Positions 1 to 64,000 of a stretch of DNA of 64,000 nt are shown here, one piece after another. A program made the position numbers and the translations under genes. The stretch lies in NCBI RefSeq assembly GCF_988243305.1, contig NZ_OZ547139.1; one strand, 5' to 3'. Numbering within the stretch: position 1 is the stretch's first letter; every line of letters begins with the position of its first letter. The notes beneath the pieces were generated by a model, which did not search any database, was not told the DNA's origin, and saw nothing but the letters and a program-made list of their open reading frames with translations. Source of the DNA: a plasmid.

Positions 1-47
1 CAGCCCCTGCACTTATTGGCCGGGCTGTATTGCAATAGGGTACGCAT
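1..47 (-). CDS. Possible repB/repY-type leader peptide start (MRTLLQYSPANKCRG..., open to the left edge, toward an off-window repA)
   Basis: ATG at 47 (minus) with AAGGA about 10 nt upstream, just downstream of the RNAI target hairpin. The frame is open to position 1. Called by analogy with I-complex/IncL/M replicons; too short for the ORF track. Confidence 0.3.
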   Translation of the reverse strand, partial: MRTLLQYSPANKCRG

Positions 48-57
48 TTGCTATAAT
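30..57 (+). promoter_or_regulatory. sigma70-type promoter of the replication antisense RNA
   Basis: TTGCAA (30-35), 16 nt spacer, TATAAT (52-57), read directly. It fires into the hairpin at 84-133. Confidence 0.5.
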
Positions 58-61
58 CCTT

Positions 62-145
62 TCTGCCAGCAAGGCAGTTTGCGCCCCCTGATTTCATCTC
101 TGACCGGCCAAAGTGAGAGGATGAATCAGGGGGTTTTACTTTTTG
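62..145 (+). ncRNA. Replication-control antisense RNA (RNAI / Inc-RNA-like)
   Basis: Small 5' hairpin ctgcc-agcaa-ggcag (63-77). Long imperfect hairpin 84-133 (ccccctgatttcatctc / gagaggatgaatcaggggg) followed by T-runs at 134-145. The complementary mRNA loop reads UUGGCCGG, like the UUGGCG loop motif of I-complex replicons. Confidence 0.5.
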
Positions 146-297
146 TGGCTCCTGCCACACCCCAAGCGGTACATCTCCGGGCCGCTCTTCCCGTGCTAAA
201 TTCTGTAATAACCCCGTAAGGTTATGTAAACGCCGCTTAACATATCATGCGTTTCTAAGCGGGGCAATACCTGCGAACCCGCTTTTACATAGTAAGA

Positions 298-546
298 TCA
301 CTCTTCAGAATCGTCAAATTTCAATCCGTCGTAATAACTTTTGACAAGAAATTCAATGACTTCAGCCTGAGTGAGTTTTTTAACTTTTGTGATCTCTATC
401 AACATTCTTTTTGCATCTTTGGGGAGATAAAGGTTTAACTGGTCGTGTGTTTCCCGGATACGGTTCCGGTACTCTCTCTGGAACTCCGGGTTACTCTTCT
501 GTTCCTGGCGCTCAGTAACTCTGTTCACTACTTCCTCCCACAACAT
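298..546 (-). CDS. Small ribbon-helix-helix-like regulator at the RepC position of the replicon (82 aa from internal Met MLWEEVV...)
   Basis: The ORF 298-627 overlaps the excA terminator, so the start is moved to ATG 546. The LNLYLPKDAKRMLIEITKV...LTQAEVIEFLV pattern looks RHH/CopG-like. It sits directly upstream of the replication leader. Confidence 0.5.
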   Translation of the reverse strand: MLWEEVVNRVTERQEQKSNPEFQREYRNRIRETHDQLNLYLPKDAKRMLIEITKVKKLTQAEVIEFLVKSYYDGLKFDDSEE

Positions 547-572
547 ACGACTATAACCACTTGAGTATACAC

Positions 573-598
573 AAAAAACCCGCCATATTCGGCGGGTT
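573..598 (-). terminator. Rho-independent terminator after excA
   Basis: cccgcc-atattc-ggcggg hairpin (579-596) followed on the minus strand by T6. Confidence 0.7.
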
Positions 599-602
599 AA
601 AC

Positions 603-1256
603 TCAATAATTGCTGTTTATGAACCATCCAGCGTCTGTCAGTTTACTCTTCAGATGCTGATAGTTTTCATCCCTATTTTTATGCGTTCTGCAGATGATTT
701 CCATATCCCTGTACGCTTTATTGATATTTGGAGCTGTGATCGTTATCGTCGTAAGCCCCGTATTTCGCAGGTTTATGATTAACTCCCTGCCGACTGACTC
801 CCATGACTCGACTGTTTCGGCTTCAAAAAATAGCCGCTCACGTTTAATACTGGATGTGGCATACAGGGATGCTACTCCTATGATTCCAGTACTGAAGTCA
901 AAGCCGATGTAAGTTCTCCGGGCCAGGTCATAGTGCTCGCAGTCCTTATGAGGCTCGAAGAAACCAGAGTTCTTCATTGAAGCAGTTACTTGGTAGAGCT
1001 TGCGGCTCCTGAAGTCCTTTTTCAACATCCAGATCAGCACTGCATCGATCACAAAGATACCGACTGTACTAAACCAGTGCTCCTGAATTGAACCGTCTCT
1101 AACCGTCCAGTATAAGCCGCTCAGAAACACGAAAGCGCTAACGAACAGAAAGAGGAATACAAACATCATCCAGAGCCATGATGCGTAGTATCCAAGCCTT
1201 TTAGGACGCGCATTGTTACTAATTTTCTTAAAGTCAGTGTTTGATAACGCATTCAT
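603..1256 (-). CDS. excA: Entry-exclusion protein (ExcA position), membrane protein, 217 aa
   Basis: Last gene after traY, as in I-type transfer regions. The translation has two or three hydrophobic helices. The assignment is positional. Confidence 0.6.
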   Translation of the reverse strand: MNALSNTDFKKISNNARPKRLGYYASWLWMMFVFLFLFVSAFVFLSGLYWTVRDGSIQEHWFSTVGIFVIDAVLIWMLKKDFRSRKLYQVTASMKNSGFFEPHKDCEHYDLARRTYIGFDFSTGIIGVASLYATSSIKRERLFFEAETVESWESVGRELIINLRNTGLTTITITAPNINKAYRDMEIICRTHKNRDENYQHLKSKLTDAGWFINSNY

Positions 1257-1258
1257 AT

Positions 1259-3439
1259 TTAAGCTCCTTTGATGCCGTCCTTGCTCTTATCTACACCTGC
1301 GTCAGGATTAAATTGCTTAGGGTTGTTACGGTTCATATTTTTGGCTCCACGACCGAACGCAGCAAAGATGTCATGAACATGGTTCTGCATATCACCCAAC
1401 ACTGAATCGTTCATCTTCTGTCCAATCCAGTTTATAACATAGTTCGGCATCCTCGCAGGAAGTGCAAATACGCGAGCCACCATACCTGTGCAAAGCCTTG
1501 CATATAACATCAAAAATCCGATCGATGACAGCAGGCCAGTGAAAGAGTCAGACTGGACCTGTTCCATAGCGAATTTAAACATCATGTTTAACGCTGTTCC
1601 CAAAGCTACGATGGCCAGAGAAGCAAAAATAAACCCCATTACCATGAGCATCGGCCGAATCATTACATCGATAAGGAACACATAACCATATGTACTCCGC
1701 TCATCATTACTCTGGCCAATGTTGATATGGGTAGCTGCCCACAGGGAAGACGCCAATACACCTGTCATAAGCGTAACCAGCCAATCTGCCATAGCAACAA
1801 ACCAATAAATCATCGGTATAAACGGCAGCCAGATAGATAGTGCAAGACCGATACCAAAGAGGCTATAAAACAGCGGGTAAACCAAGAACGAAACCGATTC
1901 TAATACGCCAGCAATAGCATCTCGAATCCCTGTAAGTTTGTTCATCATTCCCGCAGCAAAACCGGGTAGACTCTTCCCTTCTGAAACCTTCACTGCAACA
2001 TTGATAGCGGTCCAACTGGCGAGTCCAACCTCAGCTACACCTAACGTGTAATCGCCGATAGCTTTCATTTTGAGTAAAGGGTTGGTCACGTCACTGTAAC
2101 CATCACCAGTGCCGTAGTTACTCGTTGCAAGCCAGTTTGTAACGTTGAAGTCGAAAATTTTTGTAATAAGGGACGTTCCGTCTCCAGTTGTGGCGGCATT
2201 TTCAAGGCTTTTTTGATCAATGTTCCTTGCAAGTGCGTTAGATTCGGTGCCAAGAGGCGGCGTATAATTACTATTTTTCAGTTGAGAATGGTAAGCCTGG
2301 AACAAGCCTTTAAAGTAATCGATAGAGCCGATATCGCCATCGTTACTCATTCCTGAAACTACCGGCTTCAGGTTAGCAACATCTTTCATCTCGGTATTCG
2401 CAGTAGCTAATGTGTGATAGTACACACCAAGATATAGCCACCCTTTCTCTTTGATATCCGACTCCATTTTTTGAACAATTTCGTCGTCACCGGCTGCTGA
2501 ATTAGCAGCATGTTGAACCTGAAGCTGGTAATCACGCGCAGCAGTCTGGATCGCGCTTTCAACATCTGGCAGCTCACCGTCCCCGGAACGCATTTTTGCC
2601 ATATATGCTGCATTAAACTGCTCTGCAGCAGTCTTCATTTTTCCCCACAACGTGTCCGTTGCTTGTTGCTGAACGCTGTAGACGGAATCCGCATAACCGC
2701 TAGCGAAGATAGAAGTCCATCCTGCTGGACGTTGTGGCAGCGAAACGGTCCCACATACAGCTGAGCCGTTGTTTACAGATATAGAATATGTGCTGTCACC
2801 TGTTTGGTATTGCATTCTGGCGTTATTCTCATAATGTTGGCCAGAAGCCTCCATTTGAGCAATCCCCTGATTTACACCCAAAGCACAAAGGTTTGTTTCA
2901 AACATCCCTTTTGCAACAGACGCCATTTCTGGCATAACAGGGGCTATATAGACAGCTTTACCACTCGCTAATTCCGAAGCCGTTTTATCTGCAATAACAT
3001 TGGCAGATCCTACGCCAATGATTGAACCGCACCATAGAAAAAGCAGCTGCGCCACAGACCAACCGACAACGGTAGGTACAAGCAACAACCACCCAAAAGT
3101 CGTTTTAACAATTTTGAATGCGTTATTGCCATCACCCTCAATGAAACTTCCCAACTGACCTGCCTGGTGAAGTTTCTTAATGCTGATTATCCCCATATAG
3201 ACAAGGGCAAGAATCGCGATAACTTCGTTGACAGTGAAGAAAACGTTATTAAGTAAGCCATCGCCGGAAGGGCTAAACGGATTATTAACTACCTCACCAA
3301 AAACGGTATGTAACATTTGACGCGATAGGTCACCTGAACGTTTAGCCGCTTCAGTTATGCCATCAATCCCCAAATCCGCTGAATATGAAGGCGACGCCAC
3401 AACGAAAAGAGATAGAAGCAACCTTTTTAATTTACTCAT
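1259..3439 (-). CDS. traY: TraY, DotA-like polytopic inner-membrane T4SS protein (726 aa from MSKLKRLLLSLFVVASPSYSA)
   Basis: Large multi-TM protein at the traX-traY-excA position. The start is moved to ATG 3439, which gives a signal-like N-terminus and overlaps the traX stop. Confidence 0.75.
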   Translation of the reverse strand: MSKLKRLLLSLFVVASPSYSADLGIDGITEAAKRSGDLSRQMLHTVFGEVVNNPFSPSGDGLLNNVFFTVNEVIAILALVYMGIISIKKLHQAGQLGSFIEGDGNNAFKIVKTTFGWLLLVPTVVGWSVAQLLFLWCGSIIGVGSANVIADKTASELASGKAVYIAPVMPEMASVAKGMFETNLCALGVNQGIAQMEASGQHYENNARMQYQTGDSTYSISVNNGSAVCGTVSLPQRPAGWTSIFASGYADSVYSVQQQATDTLWGKMKTAAEQFNAAYMAKMRSGDGELPDVESAIQTAARDYQLQVQHAANSAAGDDEIVQKMESDIKEKGWLYLGVYYHTLATANTEMKDVANLKPVVSGMSNDGDIGSIDYFKGLFQAYHSQLKNSNYTPPLGTESNALARNIDQKSLENAATTGDGTSLITKIFDFNVTNWLATSNYGTGDGYSDVTNPLLKMKAIGDYTLGVAEVGLASWTAINVAVKVSEGKSLPGFAAGMMNKLTGIRDAIAGVLESVSFLVYPLFYSLFGIGLALSIWLPFIPMIYWFVAMADWLVTLMTGVLASSLWAATHINIGQSNDERSTYGYVFLIDVMIRPMLMVMGFIFASLAIVALGTALNMMFKFAMEQVQSDSFTGLLSSIGFLMLYARLCTGMVARVFALPARMPNYVINWIGQKMNDSVLGDMQNHVHDIFAAFGRGAKNMNRNNPKQFNPDAGVDKSKDGIKGA

Positions 3440-4082
3440 GTGGCCCCCGCTCTTGACCAGCCTGCGAAAAATTAAATGTATTACGCACTCCCCCATCATT
3501 AAGGAAATAACGTAACGTACCTTGCTCTGCATCAGAGTGAGCCTGGTTTCGTAACTGCCACCCCATGAACTCACATGTGAGAGCCTTAATGAAAGTAAAG
3601 ATCCCAGCAGCAAACAGGACGCCACAGGTGAGAGTTGCTCTTAACAAGCTCATGTTCGGTGAGCCATTTAGAAGCAATCTGGCATAACCAGACGTTAAAA
3701 AAAGCAGAATGAGGACTAATGCAAAAAAACAACAAAGCCAGTATTTCTTGTATAAACTGGCCTTATCCAACAATTCTGATACAGGTCTATTGCTCCGTTT
3801 CATAACTTCGGCGAACGGCTGATTTGCATCAGAATCAACAGGTGGACCATCAAGGTTTTTTATTTGCTTCTTAACGAATGAAGCCCGCTGAAAGAGCAGG
3901 CTGAATGTTTGCTTTACTGACGCGATAATAAAATATATATCGCTGATGCCAGTAATATAATATATCGTTCGTTTAGCCTTCCCTTCCGGGAGGTCATTGA
4001 CACCTGTTACAACATCAAGGCCTTTTTTTAATTTCCCTGATTTGGCTGTGTCTTTATCCCCTGTTTTATTTTCGTCGGTCAT
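3432..4082 (-). CDS. traX: TraX, membrane protein of the I-type T4SS
   Basis: Synteny between traW and traY, with TM helices. Start and stop overlap the neighbouring genes. Confidence 0.6.
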   Translation of the reverse strand: MTDENKTGDKDTAKSGKLKKGLDVVTGVNDLPEGKAKRTIYYITGISDIYFIIASVKQTFSLLFQRASFVKKQIKNLDGPPVDSDANQPFAEVMKRSNRPVSELLDKASLYKKYWLCCFFALVLILLFLTSGYARLLLNGSPNMSLLRATLTCGVLFAAGIFTFIKALTCEFMGWQLRNQAHSDAEQGTLRYFLNDGGVRNTFNFSQAGQERGPHE

Positions 4083-5287
4083 TTTCTGGATACTCCCGCG
4101 TTCACACTCTCCAGCTGTGCTGCCAGCATCGGTTTGTATGTTTGATATGCGTCGTTCGCCAGGATCTGGCCAAGCAGCACATTTTGTTTCTCCAGCTGCT
4201 GTTTGGTTTTCAGCACTAACCAGTTGTTCAGATTGGCGATATTGATTTGCTCACGCATCAAATCTTCGGTGTTCTTGTTGGTCAGCGTCGCCTGGTAAGC
4301 AGGGTTGCTGTAACGGCGACCTACTTCGAATTCCTCAAACTCTCTGGCAGACATACGGTTAAGCTGTTTCGCCCTGTTACTGGCCGTCGCCTGGAAATAG
4401 GATTCGACTTCCGGCACTTTGCGCGCATCTGCAAGCGCGGCATCAGTGGCCGGGTTCGGTTTGGAGTTGGCGATCATTTCCATCTGAGGTTGTGCGGCCG
4501 CGTCGGTGAGCGCCTGGTATTGCTGAATCATGCCCAGGTAAATTCGCCCGCTGGCGCCTTTAACTTCCCCACGACTCAGCTGACGACCAGCACTGCGCAA
4601 CGCGGTATTTTTCATATAGCGCAGCGCCGCATCTGTCTGCTCATCTGTAAACGTCAGATCAGGTGCCTTGCCTTCTTTGCCGGCGCCATAAAGCAACGAG
4701 CTCAGCGACGTATCTGCCCGCGGCATGTCAGATACACTTGGGCAGAATGAAGTCCCACCAAATGCAGCATAATCCGAACTGTCGCAGTACTGGCTGTGAA
4801 CTTCGGCCGTTGAAGATGCATCCACGTCGGTTGCGCGTGCCGGCACTTCAAAAATAGCCTTAACATCTTTCGCAGAACTGGCGCTTCCCAGCGTTCGCTG
4901 ACCGCCAGCGGCCGCAGAGGATACCCCCGCGGCGCCACCGCCAATAGACTGCGCACAGATATCATCCGGAACACGGTACTTATCCTGTGCCTGCAGCAGC
5001 CGGTCATTACGTTTTTGCTCGACTTCGAACTGTCGGTTAGTTTCAGCCACCTGCTGCATTAATGCTGCCTGGCGATCGCCCTGCTGGCTGATTGCCGTAC
5101 CAATGTTAATCAGCGTGGCCTGGATATTACCTAACAGGCCATTAGCTGTGCTCAACGCCGGCATAACCTGCGTTGAGATGGGAATGCTGCTGTTAACGTT
5201 GACCGTATAGGCAAATGCTGACTGTACGCTGAAGGCCAGAATTGAAACGGCCATCACTGACCGTTTTGCTTTTCCGATTTTTATCAT
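4079..5287 (-). CDS. traW: TraW, exported T4SS protein (402 aa)
   Basis: Signal peptide MIKIGKAKRSVMAVSILAFSVQSAFA. Lies downstream of traU and is translationally coupled to it. Confidence 0.6.
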   Translation of the reverse strand: MIKIGKAKRSVMAVSILAFSVQSAFAYTVNVNSSIPISTQVMPALSTANGLLGNIQATLINIGTAISQQGDRQAALMQQVAETNRQFEVEQKRNDRLLQAQDKYRVPDDICAQSIGGGAAGVSSAAAGGQRTLGSASSAKDVKAIFEVPARATDVDASSTAEVHSQYCDSSDYAAFGGTSFCPSVSDMPRADTSLSSLLYGAGKEGKAPDLTFTDEQTDAALRYMKNTALRSAGRQLSRGEVKGASGRIYLGMIQQYQALTDAAAQPQMEMIANSKPNPATDAALADARKVPEVESYFQATASNRAKQLNRMSAREFEEFEVGRRYSNPAYQATLTNKNTEDLMREQINIANLNNWLVLKTKQQLEKQNVLLGQILANDAYQTYKPMLAAQLESVNAGVSRK

Positions 5288-8200
5288 CTGAATCCCCTTC
5301 TCACATCAGAAATGATTTCTTTAGCGAGCTTCATCGCCATAGTTTGTGATTCTTCTTCAGAATCACGCTCACCACCCTGATTGACCACCATTTCATCAAT
5401 GATACTTGATGCACTTCCCATAGGGAATCTATTTGCTAATTCTTCCCTTGCTTTTTTCGTTCCCAGCTCTTCATAAAGCACATCTCTGAGCGCTCTATCT
5501 TTTGCAGATGAGTTCAAAGCCCAAAGCAGTTTTGGTCCTAATGTGTTTTTCAGAATGTGGCAAATAAGACCACGTTTTGTTTTAAAAATACCGAGGAATG
5601 CAGTACCACTTCCGTCCGGATAAACCCCTTGCGGAAGCTGTCTGAAACGACGCAGGATATCGGCCGGGATGTTGATCTCTAATTGCTTCAGATACTCTTC
5701 ATCCCCTTCCGTCAGGCGCATCATAAACAGGCTGTTCATGGTTTTAAGCACACTCGAAGGCATATGGCTCAGATACTGAGACGAGAAGGCAGTACGGACG
5801 TTGAATTTACGATCTTCAAGGTCAGCGGTGTTCAGCGCATTTTGAATAAAGTCGATGCCGGCAAAGTTATGACACTCATCATAAAAGGTATGTTTAACCT
5901 CTTCTGAAAGCTCCCTGATGCGCGCCTGGTGATATGCCCTGTACTGCTCCGGTAAAGCAGGAATGAAGGTTTCTGCGGACTGAGGCAGGTAGTAGTTACG
6001 CACAGCCATCTGGCGCGCAAAAAGATACATAATGCCGGACTTGAGCTTACCTGCAGGTGTCGTTCTGTCACCGAGGACGTTTTGCATGTCCAGGATCGCA
6101 ATGCGAGTCTCCGGGCTGAAATCATAAACCGTTATCCCTGAGAAAATGGCATACTCAGCTGCAGCAGCCTGGAAGCAACGTGCAACGAAGCCTACTACAG
6201 GCTCACTCCCATTAACTTTTACGTCAGCGTATTGGTTTTTAAATGATTCAGTTTGTAGTTCAGCAATAAAATCGTGAATGGTTGGCACAGCATAACGCTG
6301 AGCAACCGTCGCAGCATGAAGATATTTTTTGGCAAACAGCTTATCAACGACTTCCCACCATGTAGCTCTTTCAAACCAGTCTTCACCAAGCTCTTTATCC
6401 AGACCTGATTCTTTCAGAGCTTCATTAATCACCGGGTCGTTATACTTAAACAAGTTAGCACTTGAATGCGCTTTTGCTTTGTATACGTTTGATACAACCT
6501 TACTGACGATTTGGCCAACGCTCATTGCATCTGGCGGCTGGCCAATTGCCGGATCAATACAGAATGCGTTAAGCATCTGCTTTAAGAATACTTCCTCAAA
6601 CTGCGTCAGATACCTTGAACCTAACTGCGTATCGCAGATGTTAATACAGTGCGATTCGTCATTGTTCAGGGTGATACTGGCAATCTGGTGACGTTTCTCT
6701 GACGGCAGCTCAGCGCTAATCAGATCGGCGATACCTTTTGCACTGTAGCCCTTATCAATGATGGTCAGATAAGGCAGTTTTTTATCAGCCCGGTAAATCG
6801 AACTCAGGTTAAGGCGGTTGGCCAGCACGCTTTTACCGGAACCAGGAACACCGGTGATGACATCGGTAAATTTCTCCTGCAGGGGACTGGCGATTTGATA
6901 GGGGAACAGCTTGCCATCGAGCGTGATGAAGTTGATATTGCCTTTACCATGCCAGGGACTGGCCGGACGTTCAAAAGGTAACATCCGCAAGCCTTCACTC
7001 AACGGCGGATAATGCAATGAGCCAGGTGTGGCCGTCGTCAGCCCCGGAACGGATGCAATCAGTGCGCTACCTGGATTGCCATATGTCTTGGACACACCTG
7101 ATACACCCCAGCCTTCAATCGCCTTAGTTAAAGCCGCCAGGTTGCGTTTGGCTTCATCCTTAGTGTCGCCCCAGGTGGCAAAGTTGATGGCCATGATAGC
7201 CGTTGGATCGGTTTCGCTCTGGGCCCGGACATAATCCATATCACGCGCGATATTACCGAGTGAGGGAATGAAACGAAGGAAAGATATGATTACTGATGGC
7301 CAGAACAGTGCTTTTTTGCCCCCGCCTATAAAGTCATATTTTATCCGGTACGGGATTTTCCGGTTAATCGCGTTGAATAACTGCTTAAATTTGACAGGGT
7401 GAAGTGGTGGTAACTCAAGGGCAACAGAGCCGTAATACTTACCATCACAGTAAATCAGGCCACCATCTTCTTCCAGTTCCCCTTCCATGATCTGGATATT
7501 CAGCCGCGGCGGCAGCACGGAGTCGATATTGTCTTTCCGTGGGGCGCCATAAATTCGCAGATTTTGGTCAAACGGCGTGCGAGGGTACCAGTTTTCTGAT
7601 GTTGAATTCCGGAACAGCATCTGACGCATCATTGCGCCAGCGTGTTTGACATCGAGGACATCAACCAGAAGCCCCATTCCTGATTCATCATCCCCCTGAA
7701 GCATACCAATCAGGCGCCACAGCATCGCGTCATGCGTGATCTTCAAACCTTCAAGCTGAAATTCGATTGGGTTCTGACTGAAGCGCGTCTGCGGGATATC
7801 CTTCAGTACGCCGGCAGCTTTTGCCTGTTCGTTTTTAAGTTCATCCTTCGCAATCATCCCCTTCGAGGTATACAGCACGATGTAAGCGCGTTCACGGCTG
7901 TAATGAGCGGCGATTTTTTTTGCGTCATCGGCGATCAGGTCTTTAATGTCTATCTGCAGACGCTCTATTGCTGCTACCTGCGGTTTATAAACATTATTCA
8001 GCTCTTCCTGGTTCTTGGTAAAGTCGCGTTCGAACACCACAGACAACTTATGGCCGCTGTTAATAAAGGAATTCGACAAGGAGTTTGATAGGTGCATGAT
8101 GAAGTCATTAAACGACTTCTCGTCAAACGATGATTTAGCGCCCTGAACCTCAATAACGGTAAGAAAATCGTTGTTCTTAGTGGTCAGAATGTACGGAGCC

Positions 8201-8334
8201 CTGATTTCAGGATGCTCAACGCGATCCTGCGACGTAAGCCCTACAACCGTTGTCAAATCACAGTATTTTAACGAGTCATTTGATGTCAGATTGCGTGAGA
8301 TACCTTCGATCACATCCTCAAAGAAAGAAATCAT
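5284..8334 (-). CDS. traU: TraU, DotO/IcmB(VirB4)-like T4SS ATPase (1016 aa)
   Basis: Size, Walker A GVPGSGKS, and position after the traR-traT-like genes. Confidence 0.85.
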   Translation of the reverse strand: MISFFEDVIEGISRNLTSNDSLKYCDLTTVVGLTSQDRVEHPEIRAPYILTTKNNDFLTVIEVQGAKSSFDEKSFNDFIMHLSNSLSNSFINSGHKLSVVFERDFTKNQEELNNVYKPQVAAIERLQIDIKDLIADDAKKIAAHYSRERAYIVLYTSKGMIAKDELKNEQAKAAGVLKDIPQTRFSQNPIEFQLEGLKITHDAMLWRLIGMLQGDDESGMGLLVDVLDVKHAGAMMRQMLFRNSTSENWYPRTPFDQNLRIYGAPRKDNIDSVLPPRLNIQIMEGELEEDGGLIYCDGKYYGSVALELPPLHPVKFKQLFNAINRKIPYRIKYDFIGGGKKALFWPSVIISFLRFIPSLGNIARDMDYVRAQSETDPTAIMAINFATWGDTKDEAKRNLAALTKAIEGWGVSGVSKTYGNPGSALIASVPGLTTATPGSLHYPPLSEGLRMLPFERPASPWHGKGNINFITLDGKLFPYQIASPLQEKFTDVITGVPGSGKSVLANRLNLSSIYRADKKLPYLTIIDKGYSAKGIADLISAELPSEKRHQIASITLNNDESHCINICDTQLGSRYLTQFEEVFLKQMLNAFCIDPAIGQPPDAMSVGQIVSKVVSNVYKAKAHSSANLFKYNDPVINEALKESGLDKELGEDWFERATWWEVVDKLFAKKYLHAATVAQRYAVPTIHDFIAELQTESFKNQYADVKVNGSEPVVGFVARCFQAAAAEYAIFSGITVYDFSPETRIAILDMQNVLGDRTTPAGKLKSGIMYLFARQMAVRNYYLPQSAETFIPALPEQYRAYHQARIRELSEEVKHTFYDECHNFAGIDFIQNALNTADLEDRKFNVRTAFSSQYLSHMPSSVLKTMNSLFMMRLTEGDEEYLKQLEINIPADILRRFRQLPQGVYPDGSGTAFLGIFKTKRGLICHILKNTLGPKLLWALNSSAKDRALRDVLYEELGTKKAREELANRFPMGSASSIIDEMVVNQGGERDSEEESQTMAMKLAKEIISDVRRGFR

Positions 8335-8825
8335 TTAAAACCTCTCTTACCCTTGTAAATTTCATTCCAGTCACTTACATCCGGCAATTCGTCTGACTCT
8401 GCAACAGAAGCGACAAACTCATCGTCAAAATTCATGGGAAGTAACTGATGGTGTTTTTTTATCAGGTGCAGTAAATCGTATCCATCATCACTGCCGGTTT
8501 CGTTTAGAACTACGTCAGTTGTGCTGAGCAATATCTGTTTAAGTTTCTTCGCCTTTTCACGGTAAGAATCGTCCGTTGACTTTTCCGCCTTTGCAATTGA
8601 ACGAAACAGCAGGCTGTAGAGTTTTCGGTTTGTATTTCTCTTCAGCAGAAGTCCGGTTTGAGTCTCTAGTTTCATTTTCTCCGGATGTTCGAGCGACAGG
8701 CATACAGAGCAAAGCATTCTCTCTTTCTGTCCATCTTCTGCGAGGGAGAAAACATCTTTGCTCTTTATCCCGCACACATGGCATCTGGCAGGTTGTTCAT
8801 TCCTGGTGAGCTTAAAATCTTTCAT
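8331..8825 (-). CDS. TraT-position protein, IcmJ/DotN-like Cys-rich (CxxC...CxxC) protein, 164 aa
   Basis: CHVCG...CSVCLSLEH pattern. The order traR-X-traU mirrors icmD-icmJ-icmB. The start is moved to ATG 8825 (GGAG upstream, after a hairpin). Confidence 0.5.
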   Translation of the reverse strand: MKDFKLTRNEQPARCHVCGIKSKDVFSLAEDGQKERMLCSVCLSLEHPEKMKLETQTGLLLKRNTNRKLYSLLFRSIAKAEKSTDDSYREKAKKLKQILLSTTDVVLNETGSDDGYDLLHLIKKHHQLLPMNFDDEFVASVAESDELPDVSDWNEIYKGKRGFK

Positions 8826-8870
8826 GAGGGAACTCCGGTATTGGCCCCGCAAGGCGGGGCCGAAGGGACA

Positions 8871-9260
8871 TTACAGGGTTGCGTCAACGCCAACAGTTGA
8901 ACCAACAGAAGAGATCCATGCGGTCAGGCCGACCAGGCAGGCACCAACAACCATTGACCAGAAGATGAAGCTGCCACTGATATCTTTCCCGCGTTTGTTT
9001 TTAAGGAAAAGAGAAACAAGCCCGACAATAAAGAACACAACACCAATGACTTTACCGCCGGTAATCAGACCAGGCTGGGTACTGGCAAGACCTTCCGTGA
9101 AGGTATTGATTTTCTCCCAGACAGTCGTTTCAGCCGCAGCCTCTTTGCTCAGTAATGCCAGCGGCAATACCACTAACGATTTTGCCACCGTTCCGCGCAG
9201 CTGATACGCTGCGATGGATGCAGATAATGCCTTGTCTTTGATAAGTTTAACAATTTTCAT
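8871..9260 (-). CDS. traR: TraR, IcmD/DotP-like small membrane protein
   Basis: 129 aa with 2-3 TM helices; assigned by synteny. Confidence 0.6.
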   Translation of the reverse strand: MKIVKLIKDKALSASIAAYQLRGTVAKSLVVLPLALLSKEAAAETTVWEKINTFTEGLASTQPGLITGGKVIGVVFFIVGLVSLFLKNKRGKDISGSFIFWSMVVGACLVGLTAWISSVGSTVGVDATL

Positions 9261-9276
9261 AAAGTATCCTTTTTGA

Positions 9277-9807
9277 TTACCAGTGAATGTTTAATGTGCT
9301 CTGCAACGCATCGAGCGTTTGTGTATCGAACATCAGAAGTAGTCCACATACAATTTTCACAATGGATGCCCCTCTCGTACCCGAAGCTGACAGCTCCGTA
9401 TGGCCCTCAAGGTAAGAGTCTTTCAACCCCTTTATACCCCTGTAAAAAAAGTATGCGCCGAGAATTCTAACAATCCCCAGCACTGCGTTGACTGCTGCGG
9501 CTCCCATGCCAAACGTAGATTCGCTCGCATAACTGACGGGTCCGAAGCTAACATCGCCAAATCCTAAAGTGGCACCGCCTGAGTTCATCTGTGCCTTCAA
9601 CGTGATGAGGCATACACAGAAGATGATACCGGCAAAAATTCTGCCAACTTCCACACCTTTTGTTGAATGCCTGGCCTGCTTCCGCAGGCTCATCAGATAT
9701 CCAATAACACCAATGATCCCAACGACTGCAGCGACACCTATGATTAGCCTTGTCAGCGGTTCCTGACCACCGTTAGCAACCTGAATTAATACCGATTCTA
9801 AATCCAT
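9277..9807 (-). CDS. traQ: TraQ, IcmC/DotE-like membrane protein
   Basis: 176 aa, polytopic; assigned by synteny. Confidence 0.6.
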   Translation of the reverse strand: MDLESVLIQVANGGQEPLTRLIIGVAAVVGIIGVIGYLMSLRKQARHSTKGVEVGRIFAGIIFCVCLITLKAQMNSGGATLGFGDVSFGPVSYASESTFGMGAAAVNAVLGIVRILGAYFFYRGIKGLKDSYLEGHTELSASGTRGASIVKIVCGLLLMFDTQTLDALQSTLNIHW

Positions 9808-9830
9808 AGTTTCGCCTTTTTGGGTCCTGT

Positions 9831-10541
9831 TTAGCGGATAAGGCCTTTACTTGTAGTAACGATTCTATTTTCAGTATCGATACCCGTAATGGTGACTCCG
9901 CCAAGTTGACTACCGACCTTCACAGCATACGTCTGGTTTTTGTATTTTACCCAAGCAAGATCGCCAGATAAATCATTAATTGAAAAACCTCTCAACAAAG
10001 GTAATGCCTGCGACGTTGCCCCAGAAATTGTTCCACTCTGATTACCAAATGAAGGCCCATAACCAGCGGATTTCATTTTCAGTTCCTGAACCTGATTGTT
10101 CAGATTTTTGATTTGTTCATTAGCGCTTTGTAACTGACTGGAAAGGATCATCATTCCATTTTTAGAAGTTGATTCTATCGCGTCCAGCCGTTCCTTTTGC
10201 TGCAGCAAAATCCCGGAAATTTGCTCGCGGAAGTCACCAGAATCCTGCCCGGCAGGGGCAGCCTGTACGTTCTGACGTTGCCCTGAAGACTGGATCGTGC
10301 CATTCCCGGCCGCAGGCGCAGTGTCACTATCGGAGCCCCCAAACAACCAGACTAAAAGCAGGATAGCTATGACAGCGATACCACCAATCCATGCATAGTC
10401 ACTAATCTTAAGCGGCTTTTTGTTTGCTTTTGCTGCTGGCGTCACTGTCGGTTTTGGCTTTTCAGCAGGCTTGGCAGACACCGGTTCCTGGGCAGGAGCT
10501 GCTTCGTTTTTATTGTCTTCTTCAAACAGATTCATTATCAA
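9831..10541 (-). CDS. traP: TraP, DotF/IcmG-like bitopic protein
   Basis: N-terminal Pro/Ala/Lys-rich tail, one TM helix, a coiled region and a C-terminal beta domain; assigned by synteny. Confidence 0.6.
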   Translation of the reverse strand: MIMNLFEEDNKNEAAPAQEPVSAKPAEKPKPTVTPAAKANKKPLKISDYAWIGGIAVIAILLLVWLFGGSDSDTAPAAGNGTIQSSGQRQNVQAAPAGQDSGDFREQISGILLQQKERLDAIESTSKNGMMILSSQLQSANEQIKNLNNQVQELKMKSAGYGPSFGNQSGTISGATSQALPLLRGFSINDLSGDLAWVKYKNQTYAVKVGSQLGGVTITGIDTENRIVTTSKGLIR

Positions 10542-10546
10542 TCTCC

Positions 10547-11896
10547 TTAACGGTAATACGGGTTACTGGAGCCATACCCGTAGCCGGGGTAGCTGGGAAA
10601 GTTTTGCTGAGGGTAATTTGGAGCCGGTGGTTGTGGCATCTGCTGAGGCGGCACACTGGTGAGTGTCGGAGTAGCTTGCTGCTGCGCCTGCTCTGCAGAA
10701 GCATTTTCCATATTCTCGCCACAGTCGCTTTCATACACCGGCGCGACAAACTGGATGCCTATGAGCTGATTACGGTCAACCGTAACCTGCTTCACCGGCA
10801 GACGGGCTGCATCGTCAGCCAGGACACGCCCTGCCTGTTCACCCATCCCGCCAATAATGGTACCGGCTACAGCCTTCCCGTTCGGTGTGCCAGTTGAGCG
10901 GTATGCGTTCCCGCCGTCAGTGATAATCATCTGCGAATTGCTGTCCGCATACAGCTGACCAGTTCGGCCTAATCCGTTAGCGACAGCCGGCAGAATAATA
11001 CGGCTGAACCAGCGGTTATTTACATTTGAGGAAACGGCCGCGCGCAACGAGTCGGAAGCCACGCCATACGCATCGACCTTACACTGCACTCCGTTCAGCT
11101 CCATGCCGGTGAAGTGAATTCGAATACCATCGCCGGCAAGACGGTTTTGGCCAGAATAGAATTTGGCGCCGGCCTGAGCTCCAGTTGGAACATGGGCAAT
11201 AGCAATACTGTTCTGATCGTCACTGTCCATCGCCGTATCCATTACTGCCGGCACAAGCGTGTAAGCCGATACAAGTCGGGCTCCTTTATCTTTGGCCTTA
11301 TTCTTCGCCCCCTGTTGTTTTTCAGCATCCGGCTTTTTGTTCTGCGGATAGACCGAATCGGTCCACCCTGAGAAGGTACCGCCGTTCTTGTCATTTCCTT
11401 CTGCTCCCAGAGGGGTTGCAAGAGCAACACCCGTGACAACTGGTGTTCTGGCCTGGTCTATTTTCTGCAGTAACGTAGCCACCGCTTTAGCCTGACGCTC
11501 ACGCTCTTTCTGCTCAGCATCATTCGCCTTACTGTTATCGCCCGACGGCTTTGCTGACGATTCCCACGAATATTTTGGTGGCGGTGCTTTGGTGCCGTAA
11601 TCAACGGCCACCGGATTACTGGCTGACAACGTGGAGATGAAGCTATCCCCTGTGAGAGCCGCTTTATCTGAATTATCAACATTCCACTCATTCAGCAGCT
11701 TGTTGTATTGGGGATCATTAGCTTTTTCCCTGCCAGTTTTCCCTTCCAGCCCCTGGGCTTTCACCTGCGACCCACCCGTTGCCGACTCATCTGATGAGCC
11801 AAACAACCAGTACCCTCCCAGAAGCGCCACCACTGCAGCAGCACCACCGACGTAGAGCATCATTTTTCTGGTTTCTTTACCTTTATCTGTAGCCAT
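10547..11896 (-). CDS. traO: TraO, DotG/IcmE (VirB10-like) core-complex protein
   Basis: 449 aa with an N-terminal TM helix and a C-terminal VirB10-like region ending in a Pro/Gln/Tyr-rich tail; assigned by synteny. Confidence 0.7.
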   Translation of the reverse strand: MATDKGKETRKMMLYVGGAAAVVALLGGYWLFGSSDESATGGSQVKAQGLEGKTGREKANDPQYNKLLNEWNVDNSDKAALTGDSFISTLSASNPVAVDYGTKAPPPKYSWESSAKPSGDNSKANDAEQKERERQAKAVATLLQKIDQARTPVVTGVALATPLGAEGNDKNGGTFSGWTDSVYPQNKKPDAEKQQGAKNKAKDKGARLVSAYTLVPAVMDTAMDSDDQNSIAIAHVPTGAQAGAKFYSGQNRLAGDGIRIHFTGMELNGVQCKVDAYGVASDSLRAAVSSNVNNRWFSRIILPAVANGLGRTGQLYADSNSQMIITDGGNAYRSTGTPNGKAVAGTIIGGMGEQAGRVLADDAARLPVKQVTVDRNQLIGIQFVAPVYESDCGENMENASAEQAQQQATPTLTSVPPQQMPQPPAPNYPQQNFPSYPGYGYGSSNPYYR

Positions 11897-11907
11897 CGTC
11901 GTTCCCC

Positions 11908-13059
11908 TTAATTCAGCTCAACTTCAACGTCACGCGCCTGACCATTAACAGAAAAAGTCAGCACTGGTGTTGCCGGCAGCACGTAAACATGTGTGCCATC
12001 GATAGCGGAAAGCGTTTTTTCAAACTCATCCTGCAGCTGCATGTTACTTCTGACGTAGAGCTCATCACCGATCTGCCAGACTTTGGTACTCCCTGGCGCG
12101 TTTTTAAGTTTCAACCGCTGAGCATCTTCAGGCGGGATGCCATCGAGCACGCTCTGCAGCTGCTTGTCATACAGTGAGATTTTTTTCTCAGGCGTAGCGG
12201 TATAAACCGGTGTGTCAGGACTGCGCTTCGGGATACGGAGATCCAGACGATAATCAACATCAACGGTTTTTGATTTAACGGAGGGTTCTGCCCCCTTCAC
12301 GTTAATAATGACCGGCGTGGCCAGCCCCTTCAGAAGCACTGTGATGTTCCCGCTGGCATAGGCATTGGTCGGCTGGATTGTGAATACCGCCGATCCTGGA
12401 ATATAGCCAACACACAGTTCACCACCTGAAGCACAGGGACTCGAATTATATGGAGGGGCACCTAATACCCAGGGGTGTCCGGTTGCATCTGAAAACGTCA
12501 CTGTCGTTGCCTGGTTTGGAAATACCCGTACCTGCGGAATGGATGCGCCAGCTGACAGTGATACCGTCTGGCTTGAAATTCGTGGGATCGGCGTTAATGG
12601 TGAGGTTTTGGCCGCCGCGCTCATATCTTCCATTGCGCTGCGGGCCGACCGCACCTGACCAGGGGTAATAGGCTGGATCTGCTGCAGAACAGGTGCAGGT
12701 AACTCTTCCAGTGTCTGCGGATTAACATGAGTAACCTGCTGCTGTGGTGGAGGAATCTGCGGCATGGGTGCAGGAGGCAGTGCAGTCGTTGGCCGCTGTT
12801 GGGCCTGTGCCTGTGGTTGTTGGCCTTGCGCCTGCTGCTGACCTTGTTCCTGTGCTGTTTGCTGTGGAGGCTGTTGCACCTGTGACTGCTGATTTACGGG
12901 CAACCCGGAACTGGCCTGCTGCCATTGAGCAATATCACCACCAGGCACAGCTGGCGCCGTTTGCTGCGGCGCTCCATTACCAGTCGGCGCATCAGCTGCA
13001 GATACAGAATTTGCCGAAAACAGTGCGGCCATAAGTACAGTTAACAGTTTAATCTTCAT
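11908..13059 (-). CDS. traN: TraN, DotH/IcmK-like outer-membrane core protein
   Basis: Signal peptide MKIKLLTVLMAALFSANSVSA, a Gln/Pro-rich linker, then a beta-rich C-terminus; assigned by synteny. Confidence 0.7.
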   Translation of the reverse strand: MKIKLLTVLMAALFSANSVSAADAPTGNGAPQQTAPAVPGGDIAQWQQASSGLPVNQQSQVQQPPQQTAQEQGQQQAQGQQPQAQAQQRPTTALPPAPMPQIPPPQQQVTHVNPQTLEELPAPVLQQIQPITPGQVRSARSAMEDMSAAAKTSPLTPIPRISSQTVSLSAGASIPQVRVFPNQATTVTFSDATGHPWVLGAPPYNSSPCASGGELCVGYIPGSAVFTIQPTNAYASGNITVLLKGLATPVIINVKGAEPSVKSKTVDVDYRLDLRIPKRSPDTPVYTATPEKKISLYDKQLQSVLDGIPPEDAQRLKLKNAPGSTKVWQIGDELYVRSNMQLQDEFEKTLSAIDGTHVYVLPATPVLTFSVNGQARDVEVELN

Positions 13060-13067
13060 GATTGACC

Positions 13068-13781
13068 TCAGTAGTTCCGGGGTTTGAGAATGGCCTGTGC
13101 TACTTGAATACCCCGTGGATCTTCGTCTTCTTTGACGCGGCGTACCTGAACCATCAAATCGTAAGGTTGCGGTCTGTAGTCCTGAGCCTGCCCAACAAGC
13201 TGAACAGTCACCGGAATGCGGTATTGCCAGGCATAGGTTTTGGTGCCACGGATAAGACCTTCCGTGATCAGGGTTCCAGGAGTTGTGGAAAGTTTTACGT
13301 TCAGACGTTTTTCACTGATATCTTTCAGCAGCCCACTATCGGACAGCGCTTTACGGAAACTAACGTACCCTTCAGCGCTAAAATCGCCGCGGACGCTGGT
13401 TAATTGGTTTTCGTAATTCACAAAGTTCAGTGAAAGCGATTTGATCATTGTACGGTTGGCAAAGTCCATCACCTCTTCCGCCGTGTAAGCGGGTTCATCG
13501 GTTGGATGAACTTCTGTGATCATGCCCCCATTCGTTGCAATATATTTGGTTTTTTTCTGGTGAAGCCAGTAACCCTGAAGACCAATGATAATGATTGCGA
13601 CTAATATGATTAGCGTTTGAATCAAAATTACTTTTAAACCATGTTTCGATACGATTTCTTGTACCGTTCGGTTACTCTCTTCAGCCAGAGCTGGAGCAAG
13701 GGCGTTGCTGTCATCATCAACGACTGAGTTTTGATCCGAGTCAGTTTGATCCATAATATTTTCACCATTTTGTGTTTTCAT
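13068..13781 (-). CDS. traM: TraM, DotI/IcmL-like bitopic protein
   Basis: Single TM helix (VILIQTLIILVAIIIIGL) plus a periplasmic domain. The start is uncertain (ATG 13781 or 13754) because the long ORF start overlaps the divergent hns-like gene. Confidence 0.6.
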   Translation of the reverse strand: MKTQNGENIMDQTDSDQNSVVDDDSNALAPALAEESNRTVQEIVSKHGLKVILIQTLIILVAIIIIGLQGYWLHQKKTKYIATNGGMITEVHPTDEPAYTAEEVMDFANRTMIKSLSLNFVNYENQLTSVRGDFSAEGYVSFRKALSDSGLLKDISEKRLNVKLSTTPGTLITEGLIRGTKTYAWQYRIPVTVQLVGQAQDYRPQPYDLMVQVRRVKEDEDPRGIQVAQAILKPRNY

Positions 13782-13848
13782 AGAGTTTCTCTTTTCAAAA
13801 GTTTGTGTTAGAAAATCACGCAGATCGTTAATGAACAATGAGGTATAC

Positions 13849-14259
13849 ATGAGCGAACATAATGATTACGAATCCTGTGCAGTTATCATGTGCGAACGAC
13901 GAAAAGCCACCGCCGTTTTGCGCAAAATCCCGCCAGAAAACCTTGAACAACTCATTAATATGTGGTCCGACATTGCACAGGGAATGATCGAGAAATTTAA
14001 GGAAGAACAGAAGGCCACTGAAGAGAAAGCCGCAGCCACAAAGCGGTTCATGGAAGAACACAATATTACGGCTGATGAAGCTCTCCAGATCTTCGAAAAT
14101 CTCTTTGGTCCGTCCACGAAAAGTAAATCCACTTTTGGAAAAGTGAAGTACCGGATCGAAGTTGATGGAAAGTCCATAACCTGGACAGGAAAAGGTCGCC
14201 GACCTGCAGCGTTTGCCGAGATGAGCGACGATGAGCTCAAAAAATATGAAATCAGCTGA
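13849..14259 (+). CDS. H-NS family nucleoid-associated protein (136 aa), opposite in orientation to the tra operon
   Basis: The C-terminus KYRIEVDGKSITWTGKGRRPAAFAEM matches the H-NS DNA-binding motif (TWTGQGRTP). N-terminal coiled coil. GAGGT Shine-Dalgarno before ATG 13849. Confidence 0.8.
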   Translation: MSEHNDYESCAVIMCERRKATAVLRKIPPENLEQLINMWSDIAQGMIEKFKEEQKATEEKAAATKRFMEEHNITADEALQIFENLFGPSTKSKSTFGKVKYRIEVDGKSITWTGKGRRPAAFAEMSDDELKKYEIS

Positions 14260-14443
14260 AGACTGGCTGCATACTGTCAGACGTTTCATGAATGAAGATT
14301 CGCTTGATACGTATGTAGACTCAAAACGTGATGTTCTACCTGCCACAGAATTTATGCGTTTACTAACCGCGGCGGAACACCGCCGCGTTGAAATACGAAC
14401 CGGCAAGCTATTCGATAAAATCCCGAAAGGACTCTTCCGGTAG
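14231..14443 (+). CDS. Small protein (65-70 aa) coupled to the hns-like gene; C-terminal AAEHRRVEIRTGKLFDKIP motif
   Basis: The ORF overlaps the hns-like stop. Its C-terminal motif is shared with the 76-aa product of 28897-29127. Function unknown. Confidence 0.5.
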   Translation: MSSKNMKSAEDWLHTVRRFMNEDSLDTYVDSKRDVLPATEFMRLLTAAEHRRVEIRTGKLFDKIPKGLFR

Positions 14444-14956
14444 TTACAAATGGAACGGGAATGCATCACTGTTTGCATCCTCACCACTTCCACTCGCAGC
14501 TGCCGGATTGTTTAATTGCACATTTTTAGAAGATGCGTTGGGCAGGATACCTGACGTATCTGGCAGTCGGGATGAAATCGTTGACCACGGGTCCAGCGTC
14601 GTATTAGTCAGGTTCCCCCACTTCTCATTAATCTTCGATTTAACCGTATTGCATACCTCATCCTTCACCTTATCAATAATGTCGCTGATAGACGGAAACT
14701 GTGGGATTTTAAGTGATACCGATAGCGACCCCAGGCACTGTCCGAGAGAATCAGACGTACTGGATTCGCTTTTTGCGGCGTTGTTAATCCTTTCCACTTC
14801 CTGCTTATAGGCAGCATCTGCACCAGCTTTTGCCAGTTCGTATGCTGCACAGGTCTGTGTTGCCGCAAATGAGCTCACAGAAATGCAGGAAAACCCTACT
14901 GCAACGAGTAGGGTTTTTGTTTTATGGCCGAGGCGCTGACTTTGCGACTGGTGCAT
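14444..14956 (-). CDS. traL: TraL-position exported protein
   Basis: Signal-like LLVAVGFSCISVSSFAA, downstream of the primase. Start uncertain (ATG 14956, 14977/14980 or 14998). Confidence 0.55.
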   Translation of the reverse strand: MHQSQSQRLGHKTKTLLVAVGFSCISVSSFAATQTCAAYELAKAGADAAYKQEVERINNAAKSESSTSDSLGQCLGSLSVSLKIPQFPSISDIIDKVKDEVCNTVKSKINEKWGNLTNTTLDPWSTISSRLPDTSGILPNASSKNVQLNNPAAASGSGEDANSDAFPFHL

Positions 14957-17900
14957 GAGTCTGTTCTCTCCTTTCATCATCTTTTCTTTTTGCAGCATTT
15001 GAAGGATGAAAAAGCTGCTTCATTACTGTTTTGTTTTTTACCTCATCTGAGGCCGCTTGTAAATGCTGAGGCTGTTTTTCATTTGCAATTGTGTTTTTGT
15101 AAAGCAAATTTTTACCCCCCTGATCTACATGTCCATAACCATGCAAAACAATTCCACTTTCGGCATTTTTATTGATTGCTGAAAGAGTCATATACGTTTT
15201 CCAGTTTCCGTCTTTATCAATACGCTTGTTCACTTTTCCAATCACGCTATGGTACTCACCGGACTCCTTATCCTTTGCGATCCCCTGCATGAATCCTTTA
15301 CGCGACTCAACAAGGAAATAATCTGGGCGTTCGCCTTTTTTATGCGGTGCGATCAGCAAAGGTGTACCCGCGGTTTTTGACTCTTGAGGGAGTTTATAGC
15401 CTGTGGGCTTTGTCATGCTTTCTGGAGCTGGCTTACCATTAGGCAGGAACCAGTACAGTTCTTTTTCAGGCACGGCCTCACGGCTGAGATCAACACCGGT
15501 AATCTGCTGAATTGTTGTGCGGAGCTTCTGGAAGGTTGCAGCATCATACGGAACCAGTTCAGAAGGCTTATAGGCCTGTTCATTCCCTGCTGTTGGCTGT
15601 GGGTATACAGGCTTTACTTCCCACTCATTACGTTTGGTCTGGATAGTTTCATAACGAACGATCTTGTTGCTTTCATCACGGACAGGTGCATTCACCTCAA
15701 CATCCACAAATCCCAGCTTTCTGACTGTAACAAGACGTTCTGTGTCTACACCAGCATCTTTAACCGCTCTCTCAAGGTCTTTCCCCCAGAGTGTCTTCTC
15801 TCCATGTTCATTTTTGAGGGTGACAAAGTAGTTCATGGATTCATCTTCTTTCCACTCATACTTAGCACGTCCATGCGCGACGATAACGCCTTTCTCCCAG
15901 GGTTCCCCTGCAGCTTTATCTTCCTTTTGAGTATCAGATGCATTCTGCTTCTTCGGCTGCACAGAGGCCGATTCTTCCCAGCGCATTCCATTCTGCTGAA
16001 CTGATGAATTTGTCTTTTCGTTTGCCCCTTCCTGCTTATTCGCATTTGAATCAGCAACATTTTCTTTTGCCGTTTCTTTTGCTGTTTCATTTGCTTTTTT
16101 GAGTTCGAGCAATTTAACCCTTTGTTCTGGGTTAGTCAGTTTCACCTCAATGTTGTATTCACTGATAAGGTTAAACACTCGCTCTTTAAATTCGTCACTG
16201 CCGGTGATTTCAATACCACGATGATGTTGCTTATCCGCGGTTAGAACGGCCGCCAGGATCATCTCGTCACTCTGGCTGGCTTCAGGGGTAGCCATACGCA
16301 GATGTGAGCCGTAATCGTAAAACGCATCCTGTCCATCAAGCGTATACGCCGTATAATCTTTCTCTGCTCTGTACCCAAACCGGGCAATTAACCCTTCCAG
16401 GTCTATACGTTCTTTTGGGGGCGTTTCTGCATTATCGTTGGTTGCCCAGCGTATGCCGTTTTCCAGTTCTTCGTTTGTTTTTTTCTTCTCCTCGGTTTCA
16501 TTTTCAGCCGGGGCGGTATTAGCTACAGATTCGCTGGGCGCTATCCTTTCAGGCTTTTGCTGAGCGGAGTCAGTTGTTTCACCGCCAAAGGCCATCATAG
16601 CGGCATACGCCTCAAGATCACTGGCGCTATTACTCTCTTCATCATCGCCGTCTCGATCTGTTGGTGCGGTGTATTCCGGTTCAGCAGCTGCAGGGGTGCT
16701 GGACACCGGCACAGCTTCCTCCGGTTCGGCAGCTGCAGGGGCGCTGGCCACCGGCGCGGTTTCCTCCGGTTCGGCAGCTGCAGGGGCGCTGGCCACCGGC
16801 GCGGTTTCCTCCGGTTCAGCAGCTGCAGGGGCGCTGGCCACCGGCGCGACTTCCACCGGTTCAGCAGCTGCAGGGGCGCTGGCCACCGGCGCGGTTTCCT
16901 CCGGTTCAGCAGCTGCAGGGGCGCTGGCCACCGGCGCGGCTTCCACCGCTTCAGCAGCTGCAGGGGCGCTGGCCACCGGCGCGGTTTCCTCCGGTTCGGC
17001 AGCTGCAGGGGCGCTGGCCACCGGCGCGACTTCCACCGGTTCATCAGCTGCAGGGGCGCTGGCCACCGGCGCGGCTTCCACCGCTTCAGCAGCTGCAGGG
17101 GCGCTGGCCACCGGCGCGGTTTCCTCCGGTTCGGCAGCTGCAGGGGCGCTGGCCACCGGCGCGGTTTCCTCCGGTTCGGCAGCTGCAGGGGCGCTGGCCA
17201 CCGGCGCGGCTTTTTCAGGATCTGCAACGGCAGCGCTGTCAGTCGAGCTGTGATTAACGTCAGTAATGTTCGGGTTATCAGTCGGCATAGTGTCTACCCT
17301 GTTCATTTGATTAATGGCTCCTTCTACCTGCAATCTGACTTGCTCCAGCCCTTCAGAGACATGCAAATCGTTGTAGTCAGTAAGCCCTTCTTTCGGGTTG
17401 CTAAAGGCAGGGACCAGAACATGGCCGGCAGTCAGCTCTGCAGCTTCTGTCGCTTTTTCTAGCCCAACGTTCTCGTCTTTATAAATGTCATTGTCAGCAA
17501 GGAAGTAATGAGTGCTGTTTGGAAAGGTGTCTTTCAGGCGGCCAGCAACTTCCACCATGTTGCCGGCATTAACCGTCATGATCACAGGCTGATTGATGGC
17601 TTCGCTGATACTGGCTGCTGTCGCATATCCCTCGGCATAAAGCAGGTTGTCACCATCCTTCAGTTGACCACCCACAACGAAAAAACTCCCCCATGCCTGG
17701 CCGTCTTTTTCAAGGTGTTTACTACCGTCGGACCAGATGCGCTCAAGGGTCCTGAACTCGCCATCAGCATTAAACAGAGGGATCACAACGTTGCCCCGCT
17801 CATCAGCTTTAAGGCCGTTAGCGGCAATGACCTGTTTGTTTTTCAGGTATGCCAGATCTCCCGTGGCATCCGGAAGCCGGTTATATTCTTCCATCAACCG

Positions 17901-18449
17901 GTTAGCGGTCTGATCAAACTTATCCGCTTGCGCTGCAGCTCTTTGTTCACGCCTTGCCGCAGCATCAGCACGGAGCATGGCCATTTGTTCAGGGTTAGGG
18001 GCTGCGCCGGTAGATACCCATTTCTGAATTTCACCACCGTTCTTATAGTCCCTGTACCACCCTGCAGGTCGGCCATCCAGAAAGGCGGCATACACCCCCT
18101 TTCTTGAACCAGCTTTACCGTCCACGGTATCGACATAATGCTTCTGGCCATCGAACTCTATGGGGTCTTTGATAATGGCACCGCGCTCTTCAAGCCACGC
18201 CGTAAATTCATCTTCAATGGCTTGAATATCCAGGGGCGGTTCTTCGATCACTTTATTGGGGTCAAAAATCCACTCTTTCAGCCGGCTCAGGTTGGCCCCC
18301 GGCTGTGCATACCACACCTTTTCTTCCTTCACGTAGTCCAGAGCATTACTGCCATCAGCCAGTTTGCCGGCCGCACGTATTGCACGTTGGCGATCGTCAA
18401 AGGGAATACTCAGACGGGTTCTTTCAGTTGCAATTTCAGGTTTCGCCAT
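14922..18449 (-). CDS. Sog/Pri-like conjugative DNA primase (1175 aa) with an internal 12 x 15-aa tandem-repeat linker
   Basis: N-terminal domain RTRLSIPFDDRQRAIRAAGKL...KVWYAQPG. TOPRIM-like region (YAEGYATAASI..., FLADNDIYKD). Lies at the sog position between traK and traL. Confidence 0.8.
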   Translation of the reverse strand: MAKPEIATERTRLSIPFDDRQRAIRAAGKLADGSNALDYVKEEKVWYAQPGANLSRLKEWIFDPNKVIEEPPLDIQAIEDEFTAWLEERGAIIKDPIEFDGQKHYVDTVDGKAGSRKGVYAAFLDGRPAGWYRDYKNGGEIQKWVSTGAAPNPEQMAMLRADAAARREQRAAAQADKFDQTANRLMEEYNRLPDATGDLAYLKNKQVIAANGLKADERGNVVIPLFNADGEFRTLERIWSDGSKHLEKDGQAWGSFFVVGGQLKDGDNLLYAEGYATAASISEAINQPVIMTVNAGNMVEVAGRLKDTFPNSTHYFLADNDIYKDENVGLEKATEAAELTAGHVLVPAFSNPKEGLTDYNDLHVSEGLEQVRLQVEGAINQMNRVDTMPTDNPNITDVNHSSTDSAAVADPEKAAPVASAPAAAEPEETAPVASAPAAAEPEETAPVASAPAAAEAVEAAPVASAPAADEPVEVAPVASAPAAAEPEETAPVASAPAAAEAVEAAPVASAPAAAEPEETAPVASAPAAAEPVEVAPVASAPAAAEPEETAPVASAPAAAEPEETAPVASAPAAAEPEEAVPVSSTPAAAEPEYTAPTDRDGDDEESNSASDLEAYAAMMAFGGETTDSAQQKPERIAPSESVANTAPAENETEEKKKTNEELENGIRWATNDNAETPPKERIDLEGLIARFGYRAEKDYTAYTLDGQDAFYDYGSHLRMATPEASQSDEMILAAVLTADKQHHRGIEITGSDEFKERVFNLISEYNIEVKLTNPEQRVKLLELKKANETAKETAKENVADSNANKQEGANEKTNSSVQQNGMRWEESASVQPKKQNASDTQKEDKAAGEPWEKGVIVAHGRAKYEWKEDESMNYFVTLKNEHGEKTLWGKDLERAVKDAGVDTERLVTVRKLGFVDVEVNAPVRDESNKIVRYETIQTKRNEWEVKPVYPQPTAGNEQAYKPSELVPYDAATFQKLRTTIQQITGVDLSREAVPEKELYWFLPNGKPAPESMTKPTGYKLPQESKTAGTPLLIAPHKKGERPDYFLVESRKGFMQGIAKDKESGEYHSVIGKVNKRIDKDGNWKTYMTLSAINKNAESGIVLHGYGHVDQGGKNLLYKNTIANEKQPQHLQAASDEVKNKTVMKQLFHPSNAAKRKDDERREQTHAPVAKSAPRP
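16676..17215. repeat. Tandem repeat, 12 x 45 bp (encodes EETAPVASAPAAAEP-type units inside the primase)
   Basis: Counted directly: the unit ccggttcggcagctgcaggggcgctggccaccggcgcggtttcct recurs head-to-tail with a few point variants. Confidence 0.95.
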
Positions 18450-18473
18450 ACTGTCTACCCCTGTAGTTATGTG

Positions 18474-18734
18474 TTATCGCTGAGAGCGCCGGTACCACCA
18501 CGGCCGCCCGGTAAGTTTTTTCCCGCGGATAACCCGGAGAATGACCTGGTACAGCACCGGTAACGTGTAGCCCATCATGGCCAGCAGAAAGTAAAAGAGA
18601 ACCACACAGGTGCAGATAACAAAGGTTTTTACTGACGGGAACGGAAACCAGATGAAGTACACAAGAAACGAGATAACAGGCACACCAAAAACCGTCAGTG
18701 GCCGGCCGGCATAACGCCATTTGTTAATGTCCAT
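18474..18734 (-). CDS. traK: TraK, IcmT-like small membrane protein (86 aa)
   Basis: Size, two TM helices, and position after traJ. Confidence 0.65.
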   Translation of the reverse strand: MDINKWRYAGRPLTVFGVPVISFLVYFIWFPFPSVKTFVICTCVVLFYFLLAMMGYTLPVLYQVILRVIRGKKLTGRPWWYRRSQR

Positions 18735-19887
18735 ACTTGCCCTCTTTTAACGCCAGATAGTCCATATATCCTGCGACCTCGATGACTTCCGCTTCGTCGA
18801 TCAAACCTTCCTGGTGCATTGCCCAGGCGTTCTGAATCAGACTGCGGTTTTCAGCGATCAACAGGTCGTCGATGTAGCGGCCCCACTTGCTGTAATCAAC
18901 GTCATAGAGTTTGCGGCGCAGGCTGTTATCAATGACGAGATATTCACGGACAGCCTTGCGCCGGCCGTCTTTTGTTTTAAGCAAGCGTTGCACGATGATG
19001 TAAGAAAGGATACTCAGCAGGTCAAAGGCGGCAGCTTCACGCATTTCCGGCGGATAGTTCTGCAATGATCGGGAAATGGCTTCTCCGACCGTTTTGACGT
19101 GCAGTGTGCCAAGACAAAAGTGGCCGGATTTACCTGCCAGTACAGCAGCTTCAAATGACAGGCGGTTAAGGAGCTCACCAACCCCCATAATCTTCGGAGA
19201 ACGACGGAGCCCGGAGAGAGTGATAAAATTGTGGAAGGAATCAATATCGCGCCCAATCTGTGACTGTGCCGGCGCCGGAGCAATCCAGTCTCGACTTCCC
19301 AGGCGATACTCGATGGGATCTTCAACCGTGATGATTTTCCGGTCCTGGTACGTTTCACCGCAATACTGGAAGATGCTGGCCATCAGGGTTGACTTGCCCG
19401 ATCCCGTCTCGCCGCATATCAGTCCGAGGCCGGCAGCCGGCAACAGAGAATTAAACAGGTCCGGCTCAATACCCATTTGTTTAAGCTGAGGAATAACCTC
19501 ATTCAGAACACGGAGTGTCAGAGACATTGCCGCTTCTGTTTTATAAATATCGGCCTGAGTAAAGTTCGCGCGGAACCGGCGGGTTTCGCCGCGGCCGAGT
19601 CCAATCGTGCCCGCTTCATCACCTCTTAGCTGGATAGCGGTATTAACGACCGCAGCACTTTTCAGCGTCCCTTTGATCTCCTGACCGAACACCTTATCAA
19701 CGGTACGTTCCAGCTCCAGGTTGTCGAGCGGGTAAGATGTCATGGGCAACTGGCGCCCATGACGTTCTACCCAGATTTTATCTCCGCCCTGCAACAGAAT
19801 ATCGGACACTTCATTGTTTGAGCAGTGTACGAGAAAACGTTCCAGCGTCTGGGGCGTCAGCGTTGGACCAAAATTGAATGCTTCCAT
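18724..19887 (-). CDS. traJ: TraJ, DotB-like (PilT/VirB11 family) secretion ATPase
   Basis: Walker A GETGSGKST, 387 aa; assigned by synteny. Confidence 0.85.
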   Translation of the reverse strand: MEAFNFGPTLTPQTLERFLVHCSNNEVSDILLQGGDKIWVERHGRQLPMTSYPLDNLELERTVDKVFGQEIKGTLKSAAVVNTAIQLRGDEAGTIGLGRGETRRFRANFTQADIYKTEAAMSLTLRVLNEVIPQLKQMGIEPDLFNSLLPAAGLGLICGETGSGKSTLMASIFQYCGETYQDRKIITVEDPIEYRLGSRDWIAPAPAQSQIGRDIDSFHNFITLSGLRRSPKIMGVGELLNRLSFEAAVLAGKSGHFCLGTLHVKTVGEAISRSLQNYPPEMREAAAFDLLSILSYIIVQRLLKTKDGRRKAVREYLVIDNSLRRKLYDVDYSKWGRYIDDLLIAENRSLIQNAWAMHQEGLIDEAEVIEVAGYMDYLALKEGKYGH

Positions 19888-19897
19888 CTACTGCCCC

Positions 19898-20677
19898 TTA
19901 ACGTATGGTCGGTTTCCAGCTGCGTTTGTTGATGTCAAACTCAGCTTGCTGCTTCATACGTTTCGTTTTATCGCCCAGCATGAGGCGGTTTTTATCCCCT
20001 GTAACTGTTTGCTGCTGCTGTGTGATGACTGGAGCCTTAATCATGCCCTGCTGCAGTAGCGTGCTGTAGCGCAACATGCCGGTGTAATCCCGTGTGAGGC
20101 GATTGAAATTAGCAGTGAATATCTCATCAGCTTTTTGGCGACCGTCAGACCAGCCCAGCGCGACAGCTTTTTTCCAGATATCACGTTGTTTCCCGTCCTT
20201 CGGCATTGCAGCCGGTTCAGGCAATTCGATCCGCTGCGCCATCAGCCCGGTCAGAAGATAGCTTTTCCAGGTCGGTGGGTTACTGACAAAGCGCGCCGGC
20301 ACCACAATGTCATAGGCACGGTTGGCCGTTCGGATTTGCTCATTGGTAATGTGTGCAACGTCTTTAGCTTCAGCAATGACCGGTGGCAGGTAGCCTTCAG
20401 AAGAGACCAGCGGCTGGAACGAATACATGTAATCAAGGTTGCTGCGCTGATTTTCCAGCGCGGCGCGAATTTCTTTAGCGCGTTCTGCCTTTCCGCCGCG
20501 AAATCCAATGGTGTGCGCTGCGTCGTTTAGCATACTGCCAGTAACATCGGCCTCATCGTCACTTTGGCTTGGCGGGTCCATGTAGTAATCCAGGCCTTTA
20601 ACATCGGAGTCGTCCGCGCGTGCAACGTTCGCAGCAAGCAGCGGTAACGTCAGAAGCACGATCAGTTTAAGTTTCAT
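19898..20677 (-). CDS. traI: TraI, DotC-like exported/lipoprotein
   Basis: Signal peptide, 259 aa, lies between traH and traJ. Confidence 0.65.
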   Translation of the reverse strand: MKLKLIVLLTLPLLAANVARADDSDVKGLDYYMDPPSQSDDEADVTGSMLNDAAHTIGFRGGKAERAKEIRAALENQRSNLDYMYSFQPLVSSEGYLPPVIAEAKDVAHITNEQIRTANRAYDIVVPARFVSNPPTWKSYLLTGLMAQRIELPEPAAMPKDGKQRDIWKKAVALGWSDGRQKADEIFTANFNRLTRDYTGMLRYSTLLQQGMIKAPVITQQQQTVTGDKNRLMLGDKTKRMKQQAEFDINKRSWKPTIR

Positions 20678-21174
20678 GGGCGGGTCCCTCTGAGGAATGA
20701 ACCTTTCTTCGATGGTGTGAGGTAAAGCAGCTGCAGTTCACCGGGTTTCTGGTTGATGGTGGCACGGTACTGCGTTTGTTGTCGGATCAGGGTCAGCAAC
20801 TGTTCAAACGTAACCTTCGAACCACCAACATCGATATTGAGTGGAAGCGGTAACTTGATCCCCTGACTGGTGAATTGAAGGCCACGCTGTTTAGCCAGTT
20901 GCTCCAGTAATTCGTAAGCATCACCCTGCCAGCTCACACGAACATACTGACTGTTTGCATTGATAATGGTAGGGAATTTGTAACGGGTCCTGTTAATGGC
21001 TCCAGCCTGGTAAAGCTCATCCTGTGCGAGTTTTATCTTAATGGCTTGCTCACGCAATTCCTGATCTACCAGCTGCTGTGCAGAGATTTGTTTTTCCTTT
21101 TCGCTTTGAGAGGCACACCCGGCAAGAGCTAACACAGAAACGGCCGCGAGGACCGTTTGCATTTTGATTTTCAT
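20674..21174 (-). CDS. traH: TraH, DotD-like lipoprotein
   Basis: Lipobox LALAGC, 166 aa, first gene after nikB. Confidence 0.65.
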   Translation of the reverse strand: MKIKMQTVLAAVSVLALAGCASQSEKEKQISAQQLVDQELREQAIKIKLAQDELYQAGAINRTRYKFPTIINANSQYVRVSWQGDAYELLEQLAKQRGLQFTSQGIKLPLPLNIDVGGSKVTFEQLLTLIRQQTQYRATINQKPGELQLLYLTPSKKGSFLRGTRP

Positions 21175-21187
21175 TTCTTACTCCATT

Positions 21188-23167
21188 TTACTTCGGATTG
21201 AATTTGTCGTCGCTTTCACTTCTGAATTGCATTTCATTTTTACTATTATTTTGCTCACGAATCAAACGATGTTTCTCGTTTTGAGCATACGCCTGCTGAG
21301 CGGCATCTGTGAAGGTAATGCCCTGCGCGACAGGGAGATTGTGGTTCACAGCTGCATCGACGATACGATTACAGCACAGTTCCTTAAACTCGCCGTCACC
21401 ATCAACACGAACAGATTTGGCTTTACCAGCAATCGTTAATGCAATTGCAAGGTCAGCCGTTTTCTCTTTGTCGATTCCATTACTTTCTGTCAGCACAATA
21501 TGACCACGATCAGCCGCTACCGGTTTACCATCGCGCTCAAAGATAACAGTACCGTCTTTCAAAAGCCGTGGCTTGACACCATGACGTGCTGAGGCCATTA
21601 CGGCCACATCATCACGATCATGACTGGTGATGGCGTTAAAGGTACGGTTGAACCCGATCTGCTCAACCAGTTGCTGTTTATACTTCTCCTTCTTCCTGGA
21701 GGAATAGGCAAAGCCCCTCATTTGGCTGAGCGCTGCCTTATCACCCTTCAGTGCTTCCTGTTCGACCCACTCCCGGTAAGAAAGCCGTGGGTTAGCCGCC
21801 CTGAAGCCGTTGCGTTCTTCACGCAAGCTAAGACGCAGATTGGCAACCGCCTGCAGGCGTTTGAACTCAGCCAGGTTGTACATCAGCTTTCTGGTATGAG
21901 GATCTGAAACAGAATGCCGGACGTTATTTTTCACCAACCGGGTATGTTGGGCAATTTTCCGGTATTCATCGGCGATGCGATCCTTATCCGGAGAATATAT
22001 CGGTAAATTGTTCCGGTAGGCGCGATAGCGACCCTTGAGCAGCATTCTTTCTTCTGCGCGCTCAATTTTACGCTGCAGACGTTTATTGGCATCTCGACGA
22101 TAAGCACCAGGGGTATATGCGGTTTTAAATACCGATACTTTGGCCGGTTCAATATGTGAAGGCTGGTATTCACCAAAGCGCTCTTCCATCGACTTCAGGG
22201 TATATTGTGCCTTGTTAAATACCAGACTCGCCTTAACAGCCGTCTTCTGGTTTTGATGTTCGTGGGTAATGACGTAGCCCTTTTTCCCCTGTGCTTTTTC
22301 GACACGAAGACCGATGTCTGCAAATGTCTTATGCACATCATCCCAGCTTTTGGCTTCACGAAGTCCAGCTGAAACATGGATCAAGTTTTGACGACTACCG
22401 CCTACTTGTTCATCACCAACGATATAGCGATAGAGCGTTTCAACCCCCTCTTTATTCTCCATCTTGTTGATGCGATCGAGTGAGCGCCAGTTGCCCCGCT
22501 CTTTCTTACTGTGAGGGTTCCGGACAATCTGTTGACGGTCATTAACCACATATGCGCCGTTTGAATGGGACCAACCATTCTTCAATTCCAGTAAGCGGCA
22601 CGCCTGATGAAGAGTGTCTTTGGTAAAGCTCGATGAGGCGGCTTTATATGTCTGGGGATTGATGCGGTTGACAGCAACATGCACATGCAGGTTATCTGTA
22701 TCCCGGTGGATGGCTGCAACATACTGGTGATCGGACATGCCCATAGAGGCAAGAGTGAACTTCACCGAATCGAACACCTGATCGTCATTCGGCTTCTCAT
22801 AGTCTGGCCATGAGAGAACATAATGCATGACCGGGTCTTTGCAGCGTGTGTTTTGCTGGGAAACAGAATTCATTTCCTGTGCTGCACCATCGAGCGAGAA
22901 GGTATTGTACTGGCAGGTAACATCACCAACCACAACACGCTGTACACCTGGCTCAACATCCACCGGTGTGCTGATCACTTTCTGTTTACGGATAAGGTAA
23001 TTGTTTAACCCTTCGAACATATCCGATTTAACAGCTAAAACCGTCTCAGGAGTAGGCTGAACAGTATCAGTCAACTCCTGAGACGGCTTGTCTGCCATGT
23101 ACTTAATCAGCTGACCAAAGCTGGATTTTTTATCCCTTCGGCCCTCAATGATTTTAGGTATCACCAT
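21188..23167 (-). CDS. nikB: NikB, MOBP-family relaxase (659 aa)
   Basis: His-triad motif AAIHRDTDNLHVHVAVNRINP. Follows nikA and lies adjacent to oriT. Confidence 0.85.
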   Translation of the reverse strand: MVIPKIIEGRRDKKSSFGQLIKYMADKPSQELTDTVQPTPETVLAVKSDMFEGLNNYLIRKQKVISTPVDVEPGVQRVVVGDVTCQYNTFSLDGAAQEMNSVSQQNTRCKDPVMHYVLSWPDYEKPNDDQVFDSVKFTLASMGMSDHQYVAAIHRDTDNLHVHVAVNRINPQTYKAASSSFTKDTLHQACRLLELKNGWSHSNGAYVVNDRQQIVRNPHSKKERGNWRSLDRINKMENKEGVETLYRYIVGDEQVGGSRQNLIHVSAGLREAKSWDDVHKTFADIGLRVEKAQGKKGYVITHEHQNQKTAVKASLVFNKAQYTLKSMEERFGEYQPSHIEPAKVSVFKTAYTPGAYRRDANKRLQRKIERAEERMLLKGRYRAYRNNLPIYSPDKDRIADEYRKIAQHTRLVKNNVRHSVSDPHTRKLMYNLAEFKRLQAVANLRLSLREERNGFRAANPRLSYREWVEQEALKGDKAALSQMRGFAYSSRKKEKYKQQLVEQIGFNRTFNAITSHDRDDVAVMASARHGVKPRLLKDGTVIFERDGKPVAADRGHIVLTESNGIDKEKTADLAIALTIAGKAKSVRVDGDGEFKELCCNRIVDAAVNHNLPVAQGITFTDAAQQAYAQNEKHRLIREQNNSKNEMQFRSESDDKFNPK

Positions 23168-23471
23168 CCATCTCCTGTTGCAGTTTCTGTGCGGCCTTTT
23201 TGACCTCGATCAGAATCTCTGAATACTCCTTGCTATGAACCCCGGCACCTTCGTTAAACAGATGTTTTTGAAGGGCTGTTATCTTTACAAGAGCGGCAAG
23301 TGCATTGTAATTACCTTTCGATTGAATGCGCTTTCCAAGCCCAGATTTGATAAGATATTGACTAAGACTAAGCCCTGCTTCATGGGCCTTTTCGGTGAGT
23401 TTAGCTTTCACTTCTGTGGAACATCTCACCTGGATTCGATCGTCTGTTTTTCTGCTCTCGCTACGGCTCAT
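23154..23471 (-). CDS. nikA: NikA, RHH relaxosome accessory protein (105 aa from MSRSESRK)
   Basis: RIQVRCSTEVKAKLTEKAHEAGLSLSQYL is a typical MobC/NikA RHH. The start is moved to ATG 23471 (GAGGT upstream). The upstream part of the ORF covers oriT. Confidence 0.75.
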   Translation of the reverse strand: MSRSESRKTDDRIQVRCSTEVKAKLTEKAHEAGLSLSQYLIKSGLGKRIQSKGNYNALAALVKITALQKHLFNEGAGVHSKEYSEILIEVKKAAQKLQQEMDGDT

Positions 23472-23489
23472 CAGATAGCTAACCTCGTT

Positions 23490-23580
23490 AGGGGGTGTCG
23501 GGGCTTGCCCTGACCAAGACGTTTTTGGACGGCCGCCGCGTGTCGGCGGTACTCCAAAAACACATCTTGTCCCGTACTTA
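23490..23580 (+). other. oriT: inverted repeats plus a MOBP-like nick motif (putative nic 23569/23570 on the plus strand)
   Basis: Imperfect IR ggtgtcggggc-tt-gccctgacc (23493-23517) and IR ccgccg-cgtgt-cggcgg (23533-23549). CACATCTTG|TCCCGT resembles the R64/RP4 nick region YATCCTG|Y (from memory). Confidence 0.55.
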
Positions 23581-23745
23581 AATACCTCATTGAATTCTAC
23601 CATCGGCGAGGTTTGAAAGCCAGCAGCGAAGGGCCTGGCAGGCAGAGCAATTGAATCGTGCCGGGCATCATGTAAAATCACCCGAATAGCCTGGGTCGAT
23701 TTTCTCCGGTTCAGCATGGCGATTTTGACATTATTGGGAGGGCAT

Positions 23746-24111
23746 ATGCCTGCAAAAAAGAAAGCATTTTATAGCAGTGAGGACATCGGAAAATTCAAAA
23801 GCATTCTCGACAACTTGCCTGATGTGACGTCAGAAAGGCTTGAGAAAAAGCACGTACTCGACGAGCTTAAGTCTGACATTAAGAAGCTGAAAGATTCGAA
23901 AGGATATGAAGATAAAGAGATACTGAAATTCCTCAACGATGCGGGTTTTTCAGACGTTACATTACGTGATATCAAGGACATTACTGCCGGACGAGTTGGA
24001 AAAAAAAGAACCAGCAACAGCCGAAAAAAAATCACTGGAGTTGACGAAGAGCAGCGCACACAAAATAGCTCTACCGCTCAGAATCCTGACGCTTCAGGTC
24101 CGCAGTATTAA
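23746..24111 (+). CDS. oriT-adjacent basic protein (121 aa from MPAKKK), divergent from nikA; possible relaxosome/mobilization accessory
   Basis: GGGAGGG Shine-Dalgarno before ATG 23746. Lys-rich with a disordered tail. The functional call rests on position only. Confidence 0.45.
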   Translation: MPAKKKAFYSSEDIGKFKSILDNLPDVTSERLEKKHVLDELKSDIKKLKDSKGYEDKEILKFLNDAGFSDVTLRDIKDITAGRVGKKRTSNSRKKITGVDEEQRTQNSSTAQNPDASGPQY

Positions 24112-24360
24112 CCTTCACCTTTCGCATATAGCATCCAACATTATGATATAGCTCCCGGCCTGACAGGCCGGGCATGGGTGCTGCCTGTTCGTGTAATTGA
24201 GCGTGCATACTTGTCACCGTTCCGGTGACAAGGGCACTCATTGGCCGGAAAAAAATTTCCGGTTCCGCTGCAATGCAGCGCTCAATGGTGCGCACGTTCA
24301 GGACCACGATCCGCCTTAGATCCCGATAAATTTACAGGGAAAGGAGTCCGGGCACGGATA

Positions 24361-24386
24361 TTAAAAAGGGGCGCTTACAGCGCCCC
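24361..24386 (-). terminator. Rho-independent terminator after the 46-aa ORF
   Basis: 7-bp GC stem ggggcgc/gcgcccc (24368-24386) followed on the minus strand by T5. Confidence 0.7.
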
Positions 24387-24401
24387 TGAGACAGTTACAG
24401 A

Positions 24402-24542
24402 TTACATCGCGGCTTCTTTAATCCGCCGGAACACTGCCAACCAGAAACGGAAGTGATCCCATTGCGCTGCGTTCATCGGATGCGACTTTGTTTGCACTCC
24501 GTTTGCGACATCTTCAGCATAGTGTATAATCCACAACGGCAT
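24402..24542 (-). CDS. Unannotated 46-aa ORF (MPLWIIHYAEDVANGVQTKSHPMNAAQWDHFRFWLAVFRRIKEAAM)
   Basis: GAGGT 6 nt before ATG 24542 and a strong terminator 15 nt after the TAA. Below the ORF-track cutoff. The plus-strand 88-aa ORF opposite it looks spurious. Confidence 0.45.
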   Translation of the reverse strand: MPLWIIHYAEDVANGVQTKSHPMNAAQWDHFRFWLAVFRRIKEAAM

Positions 24543-24605
24543 TTTGAACCTCACAATTTAAATTGCCTACCCAGCCGGATTGTTGGCGCAATCCGGCACC
24601 TTTTC
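24537..24605 (+). ncRNA. Candidate ~70-nt cis-antisense RNA covering the SD/start of the 46-aa ORF
   Basis: Promoter TTGCGA (24503-24508), 16 nt spacer, TATAAT (24525-24530). Hairpin gccggatt-GUUGGCGC-aatccggc (24574-24597) followed by TTTT. The loop carries the UUGGCG motif. Confidence 0.4.
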
Positions 24606-24611
24606 TGGATT

Positions 24612-25148
24612 TCAATGATTCATCACCTCCTTCACATCCAGAACCAAAAAGTTATCGTTAGCGTGACGCTGCCCTACGATGAAAACAGCATCAAAGCGAC
24701 TTACTGCAACTACGTTTAGTTTGCCTGTAACCTCCTTTCCGTTGATGTTGATGGTTTCATAGAGCACCTCGTATTCCTTCGCAGAATCGGAATACTTCTG
24801 CTCTTTCCAGTTTTCTATCTGTGCGATCAGCTCCGGGGCCAGCTGCTGACGAACACGGTTTAGTTCATAGTCACGATTGAGAATCAGGCGGTAATCTTTA
24901 ATTAGCTGGTTGATAACCTTGTTCTCATCCCACTCGGATAGCAGTGGGCACTGTTCGCACTGTATAACACCATCTTTAATCAGTTTTTCTCTGATGCCAT
25001 TAACAACCTGTACAGCACTTAATTCACTGTCGTAGTTCTTTTTAATTTCATCGCTTCCCGGATATACCATAGCGACATCATTAAAATGGCTTACGATTAA
25101 TTCTGACACAATAAGGGTATAAACCTCATAAGGGTATAAGGTCGCCAT
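24612..25148 (-). CDS. Leading-region protein of unknown function (178 aa, AT-rich gene)
   Basis: ORF with its own copy of the conserved leading-region promoter core. No motif recognised. Confidence 0.6.
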   Translation of the reverse strand: MATLYPYEVYTLIVSELIVSHFNDVAMVYPGSDEIKKNYDSELSAVQVVNGIREKLIKDGVIQCEQCPLLSEWDENKVINQLIKDYRLILNRDYELNRVRQQLAPELIAQIENWKEQKYSDSAKEYEVLYETININGKEVTGKLNVVAVSRFDAVFIVGQRHANDNFLVLDVKEVMNH

Positions 25149-25207
25149 AATATTCTCTCCACGTTATTTACAGAGCGTTTTAATCAATATCCACTTTTAA
25201 ACTTCAC

Positions 25208-25241
25208 GATTATTATACGTCTAATGAGCCATTGCAGGCAA
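25208..25241 (-). promoter_or_regulatory. Leading-region cassette copy 1 (promoter core only)
   Basis: Minus strand: TTGCCT, 18 nt spacer (..atggctcattagacg), TATAAT. Same core as the other copies but with a different UTR. Confidence 0.6.
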
Positions 25242-25280
25242 GAAAAAAATGCCCCTTTTCGAGGCATATTTTTAACCGGT

Positions 25281-25592
25281 TTACCACTCCCAAACGGTCA
25301 GTTCTGGCACCTGTTCTGCATCCCGGTCAAACCAAATCCAGTCGAACCCGGCACCATTTAACGCGGCTATATTATCCAAAGCACTTGCACTGATCCCCGC
25401 CCTGGCTAATTCCACACGCCATTGTTCAGTAGCAGAAATACGCAATATCCACCCATAGCGATTTTTCTCGATCCAGAACAAACCTTGACCGGACAAGTCA
25501 TCGTTACAGACCTTATCCAGTAGCTCCGCGTCTTCTTTTTTTACATGGCCGGTACTGACGACAGCCACCCGATATTGTTCACTGATATTCAT
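25281..25592 (-). CDS. Leading-region protein of unknown function (103 aa), co-transcribed with ssb
   Basis: ORF with a G-rich Shine-Dalgarno, 58 nt after the ssb stop. Confidence 0.6.
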   Translation of the reverse strand: MNISEQYRVAVVSTGHVKKEDAELLDKVCNDDLSGQGLFWIEKNRYGWILRISATEQWRVELARAGISASALDNIAALNGAGFDWIWFDRDAEQVPELTVWEW

Positions 25593-25650
25593 ACTCCCCC
25601 CCCTTCAGGGTTGGCGGCCCGCGCCCTGCGGGCCGTTCTAACTCAAATAC

Positions 25651-26085
25651 TCACTGCGGGTAATCATTCATATCCGGGAACGGCGGTTCATCATGATTTT
25701 CAGTGCCTCCCAGACCTTCAGCACTGGTGTTACGTGGCCCAGCTCCCGGCAGCATCTGCATTTCGCCGTTATTATCGATCACAATTTCCTTGTTACTGCG
25801 CATTTTGCCGTCTGTCCCTTGCCATTTGTTATTACGAATGCGCCCGACAAAATACAGCATCATACCCTTTTTGAAGTACTTCCCAGCTGCTTCGGCCTTC
25901 TTTCCAAAAATGACAACATCATGCCATTCCGTTTCTTTTTGCTCCTTCCCTTCGTTGTCGCTGTAGCTGATTTCTGTAGCCAGCGTCAGGCTCGCAATGG
26001 CCGTTCCGTTTGGGGTGTAACGCACTTCTGCATCTTTGCCAGCACGCCCCATCAGAATCACTTTGTTTTCGCCACGTTTCCACAT
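25651..26085 (-). CDS. ssb: Plasmid single-stranded DNA-binding protein (144 aa from MWKRGENKV)
   Basis: OB-fold N-terminus (NKVILMGRAGKDAEVRYTPNGTAIASLTLAT...WHDVVIFGK), Gly/Asn-rich linker and an acidic Pro-Phe tip (DEPPFPDMNDY). Confidence 0.85.
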   Translation of the reverse strand: MWKRGENKVILMGRAGKDAEVRYTPNGTAIASLTLATEISYSDNEGKEQKETEWHDVVIFGKKAEAAGKYFKKGMMLYFVGRIRNNKWQGTDGKMRSNKEIVIDNNGEMQMLPGAGPRNTSAEGLGGTENHDEPPFPDMNDYPQ

Positions 26086-26156
26086 AATACACCTCATATA
26101 TTTGATGTTTATCAGTAAAAAATGGGAGGATTAAGGGGGATTTCTCCCCCTCTTTA

Positions 26157-26378
26157 TCAGTAAAACTTCACGTTCGATTTCAGGGCTTTTTCAAAGTCTT
26201 TTACAAAGGAATTTGCAAAAGTGTAATCACGATGAATAAGCTGTTTTGTTTTAGGATTTCGCCACTCAACCTGCACTGATTCGGCTGAGTATTCGATCAC
26301 CTCGATTTGATTTTTTACACCGAGATAATCAGCAATTGCCATTACGGCATTCACTTTTTTTTGGTCTGCTTCTTTCAT
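26157..26378 (-). CDS. Leading-region protein of unknown function (73 aa)
   Basis: ORF immediately preceded by a full promoter+UTR cassette. Confidence 0.6.
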   Translation of the reverse strand: MKEADQKKVNAVMAIADYLGVKNQIEVIEYSAESVQVEWRNPKTKQLIHRDYTFANSFVKDFEKALKSNVKFY

Positions 26379-26383
26379 TTCAA

Positions 26384-26468
26384 CTCCTTCGCCAGTCGGG
26401 GCGCTACCGCGAAAGACTCAACTGCCTTTCGATGTAATAATTATACGTCTAATGAGCCACTTTATCAA
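26384..26468 (-). promoter_or_regulatory. Leading-region cassette copy 2 (promoter + UTR + SD)
   Basis: Minus strand: TTGATA, 18 nt spacer, TATAAT, then atcgaaagg..tctttcg, then ggtagcgccccgactggcgaaggag, then ATG. Confidence 0.65.
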
Positions 26469-26497
26469 CTCATCAGACGTATTTTTTTATTTAATTT

Positions 26498-26513
26498 TGT
26501 TCAAATATGAACA
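26498..26513. promoter_or_regulatory. 16-bp palindrome TGTTCA-AATA-TGAACA (copy 1 of 2)
   Basis: Perfect inverted repeat, identical (as reverse complement) to 41080-41095. Confidence 0.4.
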
Positions 26514-26531
26514 TTTATTGATGCTAAATAT

Positions 26532-26816
26532 CTAACATAATGGCTTGAATTTGGCCTTGTTGTAGGTGATCCGGTAGTCTTTGCACTTCCCGTTCTGCCG
26601 CAGGAACTCCAGCGAGACAACGTTAGCAGCGGCAAAATTGATGCACATAATGCTTTCCAGCGCCTCGAACAGGTCGGCCCCATTGGCAAGCGGAAACCAC
26701 AGATCGTTGTCGCTACCGCTTAATTTTTCATGCAGACAGAAATGCACAGCACGCACGCCGCCAAATTCCGTAACCAGCACCGTATTGCTGGCGCGAATAT
26801 CAGTTAGTGTTAACAT
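26532..26816 (-). CDS. Leading-region protein of unknown function (94 aa from MLTLTDIRAS), co-transcribed with klcA
   Basis: The start is moved to ATG 26816, which lies after the post-klcA hairpin and a GGGGGA Shine-Dalgarno. Confidence 0.55.
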   Translation of the reverse strand: MLTLTDIRASNTVLVTEFGGVRAVHFCLHEKLSGSDNDLWFPLANGADLFEALESIMCINFAAANVVSLEFLRQNGKCKDYRITYNKAKFKPLC

Positions 26817-26859
26817 TTTTCCCCCTGTCAGTATTGGCCCCCTCGCGGGGGCCGCCGTT

Positions 26860-27300
26860 TCAGTCAATCGCGCGGTAAATCAAACCGGCTTCGGCGTGCT
26901 GGTCGGCATATAATTTGAGTTTTTCCTGCTGGGTGATCAGCATGTCGCAGATGTGCTGATAGCCTTCTTCATGTGCGTGCCAGATCATGCGGTTCAGGGT
27001 GAACAGGGTCAGCACGATACCGGTAGCTTCTGCGGACAATTCCCCTTCGAACCAGTTACCGCTAACCGATACCGTGAAGCGCTCTGCGCTCAGTGGGTAC
27101 ATGAAGCCGCTACCGCAAGACAGTTCGACGAACTCCCAGGAACCGCCTTGATAATCGGCGCAGAGAGAACGTGCGTGGTTGTAGACACCGGCCTCACCTG
27201 TGAGATACCAGGCGCCGAACAGGCGTGGCAGAAAGGCCATGCGGCGGTTATTGGGGATAATGCGTGCAGTGATGGCGGGTTGATTCAGTTCAGTAGACAT
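26860..27300 (-). CDS. klcA: KlcA/ArdB-family antirestriction protein (146 aa)
   Basis: Colinear with RK2 KlcA as remembered (..FLPRLFG..GE.GVY...LC..Y.GG.W.F..., GELSAEATGIVLTLF, C-terminal IYRAID). Confidence 0.85.
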   Translation of the reverse strand: MSTELNQPAITARIIPNNRRMAFLPRLFGAWYLTGEAGVYNHARSLCADYQGGSWEFVELSCGSGFMYPLSAERFTVSVSGNWFEGELSAEATGIVLTLFTLNRMIWHAHEEGYQHICDMLITQQEKLKLYADQHAEAGLIYRAID

Positions 27301-27308
27301 TTTCTGTA

Positions 27309-27395
27309 CTCCTGCGCCAGTCGGGGCGCTACCGTCGAAAGACCGGATTGCCTTTCGATGTGATTATTATACGTCTAATGAGCCATACCAATCAA
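27309..27395 (-). promoter_or_regulatory. Leading-region cassette copy 3 (full) driving klcA
   Basis: TTGATT, 18 nt spacer, TATAAT, then aatcacATCGAAAGGCAATCCGGTCTTTCGACGGTAGCGCCCCGACTGGCGCAGGAG, then ATG. Confidence 0.7.
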
Positions 27396-27500
27396 GCAAA
27401 ATATTCCCGCCTACCTGAATATTTTCAGGCGGTAGAACTCTTTCCCCTGTCCATTTTTGGGGGCAGGATCACGCCTGCCCCCTTCTGATTCACATGATTA

Positions 27501-27806
27501 CTATGACTTTGTTTCAGCGTTAAAGTGTACGGCTGCGATCCTGACCAACGGGATCACCGCGCTTTCCTCATCGAGCACACGAAAATTTATCGCTTCCCCC
27601 AGGTGCATCAGGTTAGCGATAAAATCAACGATGATTTCGGAAACCGGGTGTCCGTCGCAGTCCTGCTCATTCAGGCGCGCAAACAGCGCCAGCGCCTTAG
27701 CGGCCTTGATTGCCCGCTCTTCGTTTTCTTCGTCCATACTGCCGAAACACCATTGCCCCTTTTCAATCAGGGCCAGCGTGTCGTAATAGGCTTCATTCTG
27801 GGACAT
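27501..27806 (-). CDS. Leading-region protein of unknown function (101 aa)
   Basis: ORF preceded by the conserved translation-initiation module only. Confidence 0.6.
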   Translation of the reverse strand: MSQNEAYYDTLALIEKGQWCFGSMDEENEERAIKAAKALALFARLNEQDCDGHPVSEIIVDFIANLMHLGEAINFRVLDEESAVIPLVRIAAVHFNAETKS

Positions 27807-27813
27807 GTTTTTT

Positions 27814-27840
27814 CCTCCTGCGCCAGTCGGGGCGCTACCG
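27814..27840 (-). promoter_or_regulatory. Leading-region cassette copy 4 (translation-initiation module only)
   Basis: cggtagcgccccgactggcgcaggagg follows directly after the upstream stop codon. No promoter part is present. Confidence 0.6.
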
Positions 27841-27867
27841 TGAAAGTTCGCTGCGTTACTGCATGAA

Positions 27868-28278
27868 TTAGCCGTTAATCACCTTCGTGATGCACTCCAG
27901 CGCCTCAGACTCCTGCGGATAAAGTCGGCGTGCAGCTCCTTCACCAGACTGGATTTCTTCCAGCCGGATAAACTGCGCCGCCAGCGCCACGACTTTTTGC
28001 AGCGCCTCGGCATTGACCTCTATCTTTCGATCGCGGGCGGCATCTTCGCGCACCTGCTTTGCCAGGCTCCAGACGGTATCTTTTCCGACGCCATAACGGC
28101 TGTGTGAACTGCATTCCGCGATTTCTGCCAGAACGGCTTCGGCCTCATCGTCAGTGAGGTTCATATCACTGGTGCAGTCATGGACATCTTCAGCAGTCCA
28201 GATCAGAAGGCTGATCCGCTGCTGTGGTTCAAAACTATCGAGAAGCCTTGCGCAAATTTCATTTACGTTACCGTGCAT
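27868..28278 (-). CDS. Leading-region protein (136 aa), possibly DUF1380-like
   Basis: LLIWTAEDVHDC...LTDDEAEAVLAEIAE resembles the plasmid leading-region DUF1380 family (memory, low certainty). Confidence 0.55.
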   Translation of the reverse strand: MHGNVNEICARLLDSFEPQQRISLLIWTAEDVHDCTSDMNLTDDEAEAVLAEIAECSSHSRYGVGKDTVWSLAKQVREDAARDRKIEVNAEALQKVVALAAQFIRLEEIQSGEGAARRLYPQESEALECITKVING

Positions 28279-28285
28279 TGTAAAA

Positions 28286-28370
28286 CTCCTGCGCCAGTCG
28301 GGGCGCTGCCGCGAAAGACCGGATGCCTTTCGATGTGATTATTATACGTCTAATGAGCCATATCAATCAA
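28286..28370 (-). promoter_or_regulatory. Leading-region cassette copy 5 (full)
   Basis: Same architecture as the other full copies. Its -35 TTGATT overlaps the last codons of the upstream gene. Confidence 0.65.
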
Positions 28371-28599
28371 GCGATTTTTCACGCTCATAGCTGCTACAGG
28401 CAACGCTGTAGCAGTTTGCATCCAGTTCTGAAGGCCAGTCGTCACGCCCGCAACCTGACAGCAGGCAGGCGCTGAGGTGCCCAGGGCGATAGTCGAGATG
28501 CTGGCATGAGGCGCAAAGGTCATCATCTGAGATTGAGCGGCCTGCACAGATAGGCGGCGCGCCATCAGTGGGAATTTCTCGAATATGCAGCGTTGTCAC
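28363..28599 (-). CDS. Cys-rich leading-region protein (78 aa, GTG start)
   Basis: GTG 28599 lies 7 nt after the conserved AGGAG module. 8 Cys residues in 78 aa. The alternative 28350-28565 frame lacks the module. Confidence 0.5.
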   Translation of the reverse strand: MTTLHIREIPTDGAPPICAGRSISDDDLCASCQHLDYRPGHLSACLLSGCGRDDWPSELDANCYSVACSSYEREKSLD

Positions 28600-28607
28600 T
28601 TTTTTTA

Positions 28608-28634
28608 CTCCTGCGCCAGTCGGGGCGCTGCCGG
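28608..28634 (-). promoter_or_regulatory. Leading-region cassette copy 6 (translation-initiation module only)
   Basis: ccggcagcgccccgactggcgcaggag. Confidence 0.6.
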
Positions 28635-28670
28635 TTAGCGATGCAGGGGGCTGTCGCCCCCTGCGGCGGT

Positions 28671-28784
28671 TCAGTCCTTACCCTTATCCTTCATGACTTT
28701 AATCAGCCCGGTAATGGCTGTAATGAGGGCGGCCACGGCCGTGATAATCTGAGGGAGGTTATGGAGGATTTCAGAAGAGGTCAT
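28671..28784 (-). CDS. Unannotated 37-aa single-TM peptide (MTSSEILHNLPQIITAVAALITAITGLIKVMKDKGKD)
   Basis: ATG 28784 lies after AGGTG, with TGA at 28671-28673. It has its own copy of the conserved promoter core and a hairpin at 28643-28664 downstream. Below the ORF-track cutoff. Confidence 0.45.
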   Translation of the reverse strand: MTSSEILHNLPQIITAVAALITAITGLIKVMKDKGKD

Positions 28785-28812
28785 AATGCACCTGTAAGGC
28801 TGTTTAGGAAGG

Positions 28813-28864
28813 TACTGATTTGAATCAGTAAAAACATTATACGTCTAACGAGCCATATATGCAA
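28813..28864 (-). promoter_or_regulatory. Promoter (cassette copy 7, core only) with an 18-bp palindrome at the predicted +1
   Basis: TTGCAT (28864-28859), 17 nt spacer, TATAAT (28841-28836). Palindrome TACTGATT-TG-AATCAGTA at 28813-28830. Confidence 0.55.
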
Positions 28865-28896
28865 GCAAAAAAACGCCCCTTGTAGGGGCGCTGTGA

Positions 28897-29127
28897 TTAT
28901 TTTACATACTGCCAGACATGCGGCGGGATCTTATCCCAGATGCGTCCCGATGCCAGCTCTGCGCGGCGATGGTCGGCGGCAGCCTCAAAAGCCTCGGTGT
29001 CCTCCGGCGGCACCTGTCCACGATCCCGCATGGATTCGTACATTTTTTCCAGTGTGTCCGGGTTACGACTGCGCCGAAAACGGAGAAGGTAAAAACGCCT
29101 CCGTGCCTGATAAACTGTTTCCGCCAT
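28897..29127 (-). CDS. Small protein (76 aa) with C-terminal AADHRRAELASGRIWDKIP motif
   Basis: ORF whose motif is shared with the 14231-14443 product. Confidence 0.55.
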   Translation of the reverse strand: MAETVYQARRRFYLLRFRRSRNPDTLEKMYESMRDRGQVPPEDTEAFEAAADHRRAELASGRIWDKIPPHVWQYVK

Positions 29128-29224
29128 GTATCTGCGTCCTGAGCGCCTTGTTATTTCGCATAGTATTCACGTTTTGGTTGAATAAGTCTTCGACTATACG
29201 CCCCTTGCGGGGCGTAGCAGGCGG

Positions 29225-29563
29225 TCAGCCCCAGGTGCTGTAAAAATGGCTTTCGTTAGGATCGGTCTTATAAGCCTGTTCGTACTCGTCAATGCTGACA
29301 GACGGATGCTCATGGTTTTCACAGATGCGACGGGTCACGGGTTCGCCTTTAAAGTCGTTCAGTACCGGCTTTAACTCGCCAGACATTGCACTGTCTGCTT
29401 TCACCTGCTGCGCAGCGATGCGGCGCAGTACGGCGGTTTTCTTACCGCGCAGGGCGATCACCTGATAAAAACAGGTATTTGTCTGCTCATAACCCCAGCT
29501 GGAAACAAAAACATCACCAAGAGAAACGGAGCCGTTACGGAACTGAAGGGATTGAATAGCCAT
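29225..29563 (-). CDS. Leading-region protein of unknown function (112 aa)
   Basis: ORF preceded by a full cassette. Confidence 0.6.
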   Translation of the reverse strand: MAIQSLQFRNGSVSLGDVFVSSWGYEQTNTCFYQVIALRGKKTAVLRRIAAQQVKADSAMSGELKPVLNDFKGEPVTRRICENHEHPSVSIDEYEQAYKTDPNESHFYSTWG

Positions 29564-29571
29564 GTTTATTA

Positions 29572-29657
29572 CTCCTGCGCCAGTCGGGGCGCTACCGCGA
29601 AAAGCCTCATTGCCTTTCGATGTAATTATTATGCGTCTAATGAGCCATATTAATCAA
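29572..29657 (-). promoter_or_regulatory. Leading-region cassette copy 8 (full; -10 is CATAAT)
   Basis: TTGATT, 18 nt spacer, CATAAT, then a UTR variant (tcgaaaggcaatgaggcttttcg), then ggtagcgccccgactggcgcaggag. Confidence 0.6.
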
Positions 29658-29752
29658 GCAATAAATACATGCCCGGCATGATTTTCTCAGGCCGGGGAAT
29701 ACTTCCTTTCCCTGTTTATATTTCAGGCCGCAAATGCGGCCTGCCGTCTGCA

Positions 29753-30613
29753 TTACACGCGAGGGGGTAACATTCCGGGATAGTGACTGGCAACCAGATT
29801 ATTGATCTTCTCAACCAGCTCCGGGCGTTTAAACGTAATGTGCGCGCTGCCCTTTTTGTAATATCGCACGCTGAAGTAATCACACTCGAACACCTTACCG
29901 TTGAACTGGTTTTCACTGAAAAAGGCATCCAGTTTGGCACCGTCAGAAACACGGTAATCAGGCACGTTACGCCCGTCCAGCACGTAGAACGGCCGCGCCA
30001 GATCGTCAATTTTGGTGTGCCCGTCTGAGCTGAAGCGCACCCAGCCACTGCGCCAGACATCGAGCAACGGCGCGATGATGATACGCTTGCCAAACATGCA
30101 GGGGTTATTGGTTTTATAATCCCACGACAGGGATTTAAAGATATCAATCAGCCCTTGCGTGAAGGTATCGGCCTTACTTGCGTTCAGGTGCCGGAACGTG
30201 CTCATAACGTTCTCCAGCGTTATCGGCGGCATTTCTTCGCCTGCCACCTGCCGATCCCATTCCTGACGTTGTTTGTTGCTCATCAGCGTATACATGCCGG
30301 TTTCCGACATCAGCCGATCCCAGATTTTTCCGTCGATAACGCGGGAAATAGCCGTTTCGGCCTGGTCTGGTCTGGTGTCGCTCCATTTGATCGCGCTCTC
30401 TACGGCTTTGTCGTAGTCATACAGGTACTGACAGCCTCCGGCCTGCTGCATCAGATCGCGCGCTTTTCGCAGCTTGTCTATGCCGTCGAGATAGACGCGA
30501 ATACCTTCATTCCGCAACGAGATAATGCGCTCAATAGCAATGGACGGGATCACTTCACCGCCATGCTGGCAGGACATCAGATCGACCGACGGGAGAGTTT
30601 TTTCAGATGACAT
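29753..30613 (-). CDS. Leading-region protein of unknown function (286 aa from MSSEKTLPSVD)
   Basis: The start is set to ATG 30613 just after the conserved module. The long ORF start at 30682 would overlap the module. No catalytic motif recognised. Confidence 0.6.
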   Translation of the reverse strand: MSSEKTLPSVDLMSCQHGGEVIPSIAIERIISLRNEGIRVYLDGIDKLRKARDLMQQAGGCQYLYDYDKAVESAIKWSDTRPDQAETAISRVIDGKIWDRLMSETGMYTLMSNKQRQEWDRQVAGEEMPPITLENVMSTFRHLNASKADTFTQGLIDIFKSLSWDYKTNNPCMFGKRIIIAPLLDVWRSGWVRFSSDGHTKIDDLARPFYVLDGRNVPDYRVSDGAKLDAFFSENQFNGKVFECDYFSVRYYKKGSAHITFKRPELVEKINNLVASHYPGMLPPRV

Positions 30614-30619
30614 TTCAGA

Positions 30620-30645
30620 CTCCTGCGCCATGCGGGGCGCTACCG
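30620..30645 (-). promoter_or_regulatory. Leading-region cassette copy 9 (translation-initiation module, variant loop)
   Basis: cggtagcgccccgcatggcgcaggag. Confidence 0.55.
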
Positions 30646-30685
30646 TAAGGGGTGAACAGGGCTGGCAATGCCAGCCCATCAATGA

Positions 30686-30865
30686 TTATTTGCAGCGCTG
30701 AAGCAGTTTACTGACCTGCTCGGCCAGCGCATACGTGGACGCATACGGGCCACTTAAACGACGGTTAGGGATTTCGTTGAGGGCATACAGGCACGCCTTC
30801 AGCAGCGCATCTTTCTGCGTGTCCAGTTCAGCTTTAAGCTGGGAGGGGGTCAGTGCTTTACTCAT
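30686..30865 (-). CDS. Unannotated 59-aa protein (MSKALTPSQLKAELDTQKDALLKACLYALNEIPNRRLSGPYASTYALAEQVSKLLQRCK)
   Basis: ATG 30865 follows a full cassette; TAA at 30686-30688. One residue below the ORF-track cutoff. Confidence 0.55.
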   Translation of the reverse strand: MSKALTPSQLKAELDTQKDALLKACLYALNEIPNRRLSGPYASTYALAEQVSKLLQRCK

Positions 30866-30874
30866 AATTTGTTA

Positions 30875-30960
30875 CTCCTGCGCCAGTCGGGGCGCTACCG
30901 CGAAAAGCCTCATTGCCTCTCGATGTGATTATTATACGTCTAATGAGCCACATCAATCAA
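30875..30960 (-). promoter_or_regulatory. Leading-region cassette copy 10 (full)
   Basis: TTGATT, 18 nt spacer, TATAAT, then UTR and module. Confidence 0.65.
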
Positions 30961-31015
30961 GCGTTATCTGATTAATTTTCTTTGTTTTTTCCCGGACTCC
31001 TTTCCCTGTAAATTT

Positions 31016-31472
31016 TGCTTTTCAGATCCCCATCAGCCCGATGAAGGTGCTTTGCCGGCATGGTGCAGGGGTTCAGGCATCAGACACTAGCGATAGCCCG
31101 AAACCCCGCAGGGGGTTCGGCGGAGCTGCCAGGCCTTGCCTGGCTAGCGGAGTGTGGCTGACGACTGCCCGACGGGCAGGAGCCGAAGGGGCCCAGAGGT
31201 GTTTTAGTACGGCAGGCCTGCCAGAAAACGCCGGCAACTGAGCAGAAATGAACAGGGAAGACACGCTGTGCGGGCGTCAAAATTAAGTTAACTGGCAGAC
31301 ACCAGGGCGGGATCACATCAGAAAGGGCCAGAATAGGGGGCAGGACTCGTCAAAGTCACAAAAACGATGATGGGTACAGGTTTTTTAAATGCGCGCCCAG
31401 AGAGCGGCTCAGAGCGTTTCAGGGCAATACGGGTTCGATGCCCGTATTGCCCTGCAGGCGGCAACCACCGCG
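31016..31472 (-). other. Hairpin-rich GC-rich non-coding stretch downstream of the DGQHR gene (candidate structured RNA or ssDNA element)
   Basis: No ORF with a credible SD. Perfect 14-bp hairpin cagggcaatacggg/cccgtattgccctg (31421-31455). At least five further short GC stems lie between 31095 and 31225. Confidence 0.3.
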
Positions 31473-32756
31473 TCAGCCTTCAGCTCCGGCCAGATAGCGG
31501 CTTAGCCCCTCACGGGAAGCCAGCACCGACGCTCTGAACTGCGGTTCGCCGTCACCCAGCGCCTTCAGCTTCTCCACGATATTGATCATCGGCGCGGCAG
31601 TACGCTGCTTATAATTCTCGATGTCGGCTGCATATTTCAGTAATGCCATATCACTCGCCTCCTCAGCTGGCAGGTAATCACGCAACCACAGCGCATCTGC
31701 GAACGGATCTATCAGCTTTTGCAACGCTTCAGCCGTTGCTTCGAGCGCCCGCCTGTCGGTTTTGATGGTGCCTGTCTCCGGATCAACACACTTCCCTTCC
31801 CAGCACTCAGGTACAAACGACTCCCGGTAATGAAAACCGTTGTCACCGTTTTCCGCACAGGCCAGTAGGTTCTCGATGCTTTCAGGGGTTCTGTGCCGTA
31901 ACATCCTGGCCGTTGCCATACCGATCGCATTAATCATGATGCCATGCAGTCCCAGCGCCTCCTGACGGTACTCCGCGGCGATATCATCCTGGGCAATATC
32001 ATTCCAGCGCATCGCCTGCGCCCAGGCAGTCCAGAGTCTTTCTGCCATATCACGCTGTTGCGGCGAGGGAATGCTGTTGGCCCGCAGGTTGAGCATTTTT
32101 TTCGTCGCATCGTTCAGCGCTTTAAAGCTGATAAGCCGTGAGCTTTTTGCCGGGACCACGTTGTGTTCAAAATCCACTGTGCCCGCCAGCCCGGTGACGG
32201 TTCGGGCCAGATGCATTGCCAGCTGGTTGACCGGATCATTGTTGTTATATGCCATACTGATCGCCGCTGCCGGTTTGCTCGCGTTGTTATTAATATCAGC
32301 GAAAAACTGCTGGCGTAACTCAAGTGGCAGGCCAACGGTAAGCAATAAGCTGATCGTATCTTCCGTGTTGGAATAATCGCGTACAAATTCAAAAATACCC
32401 AGCGCACGGTGCTGGCCATCGAATAATTTTAAATCAGCGTCCATCGGAATTTTAAGAATACCGACTGCCGGCGAGAGTTCGCTGGGAAGGAATTCAACAT
32501 GACTATCAATATTTCCGGTAATTGACGGCAAAATATAGGGAGCTCGTTTTGATGTTGCGCCGGCAACATAATTCCGTATTTTTTTGGCCCGCGTTTTGTT
32601 CGCTTCTCGCTGGCTGCGATCCATAACATCGCCATCATTGTCCATTGCGAGAATACGACGTAACACGACCATAGGAACCGTCAGCATGTATTGTTCTATG
32701 CCGCCCTGTATTCCGCGTGTGGCCGGGACTCTGAAAAAATAGTTATCAGTATTCAT
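31473..32756 (-). CDS. DGQHR-domain (DndB-like, ParB/Srx superfamily) protein, 427 aa
   Basis: Literal motif KLFDGQHRALG. The upstream RSQREANKTRAKKIRNY and downstream QFFADINNNASKP fit the DndB-like family as remembered. Confidence 0.7.
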   Translation of the reverse strand: MNTDNYFFRVPATRGIQGGIEQYMLTVPMVVLRRILAMDNDGDVMDRSQREANKTRAKKIRNYVAGATSKRAPYILPSITGNIDSHVEFLPSELSPAVGILKIPMDADLKLFDGQHRALGIFEFVRDYSNTEDTISLLLTVGLPLELRQQFFADINNNASKPAAAISMAYNNNDPVNQLAMHLARTVTGLAGTVDFEHNVVPAKSSRLISFKALNDATKKMLNLRANSIPSPQQRDMAERLWTAWAQAMRWNDIAQDDIAAEYRQEALGLHGIMINAIGMATARMLRHRTPESIENLLACAENGDNGFHYRESFVPECWEGKCVDPETGTIKTDRRALEATAEALQKLIDPFADALWLRDYLPAEEASDMALLKYAADIENYKQRTAAPMINIVEKLKALGDGEPQFRASVLASREGLSRYLAGAEG

Positions 32757-32819
32757 AATATTTCCTTCGTATATCCGATACGTTCAGGAAGCACGTTTGC
32801 GCGTCGGTGTTTTGCGCGG

Positions 32820-33086
32820 CTATTTCCAGATCGGCGGTAAGCCGGCATCGATGCATAGGACACACCAGACGGAATACGCGATGTCACTTTCTCCGTTCAC
32901 CCAGCGGCGCACCGTTCTGCCGTTCACGCCAACATGTCGCGCCAGCCCCTCCTGACTGAGGTTGAGCACATTTTCCAGCAGATAGCGGAGTTCATCCCCC
33001 GTCGGCGGGGTCCATTTATCAGCGGGACGGAAACAACTTTCGCGGATCGCGCCCACGTTAAGCGGCACGGTATATTTATTGCCCAT
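32820..33086 (-). CDS. HTH transcriptional repressor, KorC-like (88 aa from MGNKYTV)
   Basis: HTH LSQEGLARHVGVNGRTVRRWVNG. GGAGG before ATG 33086. A KorC-type palindrome lies in the operon promoter. Confidence 0.6.
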   Translation of the reverse strand: MGNKYTVPLNVGAIRESCFRPADKWTPPTGDELRYLLENVLNLSQEGLARHVGVNGRTVRRWVNGESDIAYSVWCVLCIDAGLPPIWK

Positions 33087-33130
33087 AGCAAGCCTCCAGA
33101 GCCGGCCGCACCACTGTGCGGCCGCGGTTA

Positions 33131-33580
33131 TCAAATCAGACCATGTTCAGCAAAAGAGTAAATATCGCTGCCGCCCACAATCAGGTGATCGAGGACTTTG
33201 ACATCAACCATCCCCAGCACCTGCGCCAGACGCTCGGTGATCAGCTTGTCAGCCTGGCTGGGTGCAGTGTTAGCGGAAGGATGGTTATGCGCCAGTACCA
33301 CGGCGGCGGCATTATGATGCAGGGCGCGTTGCAGGACGATACGCGGATGAACGGTGACGCTGCTGATAGTTCCCTTAAACAGTTCTTCAAACGCAATCAC
33401 GCCGTTGTGGCAGTTAAGAAAGAACGCGCAGAATGATTCGCGTGGTTCTGCAGCAAGACGAAACCGCAGTAAGGAACGCGCGGCGTCGGCGCCGGTGATA
33501 AAATCCGTTGTGGTAATTTTACCGGCAATAATGGCGTCCGCCTGGCGGATAATGTTGAGTTCTTCTGCTGAAAATTTCAT
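33131..33580 (-). CDS. radC: RadC-like JAB-domain protein (149 aa)
   Basis: JAMM-type motif VVLAHNHPSANTAPSQAD and C-terminal DHLIVG. Confidence 0.8.
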   Translation of the reverse strand: MKFSAEELNIIRQADAIIAGKITTTDFITGADAARSLLRFRLAAEPRESFCAFFLNCHNGVIAFEELFKGTISSVTVHPRIVLQRALHHNAAAVVLAHNHPSANTAPSQADKLITERLAQVLGMVDVKVLDHLIVGGSDIYSFAEHGLI

Positions 33581-33628
33581 ATATTTCCCTCGTTAGGGGA
33601 CCTGAGCACCATGCCCGGCCACAAATAT

Positions 33629-33657
33629 ATAATAGGACATTTTGTCCTAGATGTAAA
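33629..33657 (-). promoter_or_regulatory. Promoter with embedded 17-bp KorC-type operator
   Basis: TTTACA (33657-33652), 17 nt spacer, TATTAT (33634-33629). The spacer holds the palindrome TAGGACAAAATGTCCTA (33633-33649), which resembles the RK2 OC operator TAGGGCATAATGCCCTA (memory). Confidence 0.55.
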
Positions 33658-33701
33658 TACAGTTAAATATAAAAAAGCCCGATTTAACGGGCTTTTATGG
33701 T

Positions 33702-34064
33702 CTATTTCTGTCCCCCTGCAATAACTTCCAGTTCCGTCTCTGAAAGCATAATTTTCAGGCAGGGTTTGGTACGGCTGAGAAGTTCAATCGACCTCGGATC
33801 GAGGTCCAGGGATTCGCAAAAATCATCTCCGCCACAGGCATCACGCATCCGGTCCCAGAGCTCGTCAAAATCCGTTGTATCCGGATTGAAACCATTGGCG
33901 TAACAGACATTGTGCATCCCATTACTGTTTTTCTCACCTTTCGCCGCCATCACATACACGCCATGATCTTTGACAAAAAGAAGCGGGCAATTAAAACGCT
34001 TAACTTCAGCAATAACGACGTTGAGCATAGGATCAGTAAAAACAAGTTCTGATTGCATGGTCAT
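33702..34064 (-). CDS. Leading-region protein of unknown function (120 aa)
   Basis: ORF followed by a strong terminator (aaaagcccgttaaatcgggctttttt on the minus strand). Confidence 0.6.
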   Translation of the reverse strand: MTMQSELVFTDPMLNVVIAEVKRFNCPLLFVKDHGVYVMAAKGEKNSNGMHNVCYANGFNPDTTDFDELWDRMRDACGGDDFCESLDLDPRSIELLSRTKPCLKIMLSETELEVIAGGQK

Positions 34065-34085
34065 AGTGTATTTACTCCCTGAAAG

Positions 34086-34349
34086 CTATTTGTTGACCGC
34101 AGCGGCGGTGAGAATGTCAGAAAGCGACCCCAGCAGGTATAATTCGGTGAGCTCGCCTGTTTCATTCAGAAGAAATAGCCCTGCAGGTCGGCCATTATGA
34201 AAAATAATGGCTTCATGCGATTGATGTAATTCACACTGACACAGCGAGAAATAAATAAGTGACCATTCAGGGGAAATAACGGTTTTATTGCCATGTTCCC
34301 GGATATAGCGGGCAACATCAGCCTGTTGCTGAGAATTGAGAGCAGTCAT
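34086..34349 (-). CDS. Leading-region protein of unknown function (87 aa)
   Basis: ORF preceded by a full cassette. Confidence 0.6.
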   Translation of the reverse strand: MTALNSQQQADVARYIREHGNKTVISPEWSLIYFSLCQCELHQSHEAIIFHNGRPAGLFLLNETGELTELYLLGSLSDILTAAAVNK

Positions 34350-34356
34350 AAGGTGA

Positions 34357-34443
34357 CTCCTGCGCCGGTCGGGGCGCTACCGTCGAAAGACCGGATTGCC
34401 TTTCGATGTGATTATTATACGTCTAACGAGCCATATAAATCAA
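34357..34443 (-). promoter_or_regulatory. Leading-region cassette copy 11 (full, near-identical to the klcA copy)
   Basis: TTGATT, 18 nt spacer, TATAAT, then ATCGAAAGGCAATCCGGTCTTTCGACGGTAGCGCCCCGACCGGCGCAGGAG. Confidence 0.7.
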
Positions 34444-34466
34444 GTTAATTTTGTTATTTTCCTGGT

Positions 34467-34877
34467 TTAAGGAGACTCTTTCCCCTGTAAATTTTGCATC
34501 ACAAGCGCACCGTTCGGGCGCTGCAGGCGAATAATATCGTTCTGGCGAGCGTCTTTTTCCCGGATGATCCGCCAGGTTTCGGTGACGGCGCCGGCTGGCT
34601 GATACAGTCTGACCTTCACCTCGGAACGCTCTGCAGACAGCACAATGCAGCCTTTCTCATCTTGTGCAGCTGCGTGCCGGGCTTCATCTTTATCCCGCGG
34701 GCAGTCATCAAATCCTGATATTCGGACCGGATGGCCATCGATATCAACCTGATAGCCGGGCGAAATCACGGGCACGGGCTGTGGCACATTCGGGAAATAA
34801 TCAGCCAGATCACACCCTGTCAGGGCTACGGGCACAAGGCAGGCATACAGCATTAACATTCGGCGTGTGGTGATCAT
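34467..34877 (-). CDS. Lipoprotein of unknown function (136 aa)
   Basis: Lipobox VALTGC. Confidence 0.6.
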   Translation of the reverse strand: MITTRRMLMLYACLVPVALTGCDLADYFPNVPQPVPVISPGYQVDIDGHPVRISGFDDCPRDKDEARHAAAQDEKGCIVLSAERSEVKVRLYQPAGAVTETWRIIREKDARQNDIIRLQRPNGALVMQNLQGKESP

Positions 34878-34905
34878 AAAGGGTCCTCTCTGGTCGCCGC
34901 GGGCC

Positions 34906-35385
34906 TTATTTCACCTTCTCAACCAGCTGCAGTGAAGGATGCTCACCGGCCAGCAGTAACAGGAAATTGAATTCCCCGGTCTTGAGCTTTACGCCGCGCT
35001 GAGCAGCCTTTTCTTTGGTCTGCCATGACGCCGGTTTATAGCCAAACAGCGCTGCAATTTCAGCGTGCTTCAGCCCCAGCGCCAGACGCAGGCGGCGAAC
35101 GTCTTCGGCCGTGGCGGGATCTTTGACCATATCATCCGGACTGAATGCCCTGTTCAGGCGGTAATCAGGATGCACGCCGGCGATCAGCATCAGCATGTTA
35201 TATTCGCCTGGGCGAAGACTGGTCTTGTTGTACTGGCTGAGATCGTCGCTGATAGCTTCCTTACGCTGCCAGGCGCGCAGTTCGTACCCCATGACGGCCC
35301 CTAATGCGGTTTCAGTCATGCCCATTTTTTCCCGGAGCGTCTTCACTGTTTCCGGCTGCGGAACGACGCTAACCATCTTAATCAT
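34906..35385 (-). CDS. Tandem double-HTH DNA-binding protein (159 aa)
   Basis: Internal duplication: TLREKMGMTETALGAVMGYELRAWQRKE...GEYNMLMLIAGVHP versus RRLRLALGLKHAEIAALFGYKPASWQTKE...GEFNFLLLLAGEHP. Confidence 0.6.
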   Translation of the reverse strand: MIKMVSVVPQPETVKTLREKMGMTETALGAVMGYELRAWQRKEAISDDLSQYNKTSLRPGEYNMLMLIAGVHPDYRLNRAFSPDDMVKDPATAEDVRRLRLALGLKHAEIAALFGYKPASWQTKEKAAQRGVKLKTGEFNFLLLLAGEHPSLQLVEKVK

Positions 35386-35884
35386 TACCCTTCTCCCAGA
35401 AGTCTGAATTCAGAAAAATTTTCACCTGGCGTGTGCGGGGATAGTCCTGGTGCTTCAGCCCCTCCCGCGTGTCAGACAGGTACTGCGTTTCCTGCTGCAC
35501 CTTGTTGATTTTGCCATTCCATTTGCGGGCCAGCGCCCGGTAACTCCCGTTCTCCAGCTGATAAACTTCAAACGTATACTTGTTCGGACCGCTCCAGCCT
35601 TCGTTGTAATAGACCTGTTTCATAGGATCTGCCTGATCGATGCGCCCCGTAAACATGACATCCCGGCTGCATTGCCTGAACCAGTAACCGCGGGGCATAG
35701 CCGGTGGCCGGTCGCTTATTTCCCGTCTGGATAGCGTGCCGAAAGGCTGTGAGCGCAGGTGACAACCTGATCTCAGGTCAATCGGGCATGACGTGTTGTG
35801 CAGGGACCAGCGCCGCTGCCGCAGACAATGGCTCAGGGTGATCACAGGAACGACACGGGAAACGAACAGGGGGAATGATTGCAT
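35378..35884 (-). CDS. Leading-region protein of unknown function (168 aa)
   Basis: ATG 35884 follows cassette copy 12. The stop overlaps the next gene's start. Confidence 0.5.
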   Translation of the reverse strand: MQSFPLFVSRVVPVITLSHCLRQRRWSLHNTSCPIDLRSGCHLRSQPFGTLSRREISDRPPAMPRGYWFRQCSRDVMFTGRIDQADPMKQVYYNEGWSGPNKYTFEVYQLENGSYRALARKWNGKINKVQQETQYLSDTREGLKHQDYPRTRQVKIFLNSDFWEKGND

Positions 35885-35891
35885 GGTTTTA

Positions 35892-35961
35892 CTCCTTCGC
35901 CAGTCGGGGCGCTACCGAAAAATGAGCCTTGATAATACGACGAATGAGCCATATAAATCAA
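35892..35961 (-). promoter_or_regulatory. Leading-region cassette copy 12 (shortened UTR variant)
   Basis: TTGATT, 18 nt spacer, TATTAT, then ..cggtagcgccccgactggcgaaggag. Confidence 0.6.
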
Positions 35962-36001
35962 GTTAAAAATCAGGCGGCAGAGTTTCTGCCGCTGCTGTAG
36001 G

Positions 36002-36565
36002 TCAGTACCGTGGAGCCACGTCCTTTCCTTCGCCCCATAAACGGGAAAACTCGTTCACGTAGGCTTCAGTTACTGCAGGCGCGCCGCTGATCAGCACCAC
36101 ATTTTCCGCATTACGACTGTCTGCGCTGGCGCTGAAGTTAAACGAGCCGGTCAATACGGCGCGGCGGTCAAAGACCATGAATTTATCATGCATGGCCTCG
36201 TAGTTATCGTTGATCCGCACCGCCACGCGGTTATTGGCCAGAAAGTTCACTTCGGTGTACCGGTTGTCGTTCGCTTTGCGATCGGCCACCACCACCACCG
36301 ATACGCCCCGTTTTTTTGCGGCACGCAACGCGCCGGCAACAGGACGACTGGTCAGGCTGTACGCGGCAACCAGAATCTCATGCTGCGCGTGGTCGATTGA
36401 ATCCAGAACCAGATTTAATGCGGTCCCGCCGGGTGAAAACCCGGTTTTCACTTCAGTCGCAGCTTGCGCCTGGACATCGCCGGCAATATTGCCGGCCGCT
36501 GTTACCGGGTTTGCTGCCACGGCGCCGGCGATGAGGGTCAGGGTTAACAGCACATATTTTTTCAC
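36002..36565 (-). CDS. nuc: Nuc, PLD-family (HKD) periplasmic endonuclease
   Basis: Signal peptide plus HKD motif MHDKFMVFD...GSFNFS. Confidence 0.85.
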   Translation of the reverse strand: MKKYVLLTLTLIAGAVAANPVTAAGNIAGDVQAQAATEVKTGFSPGGTALNLVLDSIDHAQHEILVAAYSLTSRPVAGALRAAKKRGVSVVVVADRKANDNRYTEVNFLANNRVAVRINDNYEAMHDKFMVFDRRAVLTGSFNFSASADSRNAENVVLISGAPAVTEAYVNEFSRLWGEGKDVAPRY

Positions 36566-36574
36566 GCAGCCCCC

Positions 36575-37018
36575 TTAATCATCATCCGGGAACAGATGCT
36601 GGACGTTCTTACGGGTTTCTTCCAGATTCCTATCCTCCGGTGCGGCCGGTTCGGGAGTCACGGCGGGACTGTTTTCCGGCGCAGCGCCGCCTGCCGGCGA
36701 CACCGTATTGCTGCCACCGCCGGTGGCCTGCAGAAACGCCTCAACCAGGCGTGCCATCTCTCCTGTATCCTGCTGCGGCAGCGTACTGCTGATGATCCGC
36801 TGAATATCCTGCATCGAGGTGCTCTCCGTCAGAAATTCAGCGATCAGGAACGGCAGGCGTTCGTCTTGTTTCATCAACGCGGCACCACAGAGCATCATGG
36901 CGCGCATCGCGCGGCCACGCTCTTTCTGAGGCAGTTTCTCAAGAAAGCCGTCTGCTACCCGGTCCGCCGCATTGCGCTCCGGGTAGATATAAAACGAGCA
37001 CTTACGGTTATCAGTCAT
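36575..37018 (-). CDS. parR: ParR-like centromere-binding adaptor (147 aa)
   Basis: The N-terminus resembles R1 ParR (..LPQKERGRAMRAMMLCGAAL..). Lies directly after parM. Confidence 0.65.
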   Translation of the reverse strand: MTDNRKCSFYIYPERNAADRVADGFLEKLPQKERGRAMRAMMLCGAALMKQDERLPFLIAEFLTESTSMQDIQRIISSTLPQQDTGEMARLVEAFLQATGGGSNTVSPAGGAAPENSPAVTPEPAAPEDRNLEETRKNVQHLFPDDD

Positions 37019-37020
37019 AC

Positions 37021-37995
37021 TCAGCCCTTCATTGCCACCATACCCAGAACCAGATCGAACTGCGGGTTATCACTGACGAAGAAACGATCGTCACTCACCC
37101 CCGTTGCCTGCTTCACTGCGCCGGCGACCAGGCTGGCACCGCCACCGACCACCATGACGTGCGTGAAGCCGGCAAAGCGGCCAACTGAATCGGTGACACG
37201 GTGCGTCAGGGCTTTTTCCCGCTCATGCAGTACCTTCATCACCTGGGCCCGCTGGTCAGCATTCTGGAGGTAACGGGAAAGAAACGTTTCGTCATTTCGC
37301 GCCTGGATCAGACGGTCGGCAAAATACGAACTGGTACGGGTGCTCACGCTGGTATCCAGTGCATGTTTTACGGCTTCGGTGATGATGGATACGCCAGTTT
37401 TAGGATCGCAATGCGTCTTGGTGAAGCCGGACATTTTGCTGCGAACGTGCGCGATATCCAGCGTGGTTCCACCGATATCCACAATCAGCAGGGAGTCCAG
37501 ATCGTCCAGATCCTTCAGCACACTGAAGCCTGCAGGGACCGACTCTGGCAGTACGCTGACTTTACGCACGGTAAAGCTCTCACGCCCCTGAACGGCCACC
37601 GCACGCTTCACGTTCGCTTTTTTCCGCTCGATGTTGGCCATATTAGGCTGATCGTTTTCATCCAGGTACTCGCCCAGCGGCAGCGTCACCACAACATCAA
37701 CCGGCTGCGGTTCAATGCCGGACTGCATCAGGGCATGGTGGATAGCGACGACATTCACATCACTGTACTGATAGCGGGTTTCCGTGGTGCGCACGGCATC
37801 CGGGCTCAGCTGGTCAAAGCTGTACTTTTCCCCGTCAATTTCATAGTTGGCGGAAGCCGGCACCGATGAATCTGTCAGCAATGTCATGGACCATTCGGGC
37901 TTGAAGCTGTTCGGACTGATCAACGTTTTCACTGCGCCTTCTTCCATCCAGGCCAGTTTGATGTTGGTGGAACCGTCATCAACAAAAATACGCAT
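37021..37995 (-). CDS. parM: ParM/StbA actin-like segregation ATPase (324 aa from MRIFVDDGSTNIKL)
   Basis: Colinear with R1 ParM as remembered (FVDDGSTNIKL, ISPNSF, SDVNVVAIHHAL, DIGGTTLDI, HVMVVGGGA). The start is moved to ATG 37995. Confidence 0.85.
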   Translation of the reverse strand: MRIFVDDGSTNIKLAWMEEGAVKTLISPNSFKPEWSMTLLTDSSVPASANYEIDGEKYSFDQLSPDAVRTTETRYQYSDVNVVAIHHALMQSGIEPQPVDVVVTLPLGEYLDENDQPNMANIERKKANVKRAVAVQGRESFTVRKVSVLPESVPAGFSVLKDLDDLDSLLIVDIGGTTLDIAHVRSKMSGFTKTHCDPKTGVSIITEAVKHALDTSVSTRTSSYFADRLIQARNDETFLSRYLQNADQRAQVMKVLHEREKALTHRVTDSVGRFAGFTHVMVVGGGASLVAGAVKQATGVSDDRFFVSDNPQFDLVLGMVAMKG

Positions 37996-37999
37996 TTTG

Positions 38000-38145
38000 A
38001 ACCTCACATTGTTTAGAAAAAAACCGTAGAAATCAGGAAAAATACAGCTTTCAAATGGATTATTACGCATCTCTGCTGACGTGTAAAGACAAAAAGATGC
38101 ACCAATATAGAAAAATACAGAAAAATACCGAATAAAAATCAACAA
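38000..38145. promoter_or_regulatory. Candidate parC-like centromere/promoter region
   Basis: Repeated gaaaaataca(g)-type motifs (38035-38047, 38110-38140) upstream of parM. The repeat structure was not rigorously resolved. Confidence 0.35.
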
Positions 38146-38235
38146 AAGACGGTCAGACCGTCCTGAAAACGGTCTGACATAGAAAGAAAAGGGATTTATT
38201 TAGATTTATACGGAAATATCAGGGAGGGATACAGA

Positions 38236-38976
38236 TTATTCCGGGAGCGTTAAATGACTGTCTGGCAGGCTGAATCGGACGCCATACTGACGACCAACAT
38301 CGAGCGCAAACACGCGCGTGTAGGTTTCTGTGGTTTCCAGCCGGGAATGCCCGGCATAAGCCTGTACAACTTTCAGCGGAACCCCATGCTGGATCAGGTG
38401 CATACAGAAGCTGTGACGGAACGTGTGGCAGGTAACAGGGATACTAAAAGTGACAGAGTCACGTTTTGCGAGGTCCAGTGCCTTCCTGATCCAGTTACGC
38501 GGCGTGTTATCACTCTGCACCGGCCAGAGCAGCTGCTGTTTACCAATACGCAGGGTGGTCAGAAATTCACGCACCTTCCTGACATATTGAGGATCGGTCA
38601 GAGGAACAAGACGGAACACCTCTTCATCCTTGCCCGGCCTGCCGCGGCCACGCTGACGCTGTTTAAGCGTCTTCAGCCGGACAAACGGCCGGGAACCGTC
38701 AAGCTGAAAGCTGGCGCCGGTCAGCGCCAGCGCCTCATTAATACGCGCGCCCGTGTTCCAGAGGGTATCGAAAAGGACCTGCTGGCGCAGGTCTGGCACA
38801 TACCGCAGAAACACCGACACCTCCGGGGCCAGCAGGTATTTGGGTAAATCAGCCTGGCTGGCCATCTCCCGCAGCGCCAGCGCATCGGCATAATCGAAGT
38901 AGGCATATGTCACGCGCCCGGTCCCGATGGCGTCGCTACGTGAATTCTGGGAAATTTGCAGGGGGAAAGTGTTCAA
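38236..38976 (-). CDS. Tyrosine recombinase (XerD/ResD-like), probable multimer resolvase
   Basis: Catalytic-region motifs HTFRHSFCMHL and GHSRLETTETYTRV. Confidence 0.8.
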   Translation of the reverse strand: MNTFPLQISQNSRSDAIGTGRVTYAYFDYADALALREMASQADLPKYLLAPEVSVFLRYVPDLRQQVLFDTLWNTGARINEALALTGASFQLDGSRPFVRLKTLKQRQRGRGRPGKDEEVFRLVPLTDPQYVRKVREFLTTLRIGKQQLLWPVQSDNTPRNWIRKALDLAKRDSVTFSIPVTCHTFRHSFCMHLIQHGVPLKVVQAYAGHSRLETTETYTRVFALDVGRQYGVRFSLPDSHLTLPE

Positions 38977-38994
38977 TTTTTTAAAATCCGCTAA

Positions 38995-39243
38995 TCAGCC
39001 GTCAGGCGACTGAATTTTATGAAATTTCTCGCTGAATTCGACCGCATCCTGCATATCAAACGTCATACTGCGGGTGGAGGCGGTCGAGCTCCAGCTTTTC
39101 CCGCCTTCGATTCTGTAAGGGGGTAGGGTCAGTCCGCGTAAAGGCTTGTCATGCCGGGCTGCAAAAACCAGCTGCCCGGCAGATACTTTTAACATCATAG
39201 CAAACATATCCGCGCTGATTCGGCGGCCTTTCAATCCACTCAT
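38995..39243 (-). CDS. Unknown 82-aa protein, 5th gene of the Mrr-like operon
   Basis: ORF with a 4-nt start/stop overlap with the upstream gene. Confidence 0.5.
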   Translation of the reverse strand: MSGLKGRRISADMFAMMLKVSAGQLVFAARHDKPLRGLTLPPYRIEGGKSWSSTASTRSMTFDMQDAVEFSEKFHKIQSPDG

Positions 39244-39725
39244 AACAACCTGTAACTGAATCCTGTACCACGACTTTTGTTGTAAATCTGCTGACCAGAC
39301 TGACCTTCATCTTCACTGAATACCACCATACGGCGGCCGTTAGTCAGTGAATCCATTTTACGCTGTGCGCCATTATCGTCATAACGCACAGGCAGGCACG
39401 CACCTTTATGGCTGTTTTCACTCTCGACGCGGAACACCCTTACCCTGACGGCGTTCTTCCGCACCTGGTCAGGATCTTCACCACTGACCACGCCCGTCAG
39501 TTTCTGAAGCGTATCTGCCGGACTGCTGTACTCAGCCTGGCTGAGATAGCGGCCGTTCGGGGTTAACCAGAAATCCTGGCTGTCACTGACACGGTAGGTT
39601 TCGCCGTGGCTGGCGATGCCTGAGACGTTACAGAAGCGGTCATAATCGGTGGGCTGTCCGGGGAGCATGGCGCACCCTGTCAGCAGCAGTGCCGGCAGGG
39701 CGGCGACGTATCCTTTGAATTTCAT
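39240..39725 (-). CDS. Lipoprotein (161 aa), 4th gene of the operon
   Basis: Lipobox LLLTGC; overlaps its neighbours. Confidence 0.6.
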   Translation of the reverse strand: MKFKGYVAALPALLLTGCAMLPGQPTDYDRFCNVSGIASHGETYRVSDSQDFWLTPNGRYLSQAEYSSPADTLQKLTGVVSGEDPDQVRKNAVRVRVFRVESENSHKGACLPVRYDDNGAQRKMDSLTNGRRMVVFSEDEGQSGQQIYNKSRGTGFSYRLL

Positions 39726-40309
39726 GTTGTCTCCTGTTCAGGATGAACCATTTCGGTCGGTGGCCGGTATCCCGGATACGGGATAAACGGCGCATCGGTG
39801 GCAATAAGGTCTAGCAGCTTCTGGCCACTGACCAGGATCATGCGGCTGTCTCCGCGAATGAGCGATTTGGTGCCTTCGCGCGTTTTGCCGGTATGGCAGA
39901 AAAAACCGCGGGCACCGGTGGCGTTCAGCAGGTCGCTGAAGTCACGGACGTGGCCAACGGCAATATAGCTGGTATAGCGTTTGGCCTGGATAAGCCAGGT
40001 CTGGCCATCAATCTTCACACGGCCATCAATCCCGCCGTCACCGGTATACCGGCGGTTACGGATCACTTCAAAGCCCCGGCGTTCAAAGCCTTCAAGCAGC
40101 AGCTCTTCGAACACAAACGGGTCAATCTTGCGCAGATAGGCAATTTTCTGCCCGAAATGCGGAAACGTATTAATTTTATCGATCACACGTACCGCGCTGG
40201 CCTGTTTCCGTTCGTGCCGGCGCCGGCGTCGCCGTGTACCCTGCCAGAGGCCATACAGCAGGATACCCGCAAGGATAAAAGAGCCGACAACATGGATGGA
40301 CTCATTCAT
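39722..40309 (-). CDS. Membrane-anchored Mrr_cat-type restriction-endonuclease-fold protein (195 aa)
   Basis: N-terminal TM helix plus an Arg-rich stop-transfer segment, then FEELLLEGFERRGFEV...YTGDGGIDGRV...WLIQAKRY (PD-(D/E)xK Mrr-like core). Confidence 0.7.
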   Translation of the reverse strand: MNESIHVVGSFILAGILLYGLWQGTRRRRRRHERKQASAVRVIDKINTFPHFGQKIAYLRKIDPFVFEELLLEGFERRGFEVIRNRRYTGDGGIDGRVKIDGQTWLIQAKRYTSYIAVGHVRDFSDLLNATGARGFFCHTGKTREGTKSLIRGDSRMILVSGQKLLDLIATDAPFIPYPGYRPPTEMVHPEQETT

Positions 40310-40550
40310 TATCGATCCTCAGCACTTCATACTTCAGCTGCCGCAGCAGCCTGTCTTTGCTCATGGTTTTCAGGGTGGGCCATTCCGCTTTCAGCGTCAG
40401 CGCGACGGTGGCAAGTTGTATGGTCCGGGGTACTGTCTCACCGTCCTCATATTTTACCAGGCTGGTACGGCTGATACCGAGCTCAGCCGCGGCGCGTTCC
40501 TGGGTCCAGTTCAGGCCCCGTCGCCACAGGATCAAGTCAAAGCCGGTCAA
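40302..40550 (-). CDS. XRE-family HTH protein (82 aa), 2nd gene of the operon
   Basis: LNWTQERAAAELGISRTSLVKYEDGE. Confidence 0.7.
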   Translation of the reverse strand: MTGFDLILWRRGLNWTQERAAAELGISRTSLVKYEDGETVPRTIQLATVALTLKAEWPTLKTMSKDRLLRQLKYEVLRIDNE

Positions 40551-41008
40551 TCCGCCGCACTCCCATGCTCAGTGCCGGGCTTCGTGCCGGCGGGTACGGC
40601 CTCTTTCCCCTGTGCCTTTTTTTCCGCCGGGGCCGGGTAGGCCGAGGCCAGTTGTGCCCGGAAATCACGCCACGCTGACAGCCAGAGCGCATCAGATACC
40701 TGGTCAGACGACAGATTAAGGACCGCATTGCGGTCACGCCAGTGGCTAAATGTCTGAGCCGGAAGGCCGGCACGCCGGCGCAACTGCTGCTCGTCGAAAT
40801 AGGCACACTGAACCAGGAGGTGTCTGACGTTCTGCGGGACAACTTCATCTCTGGCCCCTTCCGGCACAGCCAGCATCCCGGCGCTGCATATACCCTGAAT
40901 GCCCGCCTCGGTATAAATCTGCTGCAGATTGGTATCATCAACCTGCGCAGCGCCGGCGGTGTGCGCCACAACCAGCATGATGCCGGCAATAAGTGGTTTC
41001 TTTATCAT
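40547..41008 (-). CDS. Exported protein of unknown function (153 aa), 1st gene of the operon
   Basis: Signal peptide MIKKPLIAGIMLVVAHTAGAA and an Ala/Pro/Lys-rich tail. Confidence 0.55.
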   Translation of the reverse strand: MIKKPLIAGIMLVVAHTAGAAQVDDTNLQQIYTEAGIQGICSAGMLAVPEGARDEVVPQNVRHLLVQCAYFDEQQLRRRAGLPAQTFSHWRDRNAVLNLSSDQVSDALWLSAWRDFRAQLASAYPAPAEKKAQGKEAVPAGTKPGTEHGSAAD

Positions 41009-41077
41009 GCGTACTCAGCTCCTGGCCGAATCCTGGTGGACTGGCCTGTTATAATCTGCCTGTATTTATAGCCTGAA

Positions 41078-41097
41078 AATGTTCATATTTGAACATT
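41078..41097. promoter_or_regulatory. Palindrome AATGTTCA-TATT-TGAACATT in a divergent intergenic region (copy 2 of 2)
   Basis: Perfect 8-bp arms; the core is identical to 26498-26513 in the inverse orientation. Confidence 0.45.
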
Positions 41098-41148
41098 TTT
41101 TATGTATATTAATTCGACAAATTCGTCATAAACACAACAGGAGACGCG

Positions 41149-41598
41149 ATGGATATCAACTACTACGATAAACATCAGGAAGAATTTGAGGCGGTCACGC
41201 TGGCGCTGAAAGCCAATCTGGAAGAAGTTTGGGGCAGCAGCCTGAAAAATCAGGGGGAAAGCCTGGATGATCAGGTGACGTATATGAAGCTATTTGAAGA
41301 GCTGCAATACAACCTCAATCCGTACTACTTCAAGGAGAACACCTCAGCAAAAGAGATGGATGAAGATAAAGTAGCGGCCTTTGTGGCCAGAACCCGCGAC
41401 TATAAGTACGGCATTACCATTAAATCCTGGCCGGGACTCCCGCAGAAATGGCTGAAAGGCCGAATCAAACCTCTTCATCCTGTGGAAGGCACAAACCTGT
41501 GCTGGATCGACACGTCCAACATTGTGCATATCGGTGCCGATAGGCAGTTTGACGATCAATATTACCTCACCGTGACCACACAGAACGGTCAGAGTTAC
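41149..41598 (+). pseudogene. Unknown backbone gene, 3'-truncated by IS26
   Basis: The reading frame runs into the IS26 terminal IR at 41599, so the last 8 codons of the ORF-track protein are IS26 sequence. Confidence 0.6.
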
Positions 41599-42418
41599 GG
41601 CACTGTTGCAAATAGTCGGTGGTGATAAACTTATCATCCCCTTTTGCTGATGGAGCTGCACATGAACCCATTCAAAGGCCGGCATTTTCAGCGTGACATC
41701 ATTCTGTGGGCCGTACGCTGGTACTGCAAATACGGCATCAGTTACCGTGAGCTGCAGGAGATGCTGGCTGAACGCGGAGTGAATGTCGATCACTCCACGA
41801 TTTACCGCTGGGTTCAGCGTTATGCGCCTGAAATGGAAAAACGGCTGCGCTGGTACTGGCGTAACCCTTCCGATCTTTGCCCGTGGCACATGGATGAAAC
41901 CTACGTGAAGGTCAATGGCCGCTGGGCGTATCTGTACCGGGCCGTCGACAGCCGGGGCCGCACTGTCGATTTTTATCTCTCCTCCCGTCGTAACAGCAAA
42001 GCTGCATACCGGTTTCTGGGTAAAATCCTCAACAACGTGAAGAAGTGGCAGATCCCGCGATTCATCAACACGGATAAAGCGCCCGCCTATGGTCGCGCGC
42101 TTGCTCTGCTCAAACGCGAAGGCCGGTGCCCGTCTGACGTTGAACACCGACAGATTAAGTACCGGAACAACGTGATTGAATGCGATCATGGCAAACTGAA
42201 ACGGATAATCGGCGCCACGCTGGGATTTAAATCCATGAAGACGGCTTACGCCACCATCAAAGGTATTGAGGTGATGCGTGCACTACGCAAAGGCCAGGCC
42301 TCAGCATTTTATTATGGTGATCCCCTGGGCGAAATGCGCCTGGTAAGCAGAGTTTTTGAAATGTAAGGCCTTTGAATAAGACAAAAGGCTGCCTCATCGC
42401 TAACTTTGCAACAGTGCC
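41599..42418 (+). mobile_element. IS26 copy 1 (820 bp)
   Basis: 14-bp terminal IRs ggcactgttgcaaa (41599-41612) and tttgcaacagtgcc (42405-42418) flank the tnp26 sequence. Confidence 0.95.
41662..42366 (+). CDS. tnpA: IS26 transposase Tnp26 (234 aa, reference-type G184)
   Basis: [34 protein letters not shown]... recognised as Tnp26. Confidence 0.95.
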   Translation: MNPFKGRHFQRDIILWAVRWYCKYGISYRELQEMLAERGVNVDHSTIYRWVQRYAPEMEKRLRWYWRNPSDLCPWHMDETYVKVNGRWAYLYRAVDSRGRTVDFYLSSRRNSKAAYRFLGKILNNVKKWQIPRFINTDKAPAYGRALALLKREGRCPSDVEHRQIKYRNNVIECDHGKLKRIIGATLGFKSMKTAYATIKGIEVMRALRKGQASAFYYGDPLGEMRLVSRVFEM

Positions 42419-42675
42419 CTAAATCGCTGGCGAAGCAACTGGCCCCTAAAGGGATCCGTGTAAATGCTGTCGCGCCTGGGCCGTACTGGACGGTATTGCA
42501 GTGCTGCGGCGGCCAACCACAGGAAAAAATTGAGAAATTTGGTGCAAATGCGCCGCTTGGTCGCCCTGGCCAACCGGTAGAAATTGCTCCGCTGTATGTC
42601 ACTTTAGCGGCTGAAGAGAACAGCTATACATCCGGTCAGGTATGGTGTTCTGACGGGGGGACCGGAACCCTCTGA
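42419..42675 (+). pseudogene. 3' fragment of a short-chain dehydrogenase/reductase gene cut by IS26
   Basis: The SDR C-terminal pattern GIRVNAVAPGP...ITGQ-like (YTSGQVWCSDGG) starts right at the IS26 boundary. Confidence 0.7.
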
Positions 42676-42770
42676 CGTTTATGCCCCCGAAGTCGAAACG
42701 TCTGAGGGGGAAAGCCAGCCCGGACAATATTGTATAAGGGCAGGGGGCGGCATATACCGCTCCCTGAACA

Positions 42771-43418
42771 TTAACCCATGACAGCGATACCAAGACGTTC
42801 CAGGAGCAACGATGCCTGGTAGCTGTCCAGTTTGACGCCTTGCAAATCAACCCCGCGGATATCTAAATCGCCCAGTTCCGAATTGGTCAAATCACAGTGC
42901 GTAACGTTTGCTGCTCGCCAGTCGAAGGATGAAAACTCGCCGCCAGAGAGGTCTGATCCACTGAACGTTGCGCCCAGCACCTGAGTACCCATCCAGCGGT
43001 TTTCCCACAGCTCGCACTTTTCCAGTACGACTTTTGAAAAGTTGGCGTAGCTTAAGTTGGTATTGGTGATATAGGCGCTACAAAACCAGGTGCGGGTGGT
43101 GATCATATTCATAAAACTTGCGCCGCGAAAATCTGACCCTTGTGCCCGGCAGTGGCGAATTTCGATTCCCAGCGCATTGATATTCCTGAAATCAGCCATG
43201 GAGAGATCACAACTTTTGAAAATGGCATCTTTCAGGTTAGCGCGACTAAAATTACATCCTTTCTGACTTTCTCGATCATAAAACTGGCAGCCAATAAATT
43301 CAGTGCCGCTAAGGTCGGCACCCGAAAAATCACAGTTGAAAAATGTGCTATTTTCAACTTTTTCACCGGTGAACCTGTTTCTGTCAATTTTTTCGCCAAC
43401 TAACGCCAGAGTCATCAT
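42771..43418 (-). CDS. qnrB: QnrB pentapeptide-repeat quinolone-resistance protein (QnrB4-like by context; allele not verified)
   Basis: MMTLALVGEKIDRNRFTGEKVENSTFFNCDFSGADLSG... is the QnrB family; linkage to the psp operon and blaDHA is typical of qnrB4. Confidence 0.9.
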   Translation of the reverse strand: MMTLALVGEKIDRNRFTGEKVENSTFFNCDFSGADLSGTEFIGCQFYDRESQKGCNFSRANLKDAIFKSCDLSMADFRNINALGIEIRHCRAQGSDFRGASFMNMITTRTWFCSAYITNTNLSYANFSKVVLEKCELWENRWMGTQVLGATFSGSDLSGGEFSSFDWRAANVTHCDLTNSELGDLDIRGVDLQGVKLDSYQASLLLERLGIAVMG

Positions 43419-43425
43419 GATTAAC

Positions 43426-43441
43426 CTGTTTTTTTATACAG
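43426..43441. promoter_or_regulatory. LexA box upstream of qnrB
   Basis: CTG-N10-CAG (ctgtttttttatacag) lies 8 nt upstream of the start. SOS regulation of qnrB is established. Confidence 0.8.
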
Positions 43442-43497
43442 TGATTGCAACATGGTAAACTGTTTTAACTCTCGCGTCCAACGTCTGCCCCTGCACG

Positions 43498-44472
43498 CTA
43501 AATTTGGTGTTTCTTCAGTAATGCGCGGAGTTGATGGTAGGTCAGACCTAATAATTCAGCGGCTTTTTTCTGATTAAATTTCGCCTGCTGTAAGCTGGTT
43601 TGCAAAAATTCCTTCTCCTGCTGCTGTTGGAATTCACGCAGATCCAGCGGTAGGGTTACTGATGTATGTCTGGTTTCTTGCGCCAGCGGCGGTGCGGCGT
43701 GACGCCTGAACGGGTCAATCACAATCTCATTCAGTGGGTAATCGCTGGTCCCGTGTCGGTATACCGAACGCTCCACGACGTTTTTCAGTTCACGAATATT
43801 GCCCGGCCAACGGTAGTGGAGGAGCGTTTCTTTGGCCTCATCGGTGAACCCAGGAAACAACGGTAACCCGATCTCACGGCACATCTGAATGGCAAAATGT
43901 TCAGCCATTAACATGATATCGCTTTGACGTTCGCGTAACGGGGGAAGTTGCACCACGTCAAAGGCCAGACGATCCAGCAGGTCGGCGCGGAACGTGCCTT
44001 CACTCACCATGCGTGGCAGGTCGGCGTTGGTTGCGCAAACCAGTCTTACATTGACCTGCAGAGGTTGGCTACCGCCTACGCGTTCCAGCTCTCCGTACTC
44101 AATAACGCGCAGCAGTTTTTCCTGTACCAGCATCGGGGCGGTTGCCAGTTCATCAAGAAACAGTGTGCCGCCATCGGCGCGCTCGAACCGACCTGGGTGA
44201 CGTTTCTGCGCGCCGGTAAAGGCGCCCGCTTCGTGCCCAAAGAGTTCGGAATCAAGTAAATTTTCGTTGAGCGCGGCGCAGTTAAGTGAAATAAACGGGC
44301 CTTGCCAACGGGTTGAGAGGTAGTGCAGGCGGTTGGCGATAAGCTCTTTCCCTGTTCCTCGTTCCCCAATGACCAGCACAGGTTTATCCAGCGGCGCGAG
44401 ACGAGAAACCTGCTCCAGCACTTCAATAAAGCTGTTCGCTTCGCCCAGCAGATTATCTTTGTATCCTGCCAT
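43498..44472 (-). CDS. pspF: PspF sigma54-dependent activator (324 aa from MAGYKDNLLGE)
   Basis: Near-colinear with E. coli PspF (GERGTGKE, GAFTGA, C-terminal HTH). Confidence 0.9.
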   Translation of the reverse strand: MAGYKDNLLGEANSFIEVLEQVSRLAPLDKPVLVIGERGTGKELIANRLHYLSTRWQGPFISLNCAALNENLLDSELFGHEAGAFTGAQKRHPGRFERADGGTLFLDELATAPMLVQEKLLRVIEYGELERVGGSQPLQVNVRLVCATNADLPRMVSEGTFRADLLDRLAFDVVQLPPLRERQSDIMLMAEHFAIQMCREIGLPLFPGFTDEAKETLLHYRWPGNIRELKNVVERSVYRHGTSDYPLNEIVIDPFRRHAAPPLAQETRHTSVTLPLDLREFQQQQEKEFLQTSLQQAKFNQKKAAELLGLTYHQLRALLKKHQI

Positions 44473-44571
44473 GATGAAATTCACCATTTGTTAGTGTTAT
44501 TCACCAATTTACCCTATTTATCCCGACAGGTAAAATTAGTTATTTTCAAATATTTCAATGAATTAAAAAGT

Positions 44572-44587
44572 TGGCATGCGAAGTGCA
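44572..44587 (+). promoter_or_regulatory. sigma54 -24/-12 promoter of pspA
   Basis: TGGCAT-gcgaag-TGCA matches the TGGCAC-N5-TTGC pattern. Confidence 0.75.
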
Positions 44588-44591
44588 TTAG

Positions 44592-45311
<720 letters not shown>

Positions 45312-45365
45312 TAATATCTGGCGGTGCCCGAACGCGCCGCCGCTCATCACCTGTAAGGAGTACTC

Positions 45366-45590
45366 ATGAGCGCGCTATTTCTGGCCATCCCGTTAACCAT
45401 CTTTGTGCTGTTCGTCTTACCGATTTGGCTCTGGCTGCATTACAGCAATCGTTCCAGTCGCGGCGAGCTGGCGCAAAGTGAACAACAGCGTCTGGTAGAA
45501 CTTAACCAGGACGCACAGCGGATGCGTGAGCGCATTCAAGCGCTGGAAGACATCCTTGATGCTGAACATCCAAACTGGAGGGACCGCTAA
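45366..45590 (+). CDS. pspB: PspB
   Basis: 74 aa, MSALFLAIPLTIFVLFVLPIWLWLHY. Confidence 0.9.
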   Translation: MSALFLAIPLTIFVLFVLPIWLWLHYSNRSSRGELAQSEQQRLVELNQDAQRMRERIQALEDILDAEHPNWRDR

Positions 45591-45949
45591 TGGGGGGCGT
45601 TAATCTGAATAAAAAACTGTGGCGTATACCGCAGCAGGGCATGGTGAAAGGGGTTTGCGCGGGTATTGCGCATTATCTCGATGTTCCTGTGAAACTGGTG
45701 CGGATCCTGGTGGTGCTGTCCATCTTTTTTGGTCTGGCCTTTTTCACCTTTGTCGCCTACATCGTACTGACGTTTGTGTTGGATCCGATGCCAGACAACG
45801 TGGTTTCCGGAGAACAGCAGCCATCAAGCGGTGAGCTATTGGATGCTGTCGATCGTGAACTGGCTGCAAGTGAAAAGCGTTTGCGTGAGATGGAGCGTTA
45901 TGTAACGTCTGATACTTTTACATTACGCAGCCGCTTCCGCCAATTGTGA
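45590..45949 (+). CDS. pspC: PspC
   Basis: 119 aa, [29 protein letters not shown]. Confidence 0.9.
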
Positions 45950-45957
45950 GGTTAGAA

Positions 45958-46188
45958 ATGAATAATCGCTGGCAACGTGCCGGGCAAAGGGTTAAGCCGG
46001 GCATTAAAATAGCAGGTAAGCTGGTGCTACTGACTGCGCTGCGCTATGGCCCGGCTGGGGTAGCAGGGTGGGCGGTGAAGTCCGTGGCCCGACGTCCGCT
46101 AAAAATGTTGCTGGCGTTAGTATTGGAACCTTTGTTGAGCCGGGCAGCGACAAAATTGTCGAAACGCTATTCAGGTAATCAACCCTGA
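45958..46188 (+). CDS. pspD: PspD
   Basis: [38 protein letters not shown]. Confidence 0.85.
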
Positions 46189-46350
46189 TATCCGAAACAA
46201 CAAAAGCAAGCAACATTTAGTCAACATTCCCCCAGTTAATTTGCGGCAGAGTAGTCTCTTGTGTCATGGGATCGCTACCAATAGAAATGAAGGTGAAAGC
46301 GACAGACTCCATTATGCAGGTATCGGTGTGAATTACGCATTCTAAAATGC

Positions 46351-46380
46351 ACTGGGGCATTGTTATGCCCCAGTTTTTAT
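46351..46380 (+). terminator. Rho-independent terminator downstream of the psp operon
   Basis: 10-bp stem actggggcat/atgccccagt followed by T5. Confidence 0.7.
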
Positions 46381-46522
46381 ACCAGTGAGTCGGCTAACGA
46401 TATTTGTGTACCCACGGTGATATTTTGTAAACCTTTCTCACCGGCAATCAGGCTAAATAATAAATTACAGCTTTGTTCGCCGAGCTGCTGGGTTGGGACA
46501 TCAATGCCTCCCGGCACGGGCG

Positions 46523-47344
46523 TCAGCATAAATGACAACAGTTCATTACAGTGACGGTATACGGCACCGGCTTGCCGTCACGGGTCATAGACAGACGCGA
46601 TTCCAGATTTTTGACATCAGCGGGGGCATTGAAGGTCAGGCCGATAATGGCGTGTTTTTTCATCGGATCTTGCGGATCCTGATAGAACTCCGCCCGGCCG
46701 CCGCGATAATAAAACTCAGGGGTGGTAAAGGTTTTTTGTTTCTCTGTTAACGCCACCTGCGGAGCCAGCAGTGTTTTGGCATCCATATCGACGGTGTAGG
46801 TTTTCCCCATCGGGAAGGTTTTTTTCGCCGTGAATACCAGCTTACGGTCATTACGCCACTGCCACTCACCTTCCATTGCGGGGGTCAGGGTAATACCGGC
46901 GGTGACCGGTTTACCGATCAGCGTTACCGGTGCGGCAGAGCGGGAGAATGTCACCACCACAATCTGCGCTGAATTATCATCACGGTTATAATTAACCGCC
47001 GAAGGGCGCTGCACAGACGCGGAAATATCCTGCACCACCAGCGGCGCAACATCCACCGGCTTCGGTTTGTTCTGATACCAGTGCCAGGTGTAATAACTGC
47101 CCGCTGCCACCGCAGCAGTCAGTAATAATAAGGCAGATATGGTTTTCGGATAGCGGTTGCCCCCCCGCTCCAGCCGGGCAAGCTGATTACCGGCAAAGGT
47201 CACCCAGCCCGGCACCGCCCAGCGGATCCGTCCGGTGAACGGGCGCAGCAGAAAACCCAGCAGAGTAAAGAGATAAACAAGACTGCGAGCCGCCAGACGC
47301 AGCAAAATAAAAGGTAAGCGGAGGATAAAACGCAGAACGTCCAT
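46523..47344 (-). pseudogene. N-terminal fragment (~265 aa) of a large membrane-anchored protein, truncated at about 46550; family uncertain (possibly alpha-2-macroglobulin/YfaS-like)
   Basis: N-terminal TM helices followed by beta-rich repeats. The ORF ends in junk codons (..VMNCCHLC). Family assignment is a weak recollection. Confidence 0.4.
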
Positions 47345-47538
47345 GACAACATTTTCCTCTGTGTGTTGAGACTGACATCAGTTTGCCGCAGCACACAGTG
47401 AAATCCGGTTCAGCCGGAAGCTGTCAGTGCCCGATACTCTCATCCTCCATAAAACAGCCCATAAAGCAAATTATTGCATAAGGAATAATCTTAAATTACG
47501 GCCCCGGCGTATCCGCAGGGGCCTGTTCAGGAAAAAAA

Positions 47539-49000
<1,462 letters not shown>

Positions 49001-51059
49001 GAAAAAACGGCTCCGCTCGCTGAAGGATCTGGATAAATCTGCATTGGCGCTCGCCAGCGCATGTTCGTACCTGCTGAAAGAAGAAACACCGGACGAATCG
49101 ATTCGTGCTGAGGTGTTCAGCTACATCCCAAGGCAAAAGCTGGCTGAAATCATCACGCTTGTCCGTGAAATTGCCCGGCCCTCAGACGATAATTTTCATG
49201 AAGAAATGGTGGAGCAGTACGGGCGCGTTCGTCGTTTCCTGCCCCATCTGCTGAATACCGTTAAATTTTCATCCGCACCTGCCGGGGTTACCACTCTGAA
49301 TGCCTGTGACTACCTCAGCCGGGAGTTCAGCTCACGGCGGCAGTTTTTTGACGACGCACCAACGGAAATTATCAGTCGGTCATGGAAACGGCTGGTGATT
49401 AACAAGGAAAAACATATCACCCGCAGGGGATACACGCTCTGCTTTCTCAGTAAACTGCAGGATAGTCTGAGGCGGAGGGATGTCTACGTTACCGGCAGTA
49501 ACCGGTGGGGAGATCCTCGTGCAAGATTACTACAGGGTGCTGACTGGCAGGCAAACCGGATTAAGGTTTATCGTTCTTTGGGGCACCCGACAGACCCGCA
49601 GGAAGCAATAAAATCTCTGGGTCATCAGCTTGATAGTCGTTACAGACAGGTTGCTGCACGTCTTTGCGAAAATGAGGCTGTCGAACTCGATGTTTCTGGC
49701 CCGAAGCCCCGGTTGACAATTTCTCCCCTCGCCAGTCTTGATGAGCCGGACAGTCTGAAACGACTGAGCAAAATGATCAGTGATCTACTCCCTCCGGTGG
49801 ATTTAACGGAGTTGCTGCTCGAAATTAACGCCCATACCGGATTTGCTGATGAGTTTTTCCATGCTAGTGAAGCCAGTGCCAGAGTTGATGATCTGCCCGT
49901 CAGCATCAGCGCCGTGCTGATGGCTGAAGCCTGCAATATCGGTCTGGAACCACTGATCAGATCAAATGTTCCTGCACTGACCCGACACCGGCTGAACTGG
50001 ACAAAAGCGAACTATCTGCGGGCTGAAACTATCACCAGCGCTAATGCCAGACTGGTTGATTTTCAGGCAACGCTGCCACTGGCACAGATATGGGGTGGAG
50101 GAGAAGTGGCATCTGCAGATGGAATGCGCTTTGTTACGCCAGTCAGAACAATCAATGCCGGACCGAACCGCAAATACTTTGGTAATAACAGAGGGATCAC
50201 CTGGTACAACTTTGTGTCCGATCAGTATTCCGGCTTTCATGGCATCGTTATACCGGGGACGCTGAGGGACTCTATCTTTGTGCTGGAAGGTCTTCTGGAA
50301 CAGGAGACCGGGCTGAATCCAACCGAAATTATGACCGATACAGCAGGTGCCAGCGAACTTGTCTTTGGCCTTTTCTGGCTGCTGGGATACCAGTTTTCTC
50401 CACGCCTGGCTGATGCCGGTGCTTCGGTTTTCTGGCGAATGGACCATGATGCCGACTATGGCGTGCTGAATGATATTGCCAGAGGGCAATCAGATCCCCG
50501 AAAAATAGTCCTTCAGTGGGACGAAATGATCCGGACCGCTGGCTCCCTGAAGCTGGGCAAAGTACAGGTTTCAGTGCTGGTCCGTTCATTGCTGAAAAGT
50601 GAACGTCCTTCCGGACTGACTCAGGCAATCATTGAAGTGGGGCGCATCAACAAAACGCTGTATCTGCTTAATTATATTGATGATGAAGATTACCGCCGGC
50701 GCATTCTGACCCAGCTTAATCGGGGAGAAAGTCGCCATGCCGTTGCCAGAGCCATCTGTCACGGTCAAAAAGGTGAGATAAGAAAACGATATACCGACGG
50801 TCAGGAAGATCAACTGGGCACACTGGGGCTGGTCACTAACGCCGTCGTGTTATGGAACACTATTTATATGCAGGCAGCCCTGGATCATCTCCGGGCGCAG
50901 GGTGAAACACTGAATGATGAAGATATCGCACGCCTCTCCCCGCTTTGCCACGGACATATCAATATGCTCGGCCATTATTCCTTCACGCTGGCAGAACTGG
51001 TGACCAAAGGACATCTGAGACCATTAAAAGAGGCGTCAGAGGCAGAAAACGTTGCTTAA
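49001..51059 (+). pseudogene. tnpA: Tn3-family (Tn1/2/3-type) tnpA, 5'-truncated by IS26 (C-terminal ~685 codons)
   Basis: The frame opens at the IS26 boundary and the C-terminus runs into the 38-bp Tn3 IR. Confidence 0.85.
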
Positions 51060-51092
51060 CGTGAGTTTTCGTTCCACTGAGCGTCAGACCCC
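51055..51092. mobile_element. 38-bp terminal inverted repeat of Tn1/2/3 (tnpA end)
   Basis: cttaacgtgagttttcgttccactgagcgtcagacccc is the reverse complement of GGGGTCTGACGCTCAGTGGAACGAAAACTCACGTTAAG. Confidence 0.9.
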
Positions 51093-51130
51093 TTATTTGA
51101 GTAAATGCGATTTCTGCCAGAAGGGCGGCA

Positions 51131-51205
51131 CAAAAAAACCCGACTGGTGAGATCGGGTTTTTATGTTTTGCCCCGGATGGAGGCGGGAACACCTAAACAA
51201 TTGAC
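51131..51205 (-). ncRNA. Candidate ~75-nt sRNA antitoxin (divergent from the toxin; its 5' part is complementary to the toxin leader repeat)
   Basis: Promoter TTGCAT (51240-51235), 17 nt spacer, TAATAT (51217-51212). Terminator hairpin aaacccga/tcgggttt (51136-51160) followed by U7. The body contains the reverse complement of repeat A, which is nearly the complement of repeat B (51359-51395). Confidence 0.45.
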
Positions 51206-51463
51206 GGTTAAATATTACGCCATGAGTGCAGTAAATGCAAACCACCCGGAATAGGGTATACTGCGCGGGTCAATCTGTTGACGTTCTTCTCCAGCCCCCG
51301 CTTACGCGGCGTGAACGGATTAAAGCCCTGGTTGAAAAACAGGTGGTGCTGTTTCAATGCCCTGGCTGGAGTGGGAACATCTAAACAATTGACGTGAGGT
51401 AGCCGCTGTGACAGGCAATGTAAGGGCGATCAGCGGTGTTCCTGCTCTGTATGGAGCAAACGG

Positions 51464-51559
51464 ATGATTAACTTGTTAATCGTCGTTCTGCGGGCTGTTG
51501 TTGCAGTGTCTAACGCTGTGATAGCGGTCCTGGAGCTGATCCGGCAGTATTTTGACTGA
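51464..51559 (+). CDS. Candidate type I toxin, 31-aa hydrophobic peptide MINLLIVVLRAVVAVSNAVIAVLELIRQYFD (DinQ/ZorO-like)
   Basis: GGAG 8 nt before the ATG. A bidirectional terminator at 51575-51604 follows. The core VIAVLELIR resembles DinQ LIALLELIR and ZorO LIAVLELL (from memory). Below the ORF-track cutoff. Confidence 0.5.
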   Translation: MINLLIVVLRAVVAVSNAVIAVLELIRQYFD

Positions 51560-51613
51560 CCGGAAACGTAACTAAAGGCGGGGGGACCACTCCCCGCCTT
51601 TTAACACAAACCT

Positions 51614-52123
51614 TCAGTTTACAGTCTGTTTAGCGGCCGACACCCACTTATACAGACACCCAACCGACAGGTTCAGATCAGCAGCAATTGCCTTAACTTT
51701 TTCCCCCGTTACTTTTCTGGCCTCCATCCTTTTCACGGCTTCAGCCCTGAGCGCTTCTGGTACCACTTTCACTACTGGCGAGTGCTTCCAGATCTGATGT
51801 GTCTGCGCTACGTTTCGCGCAGCCACTTTATGCAGCCTGGTGCTGGTTGCACGTTCCGGGGCGTGCTTCCTTCCTTCAGCCATGAGCGCGAGCTGTTCAT
51901 CGGGATTAATCTCGCCTCGCCGTATGCGGTTCAATACATTCTCTCTGCACTGACGGGAATGGCTGACGCTGGCAAGGGGGGTGTGTAACGGAATAGCCCA
52001 GCGTTCGCGGTATTCCCTGGCGTTCATCTGATGGGTTTTGTTCAGGTGCGGAGCCAGGAACGAGAAGTATTTTCCTCACTCCAGGCATTGAATTTTTTCC
52101 GTTAATTCTTCTTTATCAGCCAT
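51614..52123 (-). pseudogene. Ros/MucR-like zinc-finger regulator fused to a C-terminal HTH, interrupted by an in-frame TGA (52076-52078)
   Basis: AGGAGG then ATG 52123. MADKEELTEKIQCLE*GKYFSFLAPHLNKTHQMNAREYRERWAIPLHTPLAS aligns with Ros [41 protein letters not shown]. The stop codon sits at the second Cys. The ORF track shows only the 137-aa downstream part. Confidence 0.6.
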
Positions 52124-52170
52124 CGTTTGGCCTCCTGATTAACAACGCCGGCAAACGCCGGCGTTCAGGG

Positions 52171-54258
52171 TTACATCTCGATCATCGGAAACAGATCGTC
52201 TTCCTGGTGGTAAAGCACGTCGTCTGTGTCCGTCCCATCAAGCCAGTCAGCGAACAGTTCAAACAGGCACACCGACATTTCCTCCGGTGAAATTGCGCCA
52301 CACTGCAGCTCGTAGAAGACCTCAATTTTTTCCAGCAGGCTGTTGGCCGCTTTGTCGTAGCCGAACAGCTTGATCGGCGGGAAGTGCATTGCATCCGGGT
52401 TCGTTTCCGCCAGTTCATCATCCTTACGTTCCGGATAGATGCTGTACAGCGTCGCCGGCGATGGCGGTAATACCTCGATAAAGCGGTTTATCCGCATCGG
52501 CAGTTCGCTGGAAAACTTCTCATTGTCCGGAATGTAAAACGCTGCGCTGCGTACCAGGGCATCCTGGAAAGAAATTACCCCCTGACCTTCGGTCTGCTTA
52601 CGCAGCTCACGAATGTTCACGCGGTCCTTTTCACGGATTTGGTACAGATCCCCTTCCCGGACCGTTTTGGAAAACGTGCCGTGTTCGGCTTCCTGCCCGG
52701 AGAGCTCTGAATAATAATCCTGGCCGACGGTTTCGCGCAGTATTTCAAAGGTTTTCCGGTCTTCAATCGACTCAAAATATTTCACGCGGGTGTTGGCGAT
52801 CAGCGAATCCACCTCGCCGTTCGCGCCGCGGGCGAGCGACGGGTGATCCTGGGAGGAAAATACGCCCATTTTTTCCAGTGAACGCATCTGCGCACTCAGC
52901 GTATCCATACCGCTGGTGAAATACTGGCCCAGCTCGTCATAAATCAGCCCGTATGGCGCCTGATTATTCAGCGCGTGAGTGAGCAGGACTTCCTCTTTTT
53001 TCCCTTCCAGCTGGTAGCCCAGGTCCTTACTGATGGTCATTCGCTGCAGCGTCACATATAAACGGCCAAGCGTGGCCGCTTCACCGCGTGACAGCTCCAG
53101 CGACGGGATCATGACGATGAGAATGCGGTCATTGTGGAAAATATCGTCCATCCGGATATCGCCGCTGTCTTCCGGAAAAACATGGCCATAAGTTTCATTG
53201 AACAGGGAGAGCGTCTTCAGGAACTGACGGCTCATGTAGTTATGCTGTTCGAAGGCGCGGGCTTCCCACGTTTCCGGGTATTCCGCGTTGGCCAGCAGGA
53301 AGCCTGGTGTATTTTCCAGATAACTTTCCAGCGCGGCGTAACCCTCGCTGTGCCAGCCGTTTTTCTTTGCCTCAACGTACAGCGCGGCCATTGCCGGCAG
53401 CGACATGTTTTTCTGAATAGTGCGCTGTGACAAAAGCAGTTCGCCGCGGGCGCGCTTATAACACAGGGCATTGATCAGCGCCGACATCATGGCTTTTGCC
53501 GTATCCTGCCACTGTGCCGAATCTCCGCCCACCTGGGGGAGCATGGATTCCATCAACTGGATGATGAAGGTCGGCGGGGCAACGCTGAAGAGGTTGACTG
53601 AGTTGGATTGCGCGGGGATGCTTTCCTGCTTCACCAGGTTCACGAACCTGTCAATACTGCCGGTCAGCAGGTTGAGGACGTAATAATCATCCTCACGGCC
53701 GAAACGGCGCGCCAGCGACCAGGTGGCGAAGGCCAGCTTGTTATCTGCTTTACCGTCTGAGAGGCAGTAGCCACGGCACCACAGCAGGAAGTTAACGATA
53801 AACCCATAGAAGGTTTCGGTTTTACCCGACCCGGTGGTACCAAAAAATACCATGTGGCGCAGCAGGTCCGTCATGTTCAGCCACAGCTCGCGGCCGAACA
53901 GGCGTCCCCGCTCATACCCGACATATAAAATTCCCTTCGCTTTCTTTCGCTCCCGGACCTTATGCGGGATGCGAATGGGCCCCAGACGGTATTCCGCCTG
54001 GGTTTCCGTGGTCAGGGTGTCGTCGAACATTTCGCAGTCTTTCGGCATTCGCAGCGGTGGCCGGAATTTACGATCCGTGAATGCCACCATCAGCGGCGGA
54101 AGGATGAGGATGCTCAGCAGCATGGTAAAGGGGAGAAACAGACCCAGCACGGTCAGTATGGCCAGCAGGCCAAACTGTACGTTCGGAGTGAGGAACCACT
54201 CCATGAACGAACCATCTGGGCGGATGACTTTTTTACTGTCTACAGATTCCTGTTGCAT
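52171..54258 (-). CDS. trbC: TrbC, DotL/IcmO-like type IV coupling protein (695 aa)
   Basis: N-terminal TM helices and Walker A FFGTTGSGKTE. Follows trbA-trbB as in I-type systems. Confidence 0.8.
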   Translation of the reverse strand: MQQESVDSKKVIRPDGSFMEWFLTPNVQFGLLAILTVLGLFLPFTMLLSILILPPLMVAFTDRKFRPPLRMPKDCEMFDDTLTTETQAEYRLGPIRIPHKVRERKKAKGILYVGYERGRLFGRELWLNMTDLLRHMVFFGTTGSGKTETFYGFIVNFLLWCRGYCLSDGKADNKLAFATWSLARRFGREDDYYVLNLLTGSIDRFVNLVKQESIPAQSNSVNLFSVAPPTFIIQLMESMLPQVGGDSAQWQDTAKAMMSALINALCYKRARGELLLSQRTIQKNMSLPAMAALYVEAKKNGWHSEGYAALESYLENTPGFLLANAEYPETWEARAFEQHNYMSRQFLKTLSLFNETYGHVFPEDSGDIRMDDIFHNDRILIVMIPSLELSRGEAATLGRLYVTLQRMTISKDLGYQLEGKKEEVLLTHALNNQAPYGLIYDELGQYFTSGMDTLSAQMRSLEKMGVFSSQDHPSLARGANGEVDSLIANTRVKYFESIEDRKTFEILRETVGQDYYSELSGQEAEHGTFSKTVREGDLYQIREKDRVNIRELRKQTEGQGVISFQDALVRSAAFYIPDNEKFSSELPMRINRFIEVLPPSPATLYSIYPERKDDELAETNPDAMHFPPIKLFGYDKAANSLLEKIEVFYELQCGAISPEEMSVCLFELFADWLDGTDTDDVLYHQEDDLFPMIEM

Positions 54259-54270
54259 AGCGGCTCCGGG

Positions 54271-55221
54271 TTATTCTCCTATTGCCTGCTGCAGGCGGGC
54301 ATCGTCTTTGACGACGGAAACCGGGATCACATCACCCGAATCGGCAACGATGGACGGGGTGCCGATAAACCCGAATTTCGCAAATGCCATATTGTTCGCG
54401 TCAACCAGGCGGGCGCCGGTGGTATCCGGGGCTGTTTTCGGATCGTCAATTTTCGGGTTCATGGTGGTGTATCCCATGTTAATCGTGTCTTCCCAGCTTT
54501 TCAGTCGGGTATCTTTCCCGGTATCGAGTACAGGAGCGGCGCGGACCATCGAGCGCAGGTCGCCATAAACGGACACGGGGAAAATCTCGACGTTATAGCG
54601 TTTGCTCAGTTCCTGCAGCCGGGGTTCCAGCGCGCGGCAGTGCGGGCACATCGGATCGGAAAACACATACAGGGTGTGTTTATGCCCGGTTGAAAGCGAG
54701 ATCGTAAAGCGTCCGCTGGTGACGGCATCTTTCAGTGACAGCAAGTCGTTATCAGCCAGTTTTTTAGGGGCTTCAGGTGCTGCCTGAACCTGCAGCTGCT
54801 CCGGCGCAGTGACAGGCTGCTGCAGACCCGGCGCGGGAGCATACGAGTTTGCCTGCAGTGGCTGTGCCGGCTGATGCATATTCATCAACGCGCCGTTGAT
54901 GGAGACGATAAAGCCCAGCGCGGCGACTGGCCAGAAGATAAAGTTAGACAGCCGGCGCACGGCATTGAGTCCGCGCTGCTGTTTCAGCTTTTTACGGATA
55001 TTGTTCAGCGCCTCGATGGCCTGATATTCGTTTTCAAAGCGGAACAGCTGCACCGCTTCACCAGAAAACGTATTGTGCGTCAGGATGTGGCCGCTGCCGG
55101 CATCATGGCCAAGTCCAAAATGACAGGCTGACAGGGGGAAGGAGTGCAGGGCTTGTTCCTGGTAGCTTCCGTCAGCGGAAAGATAAAGTGTGTTGCGATC
55201 GGTTTTTACGGTGAGTTTCAT
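54271..55221 (-). CDS. trbB: TrbB, DsbC/thioredoxin-like periplasmic protein (316 aa from MKLTVKT)
   Basis: CPHC active-site motif (SDPMCPHCRALEP). The start is moved to ATG 55221 (GAGGA upstream). Confidence 0.7.
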   Translation of the reverse strand: MKLTVKTDRNTLYLSADGSYQEQALHSFPLSACHFGLGHDAGSGHILTHNTFSGEAVQLFRFENEYQAIEALNNIRKKLKQQRGLNAVRRLSNFIFWPVAALGFIVSINGALMNMHQPAQPLQANSYAPAPGLQQPVTAPEQLQVQAAPEAPKKLADNDLLSLKDAVTSGRFTISLSTGHKHTLYVFSDPMCPHCRALEPRLQELSKRYNVEIFPVSVYGDLRSMVRAAPVLDTGKDTRLKSWEDTINMGYTTMNPKIDDPKTAPDTTGARLVDANNMAFAKFGFIGTPSIVADSGDVIPVSVVKDDARLQQAIGE

Positions 55222-55231
55222 ACTTCCTCGC

Positions 55232-56539
55232 TTAGAGTTCCAGGTGATCGGGACGGGTTGCCGGCTGAGGTTTAGCCGGCGTCGGTTCATCGTCTGTCAG
55301 TCGCAGACTGTTGTTCGGGGTGTCGTGCGGAGCTGCAGGCGGCGTAGCCGGCTCGTCTTCCGCTTCAGCGTCAGATTCAAATGCAAATGGCGGTATAACG
55401 TCTTCCTGCCAGTGAGCGACCGGAATGGCGGGATCGCGGCGGTCAATATGGCGGTAATGGAGCAGATCCAGCTCAAGGCCCAGCACGGCCGCCCGCACGG
55501 TTGGCGGGAATTTCGCCGCCTTTTCTTCATCGAGCGTCAGCCGGTAACTTTCGCACTGACTCCAGGCAATAACGCCACCTCCTTCAATGAAGAACTTCCC
55601 GCGGCCGGCGCTTGAAAGTGCATACCATAACGTGCGGTCCACGCCTTTCAGCCACCGGAAATTTGCGGATGGCAGCTGCAGGTCATCATCGAACAGCGCG
55701 TAGAGTAGCGAACGGGAGCTGCGGCGCCCCTTTGCAAATTCTCTGAACGCTTCGCACTGGCTGGCGACGGTCCAGAGCCCGGCGGCCAGCGAATAATCAG
55801 GGAAGCCGTCTTTAGTCCGCAGGCAGGAACGGTTGAGATCGTCGAGAATGGATTTAGCCGTTGGCCGGTCGCCCATAAACCGCAGATGTACAAACGAGGC
55901 TGCGAGTGCTTTTTCCCAGGGTGCCAGGGAAAGGGCCGCCCCTTCGGGAGCCAGGTTTACCTGTGACAGGAATACCTTATGTGCGGCTTTTTTACGGAGG
56001 CGGCGTTTAGCGGTATCAATCAGGTTATGTTCCTGGGCAAACTCAACGGGTGACTGCGCGCTGCGTGCTTCTTCCGGATCTTCATTCAGCAGCAGCTGAT
56101 CGAGGTGGCCAAACCGGGCGAGGATATGGGCTATCCCCGGATAGTTTTTTACCATCACCCAGGGCAGGTTCCGGATGGTCAGTTTACGGGTCAGACGGTA
56201 GTAAGGATTGCGCGAGATAACCCAGACGAACAACCCGATGATTAAAATGAACAGGGGAAAGAGCACGCTGGCCGTGTCGTTCATCACGCTGATAAAGTCC
56301 CACAGCGAAACCTGGTGATTATACCGCGCCGCCGACAGCAGCATGTCCCGGCGCTCGGTCGCATTACCCGGTGTAATGGCGTCCGGCAGTACACCGTAGA
56401 TCCAGTAAAGCAGGCGACAGGCTCCGTAAATCACATAATCACGAAAGCCAAACCACATCACTGTGATCATGATGAGAAGGGCCCCGATAATCATCAGGCC
56501 ATCATCCCCTCCCCCTTTCCGTTGTGGCTGGTTTTGCAT
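55232..56539 (-). CDS. trbA: TrbA, DotM/IcmP-like membrane protein (435 aa)
   Basis: N-terminal TM helices; assigned by synteny with trbB/trbC. Confidence 0.65.
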   Translation of the reverse strand: MQNQPQRKGGGDDGLMIIGALLIMITVMWFGFRDYVIYGACRLLYWIYGVLPDAITPGNATERRDMLLSAARYNHQVSLWDFISVMNDTASVLFPLFILIIGLFVWVISRNPYYRLTRKLTIRNLPWVMVKNYPGIAHILARFGHLDQLLLNEDPEEARSAQSPVEFAQEHNLIDTAKRRLRKKAAHKVFLSQVNLAPEGAALSLAPWEKALAASFVHLRFMGDRPTAKSILDDLNRSCLRTKDGFPDYSLAAGLWTVASQCEAFREFAKGRRSSRSLLYALFDDDLQLPSANFRWLKGVDRTLWYALSSAGRGKFFIEGGGVIAWSQCESYRLTLDEEKAAKFPPTVRAAVLGLELDLLHYRHIDRRDPAIPVAHWQEDVIPPFAFESDAEAEDEPATPPAAPHDTPNNSLRLTDDEPTPAKPQPATRPDHLEL

Positions 56540-56934
56540 CAGAACCTCAGAGAATTTTGGTAAACCTTCCCGATATACCAGGCCTTACGCGCCGGCGTAT
56601 TGGAGTGATAGCGGCCGACACCCTGCCAGAAATCCCCCCCTTCGAGAATGATGTTGTATTTGAGGATGTAGGCACTGGCCATTGCAGAGGCGCAAAAGTC
56701 GTGCTGCAGCTGCTCCGCTCTCACACCAAAATCAGCCGCCAGCTTATTCGCCCAGATGGTGTTTATCTGGAATGCGCCGTAATCGTAAGTACCGTTTTTG
56801 TTTTTATTTTTCATTCCCGGTTTCCCGCCTTCAGTCAGCCACAAGGCGAGGAATCCACGGAGAGGAATGTGATAAATCTGTGCTGCTTCAACCATGCAGG
56901 TTGGCAGCGGGATTGAGGGCGGGGCATCAACCAT
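56539..56934 (-). CDS. trbN: TrbN, lytic transglycosylase-like protein (131 aa)
   Basis: SLT-like pattern (YDYGAFQINTIW...GRYHS). First gene of the trb cluster. Confidence 0.65.
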   Translation of the reverse strand: MVDAPPSIPLPTCMVEAAQIYHIPLRGFLALWLTEGGKPGMKNKNKNGTYDYGAFQINTIWANKLAADFGVRAEQLQHDFCASAMASAYILKYNIILEGGDFWQGVGRYHSNTPARKAWYIGKVYQNSLRF

Positions 56935-57038
56935 AACAATCTCCTAATGATTTCTATTTCGAGTAAAAAATATACCATCAAAAGGAGATTTTTTTAAATC
57001 ATTTTGGTGCGCATAATTGAGAGGGTGTCAGAGGAATT

Positions 57039-57389
57039 TTATTTGCCTTCGACAGAGACAATGTTGCCCTCATTCGCATTTTCCCATGTCGGGATTTCGC
57101 CACTCAGCGTGCAGCGAAGCGTCTCTTTTCCGACGGTAAGCCGTGCGCCACTGCTGTAGTAATGACTTTCATACAGGCAGGCGGTTTTCTTTTGTTCCGG
57201 GGTCAGTGTAAGACTGGCATTCTGATCCTTTGCCAGCAGTTGTACAAGATGTTGGTTTGTCTGTACCTGTTCACCCAGAATGCTGCTGAGCAACGAATCG
57301 GTTTTCGGCGCGGATACACTCTGAGCAAAGGCACTGCAACTGATTACGGATGCGGTCAGAATGAGAGCAATCTTCGTGTTGGATTTCAT
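57039..57389 (-). CDS. Small exported protein of unknown function (116 aa from MKSNTKIAL)
   Basis: Signal peptide MKSNTKIALILTASVISCSAFA. Confidence 0.55.
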   Translation of the reverse strand: MKSNTKIALILTASVISCSAFAQSVSAPKTDSLLSSILGEQVQTNQHLVQLLAKDQNASLTLTPEQKKTACLYESHYYSSGARLTVGKETLRCTLSGEIPTWENANEGNIVSVEGK

Positions 57390-57501
57390 TTCACTTTCTC
57401 CATTAAAAAAATCGGTAATCATTTTCTGGATCATTTAAATTAGGTCTGAAAACCGGCCTGAGTGTCAAGCCGATTCTGTTTAAAAATTAACAGGGGATAA
57501 A

Positions 57502-58155
57502 ATGATTCAGTCACGTAATAAATATCTGCAATTTATGCTGGTTCTGCTGGCAGCCTGGGCCATAGCCTGGGGGGCCCTGTTTGTCATGGGGCAGACCGTT
57601 CTGCTCTATGGGCTGGGGAAAAATACGCTGTTCTTCATTCATGGTGCTGTTCTGGTGTACCTGCTGTGTGTGTTCCTGGTTTACCGCCGCTGGGTCGCAC
57701 CGCTACCGGTTGTTGGCCAGCTGCGTAACGTTGGCGCACCGTGGCTGGTCGGTGCGATGGCCGTGGTGTATGTCGGAGAATTTCTGCTGGGTAAAGTGCT
57801 GGACCTGCCCGCTGAGCCGTTTATGACGAAACTTTTTGCCGATAAATCCATACCCGACGTGATCCTGACGTTGCTGGCCATCTTTATCCTTGCACCGCTG
57901 AATGAGGAAACGCTGTTCCGGGGGATCATGCTGAACGTCTTCCGTTCACGGTACCGCTGGACGATGTGGCTGGGGGCGCTGATAACGTCATTGCTGTTCG
58001 TCGCCGCGCACAGCCAGTATCAGAACCTGCTGACCCTGGCAGAACTGTTCCTGGTGGGGTTGATTACATCAGCTGCCCGGATCAGAAGCGGCGGCCTGCT
58101 GCTGCCGGTATTGCTGCATATGGAAGCAACCGCGCTGGGTTTACTGTTTGGCTGA
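57502..58155 (+). CDS. CPBP-family (CAAX/Abi) intramembrane metalloprotease (217 aa)
   Basis: Motifs PLNEETLFRG, FVAAHSQY and LLHMEATA in a polytopic protein. Confidence 0.75.
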   Translation: MIQSRNKYLQFMLVLLAAWAIAWGALFVMGQTVLLYGLGKNTLFFIHGAVLVYLLCVFLVYRRWVAPLPVVGQLRNVGAPWLVGAMAVVYVGEFLLGKVLDLPAEPFMTKLFADKSIPDVILTLLAIFILAPLNEETLFRGIMLNVFRSRYRWTMWLGALITSLLFVAAHSQYQNLLTLAELFLVGLITSAARIRSGGLLLPVLLHMEATALGLLFG

Positions 58156-58247
58156 AAGTTATATTTTTATTAAACATTGCGCGTTAAAGCCTGGTATGTT
58201 TTTTTAGTGGATGTTATATTTAAATATAACTTTTATGGAGGTGAACA

Positions 58248-58505
58248 ATGCATACCACCCGACTGAAGAAGGTTGGCGGCTCAGTTATGCTGACCGTTCC
58301 ACCGGCACTGCTGAATGCGCTGTCGCTGGGTACAGATAATGAAGTTGGCATGGTCATTGATAATGGCCGGCTGATTGTGGAGCCGCACAGACGCCCGCAG
58401 TATTCACTGGCTGAGCTACTAGCGCAGTGCGATCCGAATGCTGAAATCTCGGCTGAAGAACGTGAATGGCTGGATGCGCCGGTGGCTGGTCAGGAGGAAA
58501 TCTGA
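58248..58505 (+). CDS. pemI: PemI antitoxin (MazE/AbrB fold)
   Basis: MHTTRLKKVGGSVMLTVPPALLNALSLGTDNEVGMVIDNGRLIVEP, near-identical to R100 PemI as remembered. Confidence 0.9.
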   Translation: MHTTRLKKVGGSVMLTVPPALLNALSLGTDNEVGMVIDNGRLIVEPHRRPQYSLAELLAQCDPNAEISAEEREWLDAPVAGQEEI

Positions 58506-58506
58506 C

Positions 58507-58839
58507 ATGGAAAGAGGGGAAATCTGGCTTGTCTCGCTTGACCCTACCGCAGGTCATGAGCAGCAGGGAACGCGGCCGGTGCTGATTGTCACGCCGGCTG
58601 CTTTTAACCGCGTGACCCGTCTGCCTGTTGTTGTGCCCGTGACCAGCGGAGGCAATTTTGCCCGCACTGCTGGCTTTGCGGTGTCGCTGGACGGCGCCGG
58701 CATACGTACCACCGGCGTTGTGCGTTGCGATCAACCCCGGACGATCGATATGAAAGCCCGCGGCGGCAAACGACTCGAACGGGTGCCAGAGGCTATCATG
58801 GATGACGTTCTTGGTCGTCTGGCCACGATTCTGACTTGA
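58507..58839 (+). CDS. pemK: PemK toxin (MazF-family endoribonuclease, 110 aa)
   Basis: MERGEIWLVSLDPTAGHEQQGTRPVLIV...; the ATG lies 1 nt after the pemI stop. Confidence 0.9.
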   Translation: MERGEIWLVSLDPTAGHEQQGTRPVLIVTPAAFNRVTRLPVVVPVTSGGNFARTAGFAVSLDGAGIRTTGVVRCDQPRTIDMKARGGKRLERVPEAIMDDVLGRLATILT

Positions 58840-58864
58840 CCCATTGTTTCGACAGAGAACCATC

Positions 58865-59092
58865 ATGATGAAATCAGGAAATTTGATAAGGTATTTGTGG
58901 TTTTTTATCTGCGTTGTCACATGCCTGGTGATGGCGTATTTATGCAGCATGGTTAATCCATATGATGACAGAACTTTGTCCTCCGCCTTTACCAGCTTTC
59001 TGAGGCCAATCGGGGCCGGGTTTGGTACGGCGATTGTCCTTATCCTGATCACTAGCATTGCGCGAGAGCTGCGGTGTTTCTGCAATAAATAA
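58865..59092 (+). CDS. Small two-TM membrane protein of unknown function (75 aa)
   Basis: ORF with hydrophobic helices; start uncertain (58844 or 58865). Confidence 0.45.
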   Translation: MMKSGNLIRYLWFFICVVTCLVMAYLCSMVNPYDDRTLSSAFTSFLRPIGAGFGTAIVLILITSIARELRCFCNK

Positions 59093-59148
59093 AAGCGTGC
59101 CGGCCCGATATTTATGCCGGCATTGCCTGTTTCCTGAAGTCTGCAATA

Positions 59149-59168
59149 TACTGTATATAAAAACAGTT
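59149..59168. promoter_or_regulatory. LexA box of mucAB
   Basis: TACTGTATATAAAAACAGTT (CTG-N10-CAG), 16 nt upstream of mucA. Confidence 0.85.
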
Positions 59169-59183
59169 ATTGGAGGCTAGATT

Positions 59184-59618
59184 ATGGCGCTGGATCTCGT
59201 TTATCCCCGGCCTTCAGTGGAAGGCGCCGCACTTCCTTTTTTTGCCGAACCCGTTGCGGCCGGCTTTCCCAGTCCGGCCGCAGGCTATGAGGCAAATGAA
59301 CTTAACCTGCATGATTACTGCGTGCGGCGTCCGGCCGCAACGTACTTCTTGCGTGTGTCCGGAGATTCTATGCGTGATGCCCGCATTCATGATGGCGATG
59401 TGCTGGTCGTCGATCGGGCAGAAGAGCCCCGGCACGGCAGCATCGTGATTGCCAGCATCGATAATGAATTTACGGTCAAGCAGCTGCAGCTCCGCCCTTA
59501 CCCCTGCCTGATGCCGCTGAATCCGGCTTTTCCGCCAATCAGGTTTGATCCGGAGGCGCTGCAGATATGGGGTGTGGTTACGTTCACTGTTATGAGTCAC
59601 CGCCCGTGTACGCCTTAA
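59184..59618 (+). CDS. mucA: MucA (UmuD-like, S24 self-cleaving peptidase)
   Basis: [30 protein letters not shown]. Confidence 0.9.
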
Positions 59619-60871
59619 TCGACGTCAATTCGATGTACTGCAGCTGCGAAGAGGCGTTCCGCCCTGATTTGCGGGGGCGCCCTGTGGTCGTCCTCAGCAA
59701 CAACGACGGGGCGCTTGTTGCGGTCAATCGCGCGGCGAAAGCGCTGGGAGTGCGCCGCGGGGAACCCTATTTCCGCTGCCGTCGCCTGCTGGAACAGCAT
59801 AACGTCGCCGTATTCAGTTCCAACTACACCCTTTACGCCTCATTCTCCGCCAGATTTGCAACCGTAGTGGAAAGTCTGGCGCCGCGGACGTTTGTTTACT
59901 CAATTGATGAGCTCTTTGCGGATGCGTCTCACATGGAGGGCGTGATGTCGCCGCAGGCGTTTGGCCAGCTTTTGCGGGCTGAAGTGCTGCGCCAGACAAC
60001 GCTCACCTGTGGAGTGGGCGTCGCGCCAACGAAGACGCTGGCCAAGCTGTGCAACCACGCCGCAAAGACGTGGCCTGCCACCGGGGGGGTTGTGGCGCTC
60101 AGTGATCCTGTGAGACTGAAAAGGCTGATGAGCCTGGTGTCGGCCGGCGATGTGTGGGGGGTTGGCCATCGTACCGAAAAAGGGCTGGCGACAATGGGGA
60201 TCAAAACGGCGCTGGCGCTCGCAGAGATGGATATCCGACTTGCACGCCGGCTGTACGGTGTGACGCTGGAACGGACCATCCGTGAGCTGCGTGGCGAGGC
60301 CTGCTTTGCCCTGGAAGAAGGTACCGGCGCGAAACAGCAGCTTGTTGTATCCCGCTCGTTTGGATCGCGGGTCACGCAACTGGCGCAGATGCAGCAGGCG
60401 GTGACTAAATATGCCACACGGGCAGGGGAAAAGTTGCGCCAGGAAAACCGTCTGGCGAAGGTGGTAACGGTCTTTATCCGCAGCAGTGCTTATGACGCCG
60501 GCGGTGTGCCCTACAGTAACCAGGCTACGGAAGTGCTTTCCGTGCCAAGCCAGGATACCCGCGACATCATCGCCGCGGCGCAGCTGGGGCTGTCGCGTAT
60601 CTGGCGTGAGGGTGTGCGGTATGCAAAAGCCGGCGTGATGCTCAGCGATCTGCAGGGACATGAAACCCAGCTGGATCTGTTTGCGCCGGCTGCAGTGCGG
60701 CCGGGCAGCGAAAAACTGATGGCCACCATCGACAAAATAAACAGGGAAGGAAGGTCAAGGGTCTTCTTCGCCGGGGAAGGTATTGATCCGGAATATGCCA
60801 TGCGCCGTGAAATGTTGTCTCCGGCCTACACCACGCAGTGGAAGGATATTCCCGCGGCGTTTATGCGATAA
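59606..60871 (+). CDS. mucB: MucB (UmuC-like Y-family polymerase, GTG start, 421 aa)
   Basis: (V)[34 protein letters not shown] aligns with the UmuC N-terminus. Overlaps the mucA end. Confidence 0.9.
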
Positions 60872-60893
60872 CAGCGATGTGCAGGCCAGTCTG

Positions 60894-61742
60894 TCAGCCC
60901 TGCAGCCGTTCCTGCTCCTGCAGCAATGCCAGATGGTATGCGGCAATGGCGTTCACCACCCCGGCCGTCATCCGTGCATCGGCGATTGCCGAGTGTGCCT
61001 CCCCTTCCCAGGCCAATGCTGCCTGACTGGCCGCGCTGGCCAGCGAAATGGTGCCATAGCGATTGGTGGCCCCAAAATACCCTGCTGCCAGCTCCATCGC
61101 GCAATATACTGTCAGTTCTCCCAGCCAGTCGGCCGGATCGCCATGTGCGGCGGCCGTCTGTTTCAGAATGCGGGTATCAAAGGGGGCGTTAAAGATAATC
61201 ACTGGCCGGTCCCCGATGGCGTGTCGCAGCTGCAGCGCCACATCTGGCCAGGATGGTGCGCCGCTGAGTGCCGGCTCATCGATACCATGCACGGCGGCGG
61301 CCTGCGCCTCGATGGCGACCGTCGGCTTCAGGCGGGTTTCAAATATCACCCGGCCGGCCGCATCGGTCAGGCCGATTTCCAGCGCTTCTGCGGTATTACC
61401 CAGCCCCGTCGTTTCGGTATCCAGAAAGAGCGGCGCCAGACTCAGCCAGTCGTGTGCCCGCCGTGCCATCCGGCCACTGGTGCTGTTAAGCCGGGACAGG
61501 ACGGAAAGACGCAGGCCGGCCTGCTGCTGCTTCTCGGTCGGCGGCCGTTTTTCCCGCATCGGAACACAGTCTGCAATGCGGTATACGGCGTACTTGCCGC
61601 CATAGGCGCTTTTGTACCATTTCACCGGCTCAGCACCGGGAGCCGGCTTCATTCTGAATTCATCGCGCAGGCGCCCTTTCGTGAAGCACCGATCGCCGGC
61701 TATCGCCTCTGCGCGTCGTGTGGCCAGCTCATCATTCTTCAT
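60894..61742 (-). CDS. DEDDh (DnaQ-like) 3'-5' exonuclease with a ~95-aa N-terminal extension (282 aa)
   Basis: Exo motifs LFLDTETTGL, VIIFNAPFDTRIL, HSAIADA. Confidence 0.8.
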   Translation of the reverse strand: MKNDELATRRAEAIAGDRCFTKGRLRDEFRMKPAPGAEPVKWYKSAYGGKYAVYRIADCVPMREKRPPTEKQQQAGLRLSVLSRLNSTSGRMARRAHDWLSLAPLFLDTETTGLGNTAEALEIGLTDAAGRVIFETRLKPTVAIEAQAAAVHGIDEPALSGAPSWPDVALQLRHAIGDRPVIIFNAPFDTRILKQTAAAHGDPADWLGELTVYCAMELAAGYFGATNRYGTISLASAASQAALAWEGEAHSAIADARMTAGVVNAIAAYHLALLQEQERLQG

Positions 61743-61744
61743 GG

Positions 61745-62065
61745 TTATTCCATCTCCGTCAGGCGTTTGTGATAAACCTCTCTGGCGATCTCCAGGCCTG
61801 CCTCTGTCAGCCCAAACGCGAGCGTCAGTGACTGATTATCCCGGTATTTGCTGAGCAGGCCGTGACGGTTCAGCGTATGGCAGGAGCGACGAAAATTGGT
61901 ATCGGCAACGGGCTGGAGGCGTCCCTTATTGAGGATGCTGAAAAGCTGCATCGCCGGGAACGGGCCCGCCAGCTGACGTTCTGCCAGACCATACAGAACA
62001 AACAATACGTCTTTTTGCACACCGGAGAGCCGCATCGAGGGGGCTTTACTTTGCATCTTATTCAT
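61745..62065 (-). CDS. Winged-helix DNA-binding protein (106 aa), coupled to the exonuclease gene
   Basis: The stop lies 2 nt before the exonuclease ATG. Two palindromes sit in its upstream region. Confidence 0.55.
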   Translation of the reverse strand: MNKMQSKAPSMRLSGVQKDVLFVLYGLAERQLAGPFPAMQLFSILNKGRLQPVADTNFRRSCHTLNRHGLLSKYRDNQSLTLAFGLTEAGLEIAREVYHKRLTEME

Positions 62066-62209
62066 GTGTCACGTCATTAAGGAATTAATGACAAAGTAAC
62101 CTAATTGATGTGAGACATCAATAATATTGTGTTCATAACGGGAAATCAGGAGTCCGAAAAAGAAAATGCCGCTCTTGACGGCGGCTTGTTTTCCCTGGTG
62201 TCGGGAGAA

Positions 62210-62902
62210 TTATGGTTTCTGGTCTGGGTCAATGCGCAGGGCGCTGTCTGTGAGCAAATCCAGTGCTGCCGTCAGATGCTGACTCCGCCCGCCGTGATAA
62301 TCCGGCCACGGAAGAAAGGGTTTTGACGTATCAGACATGAACATGATACCGGTCGGGCAGCGCCACTCCGTGGGGGTTCCCTTGTTGTAATGAACCAGCA
62401 GTACTGAACGGTCACACTGCACGTCATTACTGTCATCGTTGTTCAGTACAAAAGTGGCCACGATGCCGGCATCGGGCCTGGACACAAAAAGCAGGCTGTT
62501 GGCAAAAATAACGGCAATCACCACTGAGGCAATGGCCGCACCGGTATACCAGAAACGGCCGTTTTTCCAGGCCCGATAGCCATACAGAATGCACAGCAGA
62601 ATGGCGGCAGCGATACCTGCCCACTGCGCACCGACTGACAGGCGGGAGAGTGCATCCATCGATAACGGCCGGCTCAGCGCATAAAATGTGACAAGGAAAG
62701 GTGAAGCCAGCGCCAGCGTCAGCAGAACGAAAACGAGGGGTAAGAAGCGGTTGCCGGTATAGCTCCCATTGCCAAGCGCCGTCATCGTGCGGATCATCTC
62801 ACTGAACGCCATGATCATCATAAAGCAGCATAAAGCCATGTATAACATTAAAACATCCCCAAACTGTCCGCGTGATATGGCCGGATTTTCGGCCTGTTCC
62901 AC
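62210..62902 (-). CDS. Polytopic membrane protein with a C-terminal soluble domain (230 aa), unknown function
   Basis: 4-5 hydrophobic helices in the translation. Confidence 0.55.
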   Translation of the reverse strand: MEQAENPAISRGQFGDVLMLYMALCCFMMIMAFSEMIRTMTALGNGSYTGNRFLPLVFVLLTLALASPFLVTFYALSRPLSMDALSRLSVGAQWAGIAAAILLCILYGYRAWKNGRFWYTGAAIASVVIAVIFANSLLFVSRPDAGIVATFVLNNDDSNDVQCDRSVLLVHYNKGTPTEWRCPTGIMFMSDTSKPFLPWPDYHGGRSQHLTAALDLLTDSALRIDPDQKP

Positions 62903-62916
62903 ATAGTCCCGACCCC

Positions 62917-63126
62917 TTATCGGGGTGCATAGCCCTCTTCAGCCAGTGCTTTCATGATCTGGTTGATTCCATCCATCATCAGATATGCCTCAATATCTGA
63001 CGTCGCCAGGCCGCGGCAGTCACTGAATCCCAGCCGCTTAACCAGTTGCGCCAGAGCCTGCGCTTCTCTGTGTGTCAGCTGTATATTCACTTCAACGGGT
63101 TTTTCGTGGCGAATTTCATCTTTCAT
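62917..63126 (-). CDS. Small protein of unknown function (69 aa from MKDEIRHEKP)
   Basis: The internal Met start fits the stop of the upstream gene at 63129. Confidence 0.45.
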   Translation of the reverse strand: MKDEIRHEKPVEVNIQLTHREAQALAQLVKRLGFSDCRGLATSDIEAYLMMDGINQIMKALAEEGYAPR

Positions 63127-63128
63127 GG

Positions 63129-63347
63129 TCAGAGTCCTTTTTTGATGTTTCGTGAAATGTACCAGGCTTCTTTTGCCTGAGCTACAGCCCAGATCCAGAC
63201 GAGAGTTGACACAATGCACAGCCCCGTCATGTTCCAGAAATGACCTGTCGTATATTCATGGCCATGAAGCAGGAGGCCGGCGCCGGCCGCCAGGCTCATG
63301 ACCAGGAAAAGGACGGCTGCGCCGGCGTGATAAATGATGCTGAACAT
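63129..63347 (-). CDS. Small two-TM membrane protein (72 aa)
   Basis: Hydrophobic ORF. Confidence 0.45.
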   Translation of the reverse strand: MFSIIYHAGAAVLFLVMSLAAGAGLLLHGHEYTTGHFWNMTGLCIVSTLVWIWAVAQAKEAWYISRNIKKGL

Positions 63348-63391
63348 GTAAAACCCCCTTCTGGCGACGGTAGCGCCAGTCTCTGTCTGTA

Positions 63392-64000
63392 TTAAATGGT
63401 CGCCGCCTGCCGGGCGTCTGCCTGCATCATGGCGTCAATCAGGGCGCCGGCGCAGGCAATATTCAGGCACGTCATGTTCGATTTCAGGGTCGCCATCATG
63501 TCCGCGCGGCTTCTTTTCAGAAACGGCTGCAGCGGACCACGATAGCCCTGTGAGGTCACGATAATCAGCTGAGTGGCCGCATCATGCAGTGCCGACACGC
63601 CGGCCAGAATATCCTGCTCAGCCGCGCTGATATACACGGGTGAACCGGCGATCACAAAGCGATCGTCCGGGCAGCGTTGCATCAGCTCAGCCAGGGAGGC
63701 GCAGCGGCCCGCCAGCGGGGGCCGTGCCGTCAGTGAGCCCCAGACGGTCGCCGGCGCGAAGGGCATGGCGTGAAACGTTGCCTCATACGCGACCGCCGGA
63801 TCGGTATGGTGGCGCAGCCCCAGACCGGCCGACATGGCCCACAGCTCGATGCCCGGCCACCGCGCCGCGATACCGCGGGCACGCAGCCAGTGTGCGCCCC
63901 GGTAAAGCTCTCCCGTTTCCAGCACCCTGCCAGGACGGCGGGCAGCCTGGGCGATCAGCCTGTACCAGCCGTCAAAGGCGTCATCAAGGGAAGCGTCGCC
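63392..64000 (-). CDS. Protein of unknown function, 5'-partial (frame open to the right edge)
   Basis: The frame has no stop between 63925 and 64000, so the listed GTG start is probably internal. Confidence 0.5.
   Translation of the reverse strand, partial: GDASLDDAFDGWYRLIAQAARRPGRVLETGELYRGAHWLRARGIAARWPGIELWAMSAGLGLRHHTDPAVAYEATFHAMPFAPATVWGSLTARPPLAGRCASLAELMQRCPDDRFVIAGSPVYISAAEQDILAGVSALHDAATQLIIVTSQGYRGPLQPFLKRSRADMMATLKSNMTCLNIACAGALIDAMMQADARQAATI

Follow-up and report, generated by a model that had tools for sequence, protein, structure and literature searches.

The described systems closest to the locus examined here either pair an H-NS protein with a small partner of the Hha family or consist of an H-NS paralogue carried by a plasmid. 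In Salmonella and E. coli, Hha enhances H-NS silencing through Hha/H-NS complexes such as that of structure 4ICG (Hha itself, 1JW2), the key contact pair is formed by Hha D48 and H-NS R12, and the chromosomal hns and hha genes are unlinked. For plasmids, Forns et al. reportedly found in 2005 that H-NS and Hha of the IncHI1 plasmid R27 thermoregulate conjugation, and Doyle et al. are said to have described Sfh of plasmid pSf-R27, in 2007, as a stealth H-NS.

The genes that concern us here are themselves already described and annotated, as the H-NS-like and Hha-like genes that lie backwards in the transfer operon of IncL/M plasmids. The pair was reportedly described for the IncM plasmid R446 in papers from the 1990s; Nieto and Juarez are said to have related Orf4 of R446 to H-NS in 1999, and the title of a 1994 paper by Tietze and Tschape reportedly ties R446 regulators to temperature-dependent pilus expression. 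In pOXA-48 the two genes were named orf36.2 (H-NS) and orf36.1 (Hha, 65 aa), and both proteins are 100% conserved between pOXA-48 and pCTX-M3 (pOXA-48 supplement). In pCTX-M3 the region was annotated as orf36, a 221-aa ORF on the tra strand (PMC6112013), and a review of that plasmid published in 2021 placed H-NS-like and Hha-like ORFs within orf36 on the opposite strand. Orf36.2/Orf36.1 of pOXA-48, the ORFs opposite orf36 of pCTX-M3 and Orf4 of R446 represent the same genes as those studied here, in the same position and orientation and with no substantive difference. The present analysis adds corrected start codons, promoter and terminator candidates, a selection analysis extending over four lineages, and statistics on the antisense frame.

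The window analysed is the whole stretch of 64,000 nucleotides of plasmid DNA from contig NZ_OZ547139.1 (assembly GCF_988243305.1). An earlier, sequence-only reading of it had proposed that a 136-aa H-NS-like ORF, overlapped by a small ORF, lies on the opposite strand between traM and traL, and this was confirmed both in the ORF listing and in the raw sequence. The hns-like gene occupies positions 13849-14259 on the plus strand (136 aa, corresponding to orf36.2 of pOXA-48 and Orf4 of R446) and the hha-like gene positions 14246-14443 on the same strand (65 aa, orf36.1 of pOXA-48). To the left lies traM (13068-13781, minus strand), which encodes a VirB8-like DotI/IcmL protein of 237 aa from its corrected start (Pfam T4BSS_DotI_IcmL, E = 1e-34), and to the right traL (14444-14998) and the primase gene (14922-18449), both also on the minus strand. 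The geometry given earlier, with the pair convergent with traL and the primase gene and divergent from traM, is therefore correct.

The small ORF can be read as 65 aa from the ATG at 14246 or as 70 aa from the ATG at 14231, and the shorter form was adopted because the ATG at 14231 is not conserved in an alignment of four lineages; by the same argument hns is taken to start at 13849, since the ATG at 13831 is not conserved. In relatives an indel interrupts the 260-aa form of traM, the one that begins at 13850, which places the start of traM at 13781, and TraM is 237 aa in all relatives. The divergent start codons of traM and hns are separated by a spacer of 67 nt (13782-13848), of which 13782 is the first base, and a Shine-Dalgarno sequence, GAGG, is located in it at 13840-13843 on the plus strand, 5 nt upstream of the hns ATG, with G-GG invariant in the alignment. 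At the other end of the cassette the stop codons of hha and traL abut with zero gap in every lineage (TAG/TTA or TAA/CTA) and, as a consequence, the cassette fills the traL-traM interval exactly, save for the 67-nt spacer beside traM. The hns stop codon lies at 14257-14259, so that hns and hha overlap by 14 nt in the window (11 nt in the Erwinia persicina type), and translation of hha is likely to be coupled to that of hns through this overlap. The antisense ORF "orf36" (13828-14493, minus strand, 221 codons) runs in the direction of the tra genes and covers hha and hns completely.

The 2.2 kb around the pair is 100% identical to pNDM-HK and to many other plasmids typed as IncL/M, the pair is annotated by PGAP on 947 IncL/M plasmid records, and the two proteins, WP_004187465.1 and WP_004187464.1, are identical in pNDM-HK and pCTX-M3. 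Three further lineages of the pair emerged from protein searches and contig look-ups, namely a Pantoea/Erwinia aeris type (H-NS 85% identical), an Erwinia persicina/Salmonella type (52-53%) and a Serratia type (51%), and in each the pair has the same neighbours and lies on a contig of plasmid size (50-68 kb). No lineage beyond these four was detected in the genome, metagenome, plasmid and protein collections, and the next-nearest H-NS (P0015) lies in an unrelated context, without Hha and without tra genes. Gene order, the hns/hha overlap and the abutting stop codons are all common to the Pantoea-, Erwinia persicina- and Serratia-type plasmids. The earlier description of the pair as inserted in the tra operon holds relative to IncI1 plasmids, which lack it, but the pair is ancestral to the IncL/M-like backbone as a whole.

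Between lineages dN/dS ranges from 0.04 to 0.2 for hns and from 0.04 to 0.15 for hha, the Hha-like protein being 75-95% identical, and substitutions fall mainly at the third codon positions of the plus-strand frames (for example, 12/8/56 over the three positions of hns codons and 2/1/21 for hha). Synonymous sites of the pair are as saturated as those of the neighbouring tra genes (pS 0.64-0.77). Judged by these substitution patterns and by the Pfam scores given below, hns and hha are under strong purifying selection and do not constitute a chance pair of ORFs. Of the 947 IncL/M plasmids, 923 match a 901-bp hns-hha segment at 99% identity or more, and 658 match the 2.2-kb segment at that level. 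A reduced divergence of the pair was considered as a sign of extra constraint and rejected, the comparison with pCTX-M3 being a mosaic in which about 11.0-14.5 kb is near-identical while the differences are patchy in traL/pri and elsewhere.

The assignment of the 136-aa protein to the H-NS family, made earlier from its C-terminus, proved right. Pfam Histone_HNS (PF00816) matches residues 99-124 with 29.4 bits, above the 25.6-bit cut-off, and the DNA-binding motif aligns to H-NS and StpA. Residues 100-122 read KYRIEVDGKSITWTGKGRRPAAF, and the stretch TWTGKGRRP within them (residues 111-119), which is invariant across the four lineages, aligns to the DNA-binding domains of H-NS (1hnr, 2l93) and StpA (2lrx). 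With hhalign, a probability of 96% was obtained against residues 62-125 of E. coli H-NS, where the aligned portion comprises only residues 65-132 of the plasmid protein and its residues 1-64 were left unaligned, and the N-terminal domain gave a weak match to Pfam PF22470, with 19.5 bits lying under the cut-off of 24.5. A family profile picks up about 50 H-NS proteins of the canonical two-domain form, near full length, at E = 1e-10 to 1e-3 and, among 1.84 billion representative proteins, E < 1e-30 was reached only by its own cluster and one other. By these profile comparisons, the protein is a distant member of the H-NS family.

An AF2 model of the H-NS-like protein (pLDDT 78) shows helices at residues 3-25, 29-70 and 75-86 (pLDDT about 80-88), followed by a disordered basic linker, a beta-hairpin and two short helices, and in this predicted structure the order of the domains is that of H-NS. 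Residues 87-99 (PSTKSKSTFGK) are non-helical, with pLDDT < 50 at 89-96 in the model, as for a flexible basic linker. A Foldseek comparison of the full-length model with the PDB yielded no significant match, and a weak one to the C-terminal domain of Bv3F. In the multiple alignment, the invariant R18 occupies the column of H-NS R12.

The small partner, the function of which had been called unknown, is itself a member of the Hha/YmoA family. It matches Pfam HHA (PF05321) with 34.9 bits against a 25-bit cut-off, covering 53 of the 57 profile positions, and it aligns without gaps over 60 residues to Hha (1jw2, 4icg), YmoA (2k5s) and YdgT (2jqt), with E = 7e-6 for the Hha chains 1jw2 and 4icg. PGAP applies the Hha/YmoA label on hundreds of plasmids, and the RefSeq labels of the two proteins are "H-NS family" and "Hha/YmoA family nucleoid-associated regulatory protein". 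The sequence-only reading had suggested, from the position of the gene, that the partner modulates the H-NS-like protein in the manner of Hha/YdgT; given the family match, the alignment and the PGAP naming, that suggestion was right and, if anything, understated. At the position of Hha D48 the partner carries E44, a conservative change that all lineages share (AAEHRR, where Hha reads AADHR).

Compared with the H-NS/Hha complex of Salmonella and E. coli, the plasmid pair shares the TWTGxGRxP motif, a predicted helical N-terminal half of H-NS and a four-helix Hha that aligns without gaps; the equivalent of R12 is conserved and the position of Hha D48 is acidic. The differences are that the H-NS-like protein of the plasmid shares only about 24% identity with its E. 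coli counterpart and has an N-terminal domain that is hard to recognise, that it has KGR where chromosomal H-NS has QGR while its partner has E in place of D, and that the plasmid genes form one overlapping operon, unlike their chromosomal counterparts. R27 likewise carries an H-NS and Hha pair that acts on its own transfer genes, although its backbone and transfer system differ; conjugation of R27 is reportedly thermoregulated, and IncM pilus expression is also reportedly temperature-dependent, to go by the title of the 1994 paper. To our knowledge, the R27 genes do not constitute an overlapping operon embedded antisense in a tra operon. Sfh is likewise a plasmid H-NS paralogue, the loss of which raises the cost of carriage, but, unlike the IncL/M pair, it has no coupled Hha partner and lies outside any tra operon.

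The 67-nt spacer is far better conserved over the four lineages than the synonymous sites of the flanking genes (AGTTTCTCTTTT, for example, is invariant), and the promoter and 5' UTR of hns are expected to lie in it, as is the traM ribosome-binding region on the opposite strand. Within it, TGtTAGAAA at 13806-13814 on the plus strand, which is TGnTAGAAA in all six aligned sequences, is from its sequence a plausible extended -10 element for hns-hha. A consensus promoter scan gave no match in the spacer, and it missed this candidate because it demands a T at position 6 of the hexamer. An intrinsic terminator, consisting of a hairpin with a 12-bp stem and a T-run, is predicted at 14889-14918 on the plus strand (-17.4 kcal/mol, z = -3.3). 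It is situated about 450 nt downstream of the hha stop codon, in the 5' part of traL that encodes the signal peptide and just past the stop codon of the primase gene, and an equivalent hairpin occurs at the same place in representatives of the other three lineages (L002, L006 and L013), with A-T changed to G-C in the stem and the pairing kept; in Rfam it is covered by a sub-threshold match to a leader/terminator family (32.8 against 55 bits). If this hairpin terminates the hns-hha transcript, then the mRNA, predicted to run from near 13820-13825 to near 14920-14925, would be about 1.1 kb long and its last 480 nt or so would be antisense to most of traL. Local minima of GC content, 0.387 at 13500-13799 (the 5' end of traM, adjoining the spacer) and 0.43 near the start of traH, fit weakly with targets of H-NS.

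We consider it probable that the operon encodes a plasmid-specific H-NS paralogue together with an Hha-family partner, placed antisense between traL and traM of the type IVB transfer region of IncL/M plasmids, and the best-supported role for the pair is to tune the expression of secretion-system genes and to stabilise the plasmid. The mechanism that we propose is as follows. Transcription of hns-hha would start from the extended -10 promoter in the spacer, and coupled translation through the overlap would yield matched amounts of both proteins. The H-NS-like protein, as its sequence suggests, would oligomerise via its helical N-terminal half and bind AT-rich plasmid DNA via the TWTGKGRRP loop and, by analogy with the Hha D48 to H-NS R12 contact, the Hha-like protein may dock on the H-NS N-terminal domain through pairing of E44 with R18 and so tune the silencing filament. 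Targets would include the secretion-system genes from traH onward and, together with a separate repressor, Orf35, the pair would keep transfer-gene expression and cost low. The transcript probably ends at the traL hairpin, such that its 3' part would be antisense to most of the traL mRNA.

The primers used to construct orf36::cat map to 13833-13868 and 14443-14478. The deletion spans 13869-14442, which means that hns from codon 8 to codon 136 and the whole of hha are lost, and the phenotypes published for orf36::cat belong to the deletion of hns and hha. In this mutant traH mRNA was raised about 120-fold with nikA/nikB unchanged, and mobilisation was 5-10-fold up with self-transfer of pCTX-M3 unchanged (PMC6112013); in a strain that also lacked orf35, donors were 50-100-fold better. 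Because orf36::cat also destroys the antisense ORF and adds a promoter-bearing cat gene, the traH effect is assigned to the two proteins with less than certainty. The sequence-only reading had mentioned, without certainty, two small ORFs at this position in pCTX-M3 as negative regulators of transfer; one of them, orf36, is indeed here, though on the other strand, but orf35 (121 aa) lies in the leading region (PMC6112013). The label of negative regulator also oversimplifies matters, in that the double deletion raises traH mRNA and mobilisation but leaves self-transfer unchanged, while deletion of hha alone lowers conjugation.

The latter effect comes from pOXA-48, in which deletion of hha alone reduced conjugation about 3-fold, and Hha supplied in trans restored it. 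In a transposon screen of the same plasmid, hha insertions were depleted among transconjugants (log2FC -4.73) to the degree seen for essential tra genes, and hns insertions were neutral (log2FC -0.47). These signs, with hha loss lowering transfer and both hns loss and double loss neutral, do not fit a simple co-repressor, and the single-mutant data point to a positive effect of Hha on transfer. One tentative explanation is that the plasmid H-NS is held back or redirected by the Hha-like protein, rather than strengthened in its silencing, such that H-NS alone over-represses. This would account for the lowered conjugation seen on hha loss both in the complemented deletion and in the screen, for the neutrality of hns insertions, which are probably polar on hha, and for the neutrality of the double loss for self-transfer. 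It runs counter to the behaviour of canonical Hha, which strengthens silencing, and the effect in the screen, being far larger than that of the clean deletion, may in part be an artefact of insertion beside the traL stop codon.

Stabilisation of the plasmid is suggested by other results from pOXA-48, where few genes are transcribed as highly as the H-NS-like gene and where silencing of this gene by CRISPRi, or its deletion, leads to loss of the plasmid, mainly in E. coli. The high expression and the cost of silencing or deletion to fitness and stability, which depends on the host species, together with a low count of hns insertions in the input library of transposon mutants (23.6 reads on average, compared with 225 for hha), would also be expected if the main role of the pair were a stealth function like that of Sfh of pSf-R27, in which extra H-NS capacity spares the host H-NS from titration and regulation of transfer is secondary. 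As an account of the main role we regard this as possible but not probable, given that the position inside the tra operon is fixed in every lineage, that deletion strongly affects traH and that the title of the 1994 R446 paper ties the regulators to temperature-dependent pilus expression. A stealth role and the regulation of transfer that we favour are compatible and do not exclude each other.

The antisense frame requires separate consideration, since the regulatory phenotype was first ascribed to orf36, and a cloned orf36 fragment lowered mobilisation (PMC6112013). The 221-aa ORF on the tra strand is present in the window and free of stop codons in three lineages, and one may ask whether it is the real gene and the H-NS and Hha frames are incidental. 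We judge this very improbable. Both plus-strand products pass curated family thresholds and substitutions follow the plus-strand frames; over hns the antisense pN/pS is 0.8-1.7 and the antisense product there is 30-55% identical between lineages, and the frame contains three stop codons in the Serratia-type lineage. Moreover, overproduction of Orf36 failed, Hha in trans complements its own deletion, and both hns and hha are present on the cloned orf36 fragment as well. With the plus-strand frames constrained and the antisense product not, it follows that hns and hha are conserved coding genes and that orf36 is no conventional gene.

Nevertheless, the openness of this frame is an unexplained anomaly, for which there is moderate support. 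It lacks stop codons across both genes in three of the four lineages, namely the IncL/M, Pantoea-type and Erwinia persicina-type plasmids, the last in three variants. Synonymous resampling with the codon usage of tra genes gives a probability of an open frame of 0.004-0.01 per lineage, with about four stops expected, and the lineages are close to independent because their synonymous sites are saturated (pS 0.64-0.77). Over hns the antisense frame is codon-aligned, with the result that only the sense codons TTA, CTA and TCA create antisense stops there. These codons are absent from the 14-18 leucine and serine codons of hns in five sequence variants from the three lineages, and they make up as many as 6 of 10 in hha, which belongs to the same operon but has a different phase. 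Fisher tests comparing hns with hha give p = 0.0012 in the window; two Erwinia-type variants reach 0.04 and 0.013, and the Pantoea type 0.42. In other backbone genes only 7% of 136-codon windows lack TTA, CTA and TCA. A codon bias linked to high expression found no support as the cause of the open frame: rare codons are no less frequent in hns than in the backbone (7.4 per 100), A-ending codons account for 17-33% of its other four-fold boxes, and hha uses TTA, CTA and TCA freely.

A possible, though doubtful, explanation is that both strands are used, the tra-strand frame being kept open for the transit of ribosomes so that the act of translation matters and not the product. Translation of the frame would protect the mRNA that runs from traL to traM against termination by Rho, or against base-pairing with the hns-hha transcript, which is antisense to it and abundant. 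The improbability of the open frame in each of several near-independent lineages, the avoidance of TTA, CTA and TCA in hns but not in hha with other A-ending and rare codons at normal levels, and the scarcity of backbone windows lacking them would all be consistent with such use. Against this, the observation is post hoc and concerns few lineages, stop codons interrupt the frame in the Serratia type, its amino acid sequence is unconstrained, the candidate starts have no good ribosome-binding site and the within-operon test gives no signal for the Pantoea type (p = 0.42). Transposon insertions in hns cut the ORF and yet do not reduce transfer of pOXA-48 (log2FC -0.47), and the in-frame scar deletion S26 improves the donor rather than impairing it. 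We think it rather unlikely that selection keeps the tra-strand frame over hns-hha free of stops, despite the unconstrained protein, and that the traL-to-traM messenger is translated through the regulator antisense. If this were true then, with the predicted overlap of about 480 nt with traL, the locus would act as a sense/antisense switch, with transcription of the transfer genes and transcription of the silencer opposing each other.

Returning to the H-NS/Hha operon itself, the original observation is real and its interpretation correct in outline, and the pair is ordinary and already known. The value of re-examining it is limited; phenotypes published for "orf36" are reassigned to the deletion of hns and hha, and gene boundaries and likely transcript ends are better defined. 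Donors lacking the pair are already in use as high-efficiency conjugation tools. Among plasmids that carry carbapenemase and ESBL genes, those of the IncL/M group, including pOXA-48, pCTX-M3 and pNDM-HK, are of major importance, and this pair of regulators influences both the level at which their transfer machinery is expressed and the stability with which they persist in E. coli.

In addition to the Hha-like gene hha (14246-14443, + strand; orf36.1 of pOXA-48), which lies with the H-NS-like gene hns (13849-14259, +; orf36.2) between traM and traL, the leading region carries a second Hha-family gene (28897-29127, -) encoding a 76 aa protein whose sequence includes AAADHRRAELASGRIWDKIPPHVWQYVK. 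The protein shows 38% identity to E. coli Hha and, in the column of Hha D48, retains the canonical D; the gene is listed as RmoA in the pOXA-48 paper, and its pCTX-M3 copy is named Hha/YmoA by PGAP. The plasmid therefore carries two Hha paralogues and only one H-NS.

Transposon insertions in hha of pOXA-48 were depleted in transconjugants roughly as strongly as those in essential tra genes (log2FC -4.73), and insertions in the adjacent hns were neutral (log2FC -0.47; PMC12365149, supplementary Tn-seq table). A clean deletion of hha in pOXA-48, however, incurred only a 3-fold cost, and simple polarity on traM is inadequate to explain this mismatch between insertion and deletion.

In IncL/M plasmids hns is also overlapped by a second long antisense ORF (13866-14240, -), in a frame other than that of orf36, the 221-codon antisense ORF across hns and hha. 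It extends over 136 stop-free codons and, counted from the first possible start, encodes 124 aa. The frame is open in none of the other lineages of the gene pair, which shows that some of the long antisense ORFs at the hns locus are chance products.

The start of traL overlaps the primase gene (14922-18449, -) by 77 nt, and a conserved hairpin (14889-14918, both strands) lies within traL; read along the - strand, it follows the stop codon of the primase gene by 3 nt. On that strand the site also yields a terminator-like score in the Pantoea-, Erwinia persicina- and Serratia-type loci. Given this position and score, the hairpin might attenuate tra transcription between the primase gene and traL, besides its predicted role in terminating the hns-hha transcript.

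Within the primase gene, 12 tandem copies of a 45-nt unit (16675-17212; 93% matches; GC as high as 0.73) encode the amino acid repeat APVASAPAAAEPEET. Plasmids vary in the copy number of this unit, and the primase is 1175 aa long in the window and 1070 aa in pCTX-M3. The repeat region is one of several differences from pCTX-M3 between 9000 and 20500, where long near-identical stretches, including about 11.0-14.5 kb, are interspersed with divergent segments, one in traO (10.5-11.0 kb) and one covering traL and the 3' end of the primase gene (14.5-15.5 kb). This mosaic pattern of sequence divergence suggests that IncL/M variants have recombined with one another.

Follow-up and report, generated by a model that had tools for sequence, protein, structure and literature searches.

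The window analysed here, a 64-kb stretch of plasmid DNA, is 100% identical to pNDM-HK (IncM). Its plasmid class is IncL/M, among the resistance plasmids of the pNDM-HK/pOXA-48 type. The oriT nick site lies on the plus strand, which identifies this strand as the one transferred and orients the leading region toward higher coordinates. In this leading region, one promoter-plus-leader cassette is reused before about 20 establishment genes. The cassettes and the features discussed below are the following.

35885-35961, minus: cassette 1, before the regulator operon; -35 box TTGATT, spacer TGGCTCATTCGTCG, weak -10 box TATTAT; hairpin 1 absent, hairpin 2 and AGGAG present; drives orf19-orf20 and probably orf21
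35378-35884, minus: orf19, with an ArdR-like domain in the C-terminal ~80 aa
34906-35385, minus: orf20, with two tandem Xre-type HTH domains; proposed repressor of the nine cassette promoters
34350-34443, minus: cassette 2, full (promoter, hairpin 1, hairpin 2, SD); drives an 87-aa gene and the DUF3085 gene
30866-30960, minus: cassette 3, full; drives a 59-aa gene and the DUF4942 gene
30614-30644, minus: hairpin 2 and SD module alone, loop CCGCAT; intergenic, before the DUF4942 gene
29564-29657, minus: cassette 4, full, -10 box CATAAT; drives a 112-aa gene and the Hha-like gene
28785-28864, minus: cassette 5, promoter core only, with its own leader; -35 box TTGCAT, 17-nt spacer; precedes a 37-aa hydrophobic ORF
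28600-28632, minus: hairpin 2 and SD module alone, before the GTG start at 28599
28279-28370, minus: cassette 6, full, hairpin-1 loop shorter by one nt; drives the DUF1380 gene
27807-27839, minus: hairpin 2 and SD module alone, before a 101-aa gene; remnant of the hairpin-1 3' arm (aactttcac) upstream
27301-27395, minus: cassette 7, reference full copy; drives klcA/ardB; -35 box 27390-27395, spacer motif 27372-27385, -10 box 27366-27371, hairpin 1 27335-27359, hairpin 2 with AGGAG 27309-27333
26379-26481, minus: cassette 8, full, -35 box TTGATA, 17-nt spacer; drives a 73-aa gene, ssb and the DUF5983 gene; a second spacer motif, inverted (26468-26481, plus), flanks the -35 box
25149-25241, minus: cassette 9, promoter core only, -35 box TTGCCT, own leader; drives the 178-aa gene closest to oriT
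23562-23570, plus: oriT nick site ACATCTTG/T, located with the nick sequence given in PMC8125031

With up to three mismatches, the promoter core TGGCTCATTAGACGTATAAT was found nine times in the 64-kb window, always on the minus strand (0 expected, from 100 shuffles); these core repeats consist of the spacer TGGCTCATTAGACG adjoining the -10 box (TGGCTCATTAGACG-TATAAT). The 3' module GGTAGCGCCCCGACTGGCGCAGGAG, at the same tolerance, was found 10 times on the minus strand (0 expected by chance). Promoter and leader stand together upstream of the starts at 34349, 30865, 29563, 28278, 27300 and 26378, the promoter without leader modules upstream of those at 28784 and 25148, and the 3' module alone upstream of those at 30613, 28599 and 27806. 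A first-pass annotation of this DNA had listed 12 repeat sites, and all 12 are present at the places and on the strand that it gave. Its modular unit of promoter, 5' UTR and SD is also found in the combinations described, except before 35884, where a full copy had been announced: this copy lacks the palindrome TCGAAAG...CTTTCGA, its -10 box is TATTAT and its spacer has diverged.

The cassette copies ranked among the best matches of a consensus promoter scan. The spacer has a length of 18 nt in all copies but those at 26378 and 28784, where it is 17 nt, and the distance from SD to start codon is 5-9 nt instead of 5-8 nt. Terminator-like hairpins precede several cassette copies. KlcA/ArdB and SSB had been regarded as the only recognisable products; the driven proteins also include Hha-like, DUF4942, DUF1380, DUF3085 and DUF5983 proteins.

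According to the first-pass annotation, absence of the repeats from related plasmids would have marked them as recent local duplications, but cassette copies occupy the same positions in pOXA-48 (L010) and in L003, L007, L016 and L011, relatives that have diverged. Because these positions are shared with pOXA-48 and with more distant relatives, the cassettes are old. Compared with pKPX-1, the cassette is 69% identical and klcA 59%. Relatives differ in gene content between cassettes with end-points at cassettes, L007 lacks the DGQHR-to-DUF4942 block, and the copies reduced to hairpin 2 retain remnants of hairpin 1, all of which could be explained if the repeats were chiefly structural (sites of recombination, or remains left by the shuffling of cassettes) and devoid of a special regulatory role. 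This is extremely unlikely, as promoter and SD elements are near consensus in every copy, copies end 5-9 nt upstream of start codons, and the design is kept in plasmid families whose cassette sequences can no longer be aligned. That the repeats serve as recombination seams, as previously suggested, is plausible, with modest support from the swapping of hairpin-1 variants and from deletion end-points at cassettes. The other suggestion, that the genes of the leading region share one control device, is supported by the present results.

The leader is about 60 nt long and comprises two hairpins and a free SD site. Hairpin 1 (8-9 bp) is located at the very start of the predicted transcript, from about +1/+2; hairpin 2 (5 bp) directly abuts AGGAG, and within operons its module also occurs by itself in intergenic positions. 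The two-hairpin fold with a free SD was predicted in most full IncL/M copies, in Serratia leaders and in the leaders of the CUP (conserved upstream) repeats of R46, and single-sequence folding energies were non-significant for most copies (z about 0 to -3). The alignment and covariance analysis recommended in the first-pass annotation revealed covariation of the stems: in 28 leaders, 91% of the cells were paired, versus 26-43% when partners were slid, two-sided changes affected six pairs (29 cells), and the covariation score was 0.287 versus 0.163 in shuffles, a value reached in none of 500 shuffles. Hairpin 1 stems contain 20 G·U versus 1 A·C, hence hairpin 1 forms on the sense strand, as RNA. 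Hairpin 2 has 3 G·U versus 4 A·C, i.e. no strand asymmetry, and may have a role at the DNA level.

The palindrome TCGAAAG-N10-CTTTCGA at the transcription start had been proposed as a possible operator, to which a dimeric repressor would bind at the DNA level. Position +1 is a classic operator location, and half-sites that co-evolve with a dimeric protein can also give compensatory changes; nevertheless, we consider this very unlikely. First, the ratio of 20 G·U to 1 A·C is sensible only for a sense-strand RNA. Second, hairpin-1 loops vary in sequence and length, and unrelated stems coexist on one plasmid (CGGAAGG and CCAGAAGC in L016, TCAAGTCA and ATTGAATC in the Serratia plasmid). Third, the palindrome is missing from the copy that precedes the regulator operon and from both promoter-only copies. 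Hairpin 1 is predicted to be an RNA structure, not an operator; its most likely function, by analogy with the 5' hairpin of ompA mRNA, is protection of the transcript at its 5' end. The 5' UTR stabiliser of Escherichia coli ompA reportedly combines a 5'-terminal hairpin with a hairpin beside the ribosome-binding site. Both leaders have a hairpin a few nt from the 5' end and a second one just upstream of an exposed SD, but the leader described here is half the length, unrelated in sequence, and only a putative mRNA stabiliser. Hairpin 2 would keep the SD single-stranded whichever gene comes after it. On this reading, the hairpins would affect both the stability of the mRNA and its translation.

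A different element has the properties of an operator. Across 28 different promoter copies, the spacer sequence TGGCTCATTAGACG equals the -10 box in conservation and exceeds the -35 box; it stays fixed, whereas drift is seen in the -35 box and immediately downstream of the -10 box. Conservation equal to that of the -10 box suggests an operator, and the candidate is this 14-nt promoter spacer adjoining the -10 box. Nine predicted sigma-70 promoters within 11 kb each carry a TGGCTCATTAGACG-type spacer. Part of the spacer identity within a plasmid could result from gene conversion and not from operator selection.

The regulator operon encodes Orf19 and Orf20. Orf19 matched ArdR of R46 (BLASTP E 8e-4; hhalign probability 83%, E 8.8e-6 over 74 columns); its N-terminal half is poorly conserved, and its C-terminal domain is, judging from these matches, an ArdR homologue. 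Orf20 gave weak Pfam matches to Xre/HTH_31, and its AlphaFold model (pLDDT 89.7) has two HTH domains, with fold matches to Aca1/2/10, HigA2 and C.Kpn2I that are weak (E 0.2-1 for Aca). These nearest folds are antitoxins and repressors that limit strong anti-CRISPR promoters. In pOXA-48, orf20 is essential: it can be deleted only when orf20 is provided in trans, and cells that receive the orf20-deleted plasmid elongate and cease dividing, i.e. they show filamentation and growth arrest; the targets of Orf20 were given as unknown (PMC12365149, PMC12361523). Among the three candidate regulators named in the first-pass annotation, the product of 34906-35385 (Orf20) is the best supported as repressor.

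Orf20-family regulators and spacers change together, and the symmetry of the spacer fits the number of HTH domains. Tandem-domain Orf20 proteins accompany non-palindromic spacers: TGGCTCATTAGACG in IncL/M, ATGTCTTTTGTCG in pKPX-1 (five copies; Orf20 homologue 43% identical) and ATATCAAACGATG in the Serratia plasmid (three copies; 42% identical). Single-domain homologues (hhalign 98.8%, E 7e-17) accompany perfect palindromes in the spacer position: CCATCAtwTGATGG in IncX3, GGTCAGTTCTGACC in IncI2 and GGTCATTAATGACC in Pantoea. The Orf20 family was the only one present with cassettes in every examined backbone (IncL/M, pKPX-1 type, Serratia, IncX3, IncI2 and Pantoea). In IncL/M and pKPX-1 alike, the regulator operon starts with a copy that lacks hairpin 1 and has a weak -10 box; the orf20 operon of the Serratia plasmid carries the hairpin 2 and SD module only, with no promoter copy. 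No cassettes were found near the Xenorhabdus Orf20 homologue, in a region disrupted by insertion sequences.

These observations make Orf20 the likely candidate for the repressor of the cassette promoters. It is unlikely that the regulator is instead KorC, one of the plasmid-encoded proteins of H-NS-like or Hha-like type, Orf35, the HTH protein encoded at 40302-40550 or a host factor, or that the promoters are constitutive and the spacer a by-product of gene conversion. An Hha-like gene does lie inside the regulon, conversion does occur, as the visible exchange of hairpin-1 variants among copies shows, and binding by Orf20 is a prediction. However, the KorC-type palindrome TAGGACAAAATGTCCTA is present solely at the promoter of its own gene (33633-33649), and a single KorC site on pOXA-48 was reported by Baffert et al. 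Moreover, only the Orf20 family accompanies cassettes in all backbones, with plasmid-specific spacers whose symmetry matches the HTH count, and conversion alone does not account for the constancy of the spacer when its neighbour, the -35 box, and the stretch just beyond the -10 box have both drifted.

We therefore favour, with moderate confidence, Orf20 control: the repeats would be the cis-elements of a CUP-type establishment regulon, made of Orf20-repressed double-strand promoters and a two-hairpin leader. Orf20, with its two Xre-type HTH domains on one polypeptide, would bind TGGCTCATTAGACG and repress all nine promoters, including, through the weakened copy, that of its own orf19 (ArdR-like)-orf20 operon. 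In a fresh recipient devoid of Orf20, the promoters would fire jointly once the complementary strand is made, producing a burst of KlcA/ArdB, SSB, the Hha-like protein and about 15 proteins of unrecognised function, until accumulated Orf20 switches them off. Loss of Orf20 would leave the promoters open, leading to the filamentation and growth arrest seen with orf20-deleted pOXA-48. Cassette repression probably explains the essentiality of Orf20, although the phenotype could be due to other targets. Orf20 binding and expression timing are what we infer from the computed properties: repeats and their age, promoter consensus, spacer conservation, pairing covariation, regulator/cassette co-occurrence and ArdR homology.

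The position of the nick site agrees with the earlier proposal that the entering plus strand is the template of all driven genes. Repeats acting on the incoming single strand, as Frpo/ssi-type promoters or priming signals, could exploit this orientation for expression before the complementary strand is made; small hairpins are present in the cassettes, and related IncI1 plasmids use single-strand promoters (PMC12672017). Such an action is exceedingly improbable here. On the transferred strand no complementary partner was found that would place the -35 and -10 boxes in a duplex, the only inverted copy being the 14-nt spacer motif at 26468-26481, and the G·U pairs of hairpin 1 on the sense strand would correspond to A·C mismatches on the transferred one. 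In F and ColIb-P9, the Frpo/ssi promoters imitate a duplex promoter by means of long, imperfect hairpins (about 300 nt). They share with the cassettes a leading-region location, a transferred strand that is the template and the aim of early establishment-gene expression, but the cassettes have no duplex-mimicking partner and their stems are just 5-9 bp. The cassette promoters are predicted to be ordinary double-strand promoters, and gene orientation would not allow expression from single-stranded DNA via the cassettes. Because the promoters are double-strand, an early burst would have to follow second-strand synthesis.

CUP repeats and an ArdK/ArdR regulon are reportedly found in IncN pKM101/R46 (PMC6289460). 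The resemblance to this system, mentioned as an analogy in the first-pass annotation, is closer than stated there. In both cases leading-region direct repeats end just before start codons and drive anti-restriction and unassigned genes, the promoter is followed by a hairpin at about +1 that starts with ATCG, then by a second, GC hairpin and AGGAG, and the -10 box is 66-67 nt from the ATG. Hairpin 1 can be aligned (17/25 positions, with compensatory replacement of AA..TT by GG..CC), and both regulons encode an ArdR-type protein, here Orf19. However, this plasmid lacks ArdK (KorA/TrfB family) and has, as candidate repressor, a protein with tandem HTH domains of the Xre type. The promoter halves of the two systems are unrelated, with a conserved operator-like motif in the spacer here, and CUP reaches about 150 nt further upstream. 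Pairwise similarity to CUP was marginal, with z up to 3.7 for one pair and non-significant values for others. The cassette system is best read as a variant of the IncN CUP system.

In the kil-kor system of IncP RK2/RP4, KorA, KorB and KorC repress the kilA, klcA and kle operons, which undergo zygotic induction (PMC7314908). As proposed here, the repressors are essential since they restrain strong promoters driving klcA and other genes harmful to the host, and a burst of expression follows entry into a repressor-free cell; but operators and repressors are different, the palindrome of the KorC homologue encoded here is confined to the promoter of that homologue's gene, and IncP promoters have no common leader cassette. 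Phage Aca repressors are small Xre-type HTH proteins encoded in the operon that they control, where they throttle very strong early anti-defence promoters, and the phage element is not viable without its Aca repressor. Orf20 resembles them by its same-operon Xre-type HTH control, and Aca1, Aca2 and Aca10 are among the nearest folds of its domains, although at E 0.2-1 only; it differs in having two HTH domains per chain and in that it would control nine separate plasmid promoters, not one.

The 11.2-kb stretch that carries the repeated cassettes matches IncL/M plasmids, among them pNDM-HK (NC_019063) and pNDM-OM, at 100% identity, and well over a thousand plasmids of Klebsiella, Enterobacter and Escherichia, including the pOXA-48 types, at 95-99%. 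In the annotation of pNDM-HK it is flanked on one side by the partition/nuc genes and on the other by the relaxase (oriT) end. At 23562-23570 of the plus strand stands the area's single match to the published nick sequence, ACATCTTG/T (PMC8125031), which makes the plus strand the transferred one, with DNA entering toward rising coordinates. All genes discussed here are on the minus strand and have the transferred strand as their template, as the first-pass annotation had proposed.

To map the cassette sites, a combined scan was added to a reading of the 150 nt before each start. With up to three mismatches allowed, the promoter core (TGGCTCATTAGACGTATAAT) was found nine times and the 3' module, composed of hairpin 2 and the Shine-Dalgarno site (GGTAGCGCCCCGACTGGCGCAGGAG), 10 times, all on the minus strand, with none of either expected in shuffled sequence. 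Twelve sites were obtained, each 5-9 nt from a start codon and none farther than about 12.4 kb from the nick site. The 12 sites listed in the first-pass annotation were thus recovered with small corrections: the distance from the Shine-Dalgarno site to the start is 5-9 nt rather than 5-8 nt; the 18-nt promoter spacer holds except in two copies, which have 17-nt spacers; and the copy before 35884, described as full, is present but without the palindrome at the transcript start, and its -10 box is weaker. In a scan for consensus promoters the cassette copies ranked among the best hits, and terminator-like hairpins lie just upstream of several cassettes, so that the region reads as a string of separate transcription units. 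A full copy has the following parts:
5' part, minus strand: TTGATT, 18 nt ending in ATGGCTCATTAGACG, TATAAT, aatcac
hairpin 1, minus strand: ATCGAAAGGC-loop-GYCTTTCGA, then cGGTA
3' part, minus strand: GCGCC-CCGACT-GGCGC, AGGAG, 5-9 nt, ATG
The module of hairpin 2 and the Shine-Dalgarno site is also reused alone inside operons (30613, 28599 and 27806).

The promoter spacer contains a 14-nt motif which, among 28 distinct promoter copies from four plasmids, was as invariant as the -10 box; conservation was clearly lower in the -35 box and in the six bases that follow the -10 box. In ordinary sigma-70 promoters the spacer sequence is unconstrained, and the conserved 14 nt therefore appear to be an operator-like part of the cassette. 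Apart from the nine cassette sites, a looser search for this motif returned a single inverted copy, next to the ssb-operon promoter (26468-26481). The ssb-operon promoter (26440-26481) thus has two copies of the motif, inverted relative to each other, one on each side of its -35 box. This arrangement is kept in pOXA-48 (L010) and in the diverged relatives L003 and L007; in L007 the changes in one copy match those in the other (ACGTCTAAC...GTTAGACGT).

Folding of the predicted transcripts gave the same two-hairpin picture in most full copies. Hairpin 1 starts 1-2 nt from the predicted 5' end, 7-8 nt beyond the -10 box; being near +1/+2 of the predicted start, it would resemble in its placing the 5' stabilisers of the ompA type, stem-loops near the mRNA 5' end. 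Hairpin 2 follows after a short linker, and in the predicted folds of most full copies AGGAG is unpaired. Single-sequence folding energies were mostly no better than those of shuffled sequences, so that the case for structure rests on a comparative test, covariation. We aligned 28 distinct leaders from IncL/M-type plasmids, the Erwinia plasmid L016, pKPX-1, Serratia plasmids and R46. Standard pairs were present in 91% of cells, compared with 26-43% when the partners were slid by 1-3 columns, and six pairs (29 cells) had changes on both sides; the covariation score (0.287, compared with 0.163 in shuffles) was reached by none of 500 shuffles. The stem of hairpin 1, CGAAAG/CTTTCG in the window, can be compared with CGGAAG/CTTCCG and CCAGAAGC/GCTTCTGG (L016); it is replaced by CGGGAGGC/GCCACCCG in CUP, the conserved upstream repeats of the IncN plasmids pKM101 and R46. 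The stem of hairpin 2, GCGCC/GGCGC in the window, becomes TCGCC/GGCGA in pKPX-1, and in Serratia plasmids it is CGCC/GGCG or, in another copy, CACC/GGTG.

Hairpin 1 contained 20 G·U cells versus one A·C cell, and this excess indicates pairing on the sense strand only, hence an RNA feature. The palindrome at the transcription start, previously suggested as an operator, is thus to be read as an RNA hairpin and not as a DNA palindrome; the same imbalance rules out a structure of the transferred strand. Hairpin 2 showed no strand bias (3 G·U, 4 A·C), which renders the level at which it acts less certain. A CGG two bases before hairpin 2 and a CCG at the start of its loop (e.g. 27309-27337) are kept despite the stem changes and are common to IncL/M, pKPX-1 and Serratia plasmids; they could form a small pseudoknot, or be a protein or ribosome contact. 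An Rfam scan of 23000-37000 (E <= 1) gave no match on the cassettes; hits to a microRNA family and, below threshold, to rimP at the korC promoter were taken as chance.

pOXA-48 and three relatives that have diverged further carry these copies in the same places: L003 (a MOBP/MPF_I plasmid of Klebsiella), L007 (a K. oxytoca plasmid, Orf20 85% identical) and L016 (from Erwinia aeris, Orf20 88% identical). With copies position-matched in relatives, the repeats are not recent local duplications, an origin that the first-pass annotation had considered. The klcA cassette is 69% identical to the module of the distant plasmid pKPX-1 (L011), versus 59% for klcA itself. The suggestion that the repeats serve as recombination seams received modest support from three observations. 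The loop of the klcA cassette is AATCCGGTC in the window and in pOXA-48 and AATGAGGCT, as in its neighbours, in L003, despite 98% identity of klcA between them; L007 lacks the block from DGQHR to DUF4942, one endpoint of which is at a cassette; and the copies with hairpin 2 only retain remnants of the 3' arm of hairpin 1. A 47.5-kb pOXA-48 variant (L021, OW848813) has a natural deletion of most of the regulon and of the relaxase end, and keeps orf19-orf20 and cassette 2.

The candidate repressor of the cassettes is Orf20 (34906-35385, minus strand). It contains two Xre-type HTH repeats, modelled by AlphaFold as two HTH domains (pLDDT 89.7), and its nearest solved folds, with weak E-values, are Aca1/2/10, HigA2, C.Kpn2I and HipB. 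The Orf20 family is small, and cassettes go where it goes. Plasmid pKPX-1 encodes an Orf20 of 43% identity and has five promoter copies whose spacer, ATGTCTTTTGTCG, is its own; its orf19-orf20 pair is preceded, as in IncL/M, by a copy that lacks hairpin 1 and has a weak -10 box. Similarly, Serratia Rep3/VirB plasmids (Orf20 42% identity) have three copies with the spacer ATATCAAACGATG. Single-domain homologues of Orf20 were detected by tblastn in about 4,200 plasmids, and the IncX3 single-domain protein matches one Orf20 repeat with 98.8% probability. IncX3, IncI2 and one Pantoea plasmid each carry repeated cassettes of the same design:
IncX3 (L022): 3210-3307 and 5235-5332
IncI2 (L023): four copies ending at 2900, 3811, 4480 and 5807, in repeats that extend about 275 nt
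Pantoea (L020): 1475-1614
In these plasmids the spacers adjoining the -10 box are palindromic, CCATCAtwTGATGG in IncX3, GGTCAGTTCTGACC in IncI2 and GGTCATTAATGACC in Pantoea. The correlation is therefore of tandem-domain regulators with asymmetric spacers (three lineages) and of single-domain regulators with perfect palindromes (IncX3, IncI2 and Pantoea); one HTH with a symmetric site and two fused HTHs with an asymmetric one are what direct binding would predict. From these sequence comparisons we infer that Orf20 binds the cassettes. The proteins of about 89 aa encoded upstream of the IncX3 and IncI2 HTH genes had no detectable similarity to Orf19 or ArdR. At the Xenorhabdus locus the gene pair is present and no cassettes were found, in a region broken by insertion sequences. 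In this locus (L017, Xenorhabdus vietnamensis, 7745-8834) the gene after the ArdR-like one encodes a 280-aa protein with four Orf20-type HTH repeats, and the DNA downstream of it has been replaced by insertion sequences.

In pOXA-48, orf20 could be deleted only when it was complemented in trans, cells that receive the orf20-deleted plasmid elongate and stop dividing, and orf20 silencing leads to plasmid loss; orf19 is dispensable (PMC12365149, PMC12361523). Both of these 2025 studies state that the targets of Orf20 are unknown. The published phenotypes fit Orf20 as the cassette repressor; the studies are cited for the phenotypes, and it is we who infer that orf20 is indispensable on account of the cassettes. 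Another plasmid regulator, KorC, was also considered. The promoter of the radC-korC-DGQHR operon (33629-33657) is unlike the cassettes and interrupts their series, and it has a KorC-type palindrome, TAGGACAAAATGTCCTA, between its hexamers (PMC12365149). This palindrome was found only at KorC's own promoter (33633-33649), and KorC is therefore unlikely to be the cassette repressor.

Repeated promoter cassettes in leading regions are not new in kind, as CUP has been known since the 1990s. CUP is repressed by ArdK through binding to a 13-nt site within each repeat. In R46, the regions that precede ccgAI, ardA, ccgD, ardB and ccgC were compared with the IncL/M cassette. Both are multiple direct repeats of the leading region, each just upstream of a gene and ending near the start codon. 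They share the order of parts, a predicted sigma-70 promoter, a two-hairpin leader with joint covariation, a Shine-Dalgarno site and a distance of 66-67 nt from the -10 box to the ATG. The first hairpin of CUP, ATCGGGAGGCAATACCGCCACCCGA, aligns without gaps with that of IncL/M, ATCGAAAGGCAATCCGGTCTTTCGA (17/25), the stem differences being compensatory, and the 3' arm of the second, GGCGC, is identical to that of IncL/M hairpin 2. In contrast, the promoter halves are unrelated. When the leaders were aligned globally at the nucleotide level, z reached 3.7 for klcA versus ardA and was about 0 for the other pairs; with only one such pair, DNA homology is left as probable. The repressors also differ: ArdK belongs to the KorA/TrfB family (Pfam KORA match), tblastn of the window for an ArdK or KorA homologue returned only noise, ArdK and Orf20 proved unrelated, and the product of the 79-aa gene next to R46 ardR showed no HTH kinship to Orf20. 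An ArdR-type protein is found in both regulons, by a match of moderate strength between ArdR and the conserved C-terminal 80 aa or so of Orf19 (BLASTP E 8e-4; profile-profile probability 83%, E 8.8e-6, 74 columns). The analogy with CUP drawn in the first-pass annotation is thus borne out by the order of parts, the -10-to-ATG length, the alignable hairpin 1 and the ArdR-like Orf19, and we treat the IncL/M cassette as a diverged CUP relative with a different repressor, not as a strict CUP member. In Orf19 (35378-35884, minus strand) only these last residues are conserved, and relatives have a separate gene of 81-92 aa overlapping the start of orf20. Some RefSeq records name the ArdR-like gene 'sugar ABC transporter substrate-binding protein', which looks wrong.

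Two other known systems were compared. Frpo/ssi elements, like the cassettes, have the transferred strand as template; they place their -35 and -10 boxes in duplex by a long hairpin of the transferred strand, whereas no inverted partner of the promoter core able to rebuild a promoter on single-stranded DNA exists for the cassettes. In the IncP kil-kor system the controlled promoters contain KorA, KorB or KorC operators, which are not in the cassettes; its repressor is indispensable because de-repressed genes harm the host, and the orf20 loss phenotype is alike, which by analogy may link it to the cassettes. No description of the IncL/M cassette, its leader structure or a link to Orf20 was found in the reviews and recent pOXA-48 papers covered, which did not include the primary papers on pCTX-M3 (Golebiewski 2007) and pEL60 (Foster 2004). 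The new parts are the pattern across IncX3, IncI2 and IncL/M and the assignment of the repressor.

We propose that the cassettes are double-strand promoters with TGGCTCATTAGACG as the candidate Orf20 site. They would fire together once the complementary strand has been made in a recipient free of Orf20. Orf20, made from the weakened cassette 1, would then shut them down, a negative feedback like those of kil-kor, CUP and Aca. Through the leader, each downstream gene would receive the same stable, well-translated mRNA start. This timing and these effects on stability and translation are predictions.

A wider reading has three parts, to which, taken jointly, we give somewhat less than even chances. 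Orf20-type HTH proteins and CUP-like cassettes would form one widespread, unnamed establishment regulon, common to several major groups of resistance plasmids: IncL/M (pOXA-48, pNDM-HK), IncX3, IncI2, the pKPX-1 type, and those of Serratia and Pantoea; IncN CUP/ArdK would be one of its branches, with the repressor exchanged; and Orf20 would be a master 'kor'-type repressor whose loss kills the host, while a post-transcriptional layer of control would be added by the conserved hairpin 2 (CGG-NA-stem-CCGNNN-stem-AGGAG) or by the ArdR-like partner. OXA-48 is carried mainly by IncL/M plasmids, on which NDM-1 and CTX-M-3 also occur. The cassette map offers a concrete candidate answer on the targets of Orf20 in pOXA-48. 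If it is correct, Orf20 holds down nine identical strong promoters of an anti-restriction/establishment island, the switch that acts in the first minutes after the plasmid enters a new host is named, genes toxic when unrepressed are pointed to, and Orf20 or its operator becomes a target through which plasmid loss could be forced. IncX3, IncI2 and IncN plasmids show this design together with matching regulators, and the rule may be general for leading regions without single-strand promoters. In addition, the 60-nt leader would be an expression module that is standardised by nature and independent of the host.

Four cassettes have another repeated element, AAATTTACAGGGAAAGGAGTCCGGG, at about 30 to 70 nt upstream of their -35 boxes, and one further copy, in the opposite orientation, lies downstream of orf35:
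30991-31015, minus strand
34474-34494, minus strand, overlapping the 3' end of orf21
29704-29727, minus strand
about 27437-27455, minus strand
24328-24352, plus strand, downstream of orf35
It usually precedes a terminator-like hairpin. Between the DGQHR gene and cassette 3, a 450-nt non-coding stretch (31016-31472) includes a perfect 15-bp hairpin and, as single-stranded DNA, shows unusually good folding (z -2.9). This stretch, which has only a weak alignment with the non-coding DNA that follows orf35, could serve for single-strand initiation or as a single-strand promoter. Finally, a 37-aa hydrophobic ORF (28671-28784, MTSSEILHNLPQIITAVAALITAITGLIKVMKDKGKD) stands behind a promoter-only copy, with its own long leader. 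It is not the dqlB toxin gene, which was published as lying between repA and trbC. The ORF is conserved in pOXA-48, L003 and L007, and may encode a small membrane peptide, a candidate for a toxic function.

Follow-up and report, generated by a model that had tools for sequence, protein, structure and literature searches.

A folded element of about 110 nt, here called module C, occupies positions 31078–31189 (+ strand) of the window, that is, of the whole 64,000-nt stretch of plasmid DNA analyzed. Its four helices are kept by covariation in IncF, IncI, IncL/M and other conjugative plasmids of Enterobacterales. It is probably the transferred DNA strand (T strand) that performs the function of module C, during establishment in a new host, and we tentatively propose that module C serves there as a cis-acting boundary or insulator made of folded single-stranded DNA (ssDNA). 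Module C lies in a non-coding interval of about 450 nt (31016–31472) next to the DGQHR gene (31473–32756, − strand). This interval is a mosaic of the conserved module C, a variable spacer (module D) and a separate hairpin (hairpin E), and no single 450-nt element or RNA fills it. With the flank counted in, four pieces make up the gap: a promoter unit that recurs in the window, the single conserved module, a spacer that looks like junk, and the hairpin at the end of the gene. An earlier sequence-only reading had described the whole interval as GC-rich and hairpin-dense DNA lacking a credible open reading frame (ORF), and had offered three options for it: a structured RNA, either derived from the 3'UTR or independent, an ssDNA element used during establishment, or a decayed gene. 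The observation was largely right, and the interpretation was right in one of the three options, for a quarter of the interval.

Plasmid and Transferred Strand

The window belongs to an IncL/M resistance plasmid and is 100% identical to pNDM-HK (NC_019063), the interval and its flanks included; pOXA-48-type plasmids share ~98% identity with the interval and flanks. The interval carries no annotation in 25 of the 25 best matching records listed. Between 26 and 36 kb, every gene is on the − strand and directed at mobA and the traI relaxase gene, which lie at lower coordinates. The T strand serves as the template strand in leading regions (PMC11541004), and genes on the − strand facing mobA and traI correspond to this layout; therefore, the + strand is the T strand. 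The leading-region geometry of the pESBL and IncF loci is identical to that of the window. The GC content of the interval is 0.56–0.58, only slightly above that of the neighboring sequence.

Structure, Covariation and Conservation of Module C

Module C was delimited by a covariance model, by covariation and by the minimum free energy (MFE) fold of the ssDNA. It measures ~110–125 nt, with helices P1, P2 and P3 in a three-way junction, hairpin P4 after them, and an invariant tail, GGAGCCGAAGG, at the end. On the + strand, P1 pairs 31080–31088 with 31151–31161 and closes the three-way junction, P2 pairs 31098–31107 with 31111–31120, P3 pairs 31125–31134 with 31138–31148, P4 pairs 31165–31170 with 31174–31179, and the conserved tail spans 31179–31189. 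The covariance model, R1, was built from 15 copies of IncF, IncI and other plasmids, none of them IncL/M, and gave a single match in the window, at 31078–31188 (84.1 bits, E = 1.9e-15), covering model positions 1–123 of 123. The MFE fold of 31076–31200 as ssDNA reproduces P1–P4 with a z-score of −3.1 (−3.0 for the − strand), and its energy of −32 kcal/mol for 125 nt is far weaker than that of the long hairpins of ssDNA promoters. Three of the four short GC stems listed in the sequence-only reading turned out to be helices of this fold with compensatory changes, namely gaaaccccgcagggggttc (31100–31118) in P2, gccaggccttgcctggc (31128–31144) in P3 and ctgcccgacgggcag (31165–31179) in P4. The fourth, ggcaggcctgcc (31211–31222), is broken in pOXA-48 with no compensation and is probably due to chance.

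MAFFT misaligned the variable hairpins across length classes, so motif-anchored parsing and model-based alignment were used instead. Motif-anchored parsing gave 50 distinct variants of module C, in which the junction motifs CATCRGAC, TAGCG, CCGAAAC, GGTTCGGCGGAG, GGAGT, GACGAC and GGAGCCGAAG are near-invariant. The sequences of P3 and P4 are wholly different among lineages with the pairing retained, and 22 of the 32 pairs in module C have changes on both sides. In the model-based alignment, 95.6% of the cells are paired, against 79.4% in shuffled alignments and 25–49% with slid partners, and a covariation score of 0.359 compares with 0.126 in shuffled alignments (0 of 500 as high) and at most 0.065 with slid partners; this alignment was fitted to the model, which favors structure, and the independent motif-anchored parse gives the same pattern. 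Mismatches recur as purine–purine oppositions in P4 and as A·G in P2. The sequence-only reading had suggested an Rfam search besides a covariation check, and strong covariation was found with no known family behind it: 4227 Rfam covariance models run on the window at E up to 10 returned two chance-level matches, neither in module C, and the IncF copies gave no family match to the module. Mimicry of 23S rRNA was also considered, as E. coli 23S rRNA contains GGAGCCGAAGG as well as CCCGAAACC, 52 nt apart. It was judged to be chance, the matches being 9–13-mers only, in reversed order relative to module C, and R1 having no match in the rrn operon.

Module C is 99.2% identical among IncL/M lineages whose flanks are 82–95% identical. 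In L007, an 85%-identical homologue and diverged relative within IncL/M, it has 1 change in 132 nt, against 53 changes in 422 nt of flanking non-coding DNA (Fisher p = 6e-6). The identity of L007 to the window is 94.8% in the promoter unit (module A), 90.7% in 30963–31071, 99.2% in module C, 82.5% in module D and 100% in hairpin E, with 95.6–99.6% in the neighboring genes, the best conserved of which match the 99% identity of module C. In a further homologue, L003, half of module C is deleted.

The absence of a credible ORF was borne out. The five ORFs of the interval (48–78 aa) gave nothing above the curated cut-offs of Pfam or NCBIfam. Those of 66, 78 and 48 aa are absent from L007, and the 63-aa ORF, intact in L007 because it overlies the near-invariant module C, is lost in L003, so no ORF is retained in both diverged homologues. 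The codon periodicity of substitutions in the interval is not significant. A few matching records annotate a hypothetical protein across the interval, and such annotations, together with the overlapping ORFs, are the points in favor of a decayed protein-coding gene. With no protein family matched, the ORFs lost in one homologue or the other and stems replaced wholesale with their pairing kept, which is incompatible with coding constraint, this origin can be regarded as extremely improbable.

Strand Sense of the Fold

Among non-Watson–Crick cells, G·T occurs 50 times and A·C 12 times, or 37 against 12 when one register-shifted column is left out; the sequences are related, so p-values for this asymmetry are overstated, and its direction is consistent over 11 different pairs. 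The excess of G·T over A·C means that the structure of module C is read in the sense of the T strand. Furthermore, the + sense gives the better fold in 39 of the 50 variants, and module C has T-strand sense in all three families in which the side of oriT was located, namely the window, pESBL (L006) and IncF (L004). ORF-strand counts around the copies are only weakly informative, because GC-rich DNA gives spurious antisense ORFs. The wobble asymmetry is equally compatible with an RNA of T sense.

An RNA of gene sense has been weighed as well. The complement of module C would then be part of the read-through mRNA of the DGQHR operon and act as an inter-operon 3' stabilizer, a processing site or an attenuator. 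The neighboring genes are all co-directional, the complement would be transcribed if hairpin E leaks, and the − strand folds as well (z = −3.0). However, A·C, which is G·U on the − strand, occurs only a quarter as often as G·T, the fold in − sense is the worse one in those 39 variants, and neither a U-tract nor a terminator-like site was found, which makes this role highly unlikely. The option of a 3'UTR of DGQHR is not supported for the core of the interval. Plasmids from which DGQHR is deleted still have the non-coding region, as in L003 (a K. grimontii-type lineage), where all but the last ~110 nt of the gene are gone, and IncF and IncI plasmids carry module C with no DGQHR gene beside it. 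As the non-coding region persists where DGQHR does not, the interval is not simply the DGQHR 3'UTR.

A non-coding RNA of T sense would be antisense to the leading genes, could be made, for instance, from the neighboring promoter region in its duplex form, and could use three exposed GGAG motifs to act as a regulator or to sponge up a protein. Module C would be its structured part. The G·U-compatible asymmetry points to the T strand, and AS-pc01, an Rfam family of T-sense antisense RNA, adjoins a Frpo copy in the IncF leading region. Against such an RNA, the + strand of 30600–31600 shows no promoter-like site, the 5' flanks of the IncL/M copies and the IncF/I copies are wholly different and hence contain no shared promoter, and the module has no Rfam match. 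Sequencing of sRNAs from pNDM-HK with Northern validation yielded six sRNAs, none reported from the interval (PMC5880898), which speaks against a stable sRNA of high abundance in established cells, the state covered there, as distinct from early conjugation. An RNA of T sense is thus unlikely, and the independent ncRNA of the earlier reading gained no support.

Spread and Neighborhood of Module C

A BLAST search with 31016–31420 matched at least 5000 plasmid records. Query positions 57–188 (31072–31203) match plasmids, IncF included, at ~75% identity and with up to 4 copies per record, and the matching IncF and other plasmids come from Klebsiella, Escherichia, Enterobacter, Serratia and others. 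Copies were gathered by a pattern scan of species-representative genomes and then by nhmmer, and they are found in many Enterobacterales genera. The pattern alone was too loose and gave many chance matches in high-GC MAGs, from which nhmmer and the covariance model separated the true copies; nhmmer and R1 found 72 copies each in the Enterobacterales loci fetched and exactly one in the window. No phage occurrence was found in INPHARED. Two pattern matches in IMG/VR are chance matches in high-GC contigs, and R1 matches neither. The L003-type lineage comprises about 285 records with 60–80% identity, and the deletion of half of module C there means that the element is dispensable in this lineage.

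In IncF and IncI plasmids, module C is found toward the 3' end of the T strand from Frpo/ssi promoters, at a distance of about 35–100 nt; for the copies with a flanking class 1 Frpo/ssi detected by BLAST, about 35–75 nt separate it from the T-strand 3' end of that promoter. The distance is 34–35 nt to ssi3 and ssi2 in pESBL, ~90 nt to ssiD and to two more Frpo-like copies in an F-like plasmid (L002), and ~73 nt to Frpo'1, as named by Samuel et al., in a Klebsiella IncFII plasmid. A few copies adjoin other classes of ssDNA-promoter-like sequence or directly a gene start. Of the gene-proximal flanks, 53 of 65 fall into one cluster, the Frpo-flanked copies included, and the IncL/M group clusters by itself; the distal flanks form about 29 unrelated clusters. 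Shared proximal flanks and unrelated distal flanks indicate that a portable promoter cassette has module C as its distal edge. In pESBL, ssi2 and ssi3, which come after co-directional operons, have module C, and ssi1, which comes after oppositely oriented genes, lacks it; with these three ssi repeats, a tie between module C and a co-directional upstream operon is no more than suggestive. The class 2 ssDNA promoters of pESBL follow co-directional genes yet have no module C.

In the window, the promoter downstream of module C is of the ordinary kind, its transcription start has been published, and no ssDNA promoter was found beside module C. It could be that module C works beside Frpo in IncF and IncI and is, in IncL/M, a leftover of an ancestral promoter cassette, whose Frpo half was replaced and which was kept by hitch-hiking or recent recombination. 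Besides the missing ssDNA promoter, only half of the linker hairpin seems to be left (see below), a related lineage has half of module C deleted, and the hypervariable flanking spacer suggests recombination. But only one of 132 nt in module C varies among IncL, IncM and the L007 lineage, where the adjacent non-coding DNA differs by 5–17% (p = 6e-6), and its four helices are all intact, so we consider a mere relic improbable.

Other Parts of the Interval

The promoter unit, module A (30866–30962, − strand), borders the interval from outside. It was located by promoter scan and contains a repeated sigma-70 promoter, a 5'UTR hairpin and the SD of a 59-aa gene. The −35 box TTGATT is at 30960–30955, the −10 box TATAAT at 30936–30931 and the transcription start at 30924, and the promoter reaches 10/12 in the scan. 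There are six long copies of the unit in the window, this one counted, and four partial ones. The sRNA NDM-sR5b spans 58418–58472 of pNDM-HK, with a 5'RACE start at 58418 (Kong et al., 2018; PMC5880898). By coordinate mapping it corresponds to 30924–30870 of the window, − strand, that is, to the 5'UTR leader of module A, and does not overlap the interval. The coincidence of its start with 30924 confirms the promoter of module A and its start site.

A 25-nt box (30991–31015, + strand) next to this unit contains the over-represented motif TTCCCTGTnnATTT, which occurs at 11 sites in the window where 0.4 would be expected. The sites at 27443, 29708 and 31002 adjoin copies of the promoter unit (27307–27397, 29565–29659 and 30866–30962, respectively), and the site at 34481 falls within the copy at 34353–34497. 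A perfect 25-nt inverted copy of the box lies in the oriT region (24328–24352). The box is probably a regulator site on double-stranded DNA and part of the promoter unit. Between the box and module C, a linker, CATCAG...TTTGCCGGCATGGTG (31030–31071, + strand), was compared by eye with the upstream sequences of Frpo*5-7 and with the flank in L004; it weakly resembles the 3' half of the GCCGGC hairpin that sits between Frpo and module C in IncF-type plasmids. The BLAST similarity to IncF begins at about 31066–31072.

Spacer D (31204–31419, no strand assigned) evolves fast and is confined to IncL/M-like backbones: it matches 1185 records, those listed being IncL/M-type or L003-type backbones without exception. 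Relative to the window, it is 96.8% identical in pOXA-48, 94.5% in L008, 82.5% in L007 and 73.2% in L003, with flanking genes at 91–99.6%. As ssDNA, its ~215 nt (31204–31420) fold no better than shuffled sequences, with z-scores of −1.0 and +0.4, and the hairpin density ascribed to all 450 nt is concentrated in 31076–31200 (z = −3.1) and does not continue over the stretch up to hairpin E. Folds of 300 nt across the interval reach −59 kcal/mol (z = −1.6), only −5 kcal/mol past the expectation from GC content, and in a sliding ssDNA-fold scan of 23–41 kb the interval is no outlier after allowing for GC, the region that stands out being oriT. No tandem repeat was found in the interval.

A larger arrangement was rejected. 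A long Frpo-like hairpin of 30972–31066 with 31191–31324, with module C at its apex, is present in the MFE fold, and its long-range arms have an unexceptional energy and uncompensated changes in L003 and L007. Nor is the similarity of module D to the inverted promoter unit significant, as 126 of 500 shuffles score equally high; what the two truly share is the short TTCCCTGTnnATTT motif, which is found inverted inside the spacer at 31246–31259.

Hairpin E, with arms at 31420–31433 and 31441–31454, is the perfect 14-bp hairpin without a U-tract that had been noticed next to the DGQHR stop, and its stem of 14–15 bp is indeed 100% complementary. It ends 18 nt before the DGQHR stop codon and folds as ssDNA at −17.8 kcal/mol, with z-scores of −6.7 (+ strand) and −7.0 (− strand). 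Terminator-like or stabilizer-like in form, it has the GC-rich stem-loop of an intrinsic (Rho-independent) terminator and lacks the U-tract; the sequence past it on the − strand is GAAACGCTCTGAG, and a terminator scan of both strands found no terminator-like site. Both L007 and pOXA-48 keep hairpin E at 100%, and L008 carries a single change in it that is not compensated. In L003, which has lost DGQHR, 6 of 35 positions are changed and the stem is broken. Kept where DGQHR is present and decayed where DGQHR is gone, hairpin E is most likely a 3'-end structure that ends or stabilizes the DGQHR transcript. A tRNA-like T-arm in hairpin E (loop TTCGATG) was discarded. ARAGORN gave no tRNA or tmRNA in 30500–32000, the loop motif is confined to IncL/M copies, and a match of equal stringency occurs in 12 of 100 shuffles.

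Proposed Function of Module C

When the plasmid enters the recipient as ssDNA, the module C segment of the T strand would fold and, as a boundary or insulator acting in cis, mark off the upstream edge of the leading-region transcription unit. A protein of the host or the plasmid probably binds the compact GC-rich fold at the invariant unpaired GGAG and CCGAA motifs, which suggest that module C has a protein partner. So arranged, it would hinder machines that come from the 3' side of the T strand, such as the DNA polymerase of complementary-strand synthesis, RNA polymerase that runs on past the end of the upstream operon, and 3'–5' ssDNA translocases. The downstream promoter and genes would be kept longer in the early, single-stranded state of expression. 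The protected unit in IncF and IncI would be a Frpo/ssi ssDNA promoter; in this IncL/M plasmid, with a conventional promoter downstream, module C may do the same job or be a conserved leftover. We infer that the active form is DNA and that it functions as a barrier, and we favor the boundary role because of its analogy to the roadblock at ssp2 (see below) and because module C has a fixed position on the side where those machines arrive.

Several observations speak against a boundary. The modest fold, in an interval that is no outlier in the ssDNA-fold scan, may by itself be too weak for a good physical barrier, class 2 promoters have no module C, the element has been lost in one lineage, and no ssDNA promoter is adjacent to it here. 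The ssDNA establishment element of the sequence-only reading is best supported for 31078–31189, by T-strand orientation, the excess of G·T over A·C and the ssDNA-promoter neighbors, and does not extend to the rest of the interval. It is possible, if rather doubtful, that module C represents a class of cis-acting T-strand signal not described before, folded and recognized by protein, which serves as a barrier or a priming site in IncF, IncI, IncL/M and other conjugative plasmids of Enterobacterales.

Leading regions decide the survival of a resistance plasmid in its first minutes in a new host, and recent work has shown that folded T-strand DNA drives early anti-defense expression and times the conversion to duplex. 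Module C, present in pOXA-48, pNDM and KPC-type IncF plasmids and usually beside ssDNA promoters, is a candidate component of this establishment programme. If the proposal is true, it would be a second general component besides the ssDNA promoters, marking the upstream boundary and timing duplex conversion. Module C may also confound published promoter deletions and lists of candidate Frpo elements that include it unknowingly. If module C is inert, the picture of the gap is still corrected, from a 450-nt RNA to a mosaic.

Comparison With Known Systems

No description or delimitation of module C was found in the searchable literature. NDM-sR5a-d (Kong et al., 2018; PMC5880898) share the plasmid and the intergenic gap with module C, and the start of NDM-sR5b is 154 nt away from it. 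Frpo*4 and Frpo*5 (Samuel et al., 2024; PMC11541004, Supplementary file 4) contain module C in the last ~40–100 of their 400 nt, positions 300–388 of Frpo*4 being 79% identical to 31078–31164 of the window. They are listed as whole upstream regions with a possible ssDNA promoter, and in that list module C is neither delimited nor structurally described nor set apart from the promoter hairpin.

The single-strand initiation sites of the G4 and phiX type (ssi) and the rolling-circle sso origins are comparable to module C in size and in having several GC-rich hairpins on one strand that has to become duplex, and they work in one orientation only. Module C might be such a priming signal, a primosome-assembly or primase-recognition site that gives a rifampicin-resistant start of the complementary strand just upstream of each leading unit. 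T-strand sense, covariation and three to four GC-rich hairpins in ~110 nt with invariant single-stranded motifs match the architecture of the G4 origin. Moreover, complementary-strand synthesis of F proceeds in rifampicin, and repeated priming is needed. The junction motif TAGCG may resemble the CS-6 motif of ssoA. However, no similarity to the G4 complementary-strand origin was found by BLAST against phage sequences or with R1, nor any to F ssiE in sequence or model, and the CTG in GGCTGACGAC is not conserved, many copies having CTCGAC. A primer made here would also soon turn the adjacent ssDNA promoter into duplex, contrary to prolonged early expression. A priming signal is therefore not a likely reading of module C, and the folded boundary remains the one that we prefer.

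The class 1 ssDNA promoters Frpo, ssi1-3 and ssp1 of F and ColIb-P9 (Masai and Arai, 1997; PMC9849209; PMC12672017) are likewise folded T-strand elements upstream of leading genes. Module C shares with them the position on the T strand upstream of co-oriented leading genes, and in IncF and IncI the two are physically adjacent and travel together. Their sequences are not similar, and they differ in size and form, the four short helices of module C taking up ~110 nt and the class 1 hairpin ~330 nt. The interval contains no long stable hairpin of that size, and the promoter scan of 30600–31600 found no −35/−10 pair of class 1 kind on the T strand. A blastn search (word size 7) of the window with ColIb Frpo1-3, F ssiD and the F Frpo2 construct gave a best E of 0.18, with no match in the interval. 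Module C is outside the published Frpo/ssi boundaries and absent from the published Frpo2 reporter construct, which shows that it is not part of the minimal promoter. As for the other classes, class 2 sequences (the regions upstream of klcA and ardA in pESBL) have no homology to module C. The interval matches L006 only at the two copies of module C, whereas the class 2-like Frpo'4 is located elsewhere in L006; class 3 (M.EcoGIX) was covered through the absence of other matches in L006.

The closest model for the proposed mechanism is the ssp2 hairpin in the T strand of F, which stalls complementary-strand synthesis and prolongs early expression (bioRxiv 10.64898/2026.01.09.698686). It is likewise a T-strand structure of the leading region that acts through the fold itself. 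In contrast, ssp2 is a long and very stable promoter hairpin with mapped stalling, and module C is smaller and weaker and carries conserved unpaired motifs.

Repeated Promoter Units and a Putative Regulator Site

In the leading region, a unit of about 95 nt that comprises a promoter, a 5′UTR hairpin and an SD recurs upstream of many genes. The longer copies are located at 30866-30962, 29565-29659, 28285-28373, 27307-27397, 26383-26460 and 34353-34497, and partial copies at 27808-27845, 28601-28633, 35889-35929 and 30619-30645. The published "sRNAs" NDM-sR5a-d of pNDM-HK (PMC5880898) correspond to these repeated units, of which the window holds more copies than the four reported, and they look like 5′ leaders of leading-region genes rather than independent sRNAs. 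Inside the repeated promoter, a palindrome (GATGTG-A-TTATTA / TAATGA-GC-CACATC, 30922-30954) spans the promoter spacer, the -10 box and the transcription start, and by its sequence looks like a candidate operator for a dimeric repressor.

Another recurrent element is TTCCCTGTnnATTT, which has 11 sites in the window (17295, 24328, 27443, 29708, 31002, 31246, 34481, 37828, 56245, 57484, and 60735) against 0.4 expected by chance. Several of them adjoin copies of the promoter unit, and two inverted copies (31002 and 31246) bracket module C, the conserved four-helix element. The motif is likely a binding site of a plasmid regulator.

The Probable oriT Region

The strongest ssDNA fold within 23-41 kb was found at 24080-24480 (-87.6 kcal/mol, z -7.2), an intergenic interval with the mob genes on one side and the first leading gene on the other. 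Its + strand carries AATCCTGA, which resembles a MOBP nic core. Most likely the interval is oriT, and it may in addition serve as an ssDNA promoter of IncL/M. Perfect inverted copies of a 25-nt sequence lie in the oriT region (24328-24352) and, 6.6 kb away, in a box upstream of the promoter (30991-31015); they are complementary within the transferred strand and could pair.

Variation of the Spacer and DGQHR

The spacer beside module C (31204-31420) shares only 82.5% identity with its counterpart in a diverged IncL/M relative (L007 2501-2717), while the flanking genes of both plasmids are 96-99.6% identical; this divergence reflects either a local recombination patch or unusually fast change. 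The DGQHR gene is dispensable: it has been deleted in the K. grimontii-type lineage, which retains its last ~110 nt (L003, about 3340-3480), and is interrupted by an IS1 insertion in pOXA-48 (L009 3742-4512).

Module C and Frpo Loci in Other Records

In short contigs from Streptomyces and Ferruginibacter assemblies (L065, L090, and L010), a high-scoring copy of module C follows a Frpo-like sequence that is 81-97% identical to known Frpo. These contigs are almost certainly contamination of these assemblies by enterobacterial plasmid. "Hypothetical protein" ORFs are annotated over module C and the Frpo flank in pESBL (L006 8467-8838) and in an F-like plasmid (L002 4010-4386), and are probably spurious calls.

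In the same F-like plasmid, the Rfam family AS-pc01 lies immediately T-strand 5′ of a Frpo copy (L002 6661-6757), and its RNA has T-strand sense and is antisense to a gene start. AS-pc01 demonstrates that IncF leading regions do undergo antisense transcription.
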